Below, piece after piece: positions 1 through 64,000 of a stretch of DNA of 64,000 bases. Below the pieces are notes generated by a model that worked only from the letters and a program-made list of their open reading frames with translations, had not been told where the DNA came from and made no database searches. Numbering within the stretch: the first letter of the stretch is position 1; the number at the start of each line of letters is the position of its first letter. The DNA is from Botryllus schlosseri (taxonomy: Eukaryota), in assembly GCA_051294905.1 (NCBI GenBank), contig CM119372.1:27840001-27904000 (forward strand). The letters run 5' to 3'. Position numbers and translations under genes: made by a program.

Positions 1-3000
1 CATATGAGTTCCGTCGTACTTTCCATTTGGCCAAAGGCAATTTTGCGGCCATTTTTGACTAGCTCGCCGATCGCTAAATTTGATAAAACGGGTATCAATG
101 GAAAGTTGCTGCTGCAATGATTACGAAAATATCAATTTTATTCGGCGCATAGTCCCGGAACCTCCAACACCAGACTCGATTTTTGGATTGTGATGAAGTT
201 CGGAATTGTGACGCAACAACTCTGTGTGGCTCCTGCTCCTGAGCTGCGTTCCCGTTTTGACCGACAGCTTTGTTGCGTCACAATTTCAAACTGAATACGG
301 GAATCAACCTTGAGTCCTTTTGGACTTTGGATACCTGTCCCACATCTAAATTTTGTCTCTTATCCGTGGCAAGTTTCATTCATCAGAACAAAATCAACGC
401 GTGCACAGTTTATCACTAATCCATATTTGCCTCCAGCCTTGCGTGAGTTAGCAGACCGAGTTACAAAATGCGGATAACGTTTCTTGAAATCCAGCAATCA
501 TCCGTCATGACATGAGAACTGGAATTGTTGTTTTGTGCAGTTGGAGGTATAGATGCTGTAGTTGTTGATGGTAAAGATATGCCCATGATTGCTCGGAAAA
601 TGGAAAAATATTTCATCCACAACATACATACTGATCGTATAAAGCAGGGGGCCCAAACACGCAGCCCGCATGAACGTTTTGTTTGGCCCGCGACAGCATT
701 TTTGGATTTCAAGTATTCGACAATTTATTCAACGGCCACATAACTTTTCTAGATTTGAGAACTTAAAGTTTATTCTAAAACTGCTCCAAAACCCCGAAAT
801 CCCATCAAACTCCACTATCGCATCACTTGCAAGGTGGCGAGATAACGTACAGGTATGATCCTCAGCTACAACACCAACCACCGACCGAGGTCAACTCCAG
901 AATTCCTTCCCAAGTGTTGAAGGTTTATAGGCTCCTACTCGCCATGTTATCCACGTAAGCAGTGTCTTATAAAAGCCTGGAGGTGGGCCATGTTACAAGT
1001 CGGTAAATACGGAATCAAAAATAAAGAATATCGACATGGTATAAGATGACCAATGTAGCCGAAACACCATGAATATCGAACAAACAAGCAAACAACACTT
1101 TCAGAAGCTACCATATGTTTGATGATCAGTTTTATGTCACATTTCTAGTTCATCACGATAAACATGACCAGTTGATGATTCGCGACCGAAAACTGTAATT
1201 TGGACTTGGGCGCGACCGTTCGTGTAATTATTCGAATTCGGACTGACTGGGTGATAAAATGAACTTGATTCGAGTTGAGTCGGGTCAAACGTCAAAATCA
1301 GACGACTTCTGACTCGGAACGCCATGACTTCGCACGACCACGGTCGCAACAAACTATAGCCATATATGAAGAGACCGTATAGCTTGCGTTGTGTAGAGTA
1401 TATAGTTATCTAATCAGGTCAGGATTGAAACCATTGGCATTTTGTTGTCCTCATAGTTATCTACATCCTGGGAGATCTTTGGTCTCATTATCCACGGTAT
1501 TATCACGTGGGGCGATAAAGTGAGTGCATGGTACGTTCCACAGTTGTTACATCAATGGATTCTTTGGCGACCGAGCATTTATATTCCAGGGGTTCTTAAC
1601 AAGGGGTCCTTGGACCCCTTGGGGCTACGAAGCACCACATCAGGGGGTACATCTTATACCGTGTCAAGCTTGGGGTATAGTATGTAGCACGATGGTCATT
1701 TTCAGAGTGCCTTGCGAAGGAATACCCCGACAGCTCTTTAGCGTGGAAACGTTTCAGTTTGACATGTCTCCGACTTAAATTCCCTGTCCTTATTAGATCC
1801 ATTGAATATTTGAATGCGGTCGTTGTCATTAGTATATTGTTTTCGGTATGAGTGAGCCATCAGGGATTACTTTAACGTGTTATGTGCCAGCGGCTTGCCT
1901 GCCAGATCGCAACAACGCATCCCGTAATCTAATTTTGCAATTTCAGGCGCGTAGCCAAACAGCCGTGAGTACTGGACAGTCGAACGCAGTGGTTCTTAAC
2001 CTTTTACCTGCAGCGCCTCTTTTCGTAAATATTTTCTTTCGTAATATATTTACAATACCTCGCTAGATGGGGTGTTATTATGCGAGCAACTATGTATGCG
2101 CGCGGGGGTTGGACAACCACAAAGTTTGGACCTTTTACAAATTAGATTAGAATTGGTGTTGTAGCTACACAGTTATCCCAAAAAAAGATTAGAATTAGAA
2201 TTATCGAATTCCATTCAAATAGTCTGTATCAACTCAGAATTCATTCTCATCAGCAAGAGAATGACAAATGTCTGTACAGCAAGCAAGTGTGCAACGAGTG
2301 GGTGTTGGAAAAGTGCGGTGCCAAAAATATCGGCGGCGATAAGACCTTGGCCAAAAATTAACATCAGTTGTTGCGTAAGACCTTCGATATTGATATATGT
2401 CCAGTCGTCGAAATGGTCAGCAACGAATAGTCCAGTCCTTGCAATCTGAGTAGAAAGTAGTGCAAATGCAATACAAATACGACCTACCGAGAAAAAAATG
2501 CACCATAGTTTGAAATCGTGTGCGTCAGACATGGTTCACAACTGTTGTCTGCTCAGCGCGTTCTTCGTGTCATACATGCTAGTAAAAGCGTAGCATACTA
2601 TTATTTAAAATGCATTCCTGTGGATGTGTGAGGCTTGGGTCGCGACATGCCTCTAAAACTCATATTTGGGTCCCGGTCTGACAAGTTTCAGAGCCACTGC
2701 TGCAGGAAAACTGTATAGTCAGTGCGAAACGAGAAAGTTTGCTGTAAATGTACAGTCATTTGTCATTCTTATGCTCATGAGACTGAATTACAATTTGATA
2801 TGAACAGAAGGTAACCAATGTTCCCTCTAATTTTTCACGAGTCCACTCACCAACTTACTGCTTGGTCCCCTGGACAACAGTGCGTAACGACTAAAAAAAG
2901 GTTATCACTTCGGATTTTCTGGGCGCGGAGACCATGACAGCACTGCGCAATTGCGCGCGTGCGCAGCTTAGAGTGAACATTGAACGTAACCCGATGTTCA

Positions 3001-3966
3001 AGTTTTCGCAAATTCAGTAATTATAATTATAATCAGATTTGTGAAAACTATGTAGCCATATTTCTAATTCTAATTCTAATTCCAATGTGTTGTGGAAAAG
3101 CTGACAATGTTCTAGTTGTCCAGGTCTGGCAAGGATCCGTGTTGATTGTGTTGATTTCAACACAGCGATGTCTGTTATGGCTGACAGCTGATCAAGGAAA
3201 CCATTCCAAATCGTTCCTCATAGTTTGAAGAATGTTTCATTTCAAGCTCAATCACGTATTGAATCAAATGTTATTGAATAGACCTACATATGCAAATTGC
3301 GAATTCTTCACCTTTCGCGTCGAATACTAAGTAATCGTTTTAGCAATACACTGAAAATCACGGAAGGCCGCCGGCAGCATTATCAATATGCAAATTGACT
3401 CACGATACGCCGTAATCCGTGTTTTCCCACCGGCATATGTAGCAAGAAATCTAAGAGCAGTTACTACGGACGTCGAGGGAAGCTTGAAAAATGTGATAAA
3501 GCGTCTTCATCACTTTACAATCGTTCGTTATCAACAAAGTGCGGTTGAACGCACAGCGGGGTTTGACAAATCGGAGGTTTGGGGATTTAGACTTGATCAG
3601 GCTCGTCAGAAGTATAGGGGGAAGAAGTATAACATTTGAGAATTATACGCTATAACAGTGCTCTTCAACCGGGGTGGTCGTACACCCTAGGGTGTACCAG
3701 AATTCGCAAAGGGTGTACCACTCGGATGGGGTGTACAGGGGTGTACTAGATCCGAGTAACAATGAGCCGATGGCTAGCTATCACAAATGCTGGTTTATAG
3801 GTCAGTACAGACAGGTTGACGCACAAGTTAACGAGCAATGTGGTACAATGTTATCTCAAGTGTAATACTGTACACCGCTTGATTGTGATGTCATAAGCAA
3901 ATATTAGCCGTCGGCAATAGACCAATGGTTCCGTTTGATGTTGTAAAGTATGCAGTTAACAAACAT

Positions 3967-4335
3967 TAGGCTTACCATATTTTGAAAATGTAAAAAGAGG
4001 AGACTTTTTCAGAAATTTGCAGGATGCAAAACCGGAGTAGAATTCTCAAAAACCGGTGAATTTTACCCACTTTGTGGTCGGTTGACTAAAAAAAAAAGGT
4101 CAGCTTTTCGCTCAGAGCTAAATTCACCGTTTTTCACACCGAAATATCCGCCGGACCGTCACTTCTGTGCTAATTTTCGGCATATCACTCGCAATTTGCT
4201 ATAAATCTGACCTAAATTTTCAAAAAAGAGGACAAAATCTCAAAAAAGAGGACAAAAGGGCGTCCTCCGAGGACACTTTCAAAAAAGTCAAAAAAGAGGA
4301 CAAATCCACTTAAAAGAGGACGTATGGTAAGCCTA
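3967..4335 (+). mobile_element. MITE (TAGG-ended, 8-bp TSD, hAT-like), copy 1
   Basis: TIRs TAGGCTTACCATA / TATGGTAAGCCTA; TSD ACAAACAT on both sides; related copies at 4860 and 10575. Confidence 0.85.
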
Positions 4336-4859
4336 ACAAACATGTGTTCAGCTAGTCATTTGTATTTTATTGATTTGTGAGGAAACCGCCGCGATAGCCC
4401 AGACTTTTTGAATCCGTGCTTCCTACCCGACGCTAATAAATACCGCAATGCACATAAATGAAGTGACGTAGCTAGCCAGGGTCGAAACAGCTTCCATATT
4501 GAAATCGAAACCCTTTTGTTTTAAAATGCCGATTGTATGTCCAATCTTTCGCCATACATTTGCAATCTAGTATTCTGTTATAAGTGATGTAAATTAGCGA
4601 CAATAGACTGTGTATAGCGGCATACGATCTGAGGTTACTGACATCTCTTGCAGCCCATGTGCTACTATAGACTGTGTGTGGTGTGTGGCAGGCCTGATGC
4701 GCAGTAGGCTGGTGCGCCTGCTATCATCGCTGATCTGAATTACCGCTTCTGCTGCATTAGCTTTACCTACTCTCCCCCCAATACTGTTACATTTAGGTTG
4801 ATTATCGTTCGTTATATCATGTTGTTTTTGCTCTGACACGAAATAAATTCCAATTTGCG

Positions 4860-5338
4860 TAGGGTTACCATACGTCCTCTTTTAAGAGGATTTGTCCGAT
4901 TTTTTGACTTTTTTTAAAGTGTCCTCGGAGGACGCCCTTTTGTCTTCCTTTTTTGTAGATTTTGTCCTCTTTTATGAAAATTTAGGTCAGATTTATAGCA
5001 AATTGCGAGTGATATGCCGAAAATTAGCACAGAAGTGACGAGCCGGTCAGATTTAGAGCAAATTGATATGCCGTAAATCAGCACAGCGGGTATTTCGGAG
5101 TGCAAAACTGTGATTTTAGCTCTGAGTTAAAAGTTGACCTTTTTTTAGTCATCCACCTAGCAATGCGGAGAGCAAAACGATATTTTGAACTCTGAGCGGA
5201 AAGATGACCTTTTTTTTAGTCAATTGATCACAAAGTGGGAAAAATTCACCGGTTTTTTAGAATTCTTCTCCGGTTTTGCAAGTCTCAAATTTCTGAAAAA
5301 GTGTCCTCTTTTTAGATTTCCAAAATATGGTAAGCCTA
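4860..5338 (-). mobile_element. MITE, same family, copy 2 (inverted)
   Basis: Reverse-complement similarity to 3967-4335; flanks AATTTGCG / AACTTGCG (7 of 8 match). Confidence 0.8.
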
Positions 5339-6003
5339 AACTTGCGTGGCGGGCTGCTCAACTGGCTGCGAATAGGCTCTGTGACCAAATACTATTTTAT
5401 TCAAATCCATTTTTTTTACGGCAATACCTCCGCTTCTACTGGTCGGAATTGAACCAAATTTGAAGAACATAGTTTTTATAGACAACCTAATACTTTCATG
5501 GGGTGAACAGAAAAATTTCAAATTTTTCGTTATTTATTTTTGTATAGTAAATAGAAACTTTCCTCTACCGTAGAAAGGCGGCTACTAGTTGGAATTGAAC
5601 CAAATTTGGTGTGTAGGCTTAAAGGTCATCTATATCGTCAAATACAACTTTATCTTATATTGAAGAGCTTTTCATGCTGAACATTTATAGCTAAAAACGA
5701 CTGCCGAAAAACGCAGCATGACGGAGAATTTTTAAGTTGAATGTTGAGAATCCCGACCTTACAAAATACGAGCTGCGAGTCAGTGATGCGTTGTATGACG
5801 TCAGATTGTGTGCAAAGTCGGCAAGTCGCCAAGGCAATCCAACGCTAGTTAGTTAGCAACGCTAAATAATAATGGAAAGAGATACCAGTGATACATCTAG
5901 AAGCGGAAGTTATTCGGAGGAATTTTCGGACGAAGGTATCAATTATATGTGATATCAAAGAAATATATAGCCAACGCCTTTTAATTAATCTACTTGTGAT
6001 TTT

Positions 6004-6625
6004 AGACGTTCTTGATCCTACCGAGTTAGAACCCATGGTTTCGGATGGAGAGGTCAGCACCATCAATCCAACCCCAGTACCTGACAGCAATAGCACAAGA
6101 CAAGGCAATATCGAATGGTGATTATAGCGATCCCTCTCGTCACTTGTCCAGCATGTGTTCAATACTATATTTTATCTATAAGGTGCCAGTGCTCGCTGTG
6201 CCATGTTATGCCAACAGGCAGAGAATCAGTGTGCTGTAAGGAGCTCAGCTACGTACGCGACCGTTTGGACTATCCTAGCATTAAGTGCATCACGGAGCAC
6301 CCTGGATTTTCTTCGGTCTGTTTGGATAGATGGGTTCTTGAAACAGCATATTATGGGTATAGGCAGCAATATGGAAGGCAGTCGACAAGCAGTTACACAC
6401 TACACGAGTAGGCTACGTGTAGGTACATATTCAGCTCAGCAACTATGTATATCAATTCTCAATTGCAGGAAATTGAGGCATACATCGTACCGTAATTTTG
6501 CGTGATGGATATGGGGATGGTGTGGCAGAGACAACAGGAAAGTTTTACCTTCGTGTGTGGTGACAAGAATCAGAAAAGAATTTACCTCTGACAGCTATAA
6601 AGGATTCGTTTTTAATCATTCATGA
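6004..6625 (+). pseudogene. KolX-like Cys-rich accessory gene (P2X7 C-terminal ballast-like domain), spliced, with premature stop; 5' end approximate
   Basis: GT-AG introns 6118-6182 and 6408-6468 join WCQCSLCHVMPTGRESVCC..CITEHPGFSSVCL..LRHTSYRNFA*WIWGWCGRDNRKVLPSCVVTRIRKEF..YKGF; in-frame TGA at 6503-6505. Confidence 0.8.
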
Positions 6626-7455
6626 ATATATTTGTTGAGAAGTAAAGATGTCGTTCTACGAAAGTCAATGTAGTTAGTGAGTAGATGGATTGTGCAGTGT
6701 ATACAGATACAGTCGAAGCAGCCACTGCTGGCACTTAGGCAGAACCATGTAAAAAAGTAGCAAGTAAGAAGTAAGTGCTATAGGCCTAGTCTGATCTCAA
6801 AAACAGAAAATTGTCGAGTAGAAGTAGCACGAGTAACCAATATCTACGTAAAGTACTATATTACTAGCCCCCTGGTAATCTATTAGTAGCACGATACATT
6901 CCTTGTTGTAACGGCATTAGTACTGTAGGCCCTGTTGTGGTCACTGAACTGCCTATACGATTCTAGATGTAGAGCTGTCTTCCTTTTTTCTGCCAGCGCC
7001 ACAAAGTCCTGTAAGTTTCCCTATGTAATTACACGCGATCCTGAAGTATTATCGGTATATTGATTGAAAGTACCAATTGATCGATGATACTTATATTCAA
7101 ATGATAAGACAATACGGTATTGAAATAGATCGAAACAACATAGTTTTGAAGACCCAGCAAGATCGATAAATATAGTGCCGAACGTCTGGTGGGCCGATTA
7201 CTAGTGATACGTACAGAGTACCCTATCACACCTATATCCAGAATGTTTCCTTAGACATGACCAAGAAATGATGTCGAGCATGCGCAATCAAGCGAATACA
7301 AATATGGCTCTCAAACTATAGACCCCCCAATAAACATGAAATGCCCATCGTAACAGGCCTACACAGCAACTCATTTGCCAATCGGTACAAATTACCACGC
7401 TACCCACATATGCATATAGCATGAATTGAAAATATATAATAAAGTGGTCCATCTT

Positions 7456-8148
7456 TCAAGTGTGATGGTATCTGCTTCTGTGAGATCTGATTGCATCACT
7501 TCTCTCTGTTTTTTCTGACAGTGATGCAAGAGGTGGTGGTATTTCTGTCTTCTCCAAAGGCAATCCGAACGTGATACGACGCTCGACTTCGGCAATCAGT
7601 TTCTCACAGTAGTCATATGTAGCATCCTCAAGAACTTTCTGAACTGAGCAGCCCTTCTTGTATTTGTGATATTTCACAGCATAAAGAGGTGTTCCAGCAG
7701 TACTTAGCCGATGCTTCCTCGACACGTTTTCATTAAAATGAAGTACCGCTAGCTGCATTCTTGCTTTCTGGCTCGAGTAGTGGTAATGGTATAATTTCGG
7801 ACAGAAGTGATTGAGGAGTGCGTTGAAGGTCTCGTTGCCCGAAGTATTGCTGGAATTTGAAAGCTGTCGTAGGTCTTTGCACATTGATTTTGAATATAGC
7901 ACTTCCATAACTTTGTCGTAAGCGAATGAATCCGGATTGAACCAATGTCGAGGTCTTGACAATTCACCATGCTCACAAACTGGGAAAGAATCATTGTTTG
8001 GGTGTTCATGTACATTAATTATGTGCTGACCAACTGCACTCCAAATTTGCTGATTAAGCTCTGGGTTGCCATTCCCACGTCTCGCACAGAAGTAAACCTG
8101 GCTGCCCAATGACTTTTGCCAACGTCCATATTCCTCGATACACGCCAA
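7456..8148 (-). pseudogene. C-terminal half of a Kolobok DDE transposase
   Basis: Motifs HIINVH..CEHG..W, TSGNETFNALLNHFCPK, ARMQLAVLHFNEN; N-terminal part absent before the TIR. Confidence 0.75.
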
Positions 8149-9027
8149 AGTCGCTAATCACTTTATCAGAAATAAGGAACAAGACAACAGATCGCAAAAT
8201 ATGTACCACGATGAGTGAGCAACAGAAATAAAACTGCACACAATCTGATGTCATCACACGCTCGACTGATTTTGTGTCGTTTCAGCGGGGGGTTGCTGTT
8301 TTACGACCGATATCTTGAAAAATACTCATTTTCTGCCAAAACCATATGTATTTTCAAAATCAGTGGAAATATATCTACCGAATAATGGAAAGTCGATTTA
8401 ACCGATGAAGATGTCCTTTAAGTTAGGTAACCTAACAATTTTATCAAGTAGCCAGTACGATTTGAGAAAAATAGTCATGTTTGAAGACCCCTAATGAACA
8501 GGGGTGTACGAGTTTTCAGCAAACCTTAAAAGGGTGTACCACGTCGAAAAAGGTTGAAGAGCACTGCGCTATAAAACAGTGATTCCCAAACTGAGGTATG
8601 CGTACAACTACAGAGGTACGCGGGGCATCTCAAGTGGTACGCCAGTAACTTATTCAGTGAACCTCTAAATTTCTGAATTGAAAATAATATCTAGATCAAG
8701 ATTTCTATTTTGCTTTAGATCCGTGTAACGGTGGGGCCACCAAAACTAGATCGTATAAGTGAGGCAAGGAAGCTTCATGTGCTCAGGTGCTGAGAATCTT
8801 AAAATGTAACGATGATTACCTAATGGCACAAGCAATGTAGTATGCTCGATTACTCGTGGCTCAATCGCGGCCACTGATGGTTGATAACAATCAGACGCAT
8901 CGATCGTCATCATTTTACGACTGCAGAGTGCAGAGCAGGCCAAGAGTGACCTATATACAACAAAAAGCTCACGAAGCTTATTTTATAACTGCTGCAAGAA
9001 CTTTTTTGAATAAATATAGCTAATCTT

Positions 9028-9637
9028 TTGAAACTTTCAAGCGATTTGCTCAGAAGATTCGGTGTCGTAAACATAAAAGATATGCGGAAACTAGAAATTG
9101 CAAAGTATATGTATCAGTTCCACTGCGGCCACTGCCCCGATAACTTCAATAACTTCTTTACCTCGGTATCAAAAGTGCATAAGTACGACACACGTGCGTC
9201 GACGTTGTCCAACGACTATATGGTAGACGGATAAGATCATCGATCTACCAAATATTCCGGACCAGATTTGTGGAACAGTATCTCGCCGGCTATAATCAAC
9301 ATTCATCCAGCATGTTCAGATTGTCCACATTCAAGTTGAAATACAAACAATATCTACTGAATAAATACTAATTAATACTCTATTTTACCGGACCACGACC
9401 TGACATATCGATCTCAGAATCCGACACATGTCACCTTTTTTCACCTGTCCTTTCATATTATCTTCCTATACCTTTCATTCAGTGTGCATGCCTCCTTTGT
9501 TACATCGCCTAAGCCAGGTGGGTGTCTGACATCGAAGACCACGCCAAGTCGTTTTGAACCCTTCCTATCTTTCATTGTATCGCAGTTTTTTGCTGTATTG
9601 AAATGATGATAATTGAAGCTATAAATTGAATTGAATT
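9028..9637 (+). mobile_element. 5'-truncated LINE (CR1/L2-like) ORF2 C-terminus and 3' tail
   Basis: KLEIAKYMYQF..P..FNNFF..HKYDTR, then KYSGPDLWNSI and FKLKYKQYLL; ends in short (AATTG)n. Confidence 0.65.
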
Positions 9638-10574
9638 AGCTGTACCTGGATTTGTTATTCATCAAACTTAGTCACATTTTCAAGAGATTCCATACCGGAT
9701 CAGCCTACCATAATCTTGCCTTCACAGCAAACCATTTGTGCCAAACTGATATAGGTACTGGTGATTTGTGGTGGTCTTCAGCACTCTCGAGCTAGTAACC
9801 TCTGGTGGTACGTGATGTTTCGAAACGGTTACCTGTGCTCAGTAAAAATGCTCGAAATGGTACGCGCTTCCAAAAAATTAGGGAAACGTTGCCATGGAAC
9901 TTAAAGATTCTGCATACAAAAACGTGAATGTTTCTTGGCTATTACGACGGTTCATTTTGGTGAGGGGTGGAGGTCGAGTTACCGTAGGCCTATATCCTGT
10001 TTTAACAGGAGTTGTCTTTTTCTTTCGAGAGATTGAAAGTGTCCTCGGGGGACGCCCAAATGTTCTCTTTTTGGGGATTTTGTCCTCTTTTATTGAACGT
10101 GTTAAAATGCGAGCAGAAATTAGACTCTGACGCACCGAACGTCAGGGTTGACATGACGAAAAACGAAAAATACGCTCCGAAGAGTAATTCCAGAGCGACA
10201 GCGGAAAAATGATCTTTTTTCTAATTAACTTGCCCAAAGGTGGGTATTTCGGGATTCGAGTCGATAAATTTTTTTAGTAAACCCCATATATTCCTCTAAA
10301 AAACATCGATTTTTCCGTTTTTTATTCCGGCATTGTAGCTGTAAAAAAAATTTAAAAAGTTTCCTTTTTCTCGGATTTCAAAACACCCTGACCCTGGGTG
10401 GAGGGAGTCGATACTTTATCGTTGTCCATGGACCGCTAGTTGAAACAGTTTGGGAAACTCTTGTTTAGGCTTACTGGTAAGGTTTGCTTGTGTTATAGAG
10501 TTAGGGTTGTTTTGAATGACTTGCTGTCTTGACACTGACTGTTTTCAATGCGAGCCATATAATTATATATATAT

Positions 10575-10942
10575 TAGGCTTACCATATTTTGGAAATCTA
10601 AAAAGAGGACACTTTTTCAGAAATTTGAGACTTGCAAAACTGGAGAAGAATTCTCAAAAATCGGTCAATTTTTCTCACTTTGTGATCGGTTGACTAAAAA
10701 AAAAGGTCAACTTTTCGCTCAAAGCTCAAATCACCGTTTTTCACTCCGAAATACCCTGCGGAGCGTCAGTTCTGTGCTAATTTACGGCATATAGCTCGCA
10801 TTTTGCTCCAAATTTGACCTCGATTTTCAAAAAAGTGGACAAAATCTCAAAAAAGAGGACAAAAGGGCGTCCTCCGAGGACACTTTCAAAAAAGTCAAAA
10901 AAGAGGACAAATCCTCTTAAAAGAGGACGTATGGTAACCCTA
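10575..10942 (+). mobile_element. MITE, same family as 3967-4335, copy 3
   Basis: TAGGCTTACCATA..TATGGTAACCCTA flanked by ATATATAT on both sides. Confidence 0.8.
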
Positions 10943-10992
10943 ATATATATATATATTGTTTTACAGACATACGATATTTTTAATACGCAAAT

Positions 10993-13900
10993 ATGTTGGA
11001 TATTGTAAAAACTAACTTATTTAGTGTTTGGTTTTTCGGCGTTACTTTCCGAATGTCACTTTCCGATGATTCCTGTGTAACTGAGGGGTATGATTTGTGC
11101 ACAGAACGTGGTAAAAACTGTATTGCGTATCTCGGTGAGTACTGTTATACTTCATGGTGCGACAGCTGCTTTGTCCCGAGTTTCGTACATCTGCGCGCAG
11201 TGAAATAGTGTTATGATTCAAAGAGCTTTTTGGGGGTACACAACTTCAATATATAATTAAATAGTATATTCATATTGAAGTGAACCCGGATATTTTCGGC
11301 TGACACTCGTCAGGGGTAATCGTCCGCAACTAGTAGAGAATGGGAAAGATCATTGTATATCAACAATCGTATCTCGAAATACGATGTCACCAGGATGAAA
11401 TGAGATCTCAAATAAGAGAGCGTTCAATGTACTGTTTTAAGATGGTGCACGTACTCCTTTTGTTGGCAAAGCTTTGACTCATGTATTTCGATAAAGGTCG
11501 ACTCCAAGGCACACAGATGAAAGTGTGAGCGGCCCCACCCGATGACGTGAAGTCGCGTCTCGATCATTTTTCGCACAGGCGGAATTATCCAACAGATGTT
11601 TGTCAATGGCAGAATTTATGGTTATGATTCAATACGGAACTATTGCTGTATACATGAGTTTTGAGAACCTGACGGGTCATAGAGTTAAAGTGAGCAGCGC
11701 ACTTTGGTCTGGTTAACTTCGTTAACATTGACCTTCTTGAATTCGATGTTTGACTTCCAAAATTGCGATGTTAGAAACACTTTGATTATAATGGATTTTG
11801 TCGAGTTCCAACAGATCGATTTTATTATTTTTTTACTTGTAAGCAATTGAATCCATTGTGCGTGTGAGCACTGTGGAACAGTGTATATAGTCATAGGGCT
11901 ACTCAAATGGTGGACAGCGGTCCTTACACGTGCCTTTTTTTTATTGTTGAATTGAATCCGAATCTTATCTTTCTCAAATTCGAAACTAATTTACTTGGTT
12001 TTCGCAAATTAGCAGTACAAATTCTCGTGATGTTTGGGAGTACTTGTAGCTGCGAGTCACACGTGGACTTTATAAGGAGTCAATTTCGCGTCTGTATGGC
12101 GGTTTATCACCACTTTGGGACCAGGATTTAAAGATATATTTCGCTTATTGCTGTTTCTAATACCGCTGTACCGGATTTCATGTAGTTACACCCTATTACA
12201 GTATCACACTGTAAATTATTTCATAGAGAGTTATACCTGACATAGGCAAATTTTGAGCCAATCGGGTATATCCCCCGTGTATATGTAGGTACCCAGATGC
12301 AGATCATCGTCATTTGTTCCACTATTTACAGCAAGGATACAACGTTATATTCATGGTTGCCATCTCGTCCGTCAAGACCTCTTTCCGAAAAAATATTCAT
12401 ACTCCGATGACATGATGTTCTTCCACACGAACAACATTACGCTGTCTGACGAATCAACCACAACTAGGGCTTACTCTGTATATTACGGGTAATGCTGCAT
12501 GCATGGATTGAGTTATGTTGTATTATGATTTTCCGTTGTTGCTGTTGTCTGGACTCATATTGTTTCCAATGAAGCTCGAACGATATGGAAACTTTGAGCC
12601 GATTCCGATACAATCGATATCCAACACCGTCATCGATAACCCCGATACATTCAGCCGATATCCAAAAGATATAGCATCTATCTATAGCTTAAGACGCATT
12701 TACAAAACTTCAGAGTGCCTATTTGAACAACTTTACAGCCATTTATATGCTTGGACAAGAACATGAAATATTAAACTAAAAAGGCTACATCTTTCCACCT
12801 GTCAACTAGAAAAAATATACCAATATTCCCAGTCTACTAGTCGCAGATTTTAGTTTTACGACTCCCCTGCCATCATGTTGCAACGTCATGGAACTTGTCG
12901 ATATTTATCTTACTTTTAATGGTCGATACCGGTGTTTCTTTCAAAGTTTGGTAACGTCTTGACATTATCGGCGAACCGATAACACTGGTCTACAAATTAT
13001 GACAAAATTTTTGCGCCGAGAATTTTATTTGATTGATTTAGGCCAGTTTATGGCTGCTGACTCAGAATTTCCCCATCACGTCAGATTATTTACGTGTGAA
13101 TTTTTTTCTTTTTCATAAATCAATCGAATTTCGGCTTTCGTTAGTGAAATCACGGTAAGCATACAACAGTAACAGATCAAATATTGTTATTGAAATCATC
13201 TATCATGAAACCTGGGTTGTTGTAGTACAGAATGAGTGAGTTTTCGGTGAACTTGAATCCAGTGATTCTTTATCTTCGTTCACTCAAAAGCTCTTCTCGA
13301 TCCATAAAACTACACTGGTCTACAGATTTGAAAAATATTTTAATGATTTATTTTGGCTAATTTCAAGTTGCTGAATCCGATTCTGTCGTCAGAATTTCTT
13401 TATCACGTCAGATTTTTTTAGTGTGTATTTTCCCATTTTCATAAATTAATCAAATTTCGGCTTTCGTTAGTGACATTACGGTCAGCGTACAACAGCAAAC
13501 GATCAAATATTGTTATTGAAATCATTTTAATGAAGAAACCTTGGTTGTTGTAGAACAGACTAACTGAGTTTTCGGTGAACTTGAATCCAGTGCTTCTCTA
13601 TCTTCTTTCGATTAGGACCTCTTTTCGACCTAAAAATTTATATGTGGATGCAACTATTTTTAGTAGGTAGCAATTATCATCTTTATATACCACTCTTCGT
13701 TTACAGATTGGGTTTAGTAGCTTTGTCCCTAGTTTAGTTCCATACGTTATCAATTTTTATACATCCGTCCTGCAGACTTAATCGGTCAATGCATTTTTGA
13801 CACCACAATGCTCTTTCTTAAAACGTAAAAGTTTGCAAACAACAAACATTGTATTATTGATATATTACGTAGAAGAGAATTGTTCACTCTGGTACATGAC

Positions 13901-16900
13901 CCGAATATGTGGCCCTTTAAGCTGGTTTTGAAACTTGAAAAGAAGCAGGATGCGTCTACTTCTCCAAAGAAAAAAGTGCTTATCATCATTAACCTTCACC
14001 TGTACTTATCGTGCTAATTCTTCTTCTGCAGTTCCCATATATTGTCACATTTTATCGGAATCGAGGAGAGATGCTTCTGAACTTTTTTTGGGGGGGCTTA
14101 TTGCCATGGTATAAGTGGCTTCTTTTGCATTGTCTATTACAGACAACCAGATGAGTGGAGACTGCTTACTAACAGCTCAACACGAAACCTGAAGTGCGCG
14201 TTACTTCACAATAGAAATAATACTCAAGTAGCACAAGCAACGTCTTACATTTTTATTCAATTACAAGTAGAAGTAGTCATTTCTAAGACATGTCGACACT
14301 ACTTCTAGTGAAAGATGAAATGAAAGGTCTGAGAATCACTAAGGGTGGGTTTCAAATAGTCGACTTGGGCCCGTCGTCGGGCTTAAGCTACACCCCTCAG
14401 GCTGAAGTCGGTTTCAAAACTGTGACTTGAGGGGATTTCCCCTCCAGCGTGCGCTTTGTTAAGACAGATATCCAAGCCAGCTAGGGGGTAGGCTGAAGTC
14501 AACAGTACTGATAACTGTTGTGCTGTTTGTTGAAGGATACTGGCCGTTCTTCTGATGTATAGCTTGGCAAATCAGATTAGATCATTTTATATTGATGTCA
14601 GGCAGTTTGGAACAATGTTTCTATCACAAACGTGACAAGTTGGTATGTATCATATACCGTTATAGTGGGATTTACAGTGGAATGCTGCAGGGGTCTTCGT
14701 ATACTGAACGGATTTCAATTCAAATGGATAGCCAGAGCCCTGAGGCACACAGGACACATCAGCACTTCTTCCATAACCGCACCATATAGTATCAAGCAAC
14801 GTTCCCCATGACCACCATAACCCGCGTTCGCTGGCTCCAATCGATTCAGTTACTAATATGATATGACTATGGTTACGAGACACGGGAAGTGATATTTGGG
14901 GTAAGGCGTAAAGGTGTGCCTAGCGTTGGACTTGCGAATCCCGCCCATTTTGGCAAAGAAAGGTCAGCGATAAGAATCCGCTACGGGTAATGATGCTGAT
15001 CAGTGGTCATGGGGAACATCAGTTAATATAGTGCATGTATCGAAGAAGCCCCAAGATGAGATTTTAGGTTGCGGCAGATCAACAGATCCTTTATTGATAG
15101 CCTACATGCTACGTCAACTCATCATTATAGTTTTCTCGACTGGTTACGTCTTTTAACTTAGGCACGTTGACGTTTTGACAGTTTGGCTTTGCTGTGGTTA
15201 TAACCAAAAAGTGAACACACGACGCATCACCAGAAAATGGAAAATATGTATCATGCTCATTTTGTTGAGCCTAATCAATGTTGCACCACTTGCACGCAAC
15301 TGTGATTGATTGCAGGGTTCCCCTCAATATCCATTTTCGCTCCACCCCTATGAGCATTGTCATAAGTATGTTTAACTGCTACTTTCTAGAATAGTGCCGA
15401 CTACATGGAACTTTGATCAATATGTGTCTATTCAACCAGCATTGTATTGATATTCCGTTCACTGCACGCGCACGGAATTTCAGCATACTGGATAAAGATC
15501 CAGAAGTTTCGGAAAGAAAAATGACATGACTTTGCATGAAGTTGTTAGTGAATTGCTATAGTTGTGAAGCAATGTTCCCTCTAATTTTTGACGAGTCTGT
15601 GCGTACACTCAAGAACTCACTACGCAGACCCTCGGAAAACAGTGCGTAACGACTAAAAAAGGGTCATGACTTCAGATTTTCTGTGTGCATAAACCGTGTC
15701 AGCACTGCGCATTTGCGCATGTATGCAGCTTAAAGGGGCCATTGATGAGAAGTGATAAATGCCAATAATATTCAAAGTGCAGTACATGCTAATGCTTCAG
15801 TAATCCAAATGTTTTGAGATATATGTCAATTCAACATTGATTTTCACAGATTTGCTACCCAGTCATAGTATCGACATAGTAGCATAATCAGTCCATGTAA
15901 AAATTATTATATAGCTGTGCAATGTGCCACCAGAGTGAGCTGCAGGCTGTGAAACAAATGATAGCACCATTCTTTTGGAACACAGAGAAAATCAAACGAG
16001 CAGTGATGTGCCAAGCCATTAAATAGGTATTTATCGATCTATCCGTATATGTGAGTGTGAATGCGCATACCAATATCCAGTTCCTTTTATATTAAGGTTT
16101 TTCTGAAAGCACTTTGCTCGAGCTTTATCCAGTTCCTCGCACCACGATACCAACACTGGGCTGTAAGTATGTCATTTCCATCCATATTTATACCATGCTT
16201 GATAAGTTGTTTTGTGATAGATGCTGACCCATCTGATGTGCCAACTTATGGAGTAGCAGTTGGGAGCTGCATCTGCTAGTTGTTTGGGCAACATTTCCAA
16301 CCAAATCAAGGTAAGTTTGCATTCATTACTAGGCCATCAATTGTCTGTTTGTTATCTCATTATTATTGCTATTAATTATTATCTCATTATTATTGCTATT
16401 AATTATTATCTCATTATTATTGCTATTAACATTCGTATAGTTTGCTGATGCTATGTATTACAATAGACTATTGAGTTTTGTATGGATAGCAACAGTATAA
16501 AATTTAAAAAATTTGTTCGAAATTTATCAGTTATATCTCTACCAACAGGTCACCGAAGTCCAGGTCCGAAGTCAACTATGAAGCAGCGAAGATTTGAAAA
16601 TCAGTGATAAAGCAGAAGAGAATGAAACAAGTTGAGCATGGTCTCAACGTTAATAATTATAGAAGATGCTGAACAACATTAATTTGACGCTAGCCGAATC
16701 TAGAGTCAAAACATGTCTTTTGTACATTTGATTCAATTTTGTTCAGCCGTTCATGTTCGCCTGCTCCAGTTTTCCAAGCCCCTTGCAATAACTTCGCTAT
16801 CTTGTGTCCAAATTTATGAACTTGAACTTACTTGAAGCCATAATGCACATTTTACCTCATTTTAACGTGTCACAAGAAATAAAGCACGAGTATGTTTTGG

Positions 16901-19900
16901 AATGTAATCAAATGTATTGCAAAAATCTCTAGATCATGCGTTGTCGTGCAGATTTCTCTGTAGGAGTCGATACTGTGGGAGTGCGGTCAACGCTTCCAAT
17001 TGCAGTATGTCATCAAATGCAGCTCCATCTGCCTTGTCAGCATTGCTATGATTGTAAAGGCAGATGCAGGCTATTGTCATGTCGATATTCTGAGGTTCTT
17101 CCTTGAATATAGCCAATGCGCGAGATATTTTCTTCAACACAAAGCACTGCGCTCTGCCAGAGAGTAGCACTACGCTCTGCCAGAGGGTAACGATATGCAT
17201 GAAAACAATAGTGACTTTTTTCGGTCAAAGTTCTTGGGCATAATTGTGGCGTGAGTAATATGTCCTCAGTGGATATTCAGCATCTCCAAGAGCATAATCT
17301 TCATCAATTAATATGCCAAAATGCTGGGCAGTTGTGTCTTCAAAAATCGGTATCACAGCCGCACTATTTCTTCTAATACTTTGCGATAACGTGCTGATCA
17401 TTTGCCAGATACTTCCTCGGGGTTCCGTTCTGATCATCCGTCCGTGAATTTCAACAACTCAAGCAATTCCGTATTCTTTCACAGCATCGCTACCATACTA
17501 TACGACATCAGCAAGCAACTCAAAACAATAACAACTGGCCTCGGTTCCGTGTTGAACTCGCTACAGCGACGAAGTAGACAGTAATTACTCGCAACTAACG
17601 GACTTGGCAGAGCGCGGCGCCAAATTGACATTTGAAACCGAATTAAGACCGCCGACGTCTGGCGTCTTGAGCAAGTCAATCACTGGCCTTAAGCCAGGTC
17701 TAAATTAAGACAACTTTTTGAAACCCACCCTAAAAGTCAATAAATTTCCAAATATATTTGGTCAGAGGGAAGGTGGTCTCATAGTTTCAACAGTTAGCGT
17801 AGACCAATGTAAGGTTCTAGTTTCGATATCAATCACCATTTTTGCACCAGACTGAGATTCTCGTTATGATTGCCGCACTGTTGACTTACAGCACGACCCA
17901 TTTGTCGACGTACAGCACTCTGATAGATCATTTTTCTTTTCCATATTTATCGTATCTGTTGCACAGATCTTCTCTTGGAAGAAAATTTAAATTGTGATAA
18001 TTTTATTCAGTGACATCCGTGGGAATCTAACGCTCCAAGAAAACTGCTGCAACTTGACGGAAAACAGTGGCGGATGTCATATGCCCGCTGTGGATGACAA
18101 ACATGACGGGTTGCATTACTATGTGGTATATCCGTATGTGAATCATACCACAAGCTACTCCAAATACTGCTATACGGAAGTGGAGTGGCTCGGTGAGTGC
18201 GAGTACTGATATTTAAAACAAGGGGGAAGAGATAGCCATGAATTAGGAGTAAAGAAGACAGTTAACGGCTGTATCGGGGTTCAGATGCATCGCAAAGCAC
18301 ACTTCCATTTTTCTTCCAAATCTCCAACAACCCCTAGCTACAGAAAGTACTTTATTATTCTGCGCGATGACGAAAAATAGGACCTACTCTGTATTCCCAC
18401 TCTGTACGGCAGGGTTTGCCTAATATTGACAATATTGAACTATACATCCCCGTATCGTATCTATTTCCATGAGCTGTTATCATGACTGTTACATAGTATT
18501 TACCTCTATAGCAGGGGTTCTCAAACGGAACCCGAGATATTTCTCGGTGGTTGAGTGAACCCCCTTATATTGTAACCTATTCTGAGATTTTTTATCTACA
18601 TATATCCAGGCTTGTTGTCGAGGTGGAACAAAATCTTACGACAGCCAACTGTTCTCAGTTTATTATTGACGATATTTTGGAAGCTGATGAATAAAAACAA
18701 GGTTGTCACTGTTGCCCAGTCACAAACTCATTGCCATCCACGGTGTGAAACTTGTGGCCTTTTTTAATCATCAGTTGTCGGACGACTATAACAAAAGAAG
18801 CCAATAACAATCAAGCGGCCCGTCCCTGGTGTTTTTGATGTTTAAAAAATCAAATATTATCGCTTTCAGCCTTCCCTGATTACGACCTCGTTATGTAATT
18901 AATAGTGCTCGTATCATCGGTATATCTATGGTGAACTGCGGTGCTTACTGGGAGTTAGAATGGTATCGAGGGCTATGTAGTTTTAAAGTTATAGTTTCAG
19001 TAATAACCTTTCGCTGACCCCTAAAAACTATCCTAGGACTTCAGCTCAAGAATCCCAGGTCAATAGTAACGGTCGATGCTTTCATTAAACTCAACCATTG
19101 CCTACTACTAGGGTTGCATTCAAAACAAAAATAGATTTAAAACAGACATGTTTAAAACATGGCCCTTGTTTTAAACATGTCTTTTTTTAAGCCATGACGT
19201 CACGAATATTCAATCGTGTGGCGAGATAGCGCAGTGGTATAATCCGCGGCTGCAACACCAATGGGTTGCGGGCTCGGGACCGACCGAGGTCGACTTCAGA
19301 ATTCCTATACCTAAGTGTTGGAAGTTTATCTGTGCTCCTTCTCGCCCCCTATCCCATCAATTTTAAAGGGCTTTATTATGCGTTTTGCGTATTCATCAGG
19401 ATAAAAGCCCCGGACTGAAGTTACTGTTATGAGATAAGGGGTTGCCCCTGTGTCTGCCAAGAAGGTCGCTTGCCTTGATATATTAGTGACGAATTTCATG
19501 TCAGAACCGAACAGAGCTTCAAAGGATGCGTCCTTGAGGGTTGAGGGGCTGTTTCATTACAGATTCTTTGTTTATTTATCATAGTTGTACTCACCGTAAA
19601 TACTATTTTATTCAAATCCAAATTTTTCGACGGCAATAACTCCGCTTCCACTGGTTGGAATTGAACCAAATTTGGTGAGGATCGTTTCTATACACAATTA
19701 CACATCCTAACACTTTCATGGGGTGAACAGAAAATTTTCATATTTTTTTAATATTTATTTTTATATATTAAATAGAAACTTTCTTCTCCTGTAGCAAAGC
19801 AGTTACTGGCTGGAATTGAACCAAATTTTGTGTGTAGGCTTAAATTAGGCAACCTAACAATTTTATCAAGTAACCAGTACGATTTGAGAAAAAAGTCATT

Positions 19901-22900
19901 TTTGAAGAGCCCTACTGTACAGGCATAAGTGATGCATCATTTACAATTGTTTCCGGAAAGGTAATTTGAGGTGTGCCGTTTACCGGAATTTGTAGCCTCC
20001 TCAATATTTCCCCGCATACTCGAGGGTGTTTTACAAAAATCTTAGAAGTGGGCCGTGCTATAAGTCGGCAGTTGCGGGAAAAAATGAAGAATATAGGCCT
20101 GGTGCAAATAACTATAGCAGTCGACAAACACCATGAATACCACAAACAAACGAATATTCAATTGTGACTTCATAGTATTTTGAAATTAACAACTGTAAAT
20201 ATAGCTCCTTCGACGGAATAGGCTTTCAACTCCTGTCATATACGCACCAAAAATATTCTTAACCAGGACTACATCGATTTGCAGCATTTTTACGGTCGGC
20301 GGTCATCATCATCAGAACATTCATTCCGTACCGATGATCTATATCTACGCACTCTTGCTGTTGAACCGACTATTTCGAGGGTTCCAACAATCGTAGCCAA
20401 TAAGTCGGCTATATCTGGTGCAAATCGTCCGTAGGCTCATACTACATGTTTTTGGAAAGTATTTACACAATTATGGCATAACCATACTTCAAGAAACACA
20501 GTTTTGTTTAAAAAAAAACTTTTATTCGAAACACTGTTTAAAACATGTTTTGAAAAACGTGTTTTCAACAACCATCTGTTTTAAATGCAACCCTACCTAC
20601 TACACATAGTAGGTATGGCTAAACCATATGTATTTAAATGTATGACCAATACGGGAAGATTATCACAAGTCATATGTACGAGTGGAGCGTGTGTCTTGAC
20701 CACCTAGGAACCCCTGAGACTGGCTCAAGGAACCCCTAGTGCTGAAGCATTTGGTTAAGAACCGGACTAAACTATAATGTGTTTCAATATCATGAACAAG
20801 TCCAATATGCTCAATAACTTCCAGGGAACTTTCTGGTTTATTTTAAAATCGCCGTTTTCTACTGATACGACGAAAGTTAACAAGCACGTTGACGATTAGT
20901 TACATTTATATTTTCGTGTTCAGATGATCCGGACTATTGCAATAACAATTCTACGAACACGCCCTGTCTATTTTATAATGGTAACGGATGGTATGAACAT
21001 CGATACGAATATGGACCGACTCCAGAGAAATTGTAAGTTAAACATACGCATTTTAAATATTTACGCGCATGACTCGGAGTCCTAGTCTCGGACCAAGTCA
21101 TATGACTCTAGACTGGGTCTACCAATACAGGCATTTCATTGTAATTTCGAAGAATAGTAAAGTTATCACACTATAATTATTTTGTCTATCAGTGCTAACA
21201 CTTGAAAATGCTACCAGAAACTGTTATAAGTGAGGAAAATTAGCATATTATAAATGCGAACCATTCGATATCACCAAACAGAGTAATAAAAAGTGGGTTT
21301 AACAAGACTTTAACTGGAAACAGAGCAGTCAACTTGGACTCGGACTCGGACTCGAGTCAAAACACTATGACGCGGACTCGGACTCGAGTCAAAACACTAT
21401 GACTCGGACTCGACACTCTACTCCGTGACTTGGACTCGGACTTGACTCGGTACTGAATTAAAAATGACTCGACTTGACTCGAGTCAAAACTATAAAAGTG
21501 AGATTGACTTGTGACTCGGGAACCTTGTGACTTGGTCACAACCCTGCCTTTAGTCCAGATAGTTTCAAAGGTGATATGCTAAAGCAGCTCAAAAACTAAA
21601 AAAAAGTCAGAGTCCAGTTTTCCAGATTAGGACACGCCAGACATGCTAGATTACGATATGAAAAGTAAATGCTAGATTGCGAAACATTAGTTTCAAACGT
21701 CATAATAAGCCATATATACTGTGATGAATTATTTCATATGGGCGAAGGACGACAATGTGGTGTAAACGGAACCACGCCAACCCGCGACCTAAATTATATT
21801 CACCAATCCTTTCGTGAAATCATACCGGTCACTACGTATCCACTGCGCTCGAAGCGCGACGAAAATTTTGGGCTTTACTAAACTTTTATGAAAATTAAAT
21901 GTTGATACTCCGTGAAAACAGCCCCGAAATTTCTCAGGCTATCTTCCTGATTGGAAGATTGAACTACTTCTACTTGACAAAATGAAAATAGCGAAAAGTA
22001 AGTAAGTAGATCACCAAATATTACGAAGTAGAAGTAGCGAAAATCAGATCTACTCGAGTAAGTACCAGAAGTATAGGAAAACTACTTGTGAACTTCGAAA
22101 AAGTAGAAGTACTTCGTTACTGCCCACCTCTGCTTCAAAGCCATTTCTTGCCGATATTGACGAAGACAAGGTGGAATTGAGAACAGCATTATGATAAAGG
22201 CGCTGCCAAGTCTGCTTCTCTCTGATCAAATAACACAGGGTGCAATCCTTAATTAAGATTTCAAGGTGTTCAATCAGGTCAATCAAATCTACCAAGATAT
22301 CAATTCATTAGGGTTGAGTACATGGTAAATGCCCATGATGCAAGTCTTCTCGCTTCGACGACCTTAGCAACATGCGTTTAAGCAAGTAGTGGGGGATCTC
22401 GACAGACTGGGGCAGCGGGCCACATTATCATGTAAGACGGGAAACTGTCCACGGGGCGGACAAAATCCCGTCGCGGACTGGATCTGGCCCGCTGGCTGTA
22501 TTTTGCCAATCCCTTACCTATAGGCGATGTAAAAAAGAGGCTTGCACACTGAATGAAAATAAAGCAGATAATATAAAAGGCAAGCGAAAAAATGAGGTGG
22601 GATGTGGCGGAAGGTGAGATCGATAGGCTAGGTCGGAGTCAGGTAACCTTGAGGGCTGTATTCAGTTGTAGTTTGGCCGGCACGTAAGCTACCACATAGC
22701 CCACATTATTCTTATTGTGCTGTTGACAATTGCGAGTAATTTTAGTCTGTTTATTAGAATCAAATTGCACAATTTTTGATAATTACGATCAGAGGTGGTC
22801 AGTAACGAAGTACTTCTACTTTTTCGAAGTACTCAAGTAGTTTTCCTCTACTTCTGGTACTTACTCAAGTAGATCTGATTTTCGCTACTTCTACTTCTAC

Positions 22901-25241
22901 TTCCTAATATTTTGTGATCTACTTACTTACTTTTCGCTATTTTCAGTTTGTCAAGTAGAAGTAGTTCAATATTCCAATCAGAAAGATAGCCTGAGGAATT
23001 TCAGGGCTGTTTTCACGGAGTGTCAACATTTAATTTTCATAAAAGTTTAGTAAAGCGTAGAATTTTCGTCGCGCTTCGCGCGCAGTGGATGCGGAGTGGC
23101 CAATATGATTTCACGAAAGTATCGGTGAATATAATTTAGGTAGAGGGTTGGCGTGGTTCCGTTCACACCATTGTCGCCCTTCGTCCATATCAAATAATCC
23201 ATCACAGTATATATGGCTCATCATAACGTTTGAAACTGATGTTTCGCAATCTAGCATTTACTTGTCATATTGTAATCTAGCATGTCCATGGCGTGTCCAA
23301 ATCTGGGAAAGTGGACTCTGACTCTTTTTAGTTTTAGAGCTGTTTCAGCATACCACCTTTGAAACTTTCTGGACTAAAAACATGAAATACATGTTCTGCT
23401 TTTAGAAGTAGTATTTATATTTCACTTTCAATTCCCAGTATCATATACTTTGAGTTATAATTAATATCAGTTCTTTTGTCTGGACAACATACACGTTGAA
23501 GTATAAAAGCAAGGGTTAATTTCTGTGACAGTCGGTATGTAGGTCGCACGTCTCAGCGCTTGCAGCAAAGAATTCGCCAGCATGTCCCACGGCAAATTAG
23601 AATAAATAATGTTTCTCCAACTCCTTCATCGCAGTCTGTTGACACACTGCGTGATTATGATCAAGTTACTGCTTGTAATTCGGCTATTGGACAGCATCTC
23701 TTATCCCATCCAGAATGTGCTGATCATTACAACGACAGTCAATTTTCTATACTTGCTCGTGGCCGTTCTCTTTTTCATTTAAAGGTCCTGGAATCTACGA
23801 TCATAAAGCTACGAAAGCCGATTCTCTGTCGCCAGAAGGAACGCCTCTACACTCTTGGAATATTTCATTAATGTTATGTGTTGTGTTTTCGGTTATTTAT
23901 AACCGAATATGTACTCGTAACGTTTGTTTTGTACCGTTACTACCGTATCTAGCCCGTCTACTAGTTGTTTGTTTTTGTTATTATTACGTCATACAGACAA
24001 AATAGTTCTTACATTTCGAATTTGATTCACCCCATCACTAACGTTCGCTACTGATGAGAGTTAGTCGAAAAGCTTTTAGCGAATAAATTAACAATATGAA
24101 GTTATTGTTTCGCGTTATTCGGAAATAAAGCTACACAATATGGCATTTTTATGGTCCACCATAATTTTTACTACGTTTACTAATCGCGCAAAGTGTTTAC
24201 ACCGTATCCTGTACAACTTCTCCGTATTGCTCTTCGACTGAACTACGGGCCTTATAATATGGGGAATGGCGCCATACCATGCTATTTTCCAAAACGTGCT
24301 GTTCGAGAAAACGCTATTTTCCAAAACGTGCTGTTCGAGAAAACAGAGGATTAGCATCGCATTTCCATATCAATAATATCATTTTCATCCCATGATGTGG
24401 ACGAATACTTAAGCTATCGAAAAGTGGATACCTGCTGGTATGCATCGATAGGAATCAAGCTCGTCACCTATCGCATAGCTCAATTTGCACCTTTTTACAA
24501 TCCATGCGAACGAATTAGGATCGTTTTCACAACTACTTACTTACTTGAGTACTTTTAGAGTCAGTCAATTCTACTTCTACTTCAAATAGTTTTAGGTTGC
24601 TTATGGAAGAAGTACTTCTACTCGTACTTGAGTAGATTTTTTCGTCGCTGCTACTTCTACTTCTACTTGAGTAGATGTCTTGACTACTTTGACCACCTCT
24701 GATTACGATACGAACATTGCTAGCATGATTCTTGGAAACATAGGGCTACCAATCGTCACAGGCGATACCTCCTATGATTTTCGATTTCTGCTATCTTTTC
24801 AGGAAGATGGACGTATGCTACTTCGAATCGGAGTACACAAACGAGACTACAAATGACTATACCTTAACACCGAACAAGCCAACACAAATGGATGCCAATT
24901 TTATCAGAACTCATAATAACAACAGAACGACAGTGGCCGAAGTTGAAAATAAGCTATACTCCTGCAACCCTCATAGTAATATCAATGAGATCATGAGCAA
25001 GACCTTCATTGATGACTATGCCAACAACGGTACTGAGCTCGTTTGTTATAGTTTAAAATACCCTGGTACCGACGACTACTTGGAAAGATCGGTATGCATT
25101 TTATTTCCGAAACCACCCCGTTACAATATCGTCATGATAGGTGTCTCGGTTGGCGCGATTTTGGTGCTCCTAGCCATCGTCTTTGGCGTGAAGATCATAC
25201 GAGCGCATCGTGAAGTGCAGAAGTCAAAAAGCGATGTGCAG
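10993..25241 (+). CDS. Host multi-exon gene: uncharacterised Cys-rich membrane glycoprotein (3' end unresolved)
   Basis: Phase-compatible GT-AG exons 10993-11134, 12332-12488, 18011-18192, 20924-21032, 24803-25241; signal-peptide-like N-terminus, many NxS/T sites, TM helix IVMIGVSVGAILVLLAIVFGVKII. Confidence 0.75.
11284..11606 (-). mobile_element. Penelope-like element 3' remnant (GIY-YIG C-terminus plus degenerate hammerhead)
   Basis: GRSHFHLCALESTFIEIHESKLCQQKE resembles ORF 23560; minus-strand CTGACGA..GAAA core at 11284-11317. Confidence 0.65.
12983..13640 (+). repeat. Diverged ~330-bp tandem duplication of a CACTGG-ended (Chapaev3-like) transposon end
   Basis: Units start CACTGGTCTACA near 12983 and 13314 and stay alignable; resemble the 53725 end of the Chapaev3 copy. 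Confidence 0.6.
14343..17730. mobile_element. Degenerate PIF/Harbinger transposon
   Basis: TIRs GGGTGGGTTTCAAA / TTTGAAACCCACCC with TAA TSD; minus-strand transposase remnants ALGDAEYPL and IACICLYN near 17050-17300. Confidence 0.75.
16353..16428. repeat. 27-bp minisatellite, about 3 copies
   Basis: TATCTCATTATTATTGCTATTAATTAT repeated. Confidence 0.85.
19220..19460 (+). mobile_element. tRNA-derived SINE (second diverged copy near 836-980); 3' end approximate
   Basis: A-box TAGCGCAGTGG and B-box-like GGCTCGGGACC, then CCGAGGTCGAC..AGAATTCC..AAGTGTTG shared with 836-930. Confidence 0.6.
23516..24113 (+). mobile_element. 5'-truncated Penelope-like retroelement: GIY-YIG endonuclease C-terminus plus 3' pLTR
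   Basis: CDSRYVGRTSQRLQQRIRQH..SAIGQHL..FSILARG..LKVLESTIIKLRKPILCRQKE; segment is absent from the paralogous host element at 31410. Confidence 0.8.
24044..24083 (+). ncRNA. Minimal type I hammerhead ribozyme
   Basis: Stem I TTCGCTA/TAGCGAA, core CTGATGA..GAAA, palindromic stem III AAGCTT, UH site; AATAAA follows. Confidence 0.75.
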
Positions 25242-28200
25242 GTGAGTGAATCCAATCGCCAGTAATGCATGTTGCAACCAGTTCACCCCGAGTCACAAGT
25301 CAATTCTACCTTAGTAGTTTTGACTCGATGCAAGTCGAATCATGTTCAACCCACCACCGAGTCAAGACCAGATCCAAGTCGCGAATAAAACGGCCCAGTC
25401 TGCATGAGTCGTAGTGCTGAGACTCGACTCTGGGTTCAAGTCATAGTGTTCACTGTTCATTATTGAGTTCGAGTCCTGTTCAACTCACTTTTTTGTTACA
25501 CTCTGAGGTGATATCGAAGACACCACCAACATAATATTCTATGATTTCACCCTCCGAACATGTTTATTAAATCAGATAGAAACAGTTCTACGCCTGTTTT
25601 CAAGTATAGGACCTGATAAACGAGACTTGTCATTATAGAATGTCTTACGAACGATATGACTCGGTCGAATCACGCTCAATGACTCGAATACAATTCGACT
25701 CAATACCAAAAGTGACTCAAATCGAGTCGAGTCATCTTCCACTTTAAAAAAATGACTTGAGTCAGCTAATAATTGCGATTCGTGTCCGGTTACGACTAGA
25801 GTCATTGCAACCCGCGATAGATCTCTATCGTTTTGCCGGATATTTTCATTGATGCACACGATGTGAAAAAATCCTCTTATAAATAATTCCGCGTCGGGGT
25901 TGTGCCGTTTGATATTTGTGAAACTGAATTGCACATAGGCGTATCCAGAGGGGCCGAAACTCCCCCGATTTTCAGATTTTAGCACTGGAAGTCACGATGG
26001 ATCCGTCGTGCATGGTTCTCATGACTCAACTCGCTATTATTGATTGAATCAAATTGACTTGATTCTACTTTCCTAAAGGGGCACTGTATTCTAAAAATGA
26101 TGTGGTCTCGAATTGAAGAAAAGATCGAAACTTAATTTTGGCCGCAGACATTTTCTTCACAGAGCCACCGTTATGGGACTGCAACTCATGGATTTTTGAA
26201 TCGTGCACCGTTCCACTCTAGTTGCCGCGGCTGCGCGTCATCGTTTCTTGACCCGTTGCGAAATTTTTGGCACTATATCTTCGCTGTTGCACTTGCTCGA
26301 AGTGACCTCGATATTGTAGATCCATTTCTTTATGTAGTACGTGGTACACATATGCTACATCACTCACTTTACTTCCACATGATACATCAGCACATACTTC
26401 GATATATACCCTGTTATCTCGTAGGTAAACCTATGACCGATGTGATAACACTGGTCGACCTGATTTTTGTTTTCTGACAATGATGATGACTATTAAGTCA
26501 ATTGTCGTACGCTGATTACGAATATGAAGTCGCTTTTTTTCTCTCACGTCTAGATTTTTAATAATCTGTGATTTAAAATTTTGCATTTTCGTGCTAAAAC
26601 AGCCTGTTCTGTGACATATTCCTTGCAGTTTGGTCATAGCTATCACCATTGTGACGCCATCAGAGGTGGTCAAAGTACTTACCATAGGTACTCAAGTAGA
26701 AGTAGGAGTAACGGCAATAATTTGTACTCAAGTAGAAGTAGAAGTAACGCGTTAATTTCTACTCAAATAGAGGTAAAAGTAACTTTTTAGACAAGTATGT
26801 AAAAAAGTAAGTATTCTTGGCCTAGTTTTTGATATCAGTATCAATTTATTAATATTTTCTTCCATAAAAACATCACAAGACTGCGATACAATGAAAAGAT
26901 AGAAAGGCGTCGAAACGACTTGGAGTAGTCTTTGAAATCAGACATCAGAAAACAGAAATCAGACCTGGGCCTAGGCGATTTAAAGAAGAGGTATGAACAG
27001 CAGAATGAATGAATAATAAATAGACATTGAAGCATTTGAACCATTTGAAAACTATCACAGAACAACTTCAGAGTGATATGCAGTCATATCAGAAGGTGTT
27101 AACAGTTCGTATTTGGTTGTCAAGCTGATGATTTTTTATTTTGACTTGAAATCAAAATATCAATTCTGGTCAGAACTATATCCAAAAATATCCGACACAA
27201 AAACTACAATAGAATCCAACTCCAATCCTACTGCCTCAAAATTGTGCAGAATTCGGTCCGAATCCTATCCGAGTCCATCCAATGCTCATCACTAAGTAGT
27301 AGTAGTTTAATCTAACAGCAACGTAACTATATTTACTAGACGGCTCTGTGTTTACATTGCACAGCGCTCACCTTCACCAACCGTCTGGCTTGTATGATTC
27401 AAATCGAAGGAATAGTTTATGAGTTTATTTTTGCACGGTTGTGTGGATTATGGTTGTACCGTGTATCAATTTGTTTCAACTTTTCGAGACTTCGTATTCG
27501 ATCCTATTTTTTGGCTGATAATAATAGAAGGTAGTGTGCAGCTATACAGTTTGTTACTCACGTGTTTTATTAGCAGGTCATCGTATATAGGCTATATGCG
27601 TGAACGAAACAACACATTTTTGCATGTATATTTAACGTTATATTCGTTATTTGATTCAAGTTAAATGTCCGATTAATCTGTTTTTCACGCTGCTAGCAAA
27701 ATGTTATGACTTCGAATGATCACTCATACTTCGAAAATTTCATTTGACTTGAATTGTGACTTGACTCGTGACTTGACTTGACTTGACTTGACTCGAGTCA
27801 CACCAAAAAACAGGTAACTCGACTTGACTCGAGTCACATTCGACAATCGATTGACTTGACTTGACTCTAGTCAAAATATGCAATGACTCGAGATGACTCG
27901 TGACTCGAGACTTGATCCCAACACTGTTACCCACCAACGGCCCGCGAGGTCATGTTTTGACATGAATTGAGATTTCAGAAGAACGCTTAGTGAATTATTT
28001 TGTAATGCTTAGACTTCAGTTTAAAAATGTTGTTGTTATTGTTCAAAATAAGATATTTCCTGTGTCCAACATCACCTTCCTCACAGGCTGACACGGCTTT
28101 GGCGATAGCATTCCATGGAGGAACAATAATTAGCTGATATGAAGGTGTAATTGTGCAATTGTACATAATTGCCTTGACGTGCGATGGCCGAGACACTGCC

Positions 28201-31200
28201 AATACCGAGACGCTTACAAAACGGCTTGGGTCTTATTCACAAGATCAAGCTTCATGAAGAGATAGTCATTCAGCTAGTACCGTGTCTATAGCTAACCCCA
28301 AGTTTTCTCAGGTAGTTGTGCGCAGCTCATAGTTCAAAATAGAATGAAAGTGACGATCATGATATTTTATTGTATCCGTATTTCATTAACAAAATAAATT
28401 TTCTTTTGTGGTAGCTATGCCCGTCGCCCCTGTCCGAGATCACAGCGTTATACTGATGTAAAGTCTTATAAACGTGGTTGTTAGCAGGGCTTTGGAGCCG
28501 GCACAAATTTTGAGCTGCTCCAGCTCCGGCGGTCTCCTTTATGATGAATTATCTCCTGCTCCAAGCGCCAGAGTTCAATTAACCGATGCTCCGGCTCCGG
28601 CTCCGTAAACCATCGAACGGTTCAGTCATGTAATCAACAATTACGGTTGCGCCAGGGGCCGTCGCGCCGAACCGTTATTTTGTGTAGGTATGTACAGTGA
28701 TATGACGTCATAATTAGGCTACTCTATGTCGTCTGTCGAAAACGTCATAGTCGCATGAGAACCAGTGATGAACGCATAGTGCTTTTCGAGACTCCGAATC
28801 CGGCCGACAACTTTAGCGTCTGAGGGAATCTCCCTCCGACTCCGAAGAGCTCAATCCCAGACTCCGAGATACTCCGATGAATCTCGTCAAGTATCCGAAA
28901 CAGTGACAAGCATGGTACATGGTACAACATGGTACATGTGATCAGTGGTGGCCCTACGAACGGGGGGGGGGGCTGGGCGAGACTTACCGGGGGCCCCTAT
29001 AAGTATCTATCCGTAACTTCTGGGGGGCTCCGCCCCCCAGATCCCCCTTTCGCATCGGTTATTATTATCTTTCTTTCACCACCGCAATGGTTTGCTCACG
29101 CGCTGGATTCGGCTATGTCTATTTTGCATGTGTGCAAGGATAGACTACATCAAAACTAAGTAATTCTACCGCATGCAGAGACGTGTTGATTATTGGGATA
29201 CGGGACTTTTCTAACAAATGCAGTGATTTGATGATGATTGACACATCTGTACGGAATCATATTCTTGCTCGGTCCACGGATTTCCATGTTTATTCGTCAT
29301 TATCCTTGAAAAAAGCGCAAAATCCAAATAGGGGGCCCCTCGACCAGGGGGGGGGGGCGGGCGACCGCCCACCTCGCCCACCCCAAAAGCCACCACTGCA
29401 TATGATAATATAGTTTGCCTCATAGTATTGTTTACTCTCCAGTCCCCAATTGCAGTGCAGATAGTTGATTTTTATGCACTTGGCAACCATTTTTGCATGT
29501 TACCCGTCATATTACAACTTTACAATGGGTCAACTGTCTGTGTTTTGGTTTGTAATCATATTCAATAGTGTATTCTGGTCAGAGCTATCCAAAGATATCG
29601 GAGACAAAAGTTACAATACTCCGAAATTCTCCGAAAAAATATCTGTAGTAAACTCCGACTCCGCTCCGAATGTCACAAAATCGGCAAACCTCCGCTCCGA
29701 ATCCACTCCGACTCCGCCCCGATGCTCATCACTGATGAGAACTCACTCCACGGCATTGCTGCGTAGCCATGTCAGTCGATCTTTTATCGCATGTTTTGAA
29801 ACACGATGCCGCGCGTGTAGCATCGGACGAATCCACCGACATTGCATATAGAGCTAATTATTTGGGTGCATTTTATCAGAGTGGACAACTGGACATATTT
29901 GCAGCGGAAATGCTGGCTGGGCGAACGTGAGTAGGGGACCAGCGCAAAAAAACATCAACTTGACAAAGCTGACTTCGGTAGCCTAACTATTGGTGAAGGG
30001 CTTCAGCCATGGAAGGGAGGAACAAGATAGATTGGTTTCCTCAGAAATGACCCCGAACGCCAAACTTGTTCCCATATCACTGACAGCTCAAAGTGATAAT
30101 TACCTCTGTAACGAAAAAGTTACCATAATATTATGCTTGCTTGCTCAAGTATTGAAGCAAAGAGTTCGGTTATCCGGTGGAAAGGTTTAAAGGTGCATAT
30201 ACTGGCGACGAATGCAATGCACGCTACATGGAGGGTTTTACTTGCGCCGCTGGAAGATAGCCTACATATTCTCACAAAACACAGCAACTGCAAACTTACG
30301 ATTGCTGTCCATTAATGCTTTAGAATGCATAAAAATGTACTAAATAGATAGGCTACAGTAGCTTAAATTTAATAGTAAACCCACAAATACACGGTAATAA
30401 TGTTCTGCGGCACGTTGTGTCTTTTGCCGTTATAATGCAGCCCGTTAAACAAGGGAAGTTGAGAATCCCTGTTGTACAGTGTACACTGCTCGGAAGACAG
30501 CAACCAAGACAATGAGCTTTTTAGATTCCCAAATATATTTCAATGCCTTGATAGAAAACGCGGATAGGGGTTAAAAGAGAGTTCAAAATGTATCAGGTTT
30601 ACCATTGTTTCGAAACATGACGGCAAATAAATAATACTTTTGGGTAATTAACCGTCACTTTCTCATGCCCTAATACAGGGGTTCTCAACCCGCGGCCCGA
30701 AGAGGTTTATTTTGTGGCCCGCGACATCTTTCATCATGAACGCAATTATTACTGACACGGTATTGTTACATATTAATTCAGCTGCTTAACTATCTTATCT
30801 CACCGTTTCTGTTTCGTTTGATTACCCATATTAGATGTGCTCTGGATTCTTGATATATGCTCGAGTTTAGATTGTTATTGATTTGAATCTGTATTCGGTT
30901 GGACTCTGGTTCAACAGAATCCCGCTACGTAGTAGGCCTATATTTTTTTAAACAGTGTTTCACTGACCGCGAATGGTTTGAACAGAAACAAGAACAAGGA
31001 AGTGGGAAATTAAACGGCGAACACTGGGTTTGTAACTCTGCGTGGAACAATGAATTTGCTTTCTCAGATATAAATGGAAAACCGATGTGTCATATTTGTC
31101 GAAAAACAGTGTACGTAAGTCGTAACGTAGCGTTGAAGCTTAAAATGATACCACGACAGTTTCGTCTGGAGTTAAACATATCGCCTGATCTTAGAAAAAA

Positions 31201-32283
31201 CGTTGCCATAGCTGGGTGCCAAGCCAAGCAATCCATATGTCGAGGCATTGTAAAATTGCCGACGACGTTGCAGACACATCGTTCAAAATTGCTGTGAATA
31301 TCGCTAAACCAAAGAAATCTGCTAGCTAAGGTGTGATTTCAATAAAACTGTGCGAGCATTCGCTGTTTCCGGAACTTAGCAGCAATGACAACATGACCTG
31401 ACATATTTCCAGAGGTGGTCAAAGTAGTCAAGAAAGCTACTCAAGTAGAAGTAGAAGTAACCATGAAAAAATCTACTAAAGTACGAGTAGAAGTACTTCT
31501 TCAATAAGCAACCCAAAACTACTTGAAGTAGAAGTAGAATTGACTGACTTTAAATCTACTCAAGTAAGTAAGTGGTTTTGAAAACAGTCATGAATTCGAT
31601 CGCACGGACTGCCAAAAGCTGCAAATTGAGCAATGCGGAAGGTGCAGAGAGCTTGATTCGTATTGATGCATCCCAGGAGGTATCCATTTTCGACAGAAGA
31701 ATCATTGTTTCGCATCATGGGATGCAAATTATAGTATTGATATGAAAATGCGATACTAACCCTTTGTTTACTAGAAGACCCCGTTTTAGAGAATATCATG
31801 GCACGGCGCCCTACCCCATATTACAAGGCCCAAAGTTTAGGCGAAGCCTAATACGTAGAAGTTATATTGGATACGGTTTCATCACTTTGCGCGATTAGTA
31901 TACGTTAATAACAACTATTGTGGATCGTAAGAGTTATATTTAGTGTAGCTTAATTTTCGGAAAATAGAGGCATTACTACACTTGCTTTTATGTTTCAACA
32001 TGTATGTTCTGCACACAAAAGAACTGAAAGTAATCAGAGCTCAAAGTATGATACTCGCAATTGAAAGTGAAATACAAATACCACTTCTAAAAAGCGGAAA
32101 ATATATCTCATGTCTTTTGTCCATAAAGCTTCAAAGGCGATCTGCTAAAACAGGTGTAACGTTAAAAAAGCTGGATTTTCCAGATCATCAAGACACGTAA
32201 TGGGCTGTTAGATTACGATATGATAGGTAATTGCTAGATTGCGAAACGGTAGTTGCAAACGTTATGGTAGTCCATATATTTAC

Positions 32284-33235
32284 CAGTGTTGGGATCAAGT
32301 CACTACCTTCGAGTCACGAGTCATTTCGAGTCATTGCACATTTTGACTCGAGTCAAGTCAAGTCATTCGGTTTTCGAAGGTGACTCGAGTCAGATCAAGT
32401 CACACGATTTCTGGAGGTGACTCGAGTCAAGTCGAGTCAAGTCAAGTCAAGTCACGAGTCAAGTCACAATTTAAGTCAAGTTGCCTTTTCGGAGTACTAG
32501 TAATGATTACGTCATTGAATGTTGCTAGCTGTCTGGAATACAGATTGAGTGGTCATTGATTCTGAACCGATGAGCGAATATAAAGTTAAACATACACGCA
32601 AGAAGGCGATGAATCACTCACATAGGCTTATAAGTAGAACTGTTGAACTACGTGCGTAATTGCTTAGCCTATCAGTTTCTAGTTACCAGCCAAAATCGAG
32701 AAACGAATTGATAAGATGCAATACCTTAATAATTTACATGTTGATATGATACTATTCGAGCCTGCAAGAATGGTTGAGAAGTGTATAAACTATATTCCAA
32801 TTCAATTGCAACAAAAAAAGAGGTTTGGCTAAGGCAAGAACAGAAATGAATATTTTGATATTAAATGACTTTACTACTAGTATACGACAGCATAAGCTGT
32901 AAGCTTCGATCACTTTATTTATGATAGAACAATAGAGGCTCAGTAAAACACACGATCATTGAATGATTGGTCGCTCTCGCGGTTTACACCAGCGTTTCGC
33001 GAACAATCAGAACATATGGAAGATACAGTGATTTTTATTGACACCGAGTACTTGATGACTTGAAATTGACTCGTGAATTTTGCTCCGAGTCACGAGTCAA
33101 TCCACATTTCTGATACGCCGAGTCAAGTCAAGTCAAGTCATTTTAGCAAAGTGACTCGAGTCAAGTCAAGTCATACGAAAAAGGTGACTCGAGTCTGACT
33201 CGAGTCAAGTCATGACTCGAGTCATCCCAACACTG
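32284..33235. mobile_element. MITE with GACTCGAGTC / (CAAGT)n subterminal arrays
   Basis: TIRs CAGTGTTGGGAT / ATCCCAACACTG; perfect TSD ATATTTAC; related arrays near 21330-21545, 27740-27926 and 60400-60510. Confidence 0.85.
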
Positions 33236-33468
33236 ATATTTACTACGATGAAATATTTGATATCGGCGACAATGCGGTGTGAGCGGAATCAAGCAATCCG
33301 GTACCTAAATTACATTCACTGATACTTTCGTGAAAACATATATTTGTCACTCCATAACTCCTGTGCGCGAAGCGCAACAAAATTGCTGGACTTTACGTAA
33401 CTTTTATGAATATTAAATGTTGGTACTACGTGAAAACAGCCCCGAAATTCCTCAGGCTATCTTACGTA

Positions 33469-34028
33469 AGTAGTAGTTATGATCGCTCGTGGTGTGCCAT
33501 TGGTTCTTATGGGCGGGGTGGTGACTCGCCTGAAAACCGGGGGTGGTGACTCGCCTTTTTCTCTTATGGCGGGGGTGGTGAGTCGCCATTGTGTCTTATG
33601 GGTGCGGCCGTGATTCGCCCTTTCAGGTATAGGCTGCGTCGGTGATTCGCCGTGAAAACTCGGGGTCGTGACTCGCCTTTTTTGCTATAGGCGGTGGCGG
33701 TGATTCGCCTGTCGTGTATTCTTACGCGGTCTCTGGTGACTCGCCATGTGTTGTTATGGGTGCGGCCGTGAATCGCCCTTTCAGGCATCTCTCGCACGGT
33801 GTTGAATATGTATCAAGGAAATAGTCATGTGAATGAACCTTTGTTAATGTGTATATCGTAAATTATTATATATGATGTAGTTTAGTCGTGACAAATGACC
33901 GATCGTGTTCTAAGTCTTTCCTCGCTATTGATTCCTACGTAACCTGAATGGCGCGCTGACTTTCAGATCGGATTATTCGCACCTTGTATACCGCTGTTTC
34001 GCACCTACAAAATAGTCTGCTGTTCACA
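33469..34028 (+). repeat. Polinton left TIR
   Basis: Reverse complement of 48739-49298; identical 77-aa translation in both copies. Confidence 0.95.
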
Positions 34029-34071
34029 ACCACAACAAGAATCACAAGTATACACATTATACATTCATTTA

Positions 34072-34515
34072 TTACTCTGAAATCAAACTCTTCACAAAAG
34101 CACGCACAATCGTATCATTCACTTTTTTATCATCCCCAAAATTATTCAAGTATTCCTTGGCTGAAAACCCTTGAGCTCTTTTTATCAAGAATGCTATAGC
34201 ATGATCTCCACACATATCCGAAGTTTTACTTTGTAACTGTTTCCCAGTCACAGAAAATTCATCCGGCTCCAGGAATTCGATTATCTGAGGTTTTAGTGGT
34301 CCGAAACCTAGTGAATCATGAAAATGAGTATCGTCATCTCTGTATATAGACACCCAGTGAGACCCAGGCAAACTCGACTCGTCGTAATTAATGATGATAG
34401 CGAAATTTCCGCTAGTTGGTTTCTTTGGTAACTGATCTACTGGATAAGTTCCTAGATATAGACTTTGTGTGTCAGGGTGGTTATAGAGAATATCGTTGAT
34501 CTCAGACGTATTCAT
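34072..34515 (-). CDS. Adenain-like cysteine maturation protease (PRO), 147 aa
   Basis: GSHWVSIY, FHDSLG, QLQSKTSDMCGDH (His-Asp-Gln-Cys); ATG overlaps the MCP stop; AATAAA overlaps its own stop. Confidence 0.93.
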   Translation of the reverse strand: MNTSEINDILYNHPDTQSLYLGTYPVDQLPKKPTSGNFAIIINYDESSLPGSHWVSIYRDDDTHFHDSLGFGPLKPQIIEFLEPDEFSVTGKQLQSKTSDMCGDHAIAFLIKRAQGFSAKEYLNNFGDDKKVNDTIVRAFVKSLISE

Positions 34516-35777
34516 ATTTCGACGACTTGTCTTTTTTGATTCAGCTGTAGAAGATGTTGAAACTCCTTCAAACATAACAAGGTCACGGAGGTTGGTAAAG
34601 GCTTCGACGTAGTCAAAACCAGATGCACAGTCTTATGAAGTTGATAACATCCCAAGCTATTATCGGGTGTCAAATCAAACACAAAAAGAGTGTACCCATT
34701 AACATAATCTTTGCGTGAAATATTTAAAGGTGCCTCGGATTCCCAGCGACCTGTCTGAGAGAATAGTGTCATATAACCTTCGAGTCCACCATGTTTATCA
34801 AAATCGAAATGAAATTCGCGTCCGTTAATTTGACGCCCGTCCACACTTAACGAAAGATTTTGAACATCAAAGTGTTTAAAGTTGAATGGATTTTTGGATC
34901 GAACGCCGTTAAATGTCGTGGTCTCGACTAAACCAATTACGATCTTCTTTGGCATGGTACCGCTAACTAACTCTCTATCAATTTTCGATAAACCCGCGGC
35001 GAATGTATGAGTCGACATTTGCAAGCGTATCCAGGGATACTTGGCAGTATTCTTCTGTAGTACAGACTTGTGTGCTAAGCTTACACTTTCAGCGATCTTC
35101 ATCTGTTTGACATACACTTCCATTTCGAGTAAAACAATTTGTACATCCTCCGCGTCGCCAAGAAGACAGAAATTATCTTCGTTACGTGTAAACTTTAATT
35201 TCATGTCGACATTATCCAACATACATCTAGACTGTTCAAAAAGACCCATTCGAATTTTTCCGATCAACTCTAGCGGGGTGCTGTTTTTTGTAAGGTCTTT
35301 TCGTTTAACATATCCAGTATTCGCTGCACCAAGAACATCCATAGAGCCAGCGACGTCTTTATAAAAACCTTGTCCTTGCACAAAACTCTCCGAGGCGCCG
35401 TGAGTATCATTCAACAACCGAGAGATATAAGCTTTGTACGCATGACAATTATCCGAATTTGTGATAACCTCATTTGAAATAGTTACATCGATTTGTTTGA
35501 AAAGAGAATCCATCATGTTATTGACCAGGCCCACTTGCGTATCATCTGCTAAATCAGTTCCATCACGTTTAGTGAGCTTCAAACGTAATCTCAAGAATGT
35601 GTTTTGTAGATCCATATATCGATCCGTCCTTGGTAATTGTACTTCCATGACATTACCTAAACTATGGGGTTTGACGACGACATATTGCGATTCCTCAATA
35701 CTGGTTTGCGTGTGGGGTATACTAAATATGTTTAATCCCGAGTTATGACATTCTCTGGATCCCGCGTGCATCAACAT
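34512..35777 (-). CDS. Major capsid protein (PY, double jelly-roll)
   Basis: 421 aa; EC..SGLNIFSIPHTQTSIE, YMDLQNTFLRL, SLFKQID, YKAYI, KNPFNFKHF, YVNGYTLFVFDLTPD. Confidence 0.92.
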   Translation of the reverse strand: MLMHAGSRECHNSGLNIFSIPHTQTSIEESQYVVVKPHSLGNVMEVQLPRTDRYMDLQNTFLRLRLKLTKRDGTDLADDTQVGLVNNMMDSLFKQIDVTISNEVITNSDNCHAYKAYISRLLNDTHGASESFVQGQGFYKDVAGSMDVLGAANTGYVKRKDLTKNSTPLELIGKIRMGLFEQSRCMLDNVDMKLKFTRNEDNFCLLGDAEDVQIVLLEMEVYVKQMKIAESVSLAHKSVLQKNTAKYPWIRLQMSTHTFAAGLSKIDRELVSGTMPKKIVIGLVETTTFNGVRSKNPFNFKHFDVQNLSLSVDGRQINGREFHFDFDKHGGLEGYMTLFSQTGRWESEAPLNISRKDYVNGYTLFVFDLTPDNSLGCYQLHKTVHLVLTTSKPLPTSVTLLCLKEFQHLLQLNQKRQVVEI

Positions 35778-35782
35778 AATTC

Positions 35783-36154
35783 TTAGTCGAATATATCCTG
35801 TTGTTTACGACGACGTTTGGATGAAGTGTTCTTTGACTTTGATTTTTTCCTTTTTATAGCCTTTGGGGTTAAAATTTTATCAATCACTCGACCGCCAGCT
35901 TGTTTACTTCTCTTGACAACACTAGACTTGATCGAGTTACCCCGTAATAGATCTCTCGCTATTTCACCTCCAGTCCGTAACAATTGACCACCGGCGTATT
36001 TCGCAATAGGTGTCACTAAACGACCAAGTGATTTAAACAAACTCCCGATACCGGAACCGGCTTGAACTCCACCACTAAAATATCCATAACCATCGCCTGT
36101 CTGGTTATAATGACGATGGACAGAACGATGATCACACGTGAAAACAACTTTCAT
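35783..36154 (-). CDS. Small basic virion/core protein with Gly-rich cleavage-like sites and amphipathic helix
   Basis: QTGDG, QAGSGIGSLFKSLGRLVTPIAK, Lys/Arg-rich tail ending DIFD; directly upstream of MCP. Confidence 0.8.
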   Translation of the reverse strand: MKVVFTCDHRSVHRHYNQTGDGYGYFSGGVQAGSGIGSLFKSLGRLVTPIAKYAGGQLLRTGGEIARDLLRGNSIKSSVVKRSKQAGGRVIDKILTPKAIKRKKSKSKNTSSKRRRKQQDIFD

Positions 36155-36546
36155 AATCGCTTCCTAATGTTAAATGTAGCTTGCAATGAACGACTTATTA
36201 TATTTATAGGTTCCCCAAACTCATCCCTGAGGTAAAGACATACAGAATCTACAACATCTTTTGAAACAGGGAAATAATACGGATTTGTCGCTATCCAATT
36301 ATGCGTGACATCGCCAGGTGTCAGCGGTATAACTCGTAATAAATGCGCTAACGTATCTCCAAGTAAGTGAGGGTGAATAATATCACAATACACAAACAAA
36401 TATTGGCCAATCGCCGGTTCGGTTAAAGTGAAATCGATCTCCATGAGGGCTAATTCGCAATATCTCGTCGGGATGTTGTTGATGGTGAGTAGTCTGTGTT
36501 CAAAATCAGCACCAAGCATAGAGGTGGTTAACGTCACTATTTTCAT
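36151..36546 (-). CDS. Minor capsid (penton/PX) paralog 3, minimal form
   Basis: ELALMEIDF..YLFVYCDII..LGD..LLRVI..PYYFPV..LYLRDEFG. Confidence 0.82.
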   Translation of the reverse strand: MKIVTLTTSMLGADFEHRLLTINNIPTRYCELALMEIDFTLTEPAIGQYLFVYCDIIHPHLLGDTLAHLLRVIPLTPGDVTHNWIATNPYYFPVSKDVVDSVCLYLRDEFGEPINIISRSLQATFNIRKRL

Positions 36547-37214
36547 CGCGCGTGGAGTGTCAATGTGGTCTCTATATCATGTACTAACTGACCGTATTGG
36601 TCCCTGATGGTGATTTTTATATCGCGGATGTGGTTAATCGACACAGAGAAATAGAACGGTTTTTCAAATACAACTTCTTGTCTCGTACACGTCTCGTTAT
36701 TTACTTGGATCACACGAAGCAATTGACTCATGTAATCACCCACCGGATGATGACGTAGTACATTGATATACACAAATAGATATCTGAGGTGGGGTTGAGT
36801 TGGTTTAGATTTGATCGACGTGACATTACATACTGGTGTCGACACTTGATCAACTACACTGAAATAATTTGTGAATATATCCGTGGGGTGGAGTGTGATA
36901 TGTTTCGGATAACGAATTCGGAAAAGTTCATCGTTGATTCTTTCGGTGAAACAGTGCTTGAAACTTTCAGATAATATTCTTCGCATCAACTCGAGGTTGT
37001 TTGCATAATTCCCAAGTGGTGTTAGGTACGCTTCTACTATTCGATCTTTCTCATTATGTAGGTCCCAGAGTGCTTGATCACGATTGATTATAATTCGATC
37101 AAGAGATTCACTGACAAAACTCATATCCATCAGCGCAAGCTCATTACAAATAATTTCATTCGGTAACACCACCGAGAATTCACCTTGGGTGCCAGACAAC
37201 GTGATGTAACTCAT
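36543..37214 (-). CDS. Minor capsid (penton/PX) paralog 2
   Basis: YITL..FSVVLP..ELALMDMSF..YLFVYINV..VGD..LLRVI..FEKPFYFSV..ITIRDQYG..LTLH. Confidence 0.82.
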   Translation of the reverse strand: MSYITLSGTQGEFSVVLPNEIICNELALMDMSFVSESLDRIIINRDQALWDLHNEKDRIVEAYLTPLGNYANNLELMRRILSESFKHCFTERINDELFRIRYPKHITLHPTDIFTNYFSVVDQVSTPVCNVTSIKSKPTQPHLRYLFVYINVLRHHPVGDYMSQLLRVIQVNNETCTRQEVVFEKPFYFSVSINHIRDIKITIRDQYGQLVHDIETTLTLHAR

Positions 37215-38041
37215 ATTGAGTCAACAGCTCTACGACGGAAGCGTAGGGTTACTGTCACTGGTGCTTTTCTAAATTTAATGGGGTTGCCAGCTGCATCACG
37301 TAGATAAATTCGTATCGTTCTAAAATTGTTTCTTGCTAAAGCAAAGAAGTATGGTTTTGGGAATATATTGATTTGGTTTTCATTCGGTTTAGCGGTTACA
37401 GTAACTACCCGTAAAAGTTGTTGCAGTTTGTTACCGTGTGGTCTTGGTTGTATCAGATCGCAATACACATAAACCTTATCAATCCGTTCCAACTTTATCG
37501 CAGGTGTAAATATAAATTCTACCACACCGCGGCGACGAGATACAACGCGTCTAAATGTTATTGTGTCCAACACAGAACCAAGTGGTGTCAGTCCGTAAGG
37601 CTCGGGTGAATCATGTGTGGTATGGGGTATGTGTTTGTTGCTAGAGTCTGCGGTGTCGGTATTTATGGGTACACCCTGCTTGGGTCTTTTTTTACTCGTG
37701 ACTAATCTTCTGAATGTGATTCTAAAGTCTCCGAATCCTTGTAAAATGAAAATGTCCCCCATGTAATATTTCTCGTACGATTCTAACATTTCACCGATGT
37801 TGTAATACGAGCCTTCGGGAATATAATACCGTTCGGTGTGTCCATTTGCATCGACAAATCCAAAACCGATACTTTTCGCTGTCACTTCAATTCGCGGCTG
37901 AAAGTCATGAGGGAAGGCCAGCTCACATAATCCCAGCTCATGGCGATTCATTTCTAATTCTTTGTAAAGTTCTGTTTGAAAATCTGTGCTAGTATTCGGA
38001 AATTTATCCAAACTCGCATTCGAAGGTAGAGTCAACAACAT
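37211..38041 (-). CDS. Minor capsid (penton/PX) paralog 1, canonical N-terminus
   Basis: LTLPSNASLDKFPNTSTDFQTEL..ELGLCEL..VYVYCDLI..LLRVV..FPKPYF..IRIYLRDAAG..VTLRFRR. Confidence 0.88.
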   Translation of the reverse strand: MLLTLPSNASLDKFPNTSTDFQTELYKELEMNRHELGLCELAFPHDFQPRIEVTAKSIGFGFVDANGHTERYYIPEGSYYNIGEMLESYEKYYMGDIFILQGFGDFRITFRRLVTSKKRPKQGVPINTDTADSSNKHIPHTTHDSPEPYGLTPLGSVLDTITFRRVVSRRRGVVEFIFTPAIKLERIDKVYVYCDLIQPRPHGNKLQQLLRVVTVTAKPNENQINIFPKPYFFALARNNFRTIRIYLRDAAGNPIKFRKAPVTVTLRFRRRAVDSI

Positions 38042-38054
38042 TTTATTGTTTCTT

Positions 38055-38288
38055 TCAACATATACGGTGAGGTGATGGATTCGGTAATAAATAACCAAGT
38101 GAAGAAGACAGTAGCGTTAAATATATTTCACGATCCACCCCGACAGAAATTTGATATAATGAAAACACGATTACACACACTAACATACAAATCTGTACAA
38201 TAAACACAATCTGGTTTTTCAGACTGTTCGAGACTTGACCCATGCGAGATGAGGCGGAATCAGAATCCATAGTTTGGTTGAACAACAT
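38055..38288 (-). CDS. Small two-helix membrane protein
   Basis: Hydrophobic IVFIVQICMLVCVIVFSLYQI and YLTLLSSSLGYLLPNP; fills the gap between integrase and mCP. Confidence 0.72.
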   Translation of the reverse strand: MLFNQTMDSDSASSRMGQVSNSLKNQIVFIVQICMLVCVIVFSLYQISVGVDREIYLTLLSSSLGYLLPNPSPHRIC

Positions 38289-38297
38289 TTTCAGTGT

Positions 38298-39368
38298 CTA
38301 TTTATACAAATCCGAGACCCAGGAATTAAATTTAGACGGGTAACCCAACCATTTTACAAGATATTGTGTTTTCTTTCCTTTCTTGCGAGTAGACAGGATT
38401 TTTTCGATATTGTAAATATTATTATTTTTAGTTATTGGTTGTAACTCTTTACGTTGGAATCTACCGTCTATAACTTCACCGTGGTAGTCTTTCAACTGAT
38501 AAGTAGGAGGGTCACCTTTACGACATTGAGATACGAAAAAGATTTCTTCGGTCCAACTCGCCAAGGCACTTTTTACAAAATTACCACGTGATTTCGAAAT
38601 CCTGACGGGTGTGCCAATAGTTAGTTTGGGTTTTTTGGGGGTCATGTCACCGTATAACCTATGGAAAATTTGTTCTTGATTTGAATAATTAACATCCGCC
38701 GGAGGACACCCTATAGCCACGTGAAAAGTAGTGTTATACCCCTGACATATCTCAGACAGGACACTGACATAATTCAAAGTATTATTATGCGTGAAATAAC
38801 GGTATAACACTTGCTTCAGAGTACGAATAACACGCTCGCATATCGATGCTTTCAGTTCACTATTTGTATGAAAATGTCGCACATTGTTCTCTTTTAAGAA
38901 AGCCTGAAACGCACGATTAGTAAACTCAGAACCCTGATCACTTTGAATAACATGAGGTATACGATCCTTAAATATTTCCTTGAATCCGCGAATAATACCT
39001 TGCGAGGTTTTGTTCTTGAGTGGGTACAGATATAAAAATCGACTGAAACAATCGATCGTCACCAACACATATTTAAAATTATCGTTTTCTTTCGAAAGAT
39101 TTTGCATATGCATGAGATCGGTTTGATACTGAACACCGAGACCGGACGTAATCACTCTAGGTCTCTTAAATTTCTTTCGATAGGGAAAATGTTTTGTGTA
39201 CGCGTCCTTGCTCGAAAGAAACTCCTTGACTTTGGCTCTATTCCGCCCTCTAGAGAATACGTATGCACCGCGATAACTACCGGGTAGCCCTGGCGTGAAA
39301 TACTTAGTATGGCTCCCATCCGTATCGTCTCGGGGTCTTGGGTGTACGACCGCTTTTCGTCGGAGCAT
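38298..39368 (-). CDS. Retroviral-like (RVE) DDE integrase with C-terminal chromodomain
   Basis: YQTDL, TIDCFSRF, IQSDQGSEF, ASICERVIRTLK; chromo YNIEKIL..YLVKWLGYPSKFNSWV. Confidence 0.95.
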   Translation of the reverse strand: MLRRKAVVHPRPRDDTDGSHTKYFTPGLPGSYRGAYVFSRGRNRAKVKEFLSSKDAYTKHFPYRKKFKRPRVITSGLGVQYQTDLMHMQNLSKENDNFKYVLVTIDCFSRFLYLYPLKNKTSQGIIRGFKEIFKDRIPHVIQSDQGSEFTNRAFQAFLKENNVRHFHTNSELKASICERVIRTLKQVLYRYFTHNNTLNYVSVLSEICQGYNTTFHVAIGCPPADVNYSNQEQIFHRLYGDMTPKKPKLTIGTPVRISKSRGNFVKSALASWTEEIFFVSQCRKGDPPTYQLKDYHGEVIDGRFQRKELQPITKNNNIYNIEKILSTRKKGKKTQYLVKWLGYPSKFNSWVSDLYK

Positions 39369-39699
39369 GCTGAGTCTTTACTTTGCTTCGTTGGCTACTC
39401 GGTGATGGTATAGGAATCCTTGATGGTTCACCCTTGATCAGACGTCGCAGCGCGTCCAACTCACTAGCCGAAAATAGACTCCTTTGTTCTGATATATCGA
39501 TTTTCATCGGTTGATTCAGCGTGTCGTGTTTTATTTGATAACGATTTAGCGCGTCGTTATATAAGGCTAATTTTCGTTCTTGGGGTATGTTCATCTGTAA
39601 TATGTCACTCATACATTTGTCGATATCCAAATTCAATTTCTGAACGTCAGCTCCGTTGATCGGGCTCGGATTTATGAAGATTTTTTTAAAAGAAGTCAT
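39304..39699 (-). CDS. Polinton protein of unknown function (conserved slot upstream of integrase)
   Basis: IDKCMSDIL..ERKLALYNDALNRY helical motif; ATG overlaps the upstream stop. Confidence 0.7.
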   Translation of the reverse strand: MTSFKKIFINPSPINGADVQKLNLDIDKCMSDILQMNIPQERKLALYNDALNRYQIKHDTLNQPMKIDISEQRSLFSASELDALRRLIKGEPSRIPIPSPSSQRSKVKTQHAPTKSGRTPKTPRRYGWEPY

Positions 39700-40043
39700 T
39701 TTTTGAAAAGATTACCAAGTAAACCAGTGACGACGGGTAGGATGCTTGATAATAGAGTCATAAACATACCCCCATTCTGATTAAACATACGTTTTTTATG
39801 TCGAATAGGGATGTCTTTCCTGACAAGTCGACGTAAACTACATTTATGAGCTGATAGTCGCTTTCTTTTATACTTTGAAAGAGGGATGTTACCGTTTAAA
39901 ACGTTCTTTGTACAATCACATATACACTCGATCAACTCTTTGCTGGCACCCGATATAATTTGCTTGCGTATCTCGGGTTTACTTTTATGTAGAAACTCTA
40001 GTGTGGGTATATGCCGCCGTGTCCGAGCTGGTACCTTGGGCAT
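39696..40043 (-). CDS. Small basic Polinton protein with C-terminal amphipathic helix
   Basis: RKQII..ELIECICDCTKNVLNGNIPL..KKRMFNQNGGMFMTLLSSILPVVTGLL. Confidence 0.82.
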   Translation of the reverse strand: MPKVPARTRRHIPTLEFLHKSKPEIRKQIISGASKELIECICDCTKNVLNGNIPLSKYKRKRLSAHKCSLRRLVRKDIPIRHKKRMFNQNGGMFMTLLSSILPVVTGLLGNLFKK

Positions 40044-40076
40044 TTTGAGTTTAAAGTCGTCTCTGTGCTTGGCTAT

Positions 40077-40688
40077 TTATACCATCGGGCTATAAACCAC
40101 CATGGTTTCACCAGGAAATATATTGGTCATAACTCGTCGATTTTCAGGTGCTTCTTGCGTGAGATCGAGGAATAAATAACTATGAGGTTGTCTAGCAGCG
40201 TCACGATAAGCCTCTGTTAAAAATCTAGAGTTTGGGTACATTTGTCGACCAAGAAAACTGATCTGCTGTTGGTCGCGCGGATTCTTGAAAATCACCATAT
40301 ACGAGCTTGAGAGACTCAAGTCACGTGCTCCTTTACCCTTGTGGTACAGGTTCTGCGTGACATAGCAAATTGATTTGGCTGAATGATGAGAAAATCTTGT
40401 AAAGTAGTCTGCAATTTTCGCCGTCTCAGTCATGAAATCATCCACTATAATCAAGGTGTCTTCAGAGCAAACCTTCAACTCTTCTAAAATATCTAGACCG
40501 GCGTGGAATTCTACGTTATGCATCGTCTTGAAAACCCCCTGATAATTATTGTAACAATATACGACCCTGGATACACTAGGTTTAATCATTGATGTCGCAT
40601 GCCTAATCAGCTTTGCAACAAAAGTAGTCTTCCCACTTCTTGAAGGACCACTCACAATACACGCGAATGGGTGGATCAATTCCATCAT
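40077..40688 (-). CDS. A32/FtsK-like genome packaging ATPase
   Basis: Walker A GPSRSGKT, Walker B LIIVDD, SHH, VTQNLY, IFKNPRD. Confidence 0.95.
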   Translation of the reverse strand: MMELIHPFACIVSGPSRSGKTTFVAKLIRHATSMIKPSVSRVVYCYNNYQGVFKTMHNVEFHAGLDILEELKVCSEDTLIIVDDFMTETAKIADYFTRFSHHSAKSICYVTQNLYHKGKGARDLSLSSSYMVIFKNPRDQQQISFLGRQMYPNSRFLTEAYRDAARQPHSYLFLDLTQEAPENRRVMTNIFPGETMVVYSPMV

Positions 40689-40730
40689 TTGTTGTTTATT
40701 GAAACTCGATAAAGTGCGCGTGTTTATATA

Positions 40731-41199
40731 TCAACAAGGTTGGGAATATCCACTGTTGTAGTCATCTTGTTCTAGTGGAATATATAAACCCAGTAGAGTT
40801 CGATTTAACAATTTTCCCTGGGTTATGAAATCTTCATCTGTCCCTCGTAATTTCGTCAGTGGAAGTTGTAGTGTTACAAACGCTTTATTCAGGTTGTCAA
40901 GCAGCTGATCCCAATCTGTAAAATAATAAATCACATAAGAGGATTCATACCACGAGAGGATTCATAGAGCTTTAAAATATAACAGGGTTACTATAACAAC
41001 TATAGATCTCGCCTTTTGAACACTCTTTTAAATCTTTATGTTGTGTCGATACGCGTTGTTCGTATAATTCATGCGATATCTCTCGATTCAAATACAGCTC
41101 CACGAAGTGTACATGATCGCGGCGTTGTACAAGTGTCTTTTCGTGTAACCGAGTCAGACCTGCTTGTTCTAGAACAGCTATTATGTAATCACTAGCCAT
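40731..41199 (-). CDS. Orphan protein B, two exons (41199-41013 and 40915-40731), paralog of 41318-41845
   Basis: Acceptor TTTTACAG at 40916; in-frame donors (GC at 41012 or GT at 40991); joined product aligns with orphan A. Confidence 0.6.
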
Positions 41200-41317
41200 C
41201 TGTAAAAACAAGACACAGATATCAGAAAATGTTGTTACTAAAATGTTTCCATTACAAGTTGACATTTTGAAAACACCCGCAGATTGTAAACAAAGTTTCA
41301 CCTAAAACTATCAGTGT

Positions 41318-41845
41318 TCACCACAGATTATGTTCACAATGACCAAGAGAATCATGTTTGCAAAAATCATCGGTTGTAGCATCACTACTTTCAGAGTCAG
41401 AACGAGGTCGTTTCAAACTGTTTGCGACTCTATGTTGATCAAGGAAAAATTGGAATTTTCGATGTCGCTTGCGCGTTATCAAGTAGGCTCGTCTCTCTTC
41501 GTGACCGAAAAGCGGTATCCACGAACAATTTTTTCCCAAGACCACATAATTTGTCAGCTTTGCTCTGTTGAATAGGATGTGGTTATCACTCGGTGTCTTT
41601 CGATCAGGAAATTGTAGTTGAAGTAGCGCTTCTATGCAGACACTTCGGACACGGGTCCATTTCTCGTCTAGTTCCCGACGGCGCGCCTTGGATCGATCGG
41701 GTATCGTGCGGTCTTGTGAGTTGTCGTCGGTACCGTGAATCGAGAGCTGTGTTAATTCCTGCTCCATTTCAAGCGTCTCTTTGTGCAAACTATTTAAATC
41801 CAATTCTGACATTACTGACTCAATATATGAAATAGCGTTATCCAT
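41318..41845 (-). CDS. Orphan protein A, 175 aa
   Basis: ATG directly after TTTTGTTTTCCAG; similarity to orphan B; basic NLS-like RKRHRK and KRPR. Confidence 0.65.
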   Translation of the reverse strand: MDNAISYIESVMSELDLNSLHKETLEMEQELTQLSIHGTDDNSQDRTIPDRSKARRRELDEKWTRVRSVCIEALLQLQFPDRKTPSDNHILFNRAKLTNYVVLGKNCSWIPLFGHEERRAYLITRKRHRKFQFFLDQHRVANSLKRPRSDSESSDATTDDFCKHDSLGHCEHNLW

Positions 41846-41942
41846 CTGGAAAACAAAAGACACATCAACACATAAAAAATACAAATAAATCATAATAATA
41901 GCAGACACACAGATAAAATACAATAGCACACAAAATATACAA

Positions 41943-44900
41943 TTACACATTTAATGGTAGGGTCGACACACCGTCCTCAAGCACTCTACGTTTGGCGTAG
42001 AAATAGGATAATGTTTTACGCTGCTGTTCGTACGTATAAACACCCCCATCTCTGCAGCGAAACCCCTTGTTCACTCCCCCCGCGGCTTCCTTAGATGTCA
42101 AGACCTCCAGAAAAGTGTTGAAGTCGATTTGAGCGGATTTCTGGAGGCCTTTGGAAGCCAGTTTTTTCTTTGGCCCATCGCAAAAGTAATTTTTGGATTG
42201 GAGTCCGCAGAAGGATGTACCACCTTCGTACTCCACTTTCATCAAACCCGGTTGACGAAGGTAATAGGCATACGTGTCTTTGCAACACTGTCTCGATCGG
42301 TCAAAAGAAACCGGATCAGTCAAAAACTCAGTTCGGTGCTCATCACAAAAATAACGCGGAAACCAGTTCTCGTATTCAAGATAAAATTCATCCCTTTTCT
42401 CGGGGATAAGAATATCATCGAATGAGGCTGAATGCGAGAGATAGAGGGAGTCTGTGTCCATCATTAATAGCATGAAGCACTCGTCACGGAAATATTTACA
42501 CAAGCAGTCATAAAAAAACGACAGCATCTTGAGCTTAGCATTGTTATACACCCAGAATCCCACTTGAATACAGTTACCCCACTTGATCGTTTTAGGTCGC
42601 TTCGTTATTTCAAATAGATCAGCGTGCAATTCATCATATTTCACAAAAAAACGATCCTTCACGTTGACGTCCAATTCACTTTTATCGCAGAAGGTGGTTC
42701 GTTTGAATTTACGTGGATTCATCAAGACGCGGCCATAACTACTATTTCCGGCTAATTTTTGTGTCAGCGCAATAATCTCCAGGTTAGGGTCACGGTCCCC
42801 AGCACGTCGACAGTCTGAGACATTTTTCGCAAAGTTGTCAAAACAGGTCTTTTTTGTGAATTCGACCGCCTCATGAATTTTGGATATAATCAATCCGTGT
42901 TCTACATACCACTTGATCAAGTCAGAGGTCAACAAGATTTTCTTACCCCAGTATGAAGCAACTAGCATGCGCGTGGGTTTGGGGAGCAATTTACGATCAA
43001 TGGCAAACTGTTTCATGTGCCCTGACAAATGCTCGCGAGATACCATCGTATTTTTGAATATCGGACATAGTTCAACAAACTTCCTTTGCAAATTTTTTGG
43101 CGTAAAAATATCAACTGATAAACACCCAAAGAATGTACCGGTCATTACCATCTCCATCAATTTATGCGCGGTGACAGACTTGGTTCTATTCAACTGCGGT
43201 TGGATGCCATTAAGATAGCGCACAATATCAGGATTTTCCTGTTTCTCCGTGCGCCAGTCGCATTCCCATTTACATATGACTTGATAATTGAGGCTTTTGT
43301 AATAATCATGAACACGTTTAGTCCGTTCTCGACGTTCCAAGTCATCACAGCCAAATCTGCACTGATGTGCATGAAAATGACATCCAAGAAAAGACAAGAT
43401 TACCCCTTGACCAGCTGAATTACGATAGAACCCATCAGCAGGATAATTACGTGCTCCTACGCGGATTTCAGGTCCATTAAAAGCATGGTGGACATGTACA
43501 TTGTGAATGTGAGAATACCAGTTTAGCCATTGAGCTGCTGTCTCCCCCCATTTCGGCGCGGTCTTCACCGGTTTGAATTTAGTACACTCAGCATCGAGTG
43601 GTTGCCAATGTACCGGGAAACCGGTTGGACTAGGTTCACTCAAAGCAAAAAGGTATAACGAATTGCTGTCCAGCCCTGTTACATGTTGGGTAATCTGAGC
43701 GTTTTCCTTATAAAAAACTTCTTTGATTCGAGTTTCACCCTGTTTTTGATATCGATGGAAAATGACCGACGGTCCGCCCACTAAATTGTCTCTAAATAGC
43801 GAAACCAGATCTTGGTGTTTATCATTGAACAAGGTGAAATCACGCGGAATGCTATTGAAAAGATGTCTTGATACAACCCCAGGTAGGGAGACAGCTTCCT
43901 TGAATATATCCACACTGAACTGACTTTTGAAAGATTGAAATTGTTTTTCTAACCCCTCAATGAAGTAGTGAGTATCGATTGCGTTGTACCATTTGAGATA
44001 ATCACGTAAAGTTGTCATTTTGTTATCGTTCCAAACCTTCAAACAGTTTTCATATTCAGCTGTGGATATATTACGATCTTTTAGCGAGCTGTAAAAGTCG
44101 CTGTGGCTAGGAAGACTCGGATAATCTAACTTTTCCAAACTAGTCAGAAACTCGTACGGAAAATGACCCTTAGCGGCGCTACATTTGAAGGCTTTCAAAT
44201 AAGCATCGTACGAGAACCCGGGTGCCAAGTAATTTACAATATCCAAAAATTTAAGTCTGTTCGTTGTCAACGATAGGAAGTTGTTACCCCGTTTCAATAC
44301 ACTCAGATTTTCATCAATGAGTAAACCAATCAAGTACTCTTTGAGACAGTTCAAGTCATACCGACCGCCATTGAACGATAACACAGGGATTTGTTTTAAA
44401 TATCGCATGAGCTCCTCTTGTAAACGTTCAAGTGGTATTTTTTTCTCGGAAGGATCGAGTGCTTTCATTTCGGTAATTTTAGTTTCGAGTATGTCCAAGT
44501 AGTGTTGATATTTCATCTGTAACAACCTAAATGACTCACTTTGAATATCATGAAAATGATCAACCATTTCCGCACACAAGTCGTTTGGGTCGCCGTTCGA
44601 GACAATTACATACGGTTCCAAGAACCCTTCCACATTAGAAGAGATGCTAACTGAGATGGGGATATGTTTACACTCCCATGAAGTTTTGGAGGAATCTGGA
44701 ATATCACACTTTTCAAACATGCTCTCTATATCGAACGCGATACGGTATTTGAAATAACGAAGCTGGTGAGGAACAAACACTCCTTCTAGATCAAGTTTTT
44801 CAAAGATGTTCAGAGGAGGTGTATACACGCCACCGGGAAACACTTCAACAGGACCCGTTGCACATTTATGTCTGGTCAATTCATACTGCAAATTGAAAAA

Positions 44901-45785
44901 TCTTTCGCAAACATCACATTGATAGCTCTCAGCGTAACGGAATATATCAGTAATCAGACAGAAATGGTTGCTTTCTAAATGTAAGTACACAGGCTTCGCT
45001 TCAAACGTACTACGGCGGATTGCGACAGCTTTACCCTCAGTTTTTGTGTACACAAATACGGCCACATTAAACAAGTCCTCGATATCGTCCAGCATGTCAA
45101 GAGTTACACCAGATTCCACGTTGACACCATACACCGACATGAACTGTTGAGCCAGTGCTTTTGTATCTTTTCCTAGTGAGTGCGCGATACAGCGAAAAGC
45201 ACACAGATTGTCGTTGTAGAGATGTCGATTTTTTCGACGAAGCATTGTCAAGATGCATTTCGATTGCGCAAGCCATGTCGGTAGCTTAATACCGGTGCAA
45301 CCAATCAACACACCATCGGTAGGATATACATAAAACTGTACATTAGTCAGACAGACCGGCAGTGACTTTGTGTTTGTTCGAGAATTTCGTAATAAATCAA
45401 GCGCCGTTTCCAACCTTATAGACTCAACAAATTCATTGAATTTAGCTAGTGTTGAAATCGCCGCCGGTGTTTCTAATACACTATCAACATTCGCCGATGC
45501 GTGAAAATAACGAAATCTCAGAGTCTCGACGTGGTACAAAATAAATGCATACGCGAAATTGACTTTGAAACGGGTCGACTCTGAGAAAAATATAGCTTGT
45601 ATATCGCGGAAAACATCCGCTAGCTCCCGACCAATGACTCGAATATTATAGACATGACCAGTCTTTTTCACTACATACGATTTTATCGCTTGCCAGTTCT
45701 GAGTAACAACTTCTTGGCGTTCGTCCCCAATCTCTGGTGGTGCATTCGGTTCTTCGCGAACACGATTCCGTCTGCGTCGACTCAT
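41943..45785 (-). CDS. Protein-primed family B DNA polymerase (pPolB), 1280 aa
   Basis: Exonuclease IAFDIES / FNGGRYD / YNAID; polymerase DSNSLY, KLAGNSSYG, MDTDSLY; N-terminal TP/vOTU-like region, Zn finger, Vsr-like insert. Confidence 0.97.
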   Translation of the reverse strand: MSRRRRNRVREEPNAPPEIGDERQEVVTQNWQAIKSYVVKKTGHVYNIRVIGRELADVFRDIQAIFFSESTRFKVNFAYAFILYHVETLRFRYFHASANVDSVLETPAAISTLAKFNEFVESIRLETALDLLRNSRTNTKSLPVCLTNVQFYVYPTDGVLIGCTGIKLPTWLAQSKCILTMLRRKNRHLYNDNLCAFRCIAHSLGKDTKALAQQFMSVYGVNVESGVTLDMLDDIEDLFNVAVFVYTKTEGKAVAIRRSTFEAKPVYLHLESNHFCLITDIFRYAESYQCDVCERFFNLQYELTRHKCATGPVEVFPGGVYTPPLNIFEKLDLEGVFVPHQLRYFKYRIAFDIESMFEKCDIPDSSKTSWECKHIPISVSISSNVEGFLEPYVIVSNGDPNDLCAEMVDHFHDIQSESFRLLQMKYQHYLDILETKITEMKALDPSEKKIPLERLQEELMRYLKQIPVLSFNGGRYDLNCLKEYLIGLLIDENLSVLKRGNNFLSLTTNRLKFLDIVNYLAPGFSYDAYLKAFKCSAAKGHFPYEFLTSLEKLDYPSLPSHSDFYSSLKDRNISTAEYENCLKVWNDNKMTTLRDYLKWYNAIDTHYFIEGLEKQFQSFKSQFSVDIFKEAVSLPGVVSRHLFNSIPRDFTLFNDKHQDLVSLFRDNLVGGPSVIFHRYQKQGETRIKEVFYKENAQITQHVTGLDSNSLYLFALSEPSPTGFPVHWQPLDAECTKFKPVKTAPKWGETAAQWLNWYSHIHNVHVHHAFNGPEIRVGARNYPADGFYRNSAGQGVILSFLGCHFHAHQCRFGCDDLERRERTKRVHDYYKSLNYQVICKWECDWRTEKQENPDIVRYLNGIQPQLNRTKSVTAHKLMEMVMTGTFFGCLSVDIFTPKNLQRKFVELCPIFKNTMVSREHLSGHMKQFAIDRKLLPKPTRMLVASYWGKKILLTSDLIKWYVEHGLIISKIHEAVEFTKKTCFDNFAKNVSDCRRAGDRDPNLEIIALTQKLAGNSSYGRVLMNPRKFKRTTFCDKSELDVNVKDRFFVKYDELHADLFEITKRPKTIKWGNCIQVGFWVYNNAKLKMLSFFYDCLCKYFRDECFMLLMMDTDSLYLSHSASFDDILIPEKRDEFYLEYENWFPRYFCDEHRTEFLTDPVSFDRSRQCCKDTYAYYLRQPGLMKVEYEGGTSFCGLQSKNYFCDGPKKKLASKGLQKSAQIDFNTFLEVLTSKEAAGGVNKGFRCRDGGVYTYEQQRKTLSYFYAKRRVLEDGVSTLPLNV

Positions 45786-46381
45786 CTGTAAAATTAATAA
45801 CACGTGGTCAAATTCAGCACTTTGGGAACATGAAACTAGTCTTACTTACAATCTAGTTTCTTTGTTGGTGTCTTCGATTCTTTATGCTTAATAAAACAAG
45901 TAACACATCAATCTATGTCCACTAACGTTGTGTTATAGCAGATAACTTACCAGTAGACTCGTGCGTTCAACTTGAGTCGCTCTGTCTGTTCAACAACAAA
46001 ATCATTACATCATGTTCACTAGTTCTGAACAGTAATAACCCACCTATGCAATTCTTTACTTCAATTCCGACGCTTGTTTTGTCTGTAGGATAAACGAATA
46101 ACATATTACGTTCATAAATCAAAGTAATCGTACCGAATAACTTACTAATTAACTCCTTATCCAGCAATCCGCGATCGAATATATCCAGACAGCCAGCCAC
46201 GTTGTTCGCTGTTCGACGTCCGGAGAGAAAGACCTAAACCGCTGATTCGAGATTACACGAGCACCGGCGCCACTAGTGGTTGAATTTCAGAAGCTATTAT
46301 TTATGGCTCTAATGTAAAATCTGAAACGGAAAACAGAAATTGAGAATACACACTCACAACAATGAAAATCATGCAGCGCAA

Positions 46382-47266
46382 TCACAAATTATACTTCAAT
46401 TTCGTTCTAATTTCTAGAAGTCGATGCAAGTACTCATCGGTTGCGGTATTTAATTCAGGTTGAATCTCATCGAGACTCCAGCGCTGACCCTTGACAGCAA
46501 GCAATCGTTTGATGTCAGTCATGAGCTTTGTGACTGTCAAATTTTTTTTCTCTATCAACGAGTCAACATAGCATAGTATTGAACCTAAATGCGGTTTAAC
46601 ATCGTCAATAGTTTGGAGGTGGGTGATCATCTTGTCAACTGTGTATTGACATAGTTTTTCTTCCTGCTTCTTCTTACCCTTCACATCGTCGCGAAAATCG
46701 TCGTCACTCACGCTTTTAGATTTCACAGGTTTCTTGCCAGCCTTCTGTCTGGATTCGATACGACTTGAATTTTTCAATTTCACATTATGAAGCTGTTTAG
46801 CCGGTGGTATGCCTAATTCCGCCGTCGTCGATATTGTTCTTTTTCGAACTCTCTTCCCGGTTGATGCAGATTTAGGAGTATCAACCACTGATAGCGGCTC
46901 AGCGGAGCGTGGTAACGTCACCCCAGAAGTCGACGGCTTCTCAGCACTCGGTAATTCGACGCTAACTTCCGCCTCATCGAACGGTACACACGGTGTCGTC
47001 ACCAAGTTTGTGAGGTCATTAATCACGCTTTCTCTAGCTAGTTGACCCGACTTCAGCCACGCCTGGTGCGCTATATCTGCATGGTTTGGTCGCATTTCGA
47101 TCGTTGTAGTAGAGTCGCGTTCTGTGGCTTCAACCCTTACATCAGGCGTCATCAGATCCCCAGGATTAATCGCGTCAAAGATATCCGCATTCTCTTCAAA
47201 TTGCGATTCAAATGCGTTTGGTTCATAACCAAATTTATCAAGATTATCTATCTGAGCCTCGGCCAT
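46382..47266 (-). CDS. Orphan 294-aa protein: acidic N-terminus, low-complexity basic middle, helical C-terminus
   Basis: Long ORF with strong start context (ACAATGG), TATA box upstream, NLS-like KRVRKR. Confidence 0.7.
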   Translation of the reverse strand: MAEAQIDNLDKFGYEPNAFESQFEENADIFDAINPGDLMTPDVRVEATERDSTTTIEMRPNHADIAHQAWLKSGQLARESVINDLTNLVTTPCVPFDEAEVSVELPSAEKPSTSGVTLPRSAEPLSVVDTPKSASTGKRVRKRTISTTAELGIPPAKQLHNVKLKNSSRIESRQKAGKKPVKSKSVSDDDFRDDVKGKKKQEEKLCQYTVDKMITHLQTIDDVKPHLGSILCYVDSLIEKKNLTVTKLMTDIKRLLAVKGQRWSLDEIQPELNTATDEYLHRLLEIRTKLKYNL

Positions 47267-47473
47267 TGTATAATAATCGATCTAACTGCTCCAACCAACG
47301 TTTATGTCTGCGACAGTGAAATATAACAACCGGGTCGCGGTGTTGTCTATTTATAGATTTAATTTTCACACGCTTACACAGACCCCTTCTTTCTAGGTGA
47401 TCGAGCGGTATATTTCACCATTTTAACACCTCGCGGTGTCATGGTTTACTTTTTCAGTTGGTAGTTACTCGTT
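47267..47473. promoter_or_regulatory. Divergent promoter region
   Basis: Lies between head-to-head ORFs; CTATTTATAG at 47347-47356 reads TATAAATA on the minus strand. Confidence 0.5.
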
Positions 47474-47938
47474 ATGGCAACTAGTGTGATCATTGAGAAT
47501 TACCTTCTGTATTATCATAACGTAACAACCCCCACCTTGAGCGAAACGGAAAAATTCATCCACAGAGTGGTAGATTTCTATGTACATGGAGAAAACGTGA
47601 ACCGTGTTCGAAAGTGTGATTTCGCTGCCTTGGTTAACTCGATTCGATCATATGGCGTCGACTGGAATGGTGTTTTTAGTGTCATAAGCGTTGCGGCGAT
47701 GAAAAGCGACATTCATTCCATTGTGGTGTACAGAGATTTAACAACAAACATCTTGAATACTCACTACAGTACATTGATAAGCGACTGGGTAAGAGGAAAA
47801 TGGTCCTGCCTCATAACACCTTATGAACGGCATCCTTTTGTACAGAATTCCTGTAAAGTCTACTTCAAACCAAGTCTATTCGCACGGATCATCAGCGTTA
47901 TACAAAGGCTGTTAACCTGTTTTATAACACGTGGTTAA
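47474..47938 (+). CDS. Putative divergent Bcl-2-like protein
   Basis: BH4-like VIIENYLLY, BH1-like FAALVNSIRSYGVDWNGVFSVISVA, BH2-like DWVRGKWSCL, hydrophobic C-terminal helix. Confidence 0.55.
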   Translation: MATSVIIENYLLYYHNVTTPTLSETEKFIHRVVDFYVHGENVNRVRKCDFAALVNSIRSYGVDWNGVFSVISVAAMKSDIHSIVVYRDLTTNILNTHYSTLISDWVRGKWSCLITPYERHPFVQNSCKVYFKPSLFARIISVIQRLLTCFITRG

Positions 47939-47946
47939 TTCTATAA

Positions 47947-48600
47947 ATGACGATTGATTTGTTGATGACTCTCACTTTACCAAACGATATGACATCGAAC
48001 AGCGTCAGCAGTATGCAAGTCGGATCAACTTCAAATTTTCACGTCGGCGTCAAATTCGTTTCATCACCCAAAAGAGGCGGCGTTTGTCAATATCTCAAAG
48101 GTATATTCATCGACGGTAATAATGAAGAGATATCTTTCACGTGTTTCAATCGTGAATTGTTCGGGGTCATTGAGAAAGCATTCAACAAACGAAAAAAACT
48201 TATGGTCAAATCCGGTTGGGTCCAAATTGACAAATTTACTGGAAAACCTGCTGTATTACTGGGACGGGCTTCGTCAGTAACCCTACATGGAAAATCGAGA
48301 CATACGACTGAAGAATACCCATTATTGACCTGTGAATTGGTATACGGGCATAAAGCTGAATACGTGTCGATCGCCGCTACGTGTGTTTCTCGAGAGGAGA
48401 AGATGGTCAATTCTGGTACCGGAAAGGAGTTGAAATTATATAGTTTTACATTGAAGGATGATACTGGTGAGGTGGTTTTGGATCAATGGAACAAAGCCTC
48501 ACTCGTACCCGGGAAGAAATATCAACTCACTCGTGTTAAAAACTGTGTCGACAGATTGAGAATCGATCAGTTAACTAGACTTGTTGAATTGAAAGAATAG
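47947..48600 (+). CDS. Putative tandem OB-fold ssDNA-binding protein (RPA-like); true start may be a downstream ATG
   Basis: Two repeats: GIFIDGNNEEISFTCFN and FTLKDDTGEVVLDQWN..LVPGKKYQL. Confidence 0.65.
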   Translation: MTIDLLMTLTLPNDMTSNSVSSMQVGSTSNFHVGVKFVSSPKRGGVCQYLKGIFIDGNNEEISFTCFNRELFGVIEKAFNKRKKLMVKSGWVQIDKFTGKPAVLLGRASSVTLHGKSRHTTEEYPLLTCELVYGHKAEYVSIAATCVSREEKMVNSGTGKELKLYSFTLKDDTGEVVLDQWNKASLVPGKKYQLTRVKNCVDRLRIDQLTRLVELKE

Positions 48601-48738
48601 TTTGCGTATTTGTACCCTGTAATACAATATTTCCATTCACAAGAAATGTTTGACCTATGTGATTCGACAACTGGGTTAGCGCGGTGTTGTTCTACTACTC
48701 AAGGTGCGAAAATTGCGCTATCGCGGTGAAGTCGAGAC

Positions 48739-49298
48739 TGTGAACAGCAGACTATTTTGTAGGTGCGAAACAGCGGTATACAAGGTGCGAATAATCCGAT
48801 CTGAAAGTCAGCGCGCCATTCAGGTTACGTAGGAATCAATAGCGAGGAAAGACTTAGAACACGATCGGTCATTTGTCACGACTAAACTACATCATATATA
48901 ATAATTTACGATATACACATTAACAAAGGTTCATTCACATGACTATTTCCTTGATACATATTCAACACCGTGCGAGAGATGCCTGAAAGGGCGATTCACG
49001 GCCGCACCCATAACAACACATGGCGAGTCACCAGAGACCGCGTAAGAATACACGACAGGCGAATCACCGCCACCGCCTATAGCAAAAAAGGCGAGTCACG
49101 ACCCCGAGTTTTCACGGCGAATCACCGACGCAGCCTATACCTGAAAGGGCGAATCACGGCCGCACCCATAAGACACAATGGCGACTCACCACCCCCGCCA
49201 TAAGAGAAAAAGGCGAGTCACCACCCCCGGTTTTCAGGCGAGTCACCACCCCGCCCATAAGAACCAATGGCACACCACGAGCGATCATAACTACTACT
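48739..49298 (-). repeat. Polinton right TIR
   Basis: Reverse complement of 33469-34028, ending CTACTACT. Confidence 0.95.
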
Positions 49299-52047
49299 TA
49301 CGTATTGGGGTATTAAACTACTTCTACTTGACAAACTGAAAATAGCGAAAAGTAAGTAAGTACATCACAAAATATTACGAAGTAGAAGTAGAGAAAATCA
49401 GATCTACTTGAGTAATTACCAGAAGTAGAGGAAAACTACTTGAGTACTTCGAAAAAGTAGAAGTACTTCGTTACTGACCACCTCTGCATATTTCGAAGCT
49501 ACAGTTGTATGATTCAACCGTGACCAAAAGAGTTACAGCAATGTCAGTCGATCTTTTATCGCATGTTCTGAAGCACGTTGCCGCGTAGATTACTTTAGCC
49601 TAGCATTGGACGAATTCACCGACTCCACAGACATAGCTAATTATCTGGGTGCATTTTATCAGAGTGGACATATTTGCAGAGGAAATGCTGGCTGCGCAAA
49701 CGTGGGAGGGTGACCAGCGAAAAACATCAACTTGACAAAGCTAACTTATGTAATGTAACTAATGGTGCAGGGCCCCTGTCAAAGAATGAAAGGAGAAGTG
49801 TTGATCGGTTTGCTCAGAAATGACCCCGAACGCCAGACTTCTTTTATTACTGAGAGCTCAATGTGATAATGGCCTCTGTAACGAAAAAGTGACCGTAATT
49901 TTATACTTGCTCGCTCACGCTTTGAAGCAGATAGTTCGGTTCTGTGGTGGAAGGGTTCAAAGGCCCGCAGCGTCTTTTGCTGTTAAAATGCGGCCCGTTA
50001 TACAAGGGAAGTTGAGAACTCCTGCCCTAATATCAGCATATCCACTAAGCAACATTTATTTGAAGTTCATTCGTAAGTTACATACCTTTTGTGACGTCAT
50101 AAGAAAATGGTTCTCATTTAAACGTTGGTAATAGACTTATATTGGTTCCTTCACTTCTTTAACTTTAGAAATGAAATTAATACGCTGGAGAATACCACTA
50201 AAATTTTTGACTCGGCCCGCCAACGTATTTCCTGCTTCTCATTTGGCCCGCGGAGAGAAATAATAATTGTCCATCCCTGGTCAAGAGCGACCACACTCAA
50301 AATTAACCTAATCAATAATATAGATTACCAAGTATTTCGCACTATTGGAAATTATTATTATTCGGCTTCTTAGACACCGTTAATTTGAGTAATATTAGTT
50401 GTAATGGTGCATTCGTAAATGATGACACCTTTAACCTCATCAGCGATTAGTTGGTGGGTGAAATCCGGCTTTAAAATAAACTGATCTGAAAGTCTTGCCC
50501 TGGTACAGAATAACAAGTTTCGCGAGACCGAATGAGAAAGGGACCACGAAAATATTTCCACGTGGTACTGGGACTGCATTGAAAAGTTTCCCTTTTCTGG
50601 CCTCGACACCAATGAAAACCAGCGCAAGCATAACCTACAGCGTTTATTACACTACATATTAATCGGTACTGTAAAATGGCGAACGTCGATAGGTAAACGT
50701 GCTGTACGTACAAAACAACATGGAAAAGGTAACACTACTGCAAATATGAAGCATTTTTACAGCCTAGACTTGATATGTACCGGATACAAGAGCTATAAGA
50801 AATTGCAATGAAGTTAAGAAAACTGGCGCCATCGACCAGAACAGGTGGGTAGATACAATCACTAAAAGCAGTGTACGTGGCAACTGGTCATTCTGTGACA
50901 GCAATAATTTCAATTTTCTACTTATAAAATGCACACTGCAACTGATATTTAGGAATATTTCAGATTGACAGGTATTTCAACAGCAAAATACCATTTCACT
51001 GTATGCGACGGAAATTGATAGGCACAGAATTCGACTTCAACAGTCCGGATTGGATATCCGAGTCACATTTTAATCAGATTGATCCTTGCAATTTCTGGGA
51101 GACCTGTTTTGGGCGTACGAATCTGGATGATCCGAATCTTCGTCGGTACTGCTTTTGTGATTTACTAGATACGGATATGGTTGTGATACATAACGTTCCA
51201 TAGTCGTAATGGTAGGCACACACTAGGTTGCGAATGAGCTAGGTAGTGAGAATATATGTGACATGTACGTTATTGCATAACTTCTACTATTTGGCGTGCT
51301 AAATATATGCGAACATAATTACGAAAATAGAAGAGCATTGATATTGGAAGCGTAGTCTTTTGGCAATTAATCATACAAAGACTTAATCATAAAATGAAAG
51401 TTGATAGTCAGACTCTACAATTCCTACAATTACATTCGAGGTCACAGTACACGGATTCAACATCTGATTTCACTATTGACATTAAGACAAAATGAAGGTT
51501 TTTGAAGAGGTTCAAAAGTGTTGCGGCATTGATTTGCTGCAAATGAACTCGAATAGATAGTTATGCCTGTGCAAAATAGATAAAATCTTTTGGACGGATT
51601 ACTTCACGGCATAATTCGGATAATATTGACGGAATAAAGCTTGGAGTCGAATTGACTAGGGCTGCGATAAGACGAAATCTGGAGATTTGGAATTGCTTTT
51701 TTGCGGGATTGAAATCACTGGCAGTTGTCGAAAAATGGTTGACAAAGATGTAAAATAGATGGGTATCGTCATAAATTTAGATTTTTGGAATATTGGGAAA
51801 AACTGAAGCTCATATAAAGAGGTTGGACGTGCTCATAAATTTGAACCTTAGAATTAATTCAACAATTAATAAAAGTATGGTATGAGTAATAGTGGATAAT
51901 GTATACTGCATTTAGTCTGAGTGTGAAGAATGAGTTGAGAAATATAACAAACTACCGAAATACTACAAATAAGCTATACGGCAAACTACAGTCGAGATAA
52001 GATCTTTGGTAGATTAGATAACAGGTAATGAGCGTAGAGAGGTAAGA

Positions 52048-55000
52048 TTAGGACTTGTAATGGAGGGGGTTTAGGACTTTTCCGCCGTACCGTTGCCCGT
52101 AAACGACCGGGTCCTCGTCAGTGCTTCGAAGTTTTATGCCATTTTCGGCCAAAACTTTTCGCAGCCTCGTAATTTCTTGTTTATACCTGAAAAAGTATAA
52201 GTAACTAAGTTTTCGAGCAGCGCGGGTGAAACGTTTCAATCAAATTGAGCGTAATTTGGTTATCAAATAACACTGGTCAACACATATTTTTAGGCAGACA
52301 AAGTAAGAGTGGTTTGGGGGGTTCTGGAGGGCACTAATTCCGAATATGACCTTAGTTTTTTTCAAATTGGCTTTTGTTTTGGAGATGACCCATGGGGCTA
52401 TTTTGACCAAAATCTCCCATTTTCGCCGTAGTGGCTAGATAGAAAATCGGCTCAGTCGTACTATAAAGTTAATAAAATCAATGTACTTGTTATTTTTACA
52501 CACAGAAGACTCTTTTAAATCAAAATACAGCAACAGCGCTGTATTTAAGGGTATTAGATTTATCATAGTTATGGACTTCCACGGATATCATATACATATA
52601 AAAACCAGGGATATCTAGAAACTAGATATCCCTGATATAAACTCCAGTCATGTATATAAGTATTTACCTAGATACTCAAATAACGTGGCATTAATTCAAT
52701 CAGTTTCAGGTCAACCACCTATTGTAAATTTGAAATAATCAGTTGGAATATAATATTATTCATTCATTTTAAAGCACAATTGTTTTTTGTACGATTTTCG
52801 CTTTTAAGCAATTTAGCGCAGTTTCTCGAAAGGTTCCAGCAATGGTCTGCCATAATATGTTCATTTCATCTGCCGTAATATCTTTCTTGAGTTGTTTTGA
52901 TGTCTTGGTGGAACCTCTCCCCTTGCTAATCAACAAGATCAGCAGGAAATATATCAAGATGACTGAAAAGGAAGTGAATGTTTAAGCTCATGTTTGTTCC
53001 AAGTTTTCCATATAAAGATACGAATTTTCGGACGTAGTTGGGTGCTTTGTGATCATCTAAAAAGTTTAATTACTACATCTTAGGATAAATTCCATGCAGT
53101 GAACTGCTTCCTAATATGAAATTGGAATTTTTCATATGTATTTGAATCTGAAATCCATCAAACATGCCAAATTTAAGCTTCTCGTTTGATAGGGATACTA
53201 TAGGTATACCCACTTTGTGTACTCAGCGGAAAATTATCCAATTACAAGTCAAAAGAAATGAGACGAATATGAGTATTGTAGTTAAGCTTTTCAAGGACAA
53301 ATTTTATAGCTTTATACTCCTCTTTTATCTTGGTAAAATGACCAATCGATACAGGAGAAGATGTATTTCCATAGTGCAAAAGCACAAATTTTAGGCTTGA
53401 CAAACTGCTTTTTTGACAACCAAATATTTCGCACCAGTTCCTGTTAATATCGATAGAATGACTGAGAACGACATGGGTTCTTCATAGTCAATTAACTATT
53501 TATGTGCAGTATAAGATTAGAAAAAAGTACGATTTTCTTCCTATCAAGTGAAACATTCCAGGGTAAATACAGTAATTTTGGTGTTTTCAAGGGGTATAAA
53601 TATTTTCTGAACAAGAGCCAATCTGGCCAAACCAATGTCATACTCGTAATCAGCAGCATAGAAAACCCCAGAAACGGCTCTCAGATGTTCTGCCAAAATT
53701 TTTTTTATCATTTTGTTGACCAGTGTAAGTGATGCCAAATAGCCATTACGATTTTTGTAAGTGCAGTTCCAGATTGGAGTTTTTCCGCCTATTTCTTCAA
53801 TATCAATTTTCAAGACTCAAATTTGACAAAAGTCCCGTTCAACATTGAGACATCATCAGCCCACCGGGGTTAGTGGCAGAGGCATCTATTTTGGGATTAC
53901 GAATTTTTTCACGATCCATAAGATTGAAATTGCGACATACAACATGCACACAGATGCAAGAGATGAGTCACAGAAAAAAGAAGCTAGAATACTTTTGTAA
54001 GGTATGAGGCATGGAAAACAGACTTTTTGAAAGTGCATCAATTCTGAACAACCCTAACATGGGTACTAATAAGGGTTCGCAGTATTTCATGGGGAATTAG
54101 CAATATTGACTATAGATAACCAAAACTGTCCATTATTCTGCACTTCCAATCTACCTCGCCAAGTGCGTGTTGATGTATTCCTGCTGTTCCACGATCTGCT
54201 GTTCGGCAACCGTGGCTCTAGTCAGCAACTCGGCCCGTTCTTTCTCCGAGCCCACCTATATATGGTAACGAAATATCATAAGAACTTTGAATTTTTTATC
54301 CTTCGCCTACTTGGAATGAAGTATGTAGCATACTATTGACATGGATAAACAATCTGATGCTAAGGCGAGTTCAGATTGATAACAGATGACGCATTGTGTG
54401 TCTTGTATATAGCATTGTACATTGCGCGTGTGTGTGTTGGGCAGATGGAAATAGAATCTGACGATTATTATTATATTATTATTATTATTATCCACACCCC
54501 AACAAGAATATTTACCTGATTCGGCTTTGAGTAATCTGGGATAGTGCCGATTCCGGGCAAAGACTTGCCAGGCAGAATGTCACGGAGAGAATTTGGCGGC
54601 CTGAAAAATTCATTAAACACTCACAAATTTGTAGGTATAATTCCGTTCCAACTGTATTTTACCAAAAGTATTTCGGTAAAAAAACAATGATATTTCAAAC
54701 AAATCTTAACTTAGCTCGTACCATTTTCTTGTCATCGGGGGGCATGATTGCAGAGCAGAAATCATTCATTTGGATGAATTTTGATGGATAGGAACGATTT
54801 TGCGGTCTGGTGATATTGCCAATCGGATACTCGTAAGATCACTTGATATAAATACGCAGCGTACAAGCACTACTATTTTTGGGAGCAGTCGAATAGGTTA
54901 TGCGTACTTGCACCACTTTGTAAAGTGACTTTAGATTACTATACTTGAACGGTTTTTAGGCAAGACTGCTTACTTTTGGCGATTTGAATTTTGAAAATAG

Positions 55001-58000
55001 GAAATAGTTTTGGAATAAGCTTGCATCACATTTAAAAGTTGAATCAGAGGTTCCTAAACTCTTTTGACTCATCGCCCCTCATAAAGCTCAATTAATCTTC
55101 ATCACCTCTCTTAAGACTAGAGGTCATCAGAAACCCGATCCTTCTACTTTTCTGTAGTATTAACCCGATCCTTCTACTTTTCTGTAGTATTAAAGGTCAT
55201 ATCCACTTACTCAAGTACTTTTGCGTCCATACTACTTCCATTTCAACAGCTTTAATATTTTATATTTTACAGGTACACTTCGAATGATAACGAAAAAATT
55301 GCTTCCAGACTCAAAAATTTGGACACCTAATTTCTGAACAGAGTCGTCAGGAATTATATGTTAGCCATGTGTTTATCCAATCAAAATGTTCAGTGCGCGA
55401 TTGGTTTTCATCGTATAGCGATCTTTGGCAGTGCCCTATTCCTCCGGTCATGACAGAATTACAGAAATATTCTTCCTAATTCTGCCGGAGATCAGTAGCC
55501 AGATCCGATGCCGTGGACTGAACGAAACAAGGTGCACAATCTACAAAGAAAGTTTAAAGGTCATTTCCGAACTGAACGCAGGATTTCGATTCAAATCACG
55601 TATGAGAGATAGAGTCTTTCGGGTTCTCTCGGTTGTAGGATCGCCACGGCATCTCAGCGTCATAACAGTATGAAAGATATGGAAAGTTCTAATATGTAGG
55701 CTACATTTTATGCCACGTCAAAGAATATAATGCCCATTGCATACCAGGTGATTTGTGAATTTGTAATCCATGTTTACTTTGCCATGATACCACCAATTAG
55801 GTTTTACGGTACCAGAGTGGTAAACACTTTCGAAACTACGATTTTCATTGTTACATTAACTGTTGGTAGCATGCAATGTATAATTTCGGTGCTCGAAGAA
55901 ATCATTAAAATCATGCTCGAATTCAGATTCGAGTACTTCAATCATTGCGTCCAGACCTACCATTGACCCCGGCTTGAGCCCTGAGCTGGTTTCCATCGAA
56001 GCCAGATAAGCACATAAAACACATGCACATAAAACGGTACGAAAAAATGTGCGTATCACTCACGGGAATTTGTCTCTGCCCTTCAACCGTTCAAGTTCCA
56101 GCCTTGCAGATTTCAGGTCGGCCTTGGTTCTGCTCAGCGACTGTCGGATTTGATTGAGTTCCACGGAAAGCGCCGACTGCAATTCCTTCTCGTCGATGAC
56201 CAACGTCGCTTCGTCCGGACCGAGTTCGATCGGATACTGGACCATCGGCACGATTTTAGCCCCGGCGAATTCAAAGGTTTCGCTTTGCTTGTCGGTGGCG
56301 ATCTTGATGTTTTCCAGCTGTTCGCGGAGCGATCTATAAATGCAGCAGCGTTTTTCAATACGCACTTACCAGAATATTTTTCGCTGACACTCGTCTAGGG
56401 GGTAATCGTCATCGACTAGTAAACAATTGTAAAGAACATTGTATGTCATGGTGGAGTCATATTTGATGATATGATTATTGACAGGCAATGTCTTTTTCAA
56501 TTCTCTGCTAGTTGCTGACGATTACCCCTGATGAGAGTCAGCCGAAAATATTCGGGTTTATTTCAATATGGAATAAGCATTCAATTGTACACTGAAGTTC
56601 TGTACCTCCGTGAGTCTTTTCAAATATCAGTATCATACCTCTGACTATTTTTATCGATTTAAGACACAAGAATTGGAATGACAAATAGCCCGCAGAATAA
56701 TCAAAAATAGGGCGAGCAATGTAGAAACGTGGGCTGTAAATAATCAGTCTGGCAATCTCAATGTTGCATTGAAAGTGAAAGTCCCACCAAATCGTAAACG
56801 GATAAAAAGAAGATTTTCCCCCGCTTTCCCTGAAACTGTCTGAAATCTCAAGTCCTGATCCCAATCCCGGCTAGCGAAAATCGTCAGGAGGGCTACAGCC
56901 CAGCCTTTCTGGCTCCACTTTACCGAATTACGAACCCCACCCAACCGTGATAGGCCACTAACAATTTAGATTTGGAAGATATCACACAAACTAAGGTTCA
57001 CCTGTACGATATCAACAGCTTGTCATGTCTGGCCATGACAGTTTTTGCCAGTTTCCTATTGTTTCTTGCCGTGTTACTGAGTTGTTCTTCACGAGAGCGG
57101 AAAGCAGTTCTCATTTCCTACAGAAATAAATTTTGGTAAAGGTCGCTGGGTTGCTCCGTGCCTATTACGAACTGTAGAAATAATTCATTCTTTTAATTTC
57201 TCTCGCCAACTAAATTAGATATTCGGAAGATTAGCAGATACTGATCATAATTTCACGACATTATTCTCTCTCTTCACACATATGCCAGATATTGGCAGAT
57301 CAGCTTATAGCGATTGAAATTTCAGAACCTGTACTTGGTACTCTCTCTTTTCTCTCTATACATTTACTAGATTTGCAAGAGAAAATATTGGTTAAGAAAT
57401 TCATTATTTAAATTCATAATCATGTATTATTTACTCATTTTCTATTTATTGATAATATACCATTTTGGGTCATATGAGAGTTTGTTAAGAGCATAATGTA
57501 GTACATAAGTACTAAGTACATAAGTACAACTACATTTTCCAACTAACAACGTATAGGGTCTCGACAAGCCATATCCGGTTATCATCATTCCTAGCTTGGT
57601 AACCTACCTTCATCATGCCGTCAATGTATTTCTTCATGGATTCCCGTGTCCTAGAAGTCTTTTCGCCCTTATTCTCATCCATGAATTCCTGACAATAACA
57701 AATCAACTATCAATGAAGATTGCGAAAGTGCTAACGACGTTTACAGCAAGCTGAATTGGTTTCCAAGATTCACGTGAATGATACCTCTGTGGCAGAGACG
57801 AAAACCGAATCGGATTTGTCAAAAAGGATTCAGAGATTTTTCCGAATTGGGATTTCAGAAAATAATTGTCATGCAGCCTTTCCAAGATTTGAGATGGTAC
57901 CAGATTTAGACTTAAATATGGGCATGGTGCTTTCTTTTCAAAGAGCTTCTTGGAGGTACAGAACTTCAATATACAATTGGATAGTAGGATCCCTATTGAA

Positions 58001-61000
58001 ACAAATGCGAATATTTTCGGCTGACACTCATCAAGTAGAGAATTGGAAAGAACATTGTATATCAACAATCGTATCACAAAATATCACGTCACTGGCGTAA
58101 AATTTCAAATCAAAATTGGACCGAAAAGAGCGCAGAAAGCTCAATGTACCATTTTTAGATGGTATATTCAGATGGTGGCATTGGCCAATTATCAACTAGT
58201 TGCTGACAATGACCCCTGACGAGTGTCAGCCGAAAATATTGGGGTTCATTTCGAGATGAATATAGGCTACTATTCAATATCTTATTTTTATTTTTCAATT
58301 AATTCCAATAAAACCAGTTAGTATAGAGATAGTGCAGTTAATAATAGGCGGGCGTGATCGGACCAGTTGACCTCAAAAGGTCGTATCAACCCTCCCCGTA
58401 TCTGATACAGAATAGTGTGTTGGCCTTTCTCTGTATTACTACGGCTTCCGAGTGTTGGTTAGTATTTCAGTTATATGTAAGTAAAGCTCCCTATCACTCT
58501 GATGCGAAATGATGACAGGATTTGGAATTGGACTTGAAAGTCACGAGATGGAATTGAAAAGATGTGATCTGCTCAATCCCTGTGATAGTGCACGGCAGAG
58601 ACATATCATTCAGCATTGAATGCAAAATTATTAGCGATTATTACATTATAGAAAGTGGTCCGTGACTGAACACAAGGTTAACAAATTCCACCAATCCTAT
58701 ACACTGGGGTCGACAACATCCATCCACGATATCGTCAAAATGCGCCTCACCGCAATGTCTTGAACGTATTTCCACATTCGCTTCCTGTAATCTTGATTTG
58801 ACTCCTTGATTTGCTGTTGCAGCTGAATGTTCTCTTCTTTCGCCCGTTTATAGCCGTCCTGCGCCGTGGTCAGAGCCTATACAAGGGAGAAACATGTTAG
58901 AAGCAGTAGAAACTTTTACCGCGGCTAACATCGCTTTGTCGTTATATGCTGAACGGAATGAGAGCTCATCTGTATCACCAATATTTCAAGTTTGGATCGG
59001 GGATTTCAATTGAGTGCCACATAATTCAAGTCGAGGTCGGTCTACCTCATTCGAGTGACGCTTTATTTGAGTTGCAAATGACAATGGTTTTCATTTGATC
59101 GACAGATAATGCTCAAACTCACATAGCATCTGTTTCGTTTGAGTGACCAATGCAAATTGAGGTCAGGTCAAAGGTGAGATTAGGAAATAGACACATTGAT
59201 TCAAATAGAATGTTGGAATGTGCAATCAAAACGACTTCATTTCCTTTCCCGATTCACTCAAGAAACACTGTCCCGTCCCTTGAATGTTTTGCCACAGTAT
59301 ATTGCAACACCTGGTGGTGATGTATAAATGAAAAAATGATCATAGTATTATTATTAATATTATATACACTTCTCCTTACAGCAGTCTGTTCCGCGCTTTT
59401 TTTGTTGGCAGCCTTAATAGTTTCGTAAGCCGCCGCCAGCTGACTACGTAGTTGAATGAGGCTTCGTTCCAAATTCTTTGTCTGCTCGTCATAGACCGAT
59501 TTCATGTTCTTGACGACGTCATCGTCTGCGGTGAGTAGCTTGTAATTCGCGAGAAGCTGCAATAAAGAAGTACCGAGATTTCCATCGGTAAGTCGCAGAA
59601 ATTTGCAGTAGCGCTTATGACTTCATGCCCAGAAGTAAAAGATGGGAGCTTTATTGAACAGACTTGTCAACACGGTTTTTGCGGCAGATCGTTTACGGGC
59701 AGACTTGGACAACTAGACAATATCCAAGCAAAGTTTTTGGAGTACAAAATTTAGGATTTGGGAAAAATAGTATTTACGTTGACAAATTCTTGATTATTTA
59801 TCATAGATCTACCTACCCACCGAAAATACCATGATTTGAAATCTCAAATTTTGAACATCAATAACTTTGTTTCTACTAGTTCGAATTGAGTCGAATTCGT
59901 TACGCATCATTTTTTCATGCAATCTAACAATTGCACAGGGTAGCCAGTTAAATTTGAAAAAACAATATATATTTAATTTTATTAAATAAATCCTAAACTT
60001 TTTCTCTTATAGCAATGCCAATATAGGTTGGAATTGAGCCAAAATTGTTGTGCCTCAAACAATCTAGTGACAGTTCTCCATCACATTTAAGATTATTTGG
60101 TATTATTTTGACCGCGCGTATTTCATTGCAGCTTGTGACAATGCTGTGGGTTAATCACGACTTCACAGATATTTCATTTTCATTAACGGGCGTTGCTTTG
60201 TCCACATGTTCTGCACGCTGCGATAGGACCAATCGTGGTTTCAAGGGTGAAACTATAGTTTGAGTTTGTAAATTAAGTCAAGGTAACAAGGGGCGTGTCA
60301 TTTCATTACTCAATAAAATCCTCTCTCAGAACTCGGCTCAAATCATTAGAAATACTACTGGATTCATATTCGAGTACTCAAATCATTATGCCCAGCGCTA
60401 ACAATGACTCGAGTCTGAGTCGAGTCATTTTCGATGTTTCAGAAAATAACTTGTGTCAAGTTTAGTCACTGAAATATTGCGACCAGAGTTGGACTCGGGC
60501 CGAGTCACTAAAACCTTCTTCGCTAGCCACCAGTTCTCACATCGTTCCGAGTGTCGACCGGCGCCTGCGTCGACCTTTGACCCATCTCTTTCACTGTACC
60601 CCCGTGTCTCTGCTCCCTCATGTGCCTGACTTCGGTGGCCACGTCCTTTTCCGGTTCCTGTTCCCGGGCCTTTTCCAAATGCTTCGTCGTCTCCGGGTCT
60701 GCCAGCAGGGTCCTGGCCCTTTCCAGCTCTTGGATGGCGGCGTCTTCCACTTCCCGTTGCTTGTCCACGTTGTGACGCAGGTCCAGCAGGGCGGCCTCGG
60801 TGTCGATGAGCTTGGCCAGCTCGGTGCGCATGTCGTTGTTTCTTTTCGTCTGGCGATAACGGAAGAAATTGTGAAAATTACAGAAATATTTGCTTATATA
60901 ACACGTATTGTCACTATCTAAGCTGGCTTGTGTTCAAATTAGAGACTGTCATCCTAGCATGACAAAAGAAATAACTAGGGAAAGCCAAAATATTACACCG

Positions 61001-63418
61001 GATCATAACATTTCTTATAACTGTGCGCAGACCCATAAGTCATCTCGGGTGGTTGCGGTGACCTCCTTTTGCAGAGGTTACCGATAGTCTTTTTTTCGCG
61101 CGGACTCCTTTTTTCGTTTTGGTTGTGTGTACCCGCTACTGTGAGAAAATTTGCGAAAAACGTGAACTGGTGACTAATGAGCAGGTTACAAATTTCAGTC
61201 AGTCCTCGTCATAAGTCAAAAGTCAAAAACAAGGACAGATCTCATAAATAAAGATAATGTAATTAGTTTAATACATTAACATTGTAGTTCCCCAATTGAT
61301 CTTCCATGGACTGCCAAGAGTGAAGTGATACAAGCATATTTCTAAACTTATTTCTTTAATCCGAAATGAGGAAAGTAAGTAGCTTTGTCGAAAAACTGCC
61401 AATTAGAAGTGTAAATATTCTAAAAAATATAATCGCTGGAGTAAGCAACTCAAGTAGGCAAACACAGCGTGAGTACTCTGACAAAATGTAAGTACGGTAC
61501 TCCGTTAGTTACCAACCTCTCGACAAGAGGCAAATAAGAAGAATTTGAATTACAAAAAATGTCTTTTCGTAATGGATGTTGTGATGAAAGCAATCTTCAA
61601 GTCCTGTACCACAAGCCAGCTATTTACATATTCAAACACTAACACGCCTTCCCTCATTCAGGATAAGATTCCGCCTGTCGGCCTTGAAGCGAGAATACAA
61701 CTCCAAACCTGCTTTTCGTGATCATTTTCTAGGCGAGCCATCTTCTGTTTCAGACTGACAAATTCGTCCGCGATTTGCTTCCGACTGTCCTCGAGGTGCT
61801 TGGTATGCTGGGCGCTGACGTCGTGATCGCGGCTGAACTTGTCACGCTCCAACTCAAACTCGACAAGTTGGTTTTCGAGAGACAAAATCTGGGAATGGAA
61901 ATCGACTGCTGATAAGAAACGCAGTGTATTATTGTTATTTATCATTATAAGCTCCATTTTTCCTACAAACGCAATCCTAGAGTGCCGAGCACCAAGCTGA
62001 GAAGTCACGGATTCCAGTACTGCATGTAGGCTAAGACAGTGGTCAGACTCAGCCCGGGTTTCAACCGACAACCTATTGATTGGAAAGCCACTACACTATC
62101 TTGTCAGTTGATTAAGGGCTGTGAATAGTCACAAAAAACTTTAAAATGTTCAATAACGATTGAAACCTCTACTGCAAATGCAACACCAGTCCAAGTTTAC
62201 GCTCGTTTGTAACACCTAAACATGCAACCCTCTTTTCAGTGTCGCAACGATGCATCAAATAATTCAGGACAACATATTTAAAAGCAAGCAAAGTGGATCA
62301 GTTTCCAACTGAACTAAGTTTGTTTTGTGAAAATTGGTTCATCGTTTCGGAGTGGGTATCTTCCTGATCAGTCAATTATGACAGTGTGTTTTCACAGAGA
62401 GAGATTTTAGGACTTCCTGGTATTGTTAATCAGCCGAAAAGTGTTTTTACCGAAAGCATGTTTCCGGTTCCTAAGACATATTAAAAAAAATTTGTTGCAT
62501 GACATTTACCGATAAGTAAACTGTCAGACTTGTACCAACTACGAACCTGGTTAGTTAACTGTCAACTAACTCCTTTTTCTGAATAGTTTTAGTTCCAGTT
62601 CCAGTTGCGGATATTAAAATGTGAGTAGTACGAGTTCTGGTCTAGTAGTTGCGCAAATTAGTTGCCAAACAATTAGAAAACATGTGTCGCTTGGCGTGAA
62701 TCATATCGGTGTTCTGTTGTGTGATGCTCTTGCAGCTGTTTCTAGCTCAGAGTAATCACCAATAACAGTGACGTAACCAGGGGTGGGTTTTAGGGGTCGA
62801 TACCCTTCTCATTTCAAACTCGAAACTGATATTCATGTGGCGAGCAAATACGATAACGATAAAATAAACAAATATTGAGTTGCATCAGAATATAATCTGG
62901 TTAGTTGTGATTAGTTAGTTAGTTGTGGATTTTTATAGGTAATCACTTCTAGTTCTAGCCGCGAGATTTGAAAATGGAGTAGTTCTAGTTCTGATTGTGC
63001 ATTTGAAAATCAGTGATACAGTGAGTCATAAATCACGCTGAATTGCAATCAGAAGAGCTACAACAGCTAGAGGCTCGATACTGAAAAAGGAATGATTCCC
63101 AGAGTGCAGCATCATATGAAACTTGTGAATCTACATAGGCTAACTTACATTGGTCATTATTCGGGATGAAGTTATCAAGTCAAGTCAGACTATGACCAAA
63201 TTTATATGCAACTGAACAGAATACGATTCCAGCACGAGCATATTTACTGCTGGTGATTTTCACTAAATTTTATGGAAATAGAGTATTCAAGTATTTATGG
63301 AGGATAGCTCTCAACAAAATTGAGAATTCACCTTGTTTTTCAGTTCAAAATTCTCTGCTTCGTATTCTTCGGAAAGTCTGTTGTTCTCAAGTTGTAACTC
63401 GACCAGTCCTTTTGACAC
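52048..63418 (-). CDS. CCDC78: Host coiled-coil domain-containing protein 78 homolog (5' exon not resolved)
   Basis: Phase-compatible exons 63418-63332, 61888-61709, 60849-60631, 59556-59380, 58876-58751, 57688-57608, 57117-57002, 56333-56064, 54600-54516, 54255-54155, 52186-52048; motifs VSKGLVELQ..EAENFELKNKILSLEN, AFRSREEQL..RHDKLLISYR, EKERAELLTRATVAEQQ..QEYINTHLARYKQEITRLR. Confidence 0.85.
52271..53725 (-). mobile_element. Degenerate Chapaev3 transposon in the last CCDC78 intron
   Basis: TIRs CACTGGTCAACA / TGTTGACCAGTG with TAA TSD; remnant MSLNIHFLFSHLD..QGERFHQDI..ERYYGR..MADHCW with stops. Confidence 0.8.
56524..56557 (+). ncRNA. Minimal type I hammerhead ribozyme (Penelope pLTR family)
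   Basis: ACCC CTGATGA GAGTCAGCC GAAA ATAT TC GGGT; palindromic stem III AATATT. Confidence 0.7.
58212..58245 (+). ncRNA. Minimal hammerhead copy with G at the cleavage position (probably inactive)
   Basis: ACCC CTGACGA GTGTCAGCC GAAA ATAT TG GGGT. Confidence 0.55.
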
Positions 63419-64000
63419 CTGAAAAAACGTGAAAATGATACAAGACTGGCATTTTGCCATCAGGTAGGCATCGGAATGAGCTCGTCAATAAGCTACTTGG
63501 AACCCTAACTAGGAATGGCCAGACCAGTGCTTTTCAACCTGTGTGACGGTTCGCACTGGTGTGAATGAAAAAAATTGCAGTGCGAATGACGAAGGTGGTG
63601 CGAATAGTGCGAATGAAAAATCCGGAAGCCAGGTTTGGAAGTTGGTGTAGTTACAAACATACAGTGTATCAAGCCCATCTGAGCCAGCGACAGGCTGGAA
63701 AAATGACGTCAAATTGATTTTCTGCTTTCTTTCGCTAAACAATCAACATTTTCGTAATAACTGATTGATTACCGCGAGGCCCGGGGATAGTAGTAAATAC
63801 CAGCATTACAGACTCACATTTGCAAGTTAATGTAACGCAAGTTTTACCCCTTCAAGGGTTATTAAAGTATGGGCAGCATCGGTATAATTTTGGGTCGACA
63901 CGGTGCAAAAGCTATCTGTTTATATGTATGTAAAATTTGTTGAATTTATTGCAAAAAATTCTGCGATAGTTTTTACATATCCAAGGTACCAAAGGGTACT

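Follow-up and report, generated by a model that had tools for sequence, protein, structure and literature searches.

Organization of the locus

The window, i.e. the whole stretch of 64,000 nucleotides analysed here, contains a Maverick/Polinton element of 15,830 bp (33469-49298) that encloses the genes of PolB, orphan A and orphan B (Table 1). The element resembles known Maverick/Polinton elements (polintoviruses) in its long TIRs, its 6-bp TSD (TACGTA, seen against a paralogous empty site), its protein-primed PolB, its retroviral-type integrase (rve-chromo, PF00665 and PF00385 in Pfam) and its ATPase, for which the Pfam match is weak. With a protein-primed PolB and an rve integrase located between long TIRs, and a TSD within the usual 5-6 bp, it belongs to this group. 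The ORFs from 34072 to 38041 have no Pfam match.

The host genome harbors well over 100 copies of the element. A first look at the DNA level gave 132-142 candidates, 40 of which were scored and display 89-100 % identity, while 349 candidates were found at the protein level. PolB has no internal stop in 26 of the 35 scored copies, and the splice signals described below are invariant in the copies with an intact PolB; the element is young and recently active. PolB has 66 relatives, most of them covering 95-99 % of its first 420 residues. A six-frame search of the genome with PF03175 gave no match, nor did it in the control genomes, and is therefore uninformative. A divergent PolB probe aimed at other clades gave 35 scored matches, all of the same family as the element in the window.

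On the minus strand, PolB is preceded by ORF1 and followed by orphans A and B. ORF1 has no significant similarity to PolB (E 0.06), and there is thus no sign that it represents a split-off terminal protein; neither ORF1 nor orphan A had a usable match in the Atlas searches. The TATAAATAG box has three exact matches in the window, all of them within the element and on the same strand, before ORF1 and before two later blocks. Orphan B contains an intron with GC...AG ends in the window copy and GT...AG ends in 29 of 30 copies, and its spliced frame of 123 aa is kept in 21/30. No scored genomic copy lacks this intron (0/40; 39 copies measure 1269-1321 bases and one is truncated). Downstream of orphan B, the depth of RNA run X24 falls from ~60 in bin 40412-40902 to 0 in bin 39921-40411.

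Table 1. Features of the element in the window, with the evidence for each; rows follow the minus strand after the element ends.
Feature	Positions	Strand	Evidence or remark
TSD, left (TACGTA)	33463..33468		Both junctions aligned with the paralogous empty site 21900-21990; end sequences
Left TIR, 560 nt	33469..34028		Inverted repeat arms of 566 nt, 100 % complementary including the palindromic TSD
Right TIR, 560 nt	48739..49298		Followed by the TSD copy at 49299-49304
TATAAATAG box upstream of ORF1, putative promoter of the PolB-side unit	47347..47355	-	27/27 copies having the column
ORF1, 294 aa, no family match	46382..47266	-	Frame open with terminal stop in 21/28 aligned copies
Acceptor (pyrimidine tract + CAG), candidate SL site and predicted start of the PolB leader	46321..46340	-	Sequence; AG 28/28
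PolB leader exon 1 (5' end predicted)	46146..46320	-	3' end from X3 contig joint 46082>46146
Leader intron 1, 63 nt, GTAAGT...ACAG	46083..46145	-	X3 joint skips 63, depth 4.05, 1 contig; 28/28
PolB leader exon 2, 132 nt	45951..46082	-	Flanking X3 joints
Leader intron 2, 64 nt, GTAAGT...TAAG	45887..45950	-	X3 joint 45886>45951 skips 64, depth 5.12, 1 contig; 28/28
Mini-exon, 37 nt	45850..45886	-	X3 joints on either side
Leader intron 3, 64 nt, GTAAGT...ACAG, abuts the PolB ATG	45786..45849	-	X3 joint 45785>45852, depth 5.12; 28/28
pPolB, protein-primed family-B DNA polymerase, 1280 aa	41943..45785	-	PF03175, E 3.1e-08
PolB-A spacer, 97 nt, T-rich, ends in SL acceptor A	41846..41942	-	15 X24 reads; AG/ATG 30/30
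Orphan A, 175 aa	41318..41845	-	ORF of at least 164 aa in 28/30 copies
A-B spacer, 118 nt, ends in SL acceptor B	41200..41317	-	74 X24 reads; AG/ATG 30/30
Orphan B exon 1, 187 nt	41013..41199	-	X24 joint
Orphan B intron, 97 nt	40916..41012	-	Joint 40915>41013 in 69 X24 reads and in X1 and X3 contigs
Orphan B exon 2, to TGA 40733-40731	40731..40915	-	Spliced product 123 aa
AATAAA, the only one of the proposed unit, putative common poly(A) signal	40695..40700	-	After orphan B

Splice signals at the start codons

A pyrimidine tract and CAG directly abut the start codons of PolB (...ttattaattttacag/ATG, the slash marking the junction; AG 45787-45786, ATG 45785), orphan A (...cttttgttttccag/ATG; AG 41847-41846, ATG 41845) and orphan B (...cttgtttttacag/ATG; AG 41201-41200, ATG 41199) on the minus strand, exactly to the base as claimed in a first-pass annotation. 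The GTAAGT donors that it placed at 45950 and 45849 are present as well, and the 64-nt intervals 45950-45887 and 45849-45786 flank a 37-nt segment (45886-45850). Among the further acceptors that it proposed, the one at 46321, located 61 nt past the ORF1 stop, is strong (tract ttctgttttccgtttcag/), whereas the one at 46234 (cggtttag/) is poor in pyrimidines and has no RNA support, and was dropped. There is no acceptor before the ORF1 ATG.

We scored ATGs with a rule demanding YAG at -3..-1 and at least 12 pyrimidines among the 20 positions -23..-4. Over both strands of the window, 14 of 2246 ATGs pass (0.62 %, the three sites counted), compared to 3 of the 14 ORF starts on the minus strand of the element (binomial P ~8e-5, in a post hoc test where A and B are possibly duplicates of one site). 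GTRAGT is enriched in the 596-nt PolB leader, with four occurrences versus 0.3 expected (P(>=3) = 0.004), and occurs a single time between the PolB ATG and acceptor B, at 44539. Two other GTRAGT were rejected as donors, as they are not conserved: the one at 46711 has GC in 12/28 copies, and position +4 of the one at 46357 varies among copies.

The AG/ATG is invariant in all 30 aligned copies at A and at B and in all 28 at PolB. The 28 copies likewise show no variation in any letter of the three GTAAGT donors, in the AGs that close the first two leader introns (46083 and 45887) or in the acceptor at 46321. That the acceptors at the three start codons are real splice sites, as the first-pass annotation proposed, is supported. 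Since A and B have near-identical acceptor tracts and a common N-terminal motif (9/22, E 0.004), they probably represent one evolutionary event.

Cis-spliced leader of PolB

Both 64-nt introns predicted upstream of PolB, and the mini-exon of 37 nt between them, are seen as joints in contigs of run X3, along with a third intron of 63 nt (46145-46083) that had been missed; these joints come from single contigs of depth 4-5 in a run that is presumed to be RNA. The joint at the PolB ATG skips 66 with 2 letters between, which equals 64 plus one variant base, found in 14/28 genomic copies. The contigs support a leader with three cis-introns of 63-64 nt, the third of which ends in the PolB acceptor. 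In this reading the acceptor is paired with a donor and cis-spliced, as predicted by the rule that the spliced leader (SL) is added only to acceptors without an upstream partner donor, described in PMC1488885. The leader measures 344 nt and is non-coding, with tiny uORFs only; its introns are present in every one of the 40 genomic copies scored (lengths 682-710). In X3, the depth on PolB itself resembles that on A and B.

Two other joints were discarded. The X1 joint 45784>47047 (skips 1262) has GT..GA ends and comes from a run that is even over 30 bins, hence DNA-like; it may reflect a deleted copy or an artefact. The X3 joint 41857>41939 (skips 81) has non-canonical AT..CT ends and is read as an indel between copies, 30 of which have PolB-A spacers between 64 and 114 nt long.

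A host spliced leader is joined to orphans A and B

At the acceptor of orphan B, 74 raw RNA reads of run X24 stop matching the window at 41201 and go on with the letters of the SL (agreement 0.79), and at that of orphan A, 15 reads do so at 41847 (agreement 0.96). The continuation has the same letters at both sites and reads ...ACATGGG and GATTGGAGTATTTGGTTGTATTA on the sense strand, then AG/ATG. Because the X24 reads at both acceptors run into the SL, we conclude that orphans A and B are SL trans-spliced exactly at the AG. Their mature mRNAs begin with SL/AUG, and the SL makes up the whole 5' UTR. Coverage drops abruptly going upstream past these positions: acceptor B separates 110 reads (41178) from 17 (41279), and acceptor A separates a depth of ~21 from one of ~0.5. 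The first-pass annotation had offered SL trans-splicing as one option and an adenovirus-like shared leader as the other, and had proposed a search for SL-containing reads at the AGs. For A and B, this search decides for the former, the 89 reads carrying the host SL and not the leader exons upstream of PolB. No SL junction at 46321 or 45786 is found among the 18 loose read ends listed, outside which there are 174 more.

The X24 run is labelled 'organism A' whereas the DNA run that best contains the window is labelled 'organism B', and the X24 reads may come from the copies of a close relative; only 268 of the 1129 reads placed are at least 99 % alike to the window. A search for runs containing the window listed none of RNA, and another RNA run, X21 ('organism B'), has 0 reads on the window and is thus uninformative.

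The leader joined at A and B is 25 nt long and equals the 'Chordata 1' SL, a 25-mer given in Table 1 of PMC3795323. The genome has 316 matches to it (154+162) versus 0 for the reversed control, and the 64-kb window has none at up to 3 mismatches; the SL belongs to the host and is foreign to the element. Out of 12 SL loci fetched, six have AAG/GT, and an AAUUYUGG Sm-like site with a 3' hairpin is common to four. Six loci submitted to Rfam gave 0 matches at E up to 1, and the fold of the SL RNA displays no compensatory changes. The host encodes SL RNA genes, with an SL exon, a GT donor and an Sm-like site. In the reads, the SL is preceded by a run of G that is non-genomic, most SL loci having T there, in line with an SL at the 5' end of the RNA. 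Such a run is consistent with non-templated addition during template switching, its source presumably being the template-switch oligo.

Models of the transcription unit

The explanation that we favor, and consider likely as a whole, is a replication-side block in which A and B receive the host SL, PolB has a cis-spliced leader, and all genes would be part of a single unit. ORF1, PolB, A and B would be transcribed together, beginning with the TATAAATAG box (47355) and ending with the only AATAAA (40700). PolB would receive the SL at 46321, the first unpaired acceptor of the unit, and competition for SL addition among 46321, 41846 and 41200 would yield nested, 3'-coterminal capped mRNAs, as in SL-resolved operons. 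A and B do occur on one RNA: the A-B spacer is covered by X24 reads, and one X3 contig extends over 41213-41847. Contiguity of PolB with A, or of ORF1 with PolB, is not seen in the RNA runs, nor is a polycistronic precursor in X24, whose reads are nearly absent from PolB and from the region upstream of acceptor A.

These X24 data agree equally well with a short outron transcribed from an internal promoter. A and B, and perhaps PolB, could then be trans-spliced without any operon, each being expressed from its own weak internal promoter with the SL replacing a short outron, as happens in the majority of trans-spliced ascidian genes. The X24 depth (~0.5 upstream of acceptor A, 21 on A and 60 on B) and the TATATTTT stretch directly after the PolB stop agree with this scenario, as does the statement in PMC1488885 that most trans-spliced metazoan genes are monocistronic. 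However, the TATAAATAG box is absent before PolB, A and B while three other blocks have one, there are no poly(A) signals between the cistrons (no AATAAA in the spacers of 61, 97 and 118 nt), the A-B spacer is contiguously covered, and the X3 depth on PolB is similar to that on A and B. We regard such internal promoters as rather unlikely.

It is more improbable still that the expressed source is an A/B cassette, either retained by the host or borne by a satellite, so that the SL sites would serve a domesticated gene pair and not Maverick replication. X24 expression is indeed limited to A/B and the right-end plus-strand ORFs, and the reads part from the window copy right after orphan B; their continuations, for which the consensus agreement is only ~0.6, occur in 0 of the 30 closest copies and nowhere in the genome at up to 3 mismatches. 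Nevertheless, PolB adjoins the cassette in all 30 of its best genomic matches, just as it does in the window, copies with an intact PolB carry these signals without variation, and X3 covers PolB too.

An adenovirus-like arrangement, in which one early promoter and the element's own multi-exon leader would serve PolB, A and B by alternative cis-splicing, finds some basis in the leader exons and three introns joined onto the PolB ATG in X3 and in the enriched donors, but for most A and B mRNAs the 89 reads that break at their acceptors and carry a host SL absent from the 64-kb window contradict it, and with no joint from a leader donor to 41846 or 41200 among the best-supported joints, to which the list is confined and beyond which minor isoforms from the 45849 donor to A or B are possible, we consider it very improbable.

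Going one step further than the favored single-unit explanation, we propose tentatively, at somewhat less than even chances, that the Maverick has come to depend on the host SL machinery and that ORF1-PolB-A-B is a genuine viral operon in which competition among three SL acceptors determines the product.

Discussion

Ascidian SL trans-splicing is described in Ciona, where one SL is added at unpaired AG acceptors and all downstream genes of same-strand clusters are SL-capped, the SL being optional for the gene at the 5' end of the cluster (Satou et al. 2006, PMC1488885). The element is similar in using a single host SL, at AG acceptors that are probably unpaired. The Ciona acceptors lie in host genes, whereas here they are found in a mobile virus-like element and directly adjoin the start codon. 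Most Ciona operons, as described there, have no intercistronic DNA, the upstream poly(A) site being the downstream acceptor; the element has spacers of 61, 97 and 118 nt that lack AATAAA. With the operons of Caenorhabditis, whose intercistronic regions measure ~100 nt (quoted in PMC1488885), it shares a spacer length of about that size and a T-rich tract before the acceptor. In contrast to Caenorhabditis, which has a dedicated SL2, the element uses one SL and has no poly(A) signal upstream of each spacer.

Adenovirus splices a tripartite leader and an E2 leader onto its mRNAs. The element shares with it a protein-primed PolB, a multi-exon non-coding leader, short introns and an acceptor at the ATG, but only PolB uses the element's own leader, and its neighbors take the host leader in trans. 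For A and B, the element thus borrows host trans-splicing where an adenovirus would use a leader that it encodes itself. Mavericks and SL trans-splicing have both been known for long; a full-text search, outside which most subscription journals lie, found no paper that connects the genes of Mavericks, Polintons or adintoviruses with SL trans-splicing.

Start codons fused to SL acceptors show how a mobile DNA virus fits its expression to the RNA processing of one host lineage, and SL acceptors explain how each of several closely packed same-strand genes can give a capped mRNA without its own promoter. Poor expression of such elements is predicted after their transfer to hosts without that SL. 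The unpaired polypyrimidine-CAG/ATG provides a simple signature for annotating Maverick genes in SL-using animals, and with its more than 100 near-identical copies, the element is a natural system in which to study how paired and unpaired acceptors are assigned to cis- or trans-splicing. If the SL-dependent operon is real, its nested 3'-coterminal mRNAs would owe their cap and whole 5' UTR to the host, and the integrated state would make mainly the small A and B proteins, in a latency-like programme. It would then be, as far as our literature search shows, the first DNA virus-like element with SL-dependent expression, and the AG/ATG signature would mark the hosts in which such elements work.

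Acceptors and donors on the minus strand

The first-pass annotation had described splice acceptors abutting the start codons of PolB and of the orphan ORFs A and B, together with two GTAAGT donors and two 64-nt intervals before PolB, and the minus strand matches this description exactly. A simple acceptor rule holds for 14 of the 2,246 ATGs of the window. The element has 14 ORF starts on the minus strand, and three of the qualifying ATGs are among them (post hoc P about 8e-5). In the 596 nt preceding PolB, GTRAGT occurs four times, against 0.3 expected. On the plus strand, an acceptor-like tract, tttactttttcag, lies at 47445-47457, 16 nt 5' of the ATG of the ORF at 47474-47938; it is unchanged in 16/16 genomic copies having the region, the other 12 of 28 being gapped there, their match to the window starting at about 47365 and extending downwards.

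Features of the element, its splice sites and its introns
Feature	Position	Strand	Details	Evidence
Maverick/Polinton element	33469-49298		15,830 bp, 560-nt TIRs	inverted repeat and empty-site comparison
TATAAATAG box	47347-47355	minus	before ORF1	
TATAAATAG box	40073-40081	minus	before ORF at 40043	
TATAAATAG box	38298-38306	minus		
PolB leader joint	46146/46082	minus	63-nt intron removed	X3 contig
PolB leader joint	45951/45886	minus	64-nt intron removed	X3 contig
PolB leader joint	45850/45785	minus	64-nt intron removed	X3 contig
GTAAGT donors	start at 45950 and 45849	minus	set off two 64-nt intervals, with a 37-nt segment between them	sequence
PolB acceptor (1280-aa ORF)	ATG 45785	minus	pyrimidine-rich tract and CAG directly before ATG	sequence
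Orphan A acceptor (175-aa ORF)	ATG 41845	minus	pyrimidine-rich tract and CAG directly before ATG	sequence
Orphan B acceptor	ATG 41199	minus	pyrimidine-rich tract and CAG directly before ATG	sequence
Orphan B intron	41012-40916	minus	97 nt	69 X24 reads; X1 and X3 contigs

Orphans A and B receive the host spliced leader

A run search listed no RNA run containing this sequence; two raw RNA runs (X24 and X21) and two contig sets of sequencing runs (X1 and X3) were compared with 34029-48738. X21 has no reads matching this interval. X24, whose species label may differ from that of the assembly, has 1,129, nearly all within 40412-41884 and only 268 of them at least 99 % alike. The match ends at 41201 (acceptor B) in 74 X24 reads and at 41847 (acceptor A) in 15, with the same continuation in both: on the sense strand, ...ACATGGG, a match to a template-switch oligo, then GATTGGAGTATTTGGTTGTATTA, AG and ATG. 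Across acceptor B, read depth drops from 110 (41178) to 17 (41279); across acceptor A, it drops from about 21 to about 0.5. The leader sequence has no match in the window at up to three mismatches and 316 in the host genome, compared to none for a reversed control. The 25-mer on the reads is identical to the 'Chordata 1' spliced leader (SL) in Table 1 of PMC3795323. Since the reads breaking at both acceptors continue into an SL of the host genome, the mRNAs of orphans A and B are trans-spliced to it, and their AUG follows the SL directly. Of the two mechanisms proposed in the first-pass annotation, these reads support, for A and B, trans-splicing over an adenovirus-like leader.

Among 12 genomic SL loci fetched, AAG/GT is present in six, and four loci have in common an Sm-like site, AAUUYUGG, with a conserved hairpin after it, for which no compensatory changes were seen among the compared loci; an Rfam search of six SL loci gave no match. 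The base before the SL is T at most genomic loci versus a run of G in the reads, which is consistent with non-templated nucleotides having been added to the 5' end of the RNA. At five loci (L009, L010, L015, L019 and L020, the last two being one unit repeated about 1.8 kb apart), unrelated sequence directly follows the SL with no GT donor; possible origins are retro-copying of SL-bearing mRNAs or decay of SL genes.

Cis-spliced introns of orphan B and the PolB leader

The donor of the orphan B intron is GT in 29/30 copies and GC in the window copy alone (C for T at 41011); in 21/30 copies the spliced reading frame encodes 123 aa. Three introns are removed from the PolB leader in X3 contigs, including both 64-nt introns anticipated from the sequence; each joint is seen in single contigs at depth 4-5, the X3 depth profile is uneven like that of X24, but X3 was classed as RNA by an automated guess. 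As the PolB leader introns are present in all 40 genomic copies scored (lengths 682-710) and none in the scored set lacks the orphan B intron, the joined forms are unlikely to derive from DNA.

A Maverick/Polinton element present in many copies

A 566-nt perfect inverted repeat flanks the region on both sides, placing the PolB-side genes inside a mobile element. Comparison with a paralogous empty site identifies its outermost six letters, the palindrome TACGTA, as the target-site duplication, which therefore sets the element bounds and TIR length. With Pfam matches to protein-primed PolB, an rve integrase with chromodomain and, weakly, an ATPase, the element is a Maverick/Polinton. It is inserted in another repeat family (flanks 33340-33468 and 49299-49487), whose foldback-like copy at 21758-22037/22891-23170 provided the empty site. 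The TIRs hold four to five degenerate direct repeats of ~55 nt (at 33487-33788 and 48979-49223; families D3 and D4). A C2H2 zinc-finger-like motif (C..C...H...C/H spacing) occurs in the translated N-terminal part of PolB (~44860-44925, minus), and PF00096/PF13894 zinc-finger domains are annotated in many of 66 distant PolB relatives.

Many copies are present in the 495.5-Mb host assembly: two DNA probes gave 132-142 first-look candidates (40 scored, identity 89-100 %), and a PolB protein probe gave 349, with 26/35 scored copies free of internal stops. AG/ATG is identical at orphans A and B in 30/30 copies, and the three GTAAGT donors, three AGs, the acceptor at 46321 and the PolB ATG are all unchanged in 28/28. 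Conservation of the three PolB leader introns equals or exceeds that of the exons (0.96-0.98 versus 0.93-0.95); the orphan B intron shows the lowest conservation of its region (0.88), and third codon positions are the most variable. Orphans A and B have in common an N-terminal motif (9/22, E 0.004) and near-identical acceptor tracts, and are probably tandem duplicates.

A putative ORF1-PolB-A-B transcription unit

According to a passage of PMC1488885, the SL goes only to acceptors without an upstream partner donor, paired acceptors being cis-spliced. Sorted by this rule, the PolB acceptor is paired and cis-spliced, and those of A and B are unpaired and SL-taking. The acceptor at 46321, the first unpaired one upstream of PolB, would then be the SL site for PolB, with a predicted spliced leader of 344 nt from 46320 containing uORFs of 2, 1 and 12 codons.

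The three TATAAATAG boxes of the 64-kb window all lie in the element on its coding strand, against 0.86 expected in the full 64 kb, and resemble promoters, one for each of three gene blocks; the box before ORF1 is unchanged in 27/27 copies that have it. No such box precedes PolB, A or B, the 61-, 97- and 118-nt spacers contain no AATAAA, and the sole AATAAA comes after orphan B; we therefore infer a single ORF1-PolB-A-B unit with a putative precursor, from which competing SL addition would produce nested 3'-coterminal mRNAs. Internal promoters with short outrons, in place of one precursor, are a live alternative. Elsewhere in the element, TATATAAAC precedes the ATPase ATG by about 35 nt. X24 also shows expression of right-end genes (depth 10-13 over 47777-48738), and X3 contigs cover left-end genes (34029-35010) at depth about 50, leaving 35993-40411 uncovered; the element appears to be expressed in patches, not uniformly.

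In the full-text literature searched, which excludes most subscription journals, we found no paper that connects SL trans-splicing with genes of Mavericks, Polintons or adintoviruses. Unlike Ciona operons, the element has spacers between its cistrons and, unlike adenovirus, its A and B genes take a host leader in trans. In its way of working, it resembles the SL-resolved gene clusters of ascidians and nematodes.
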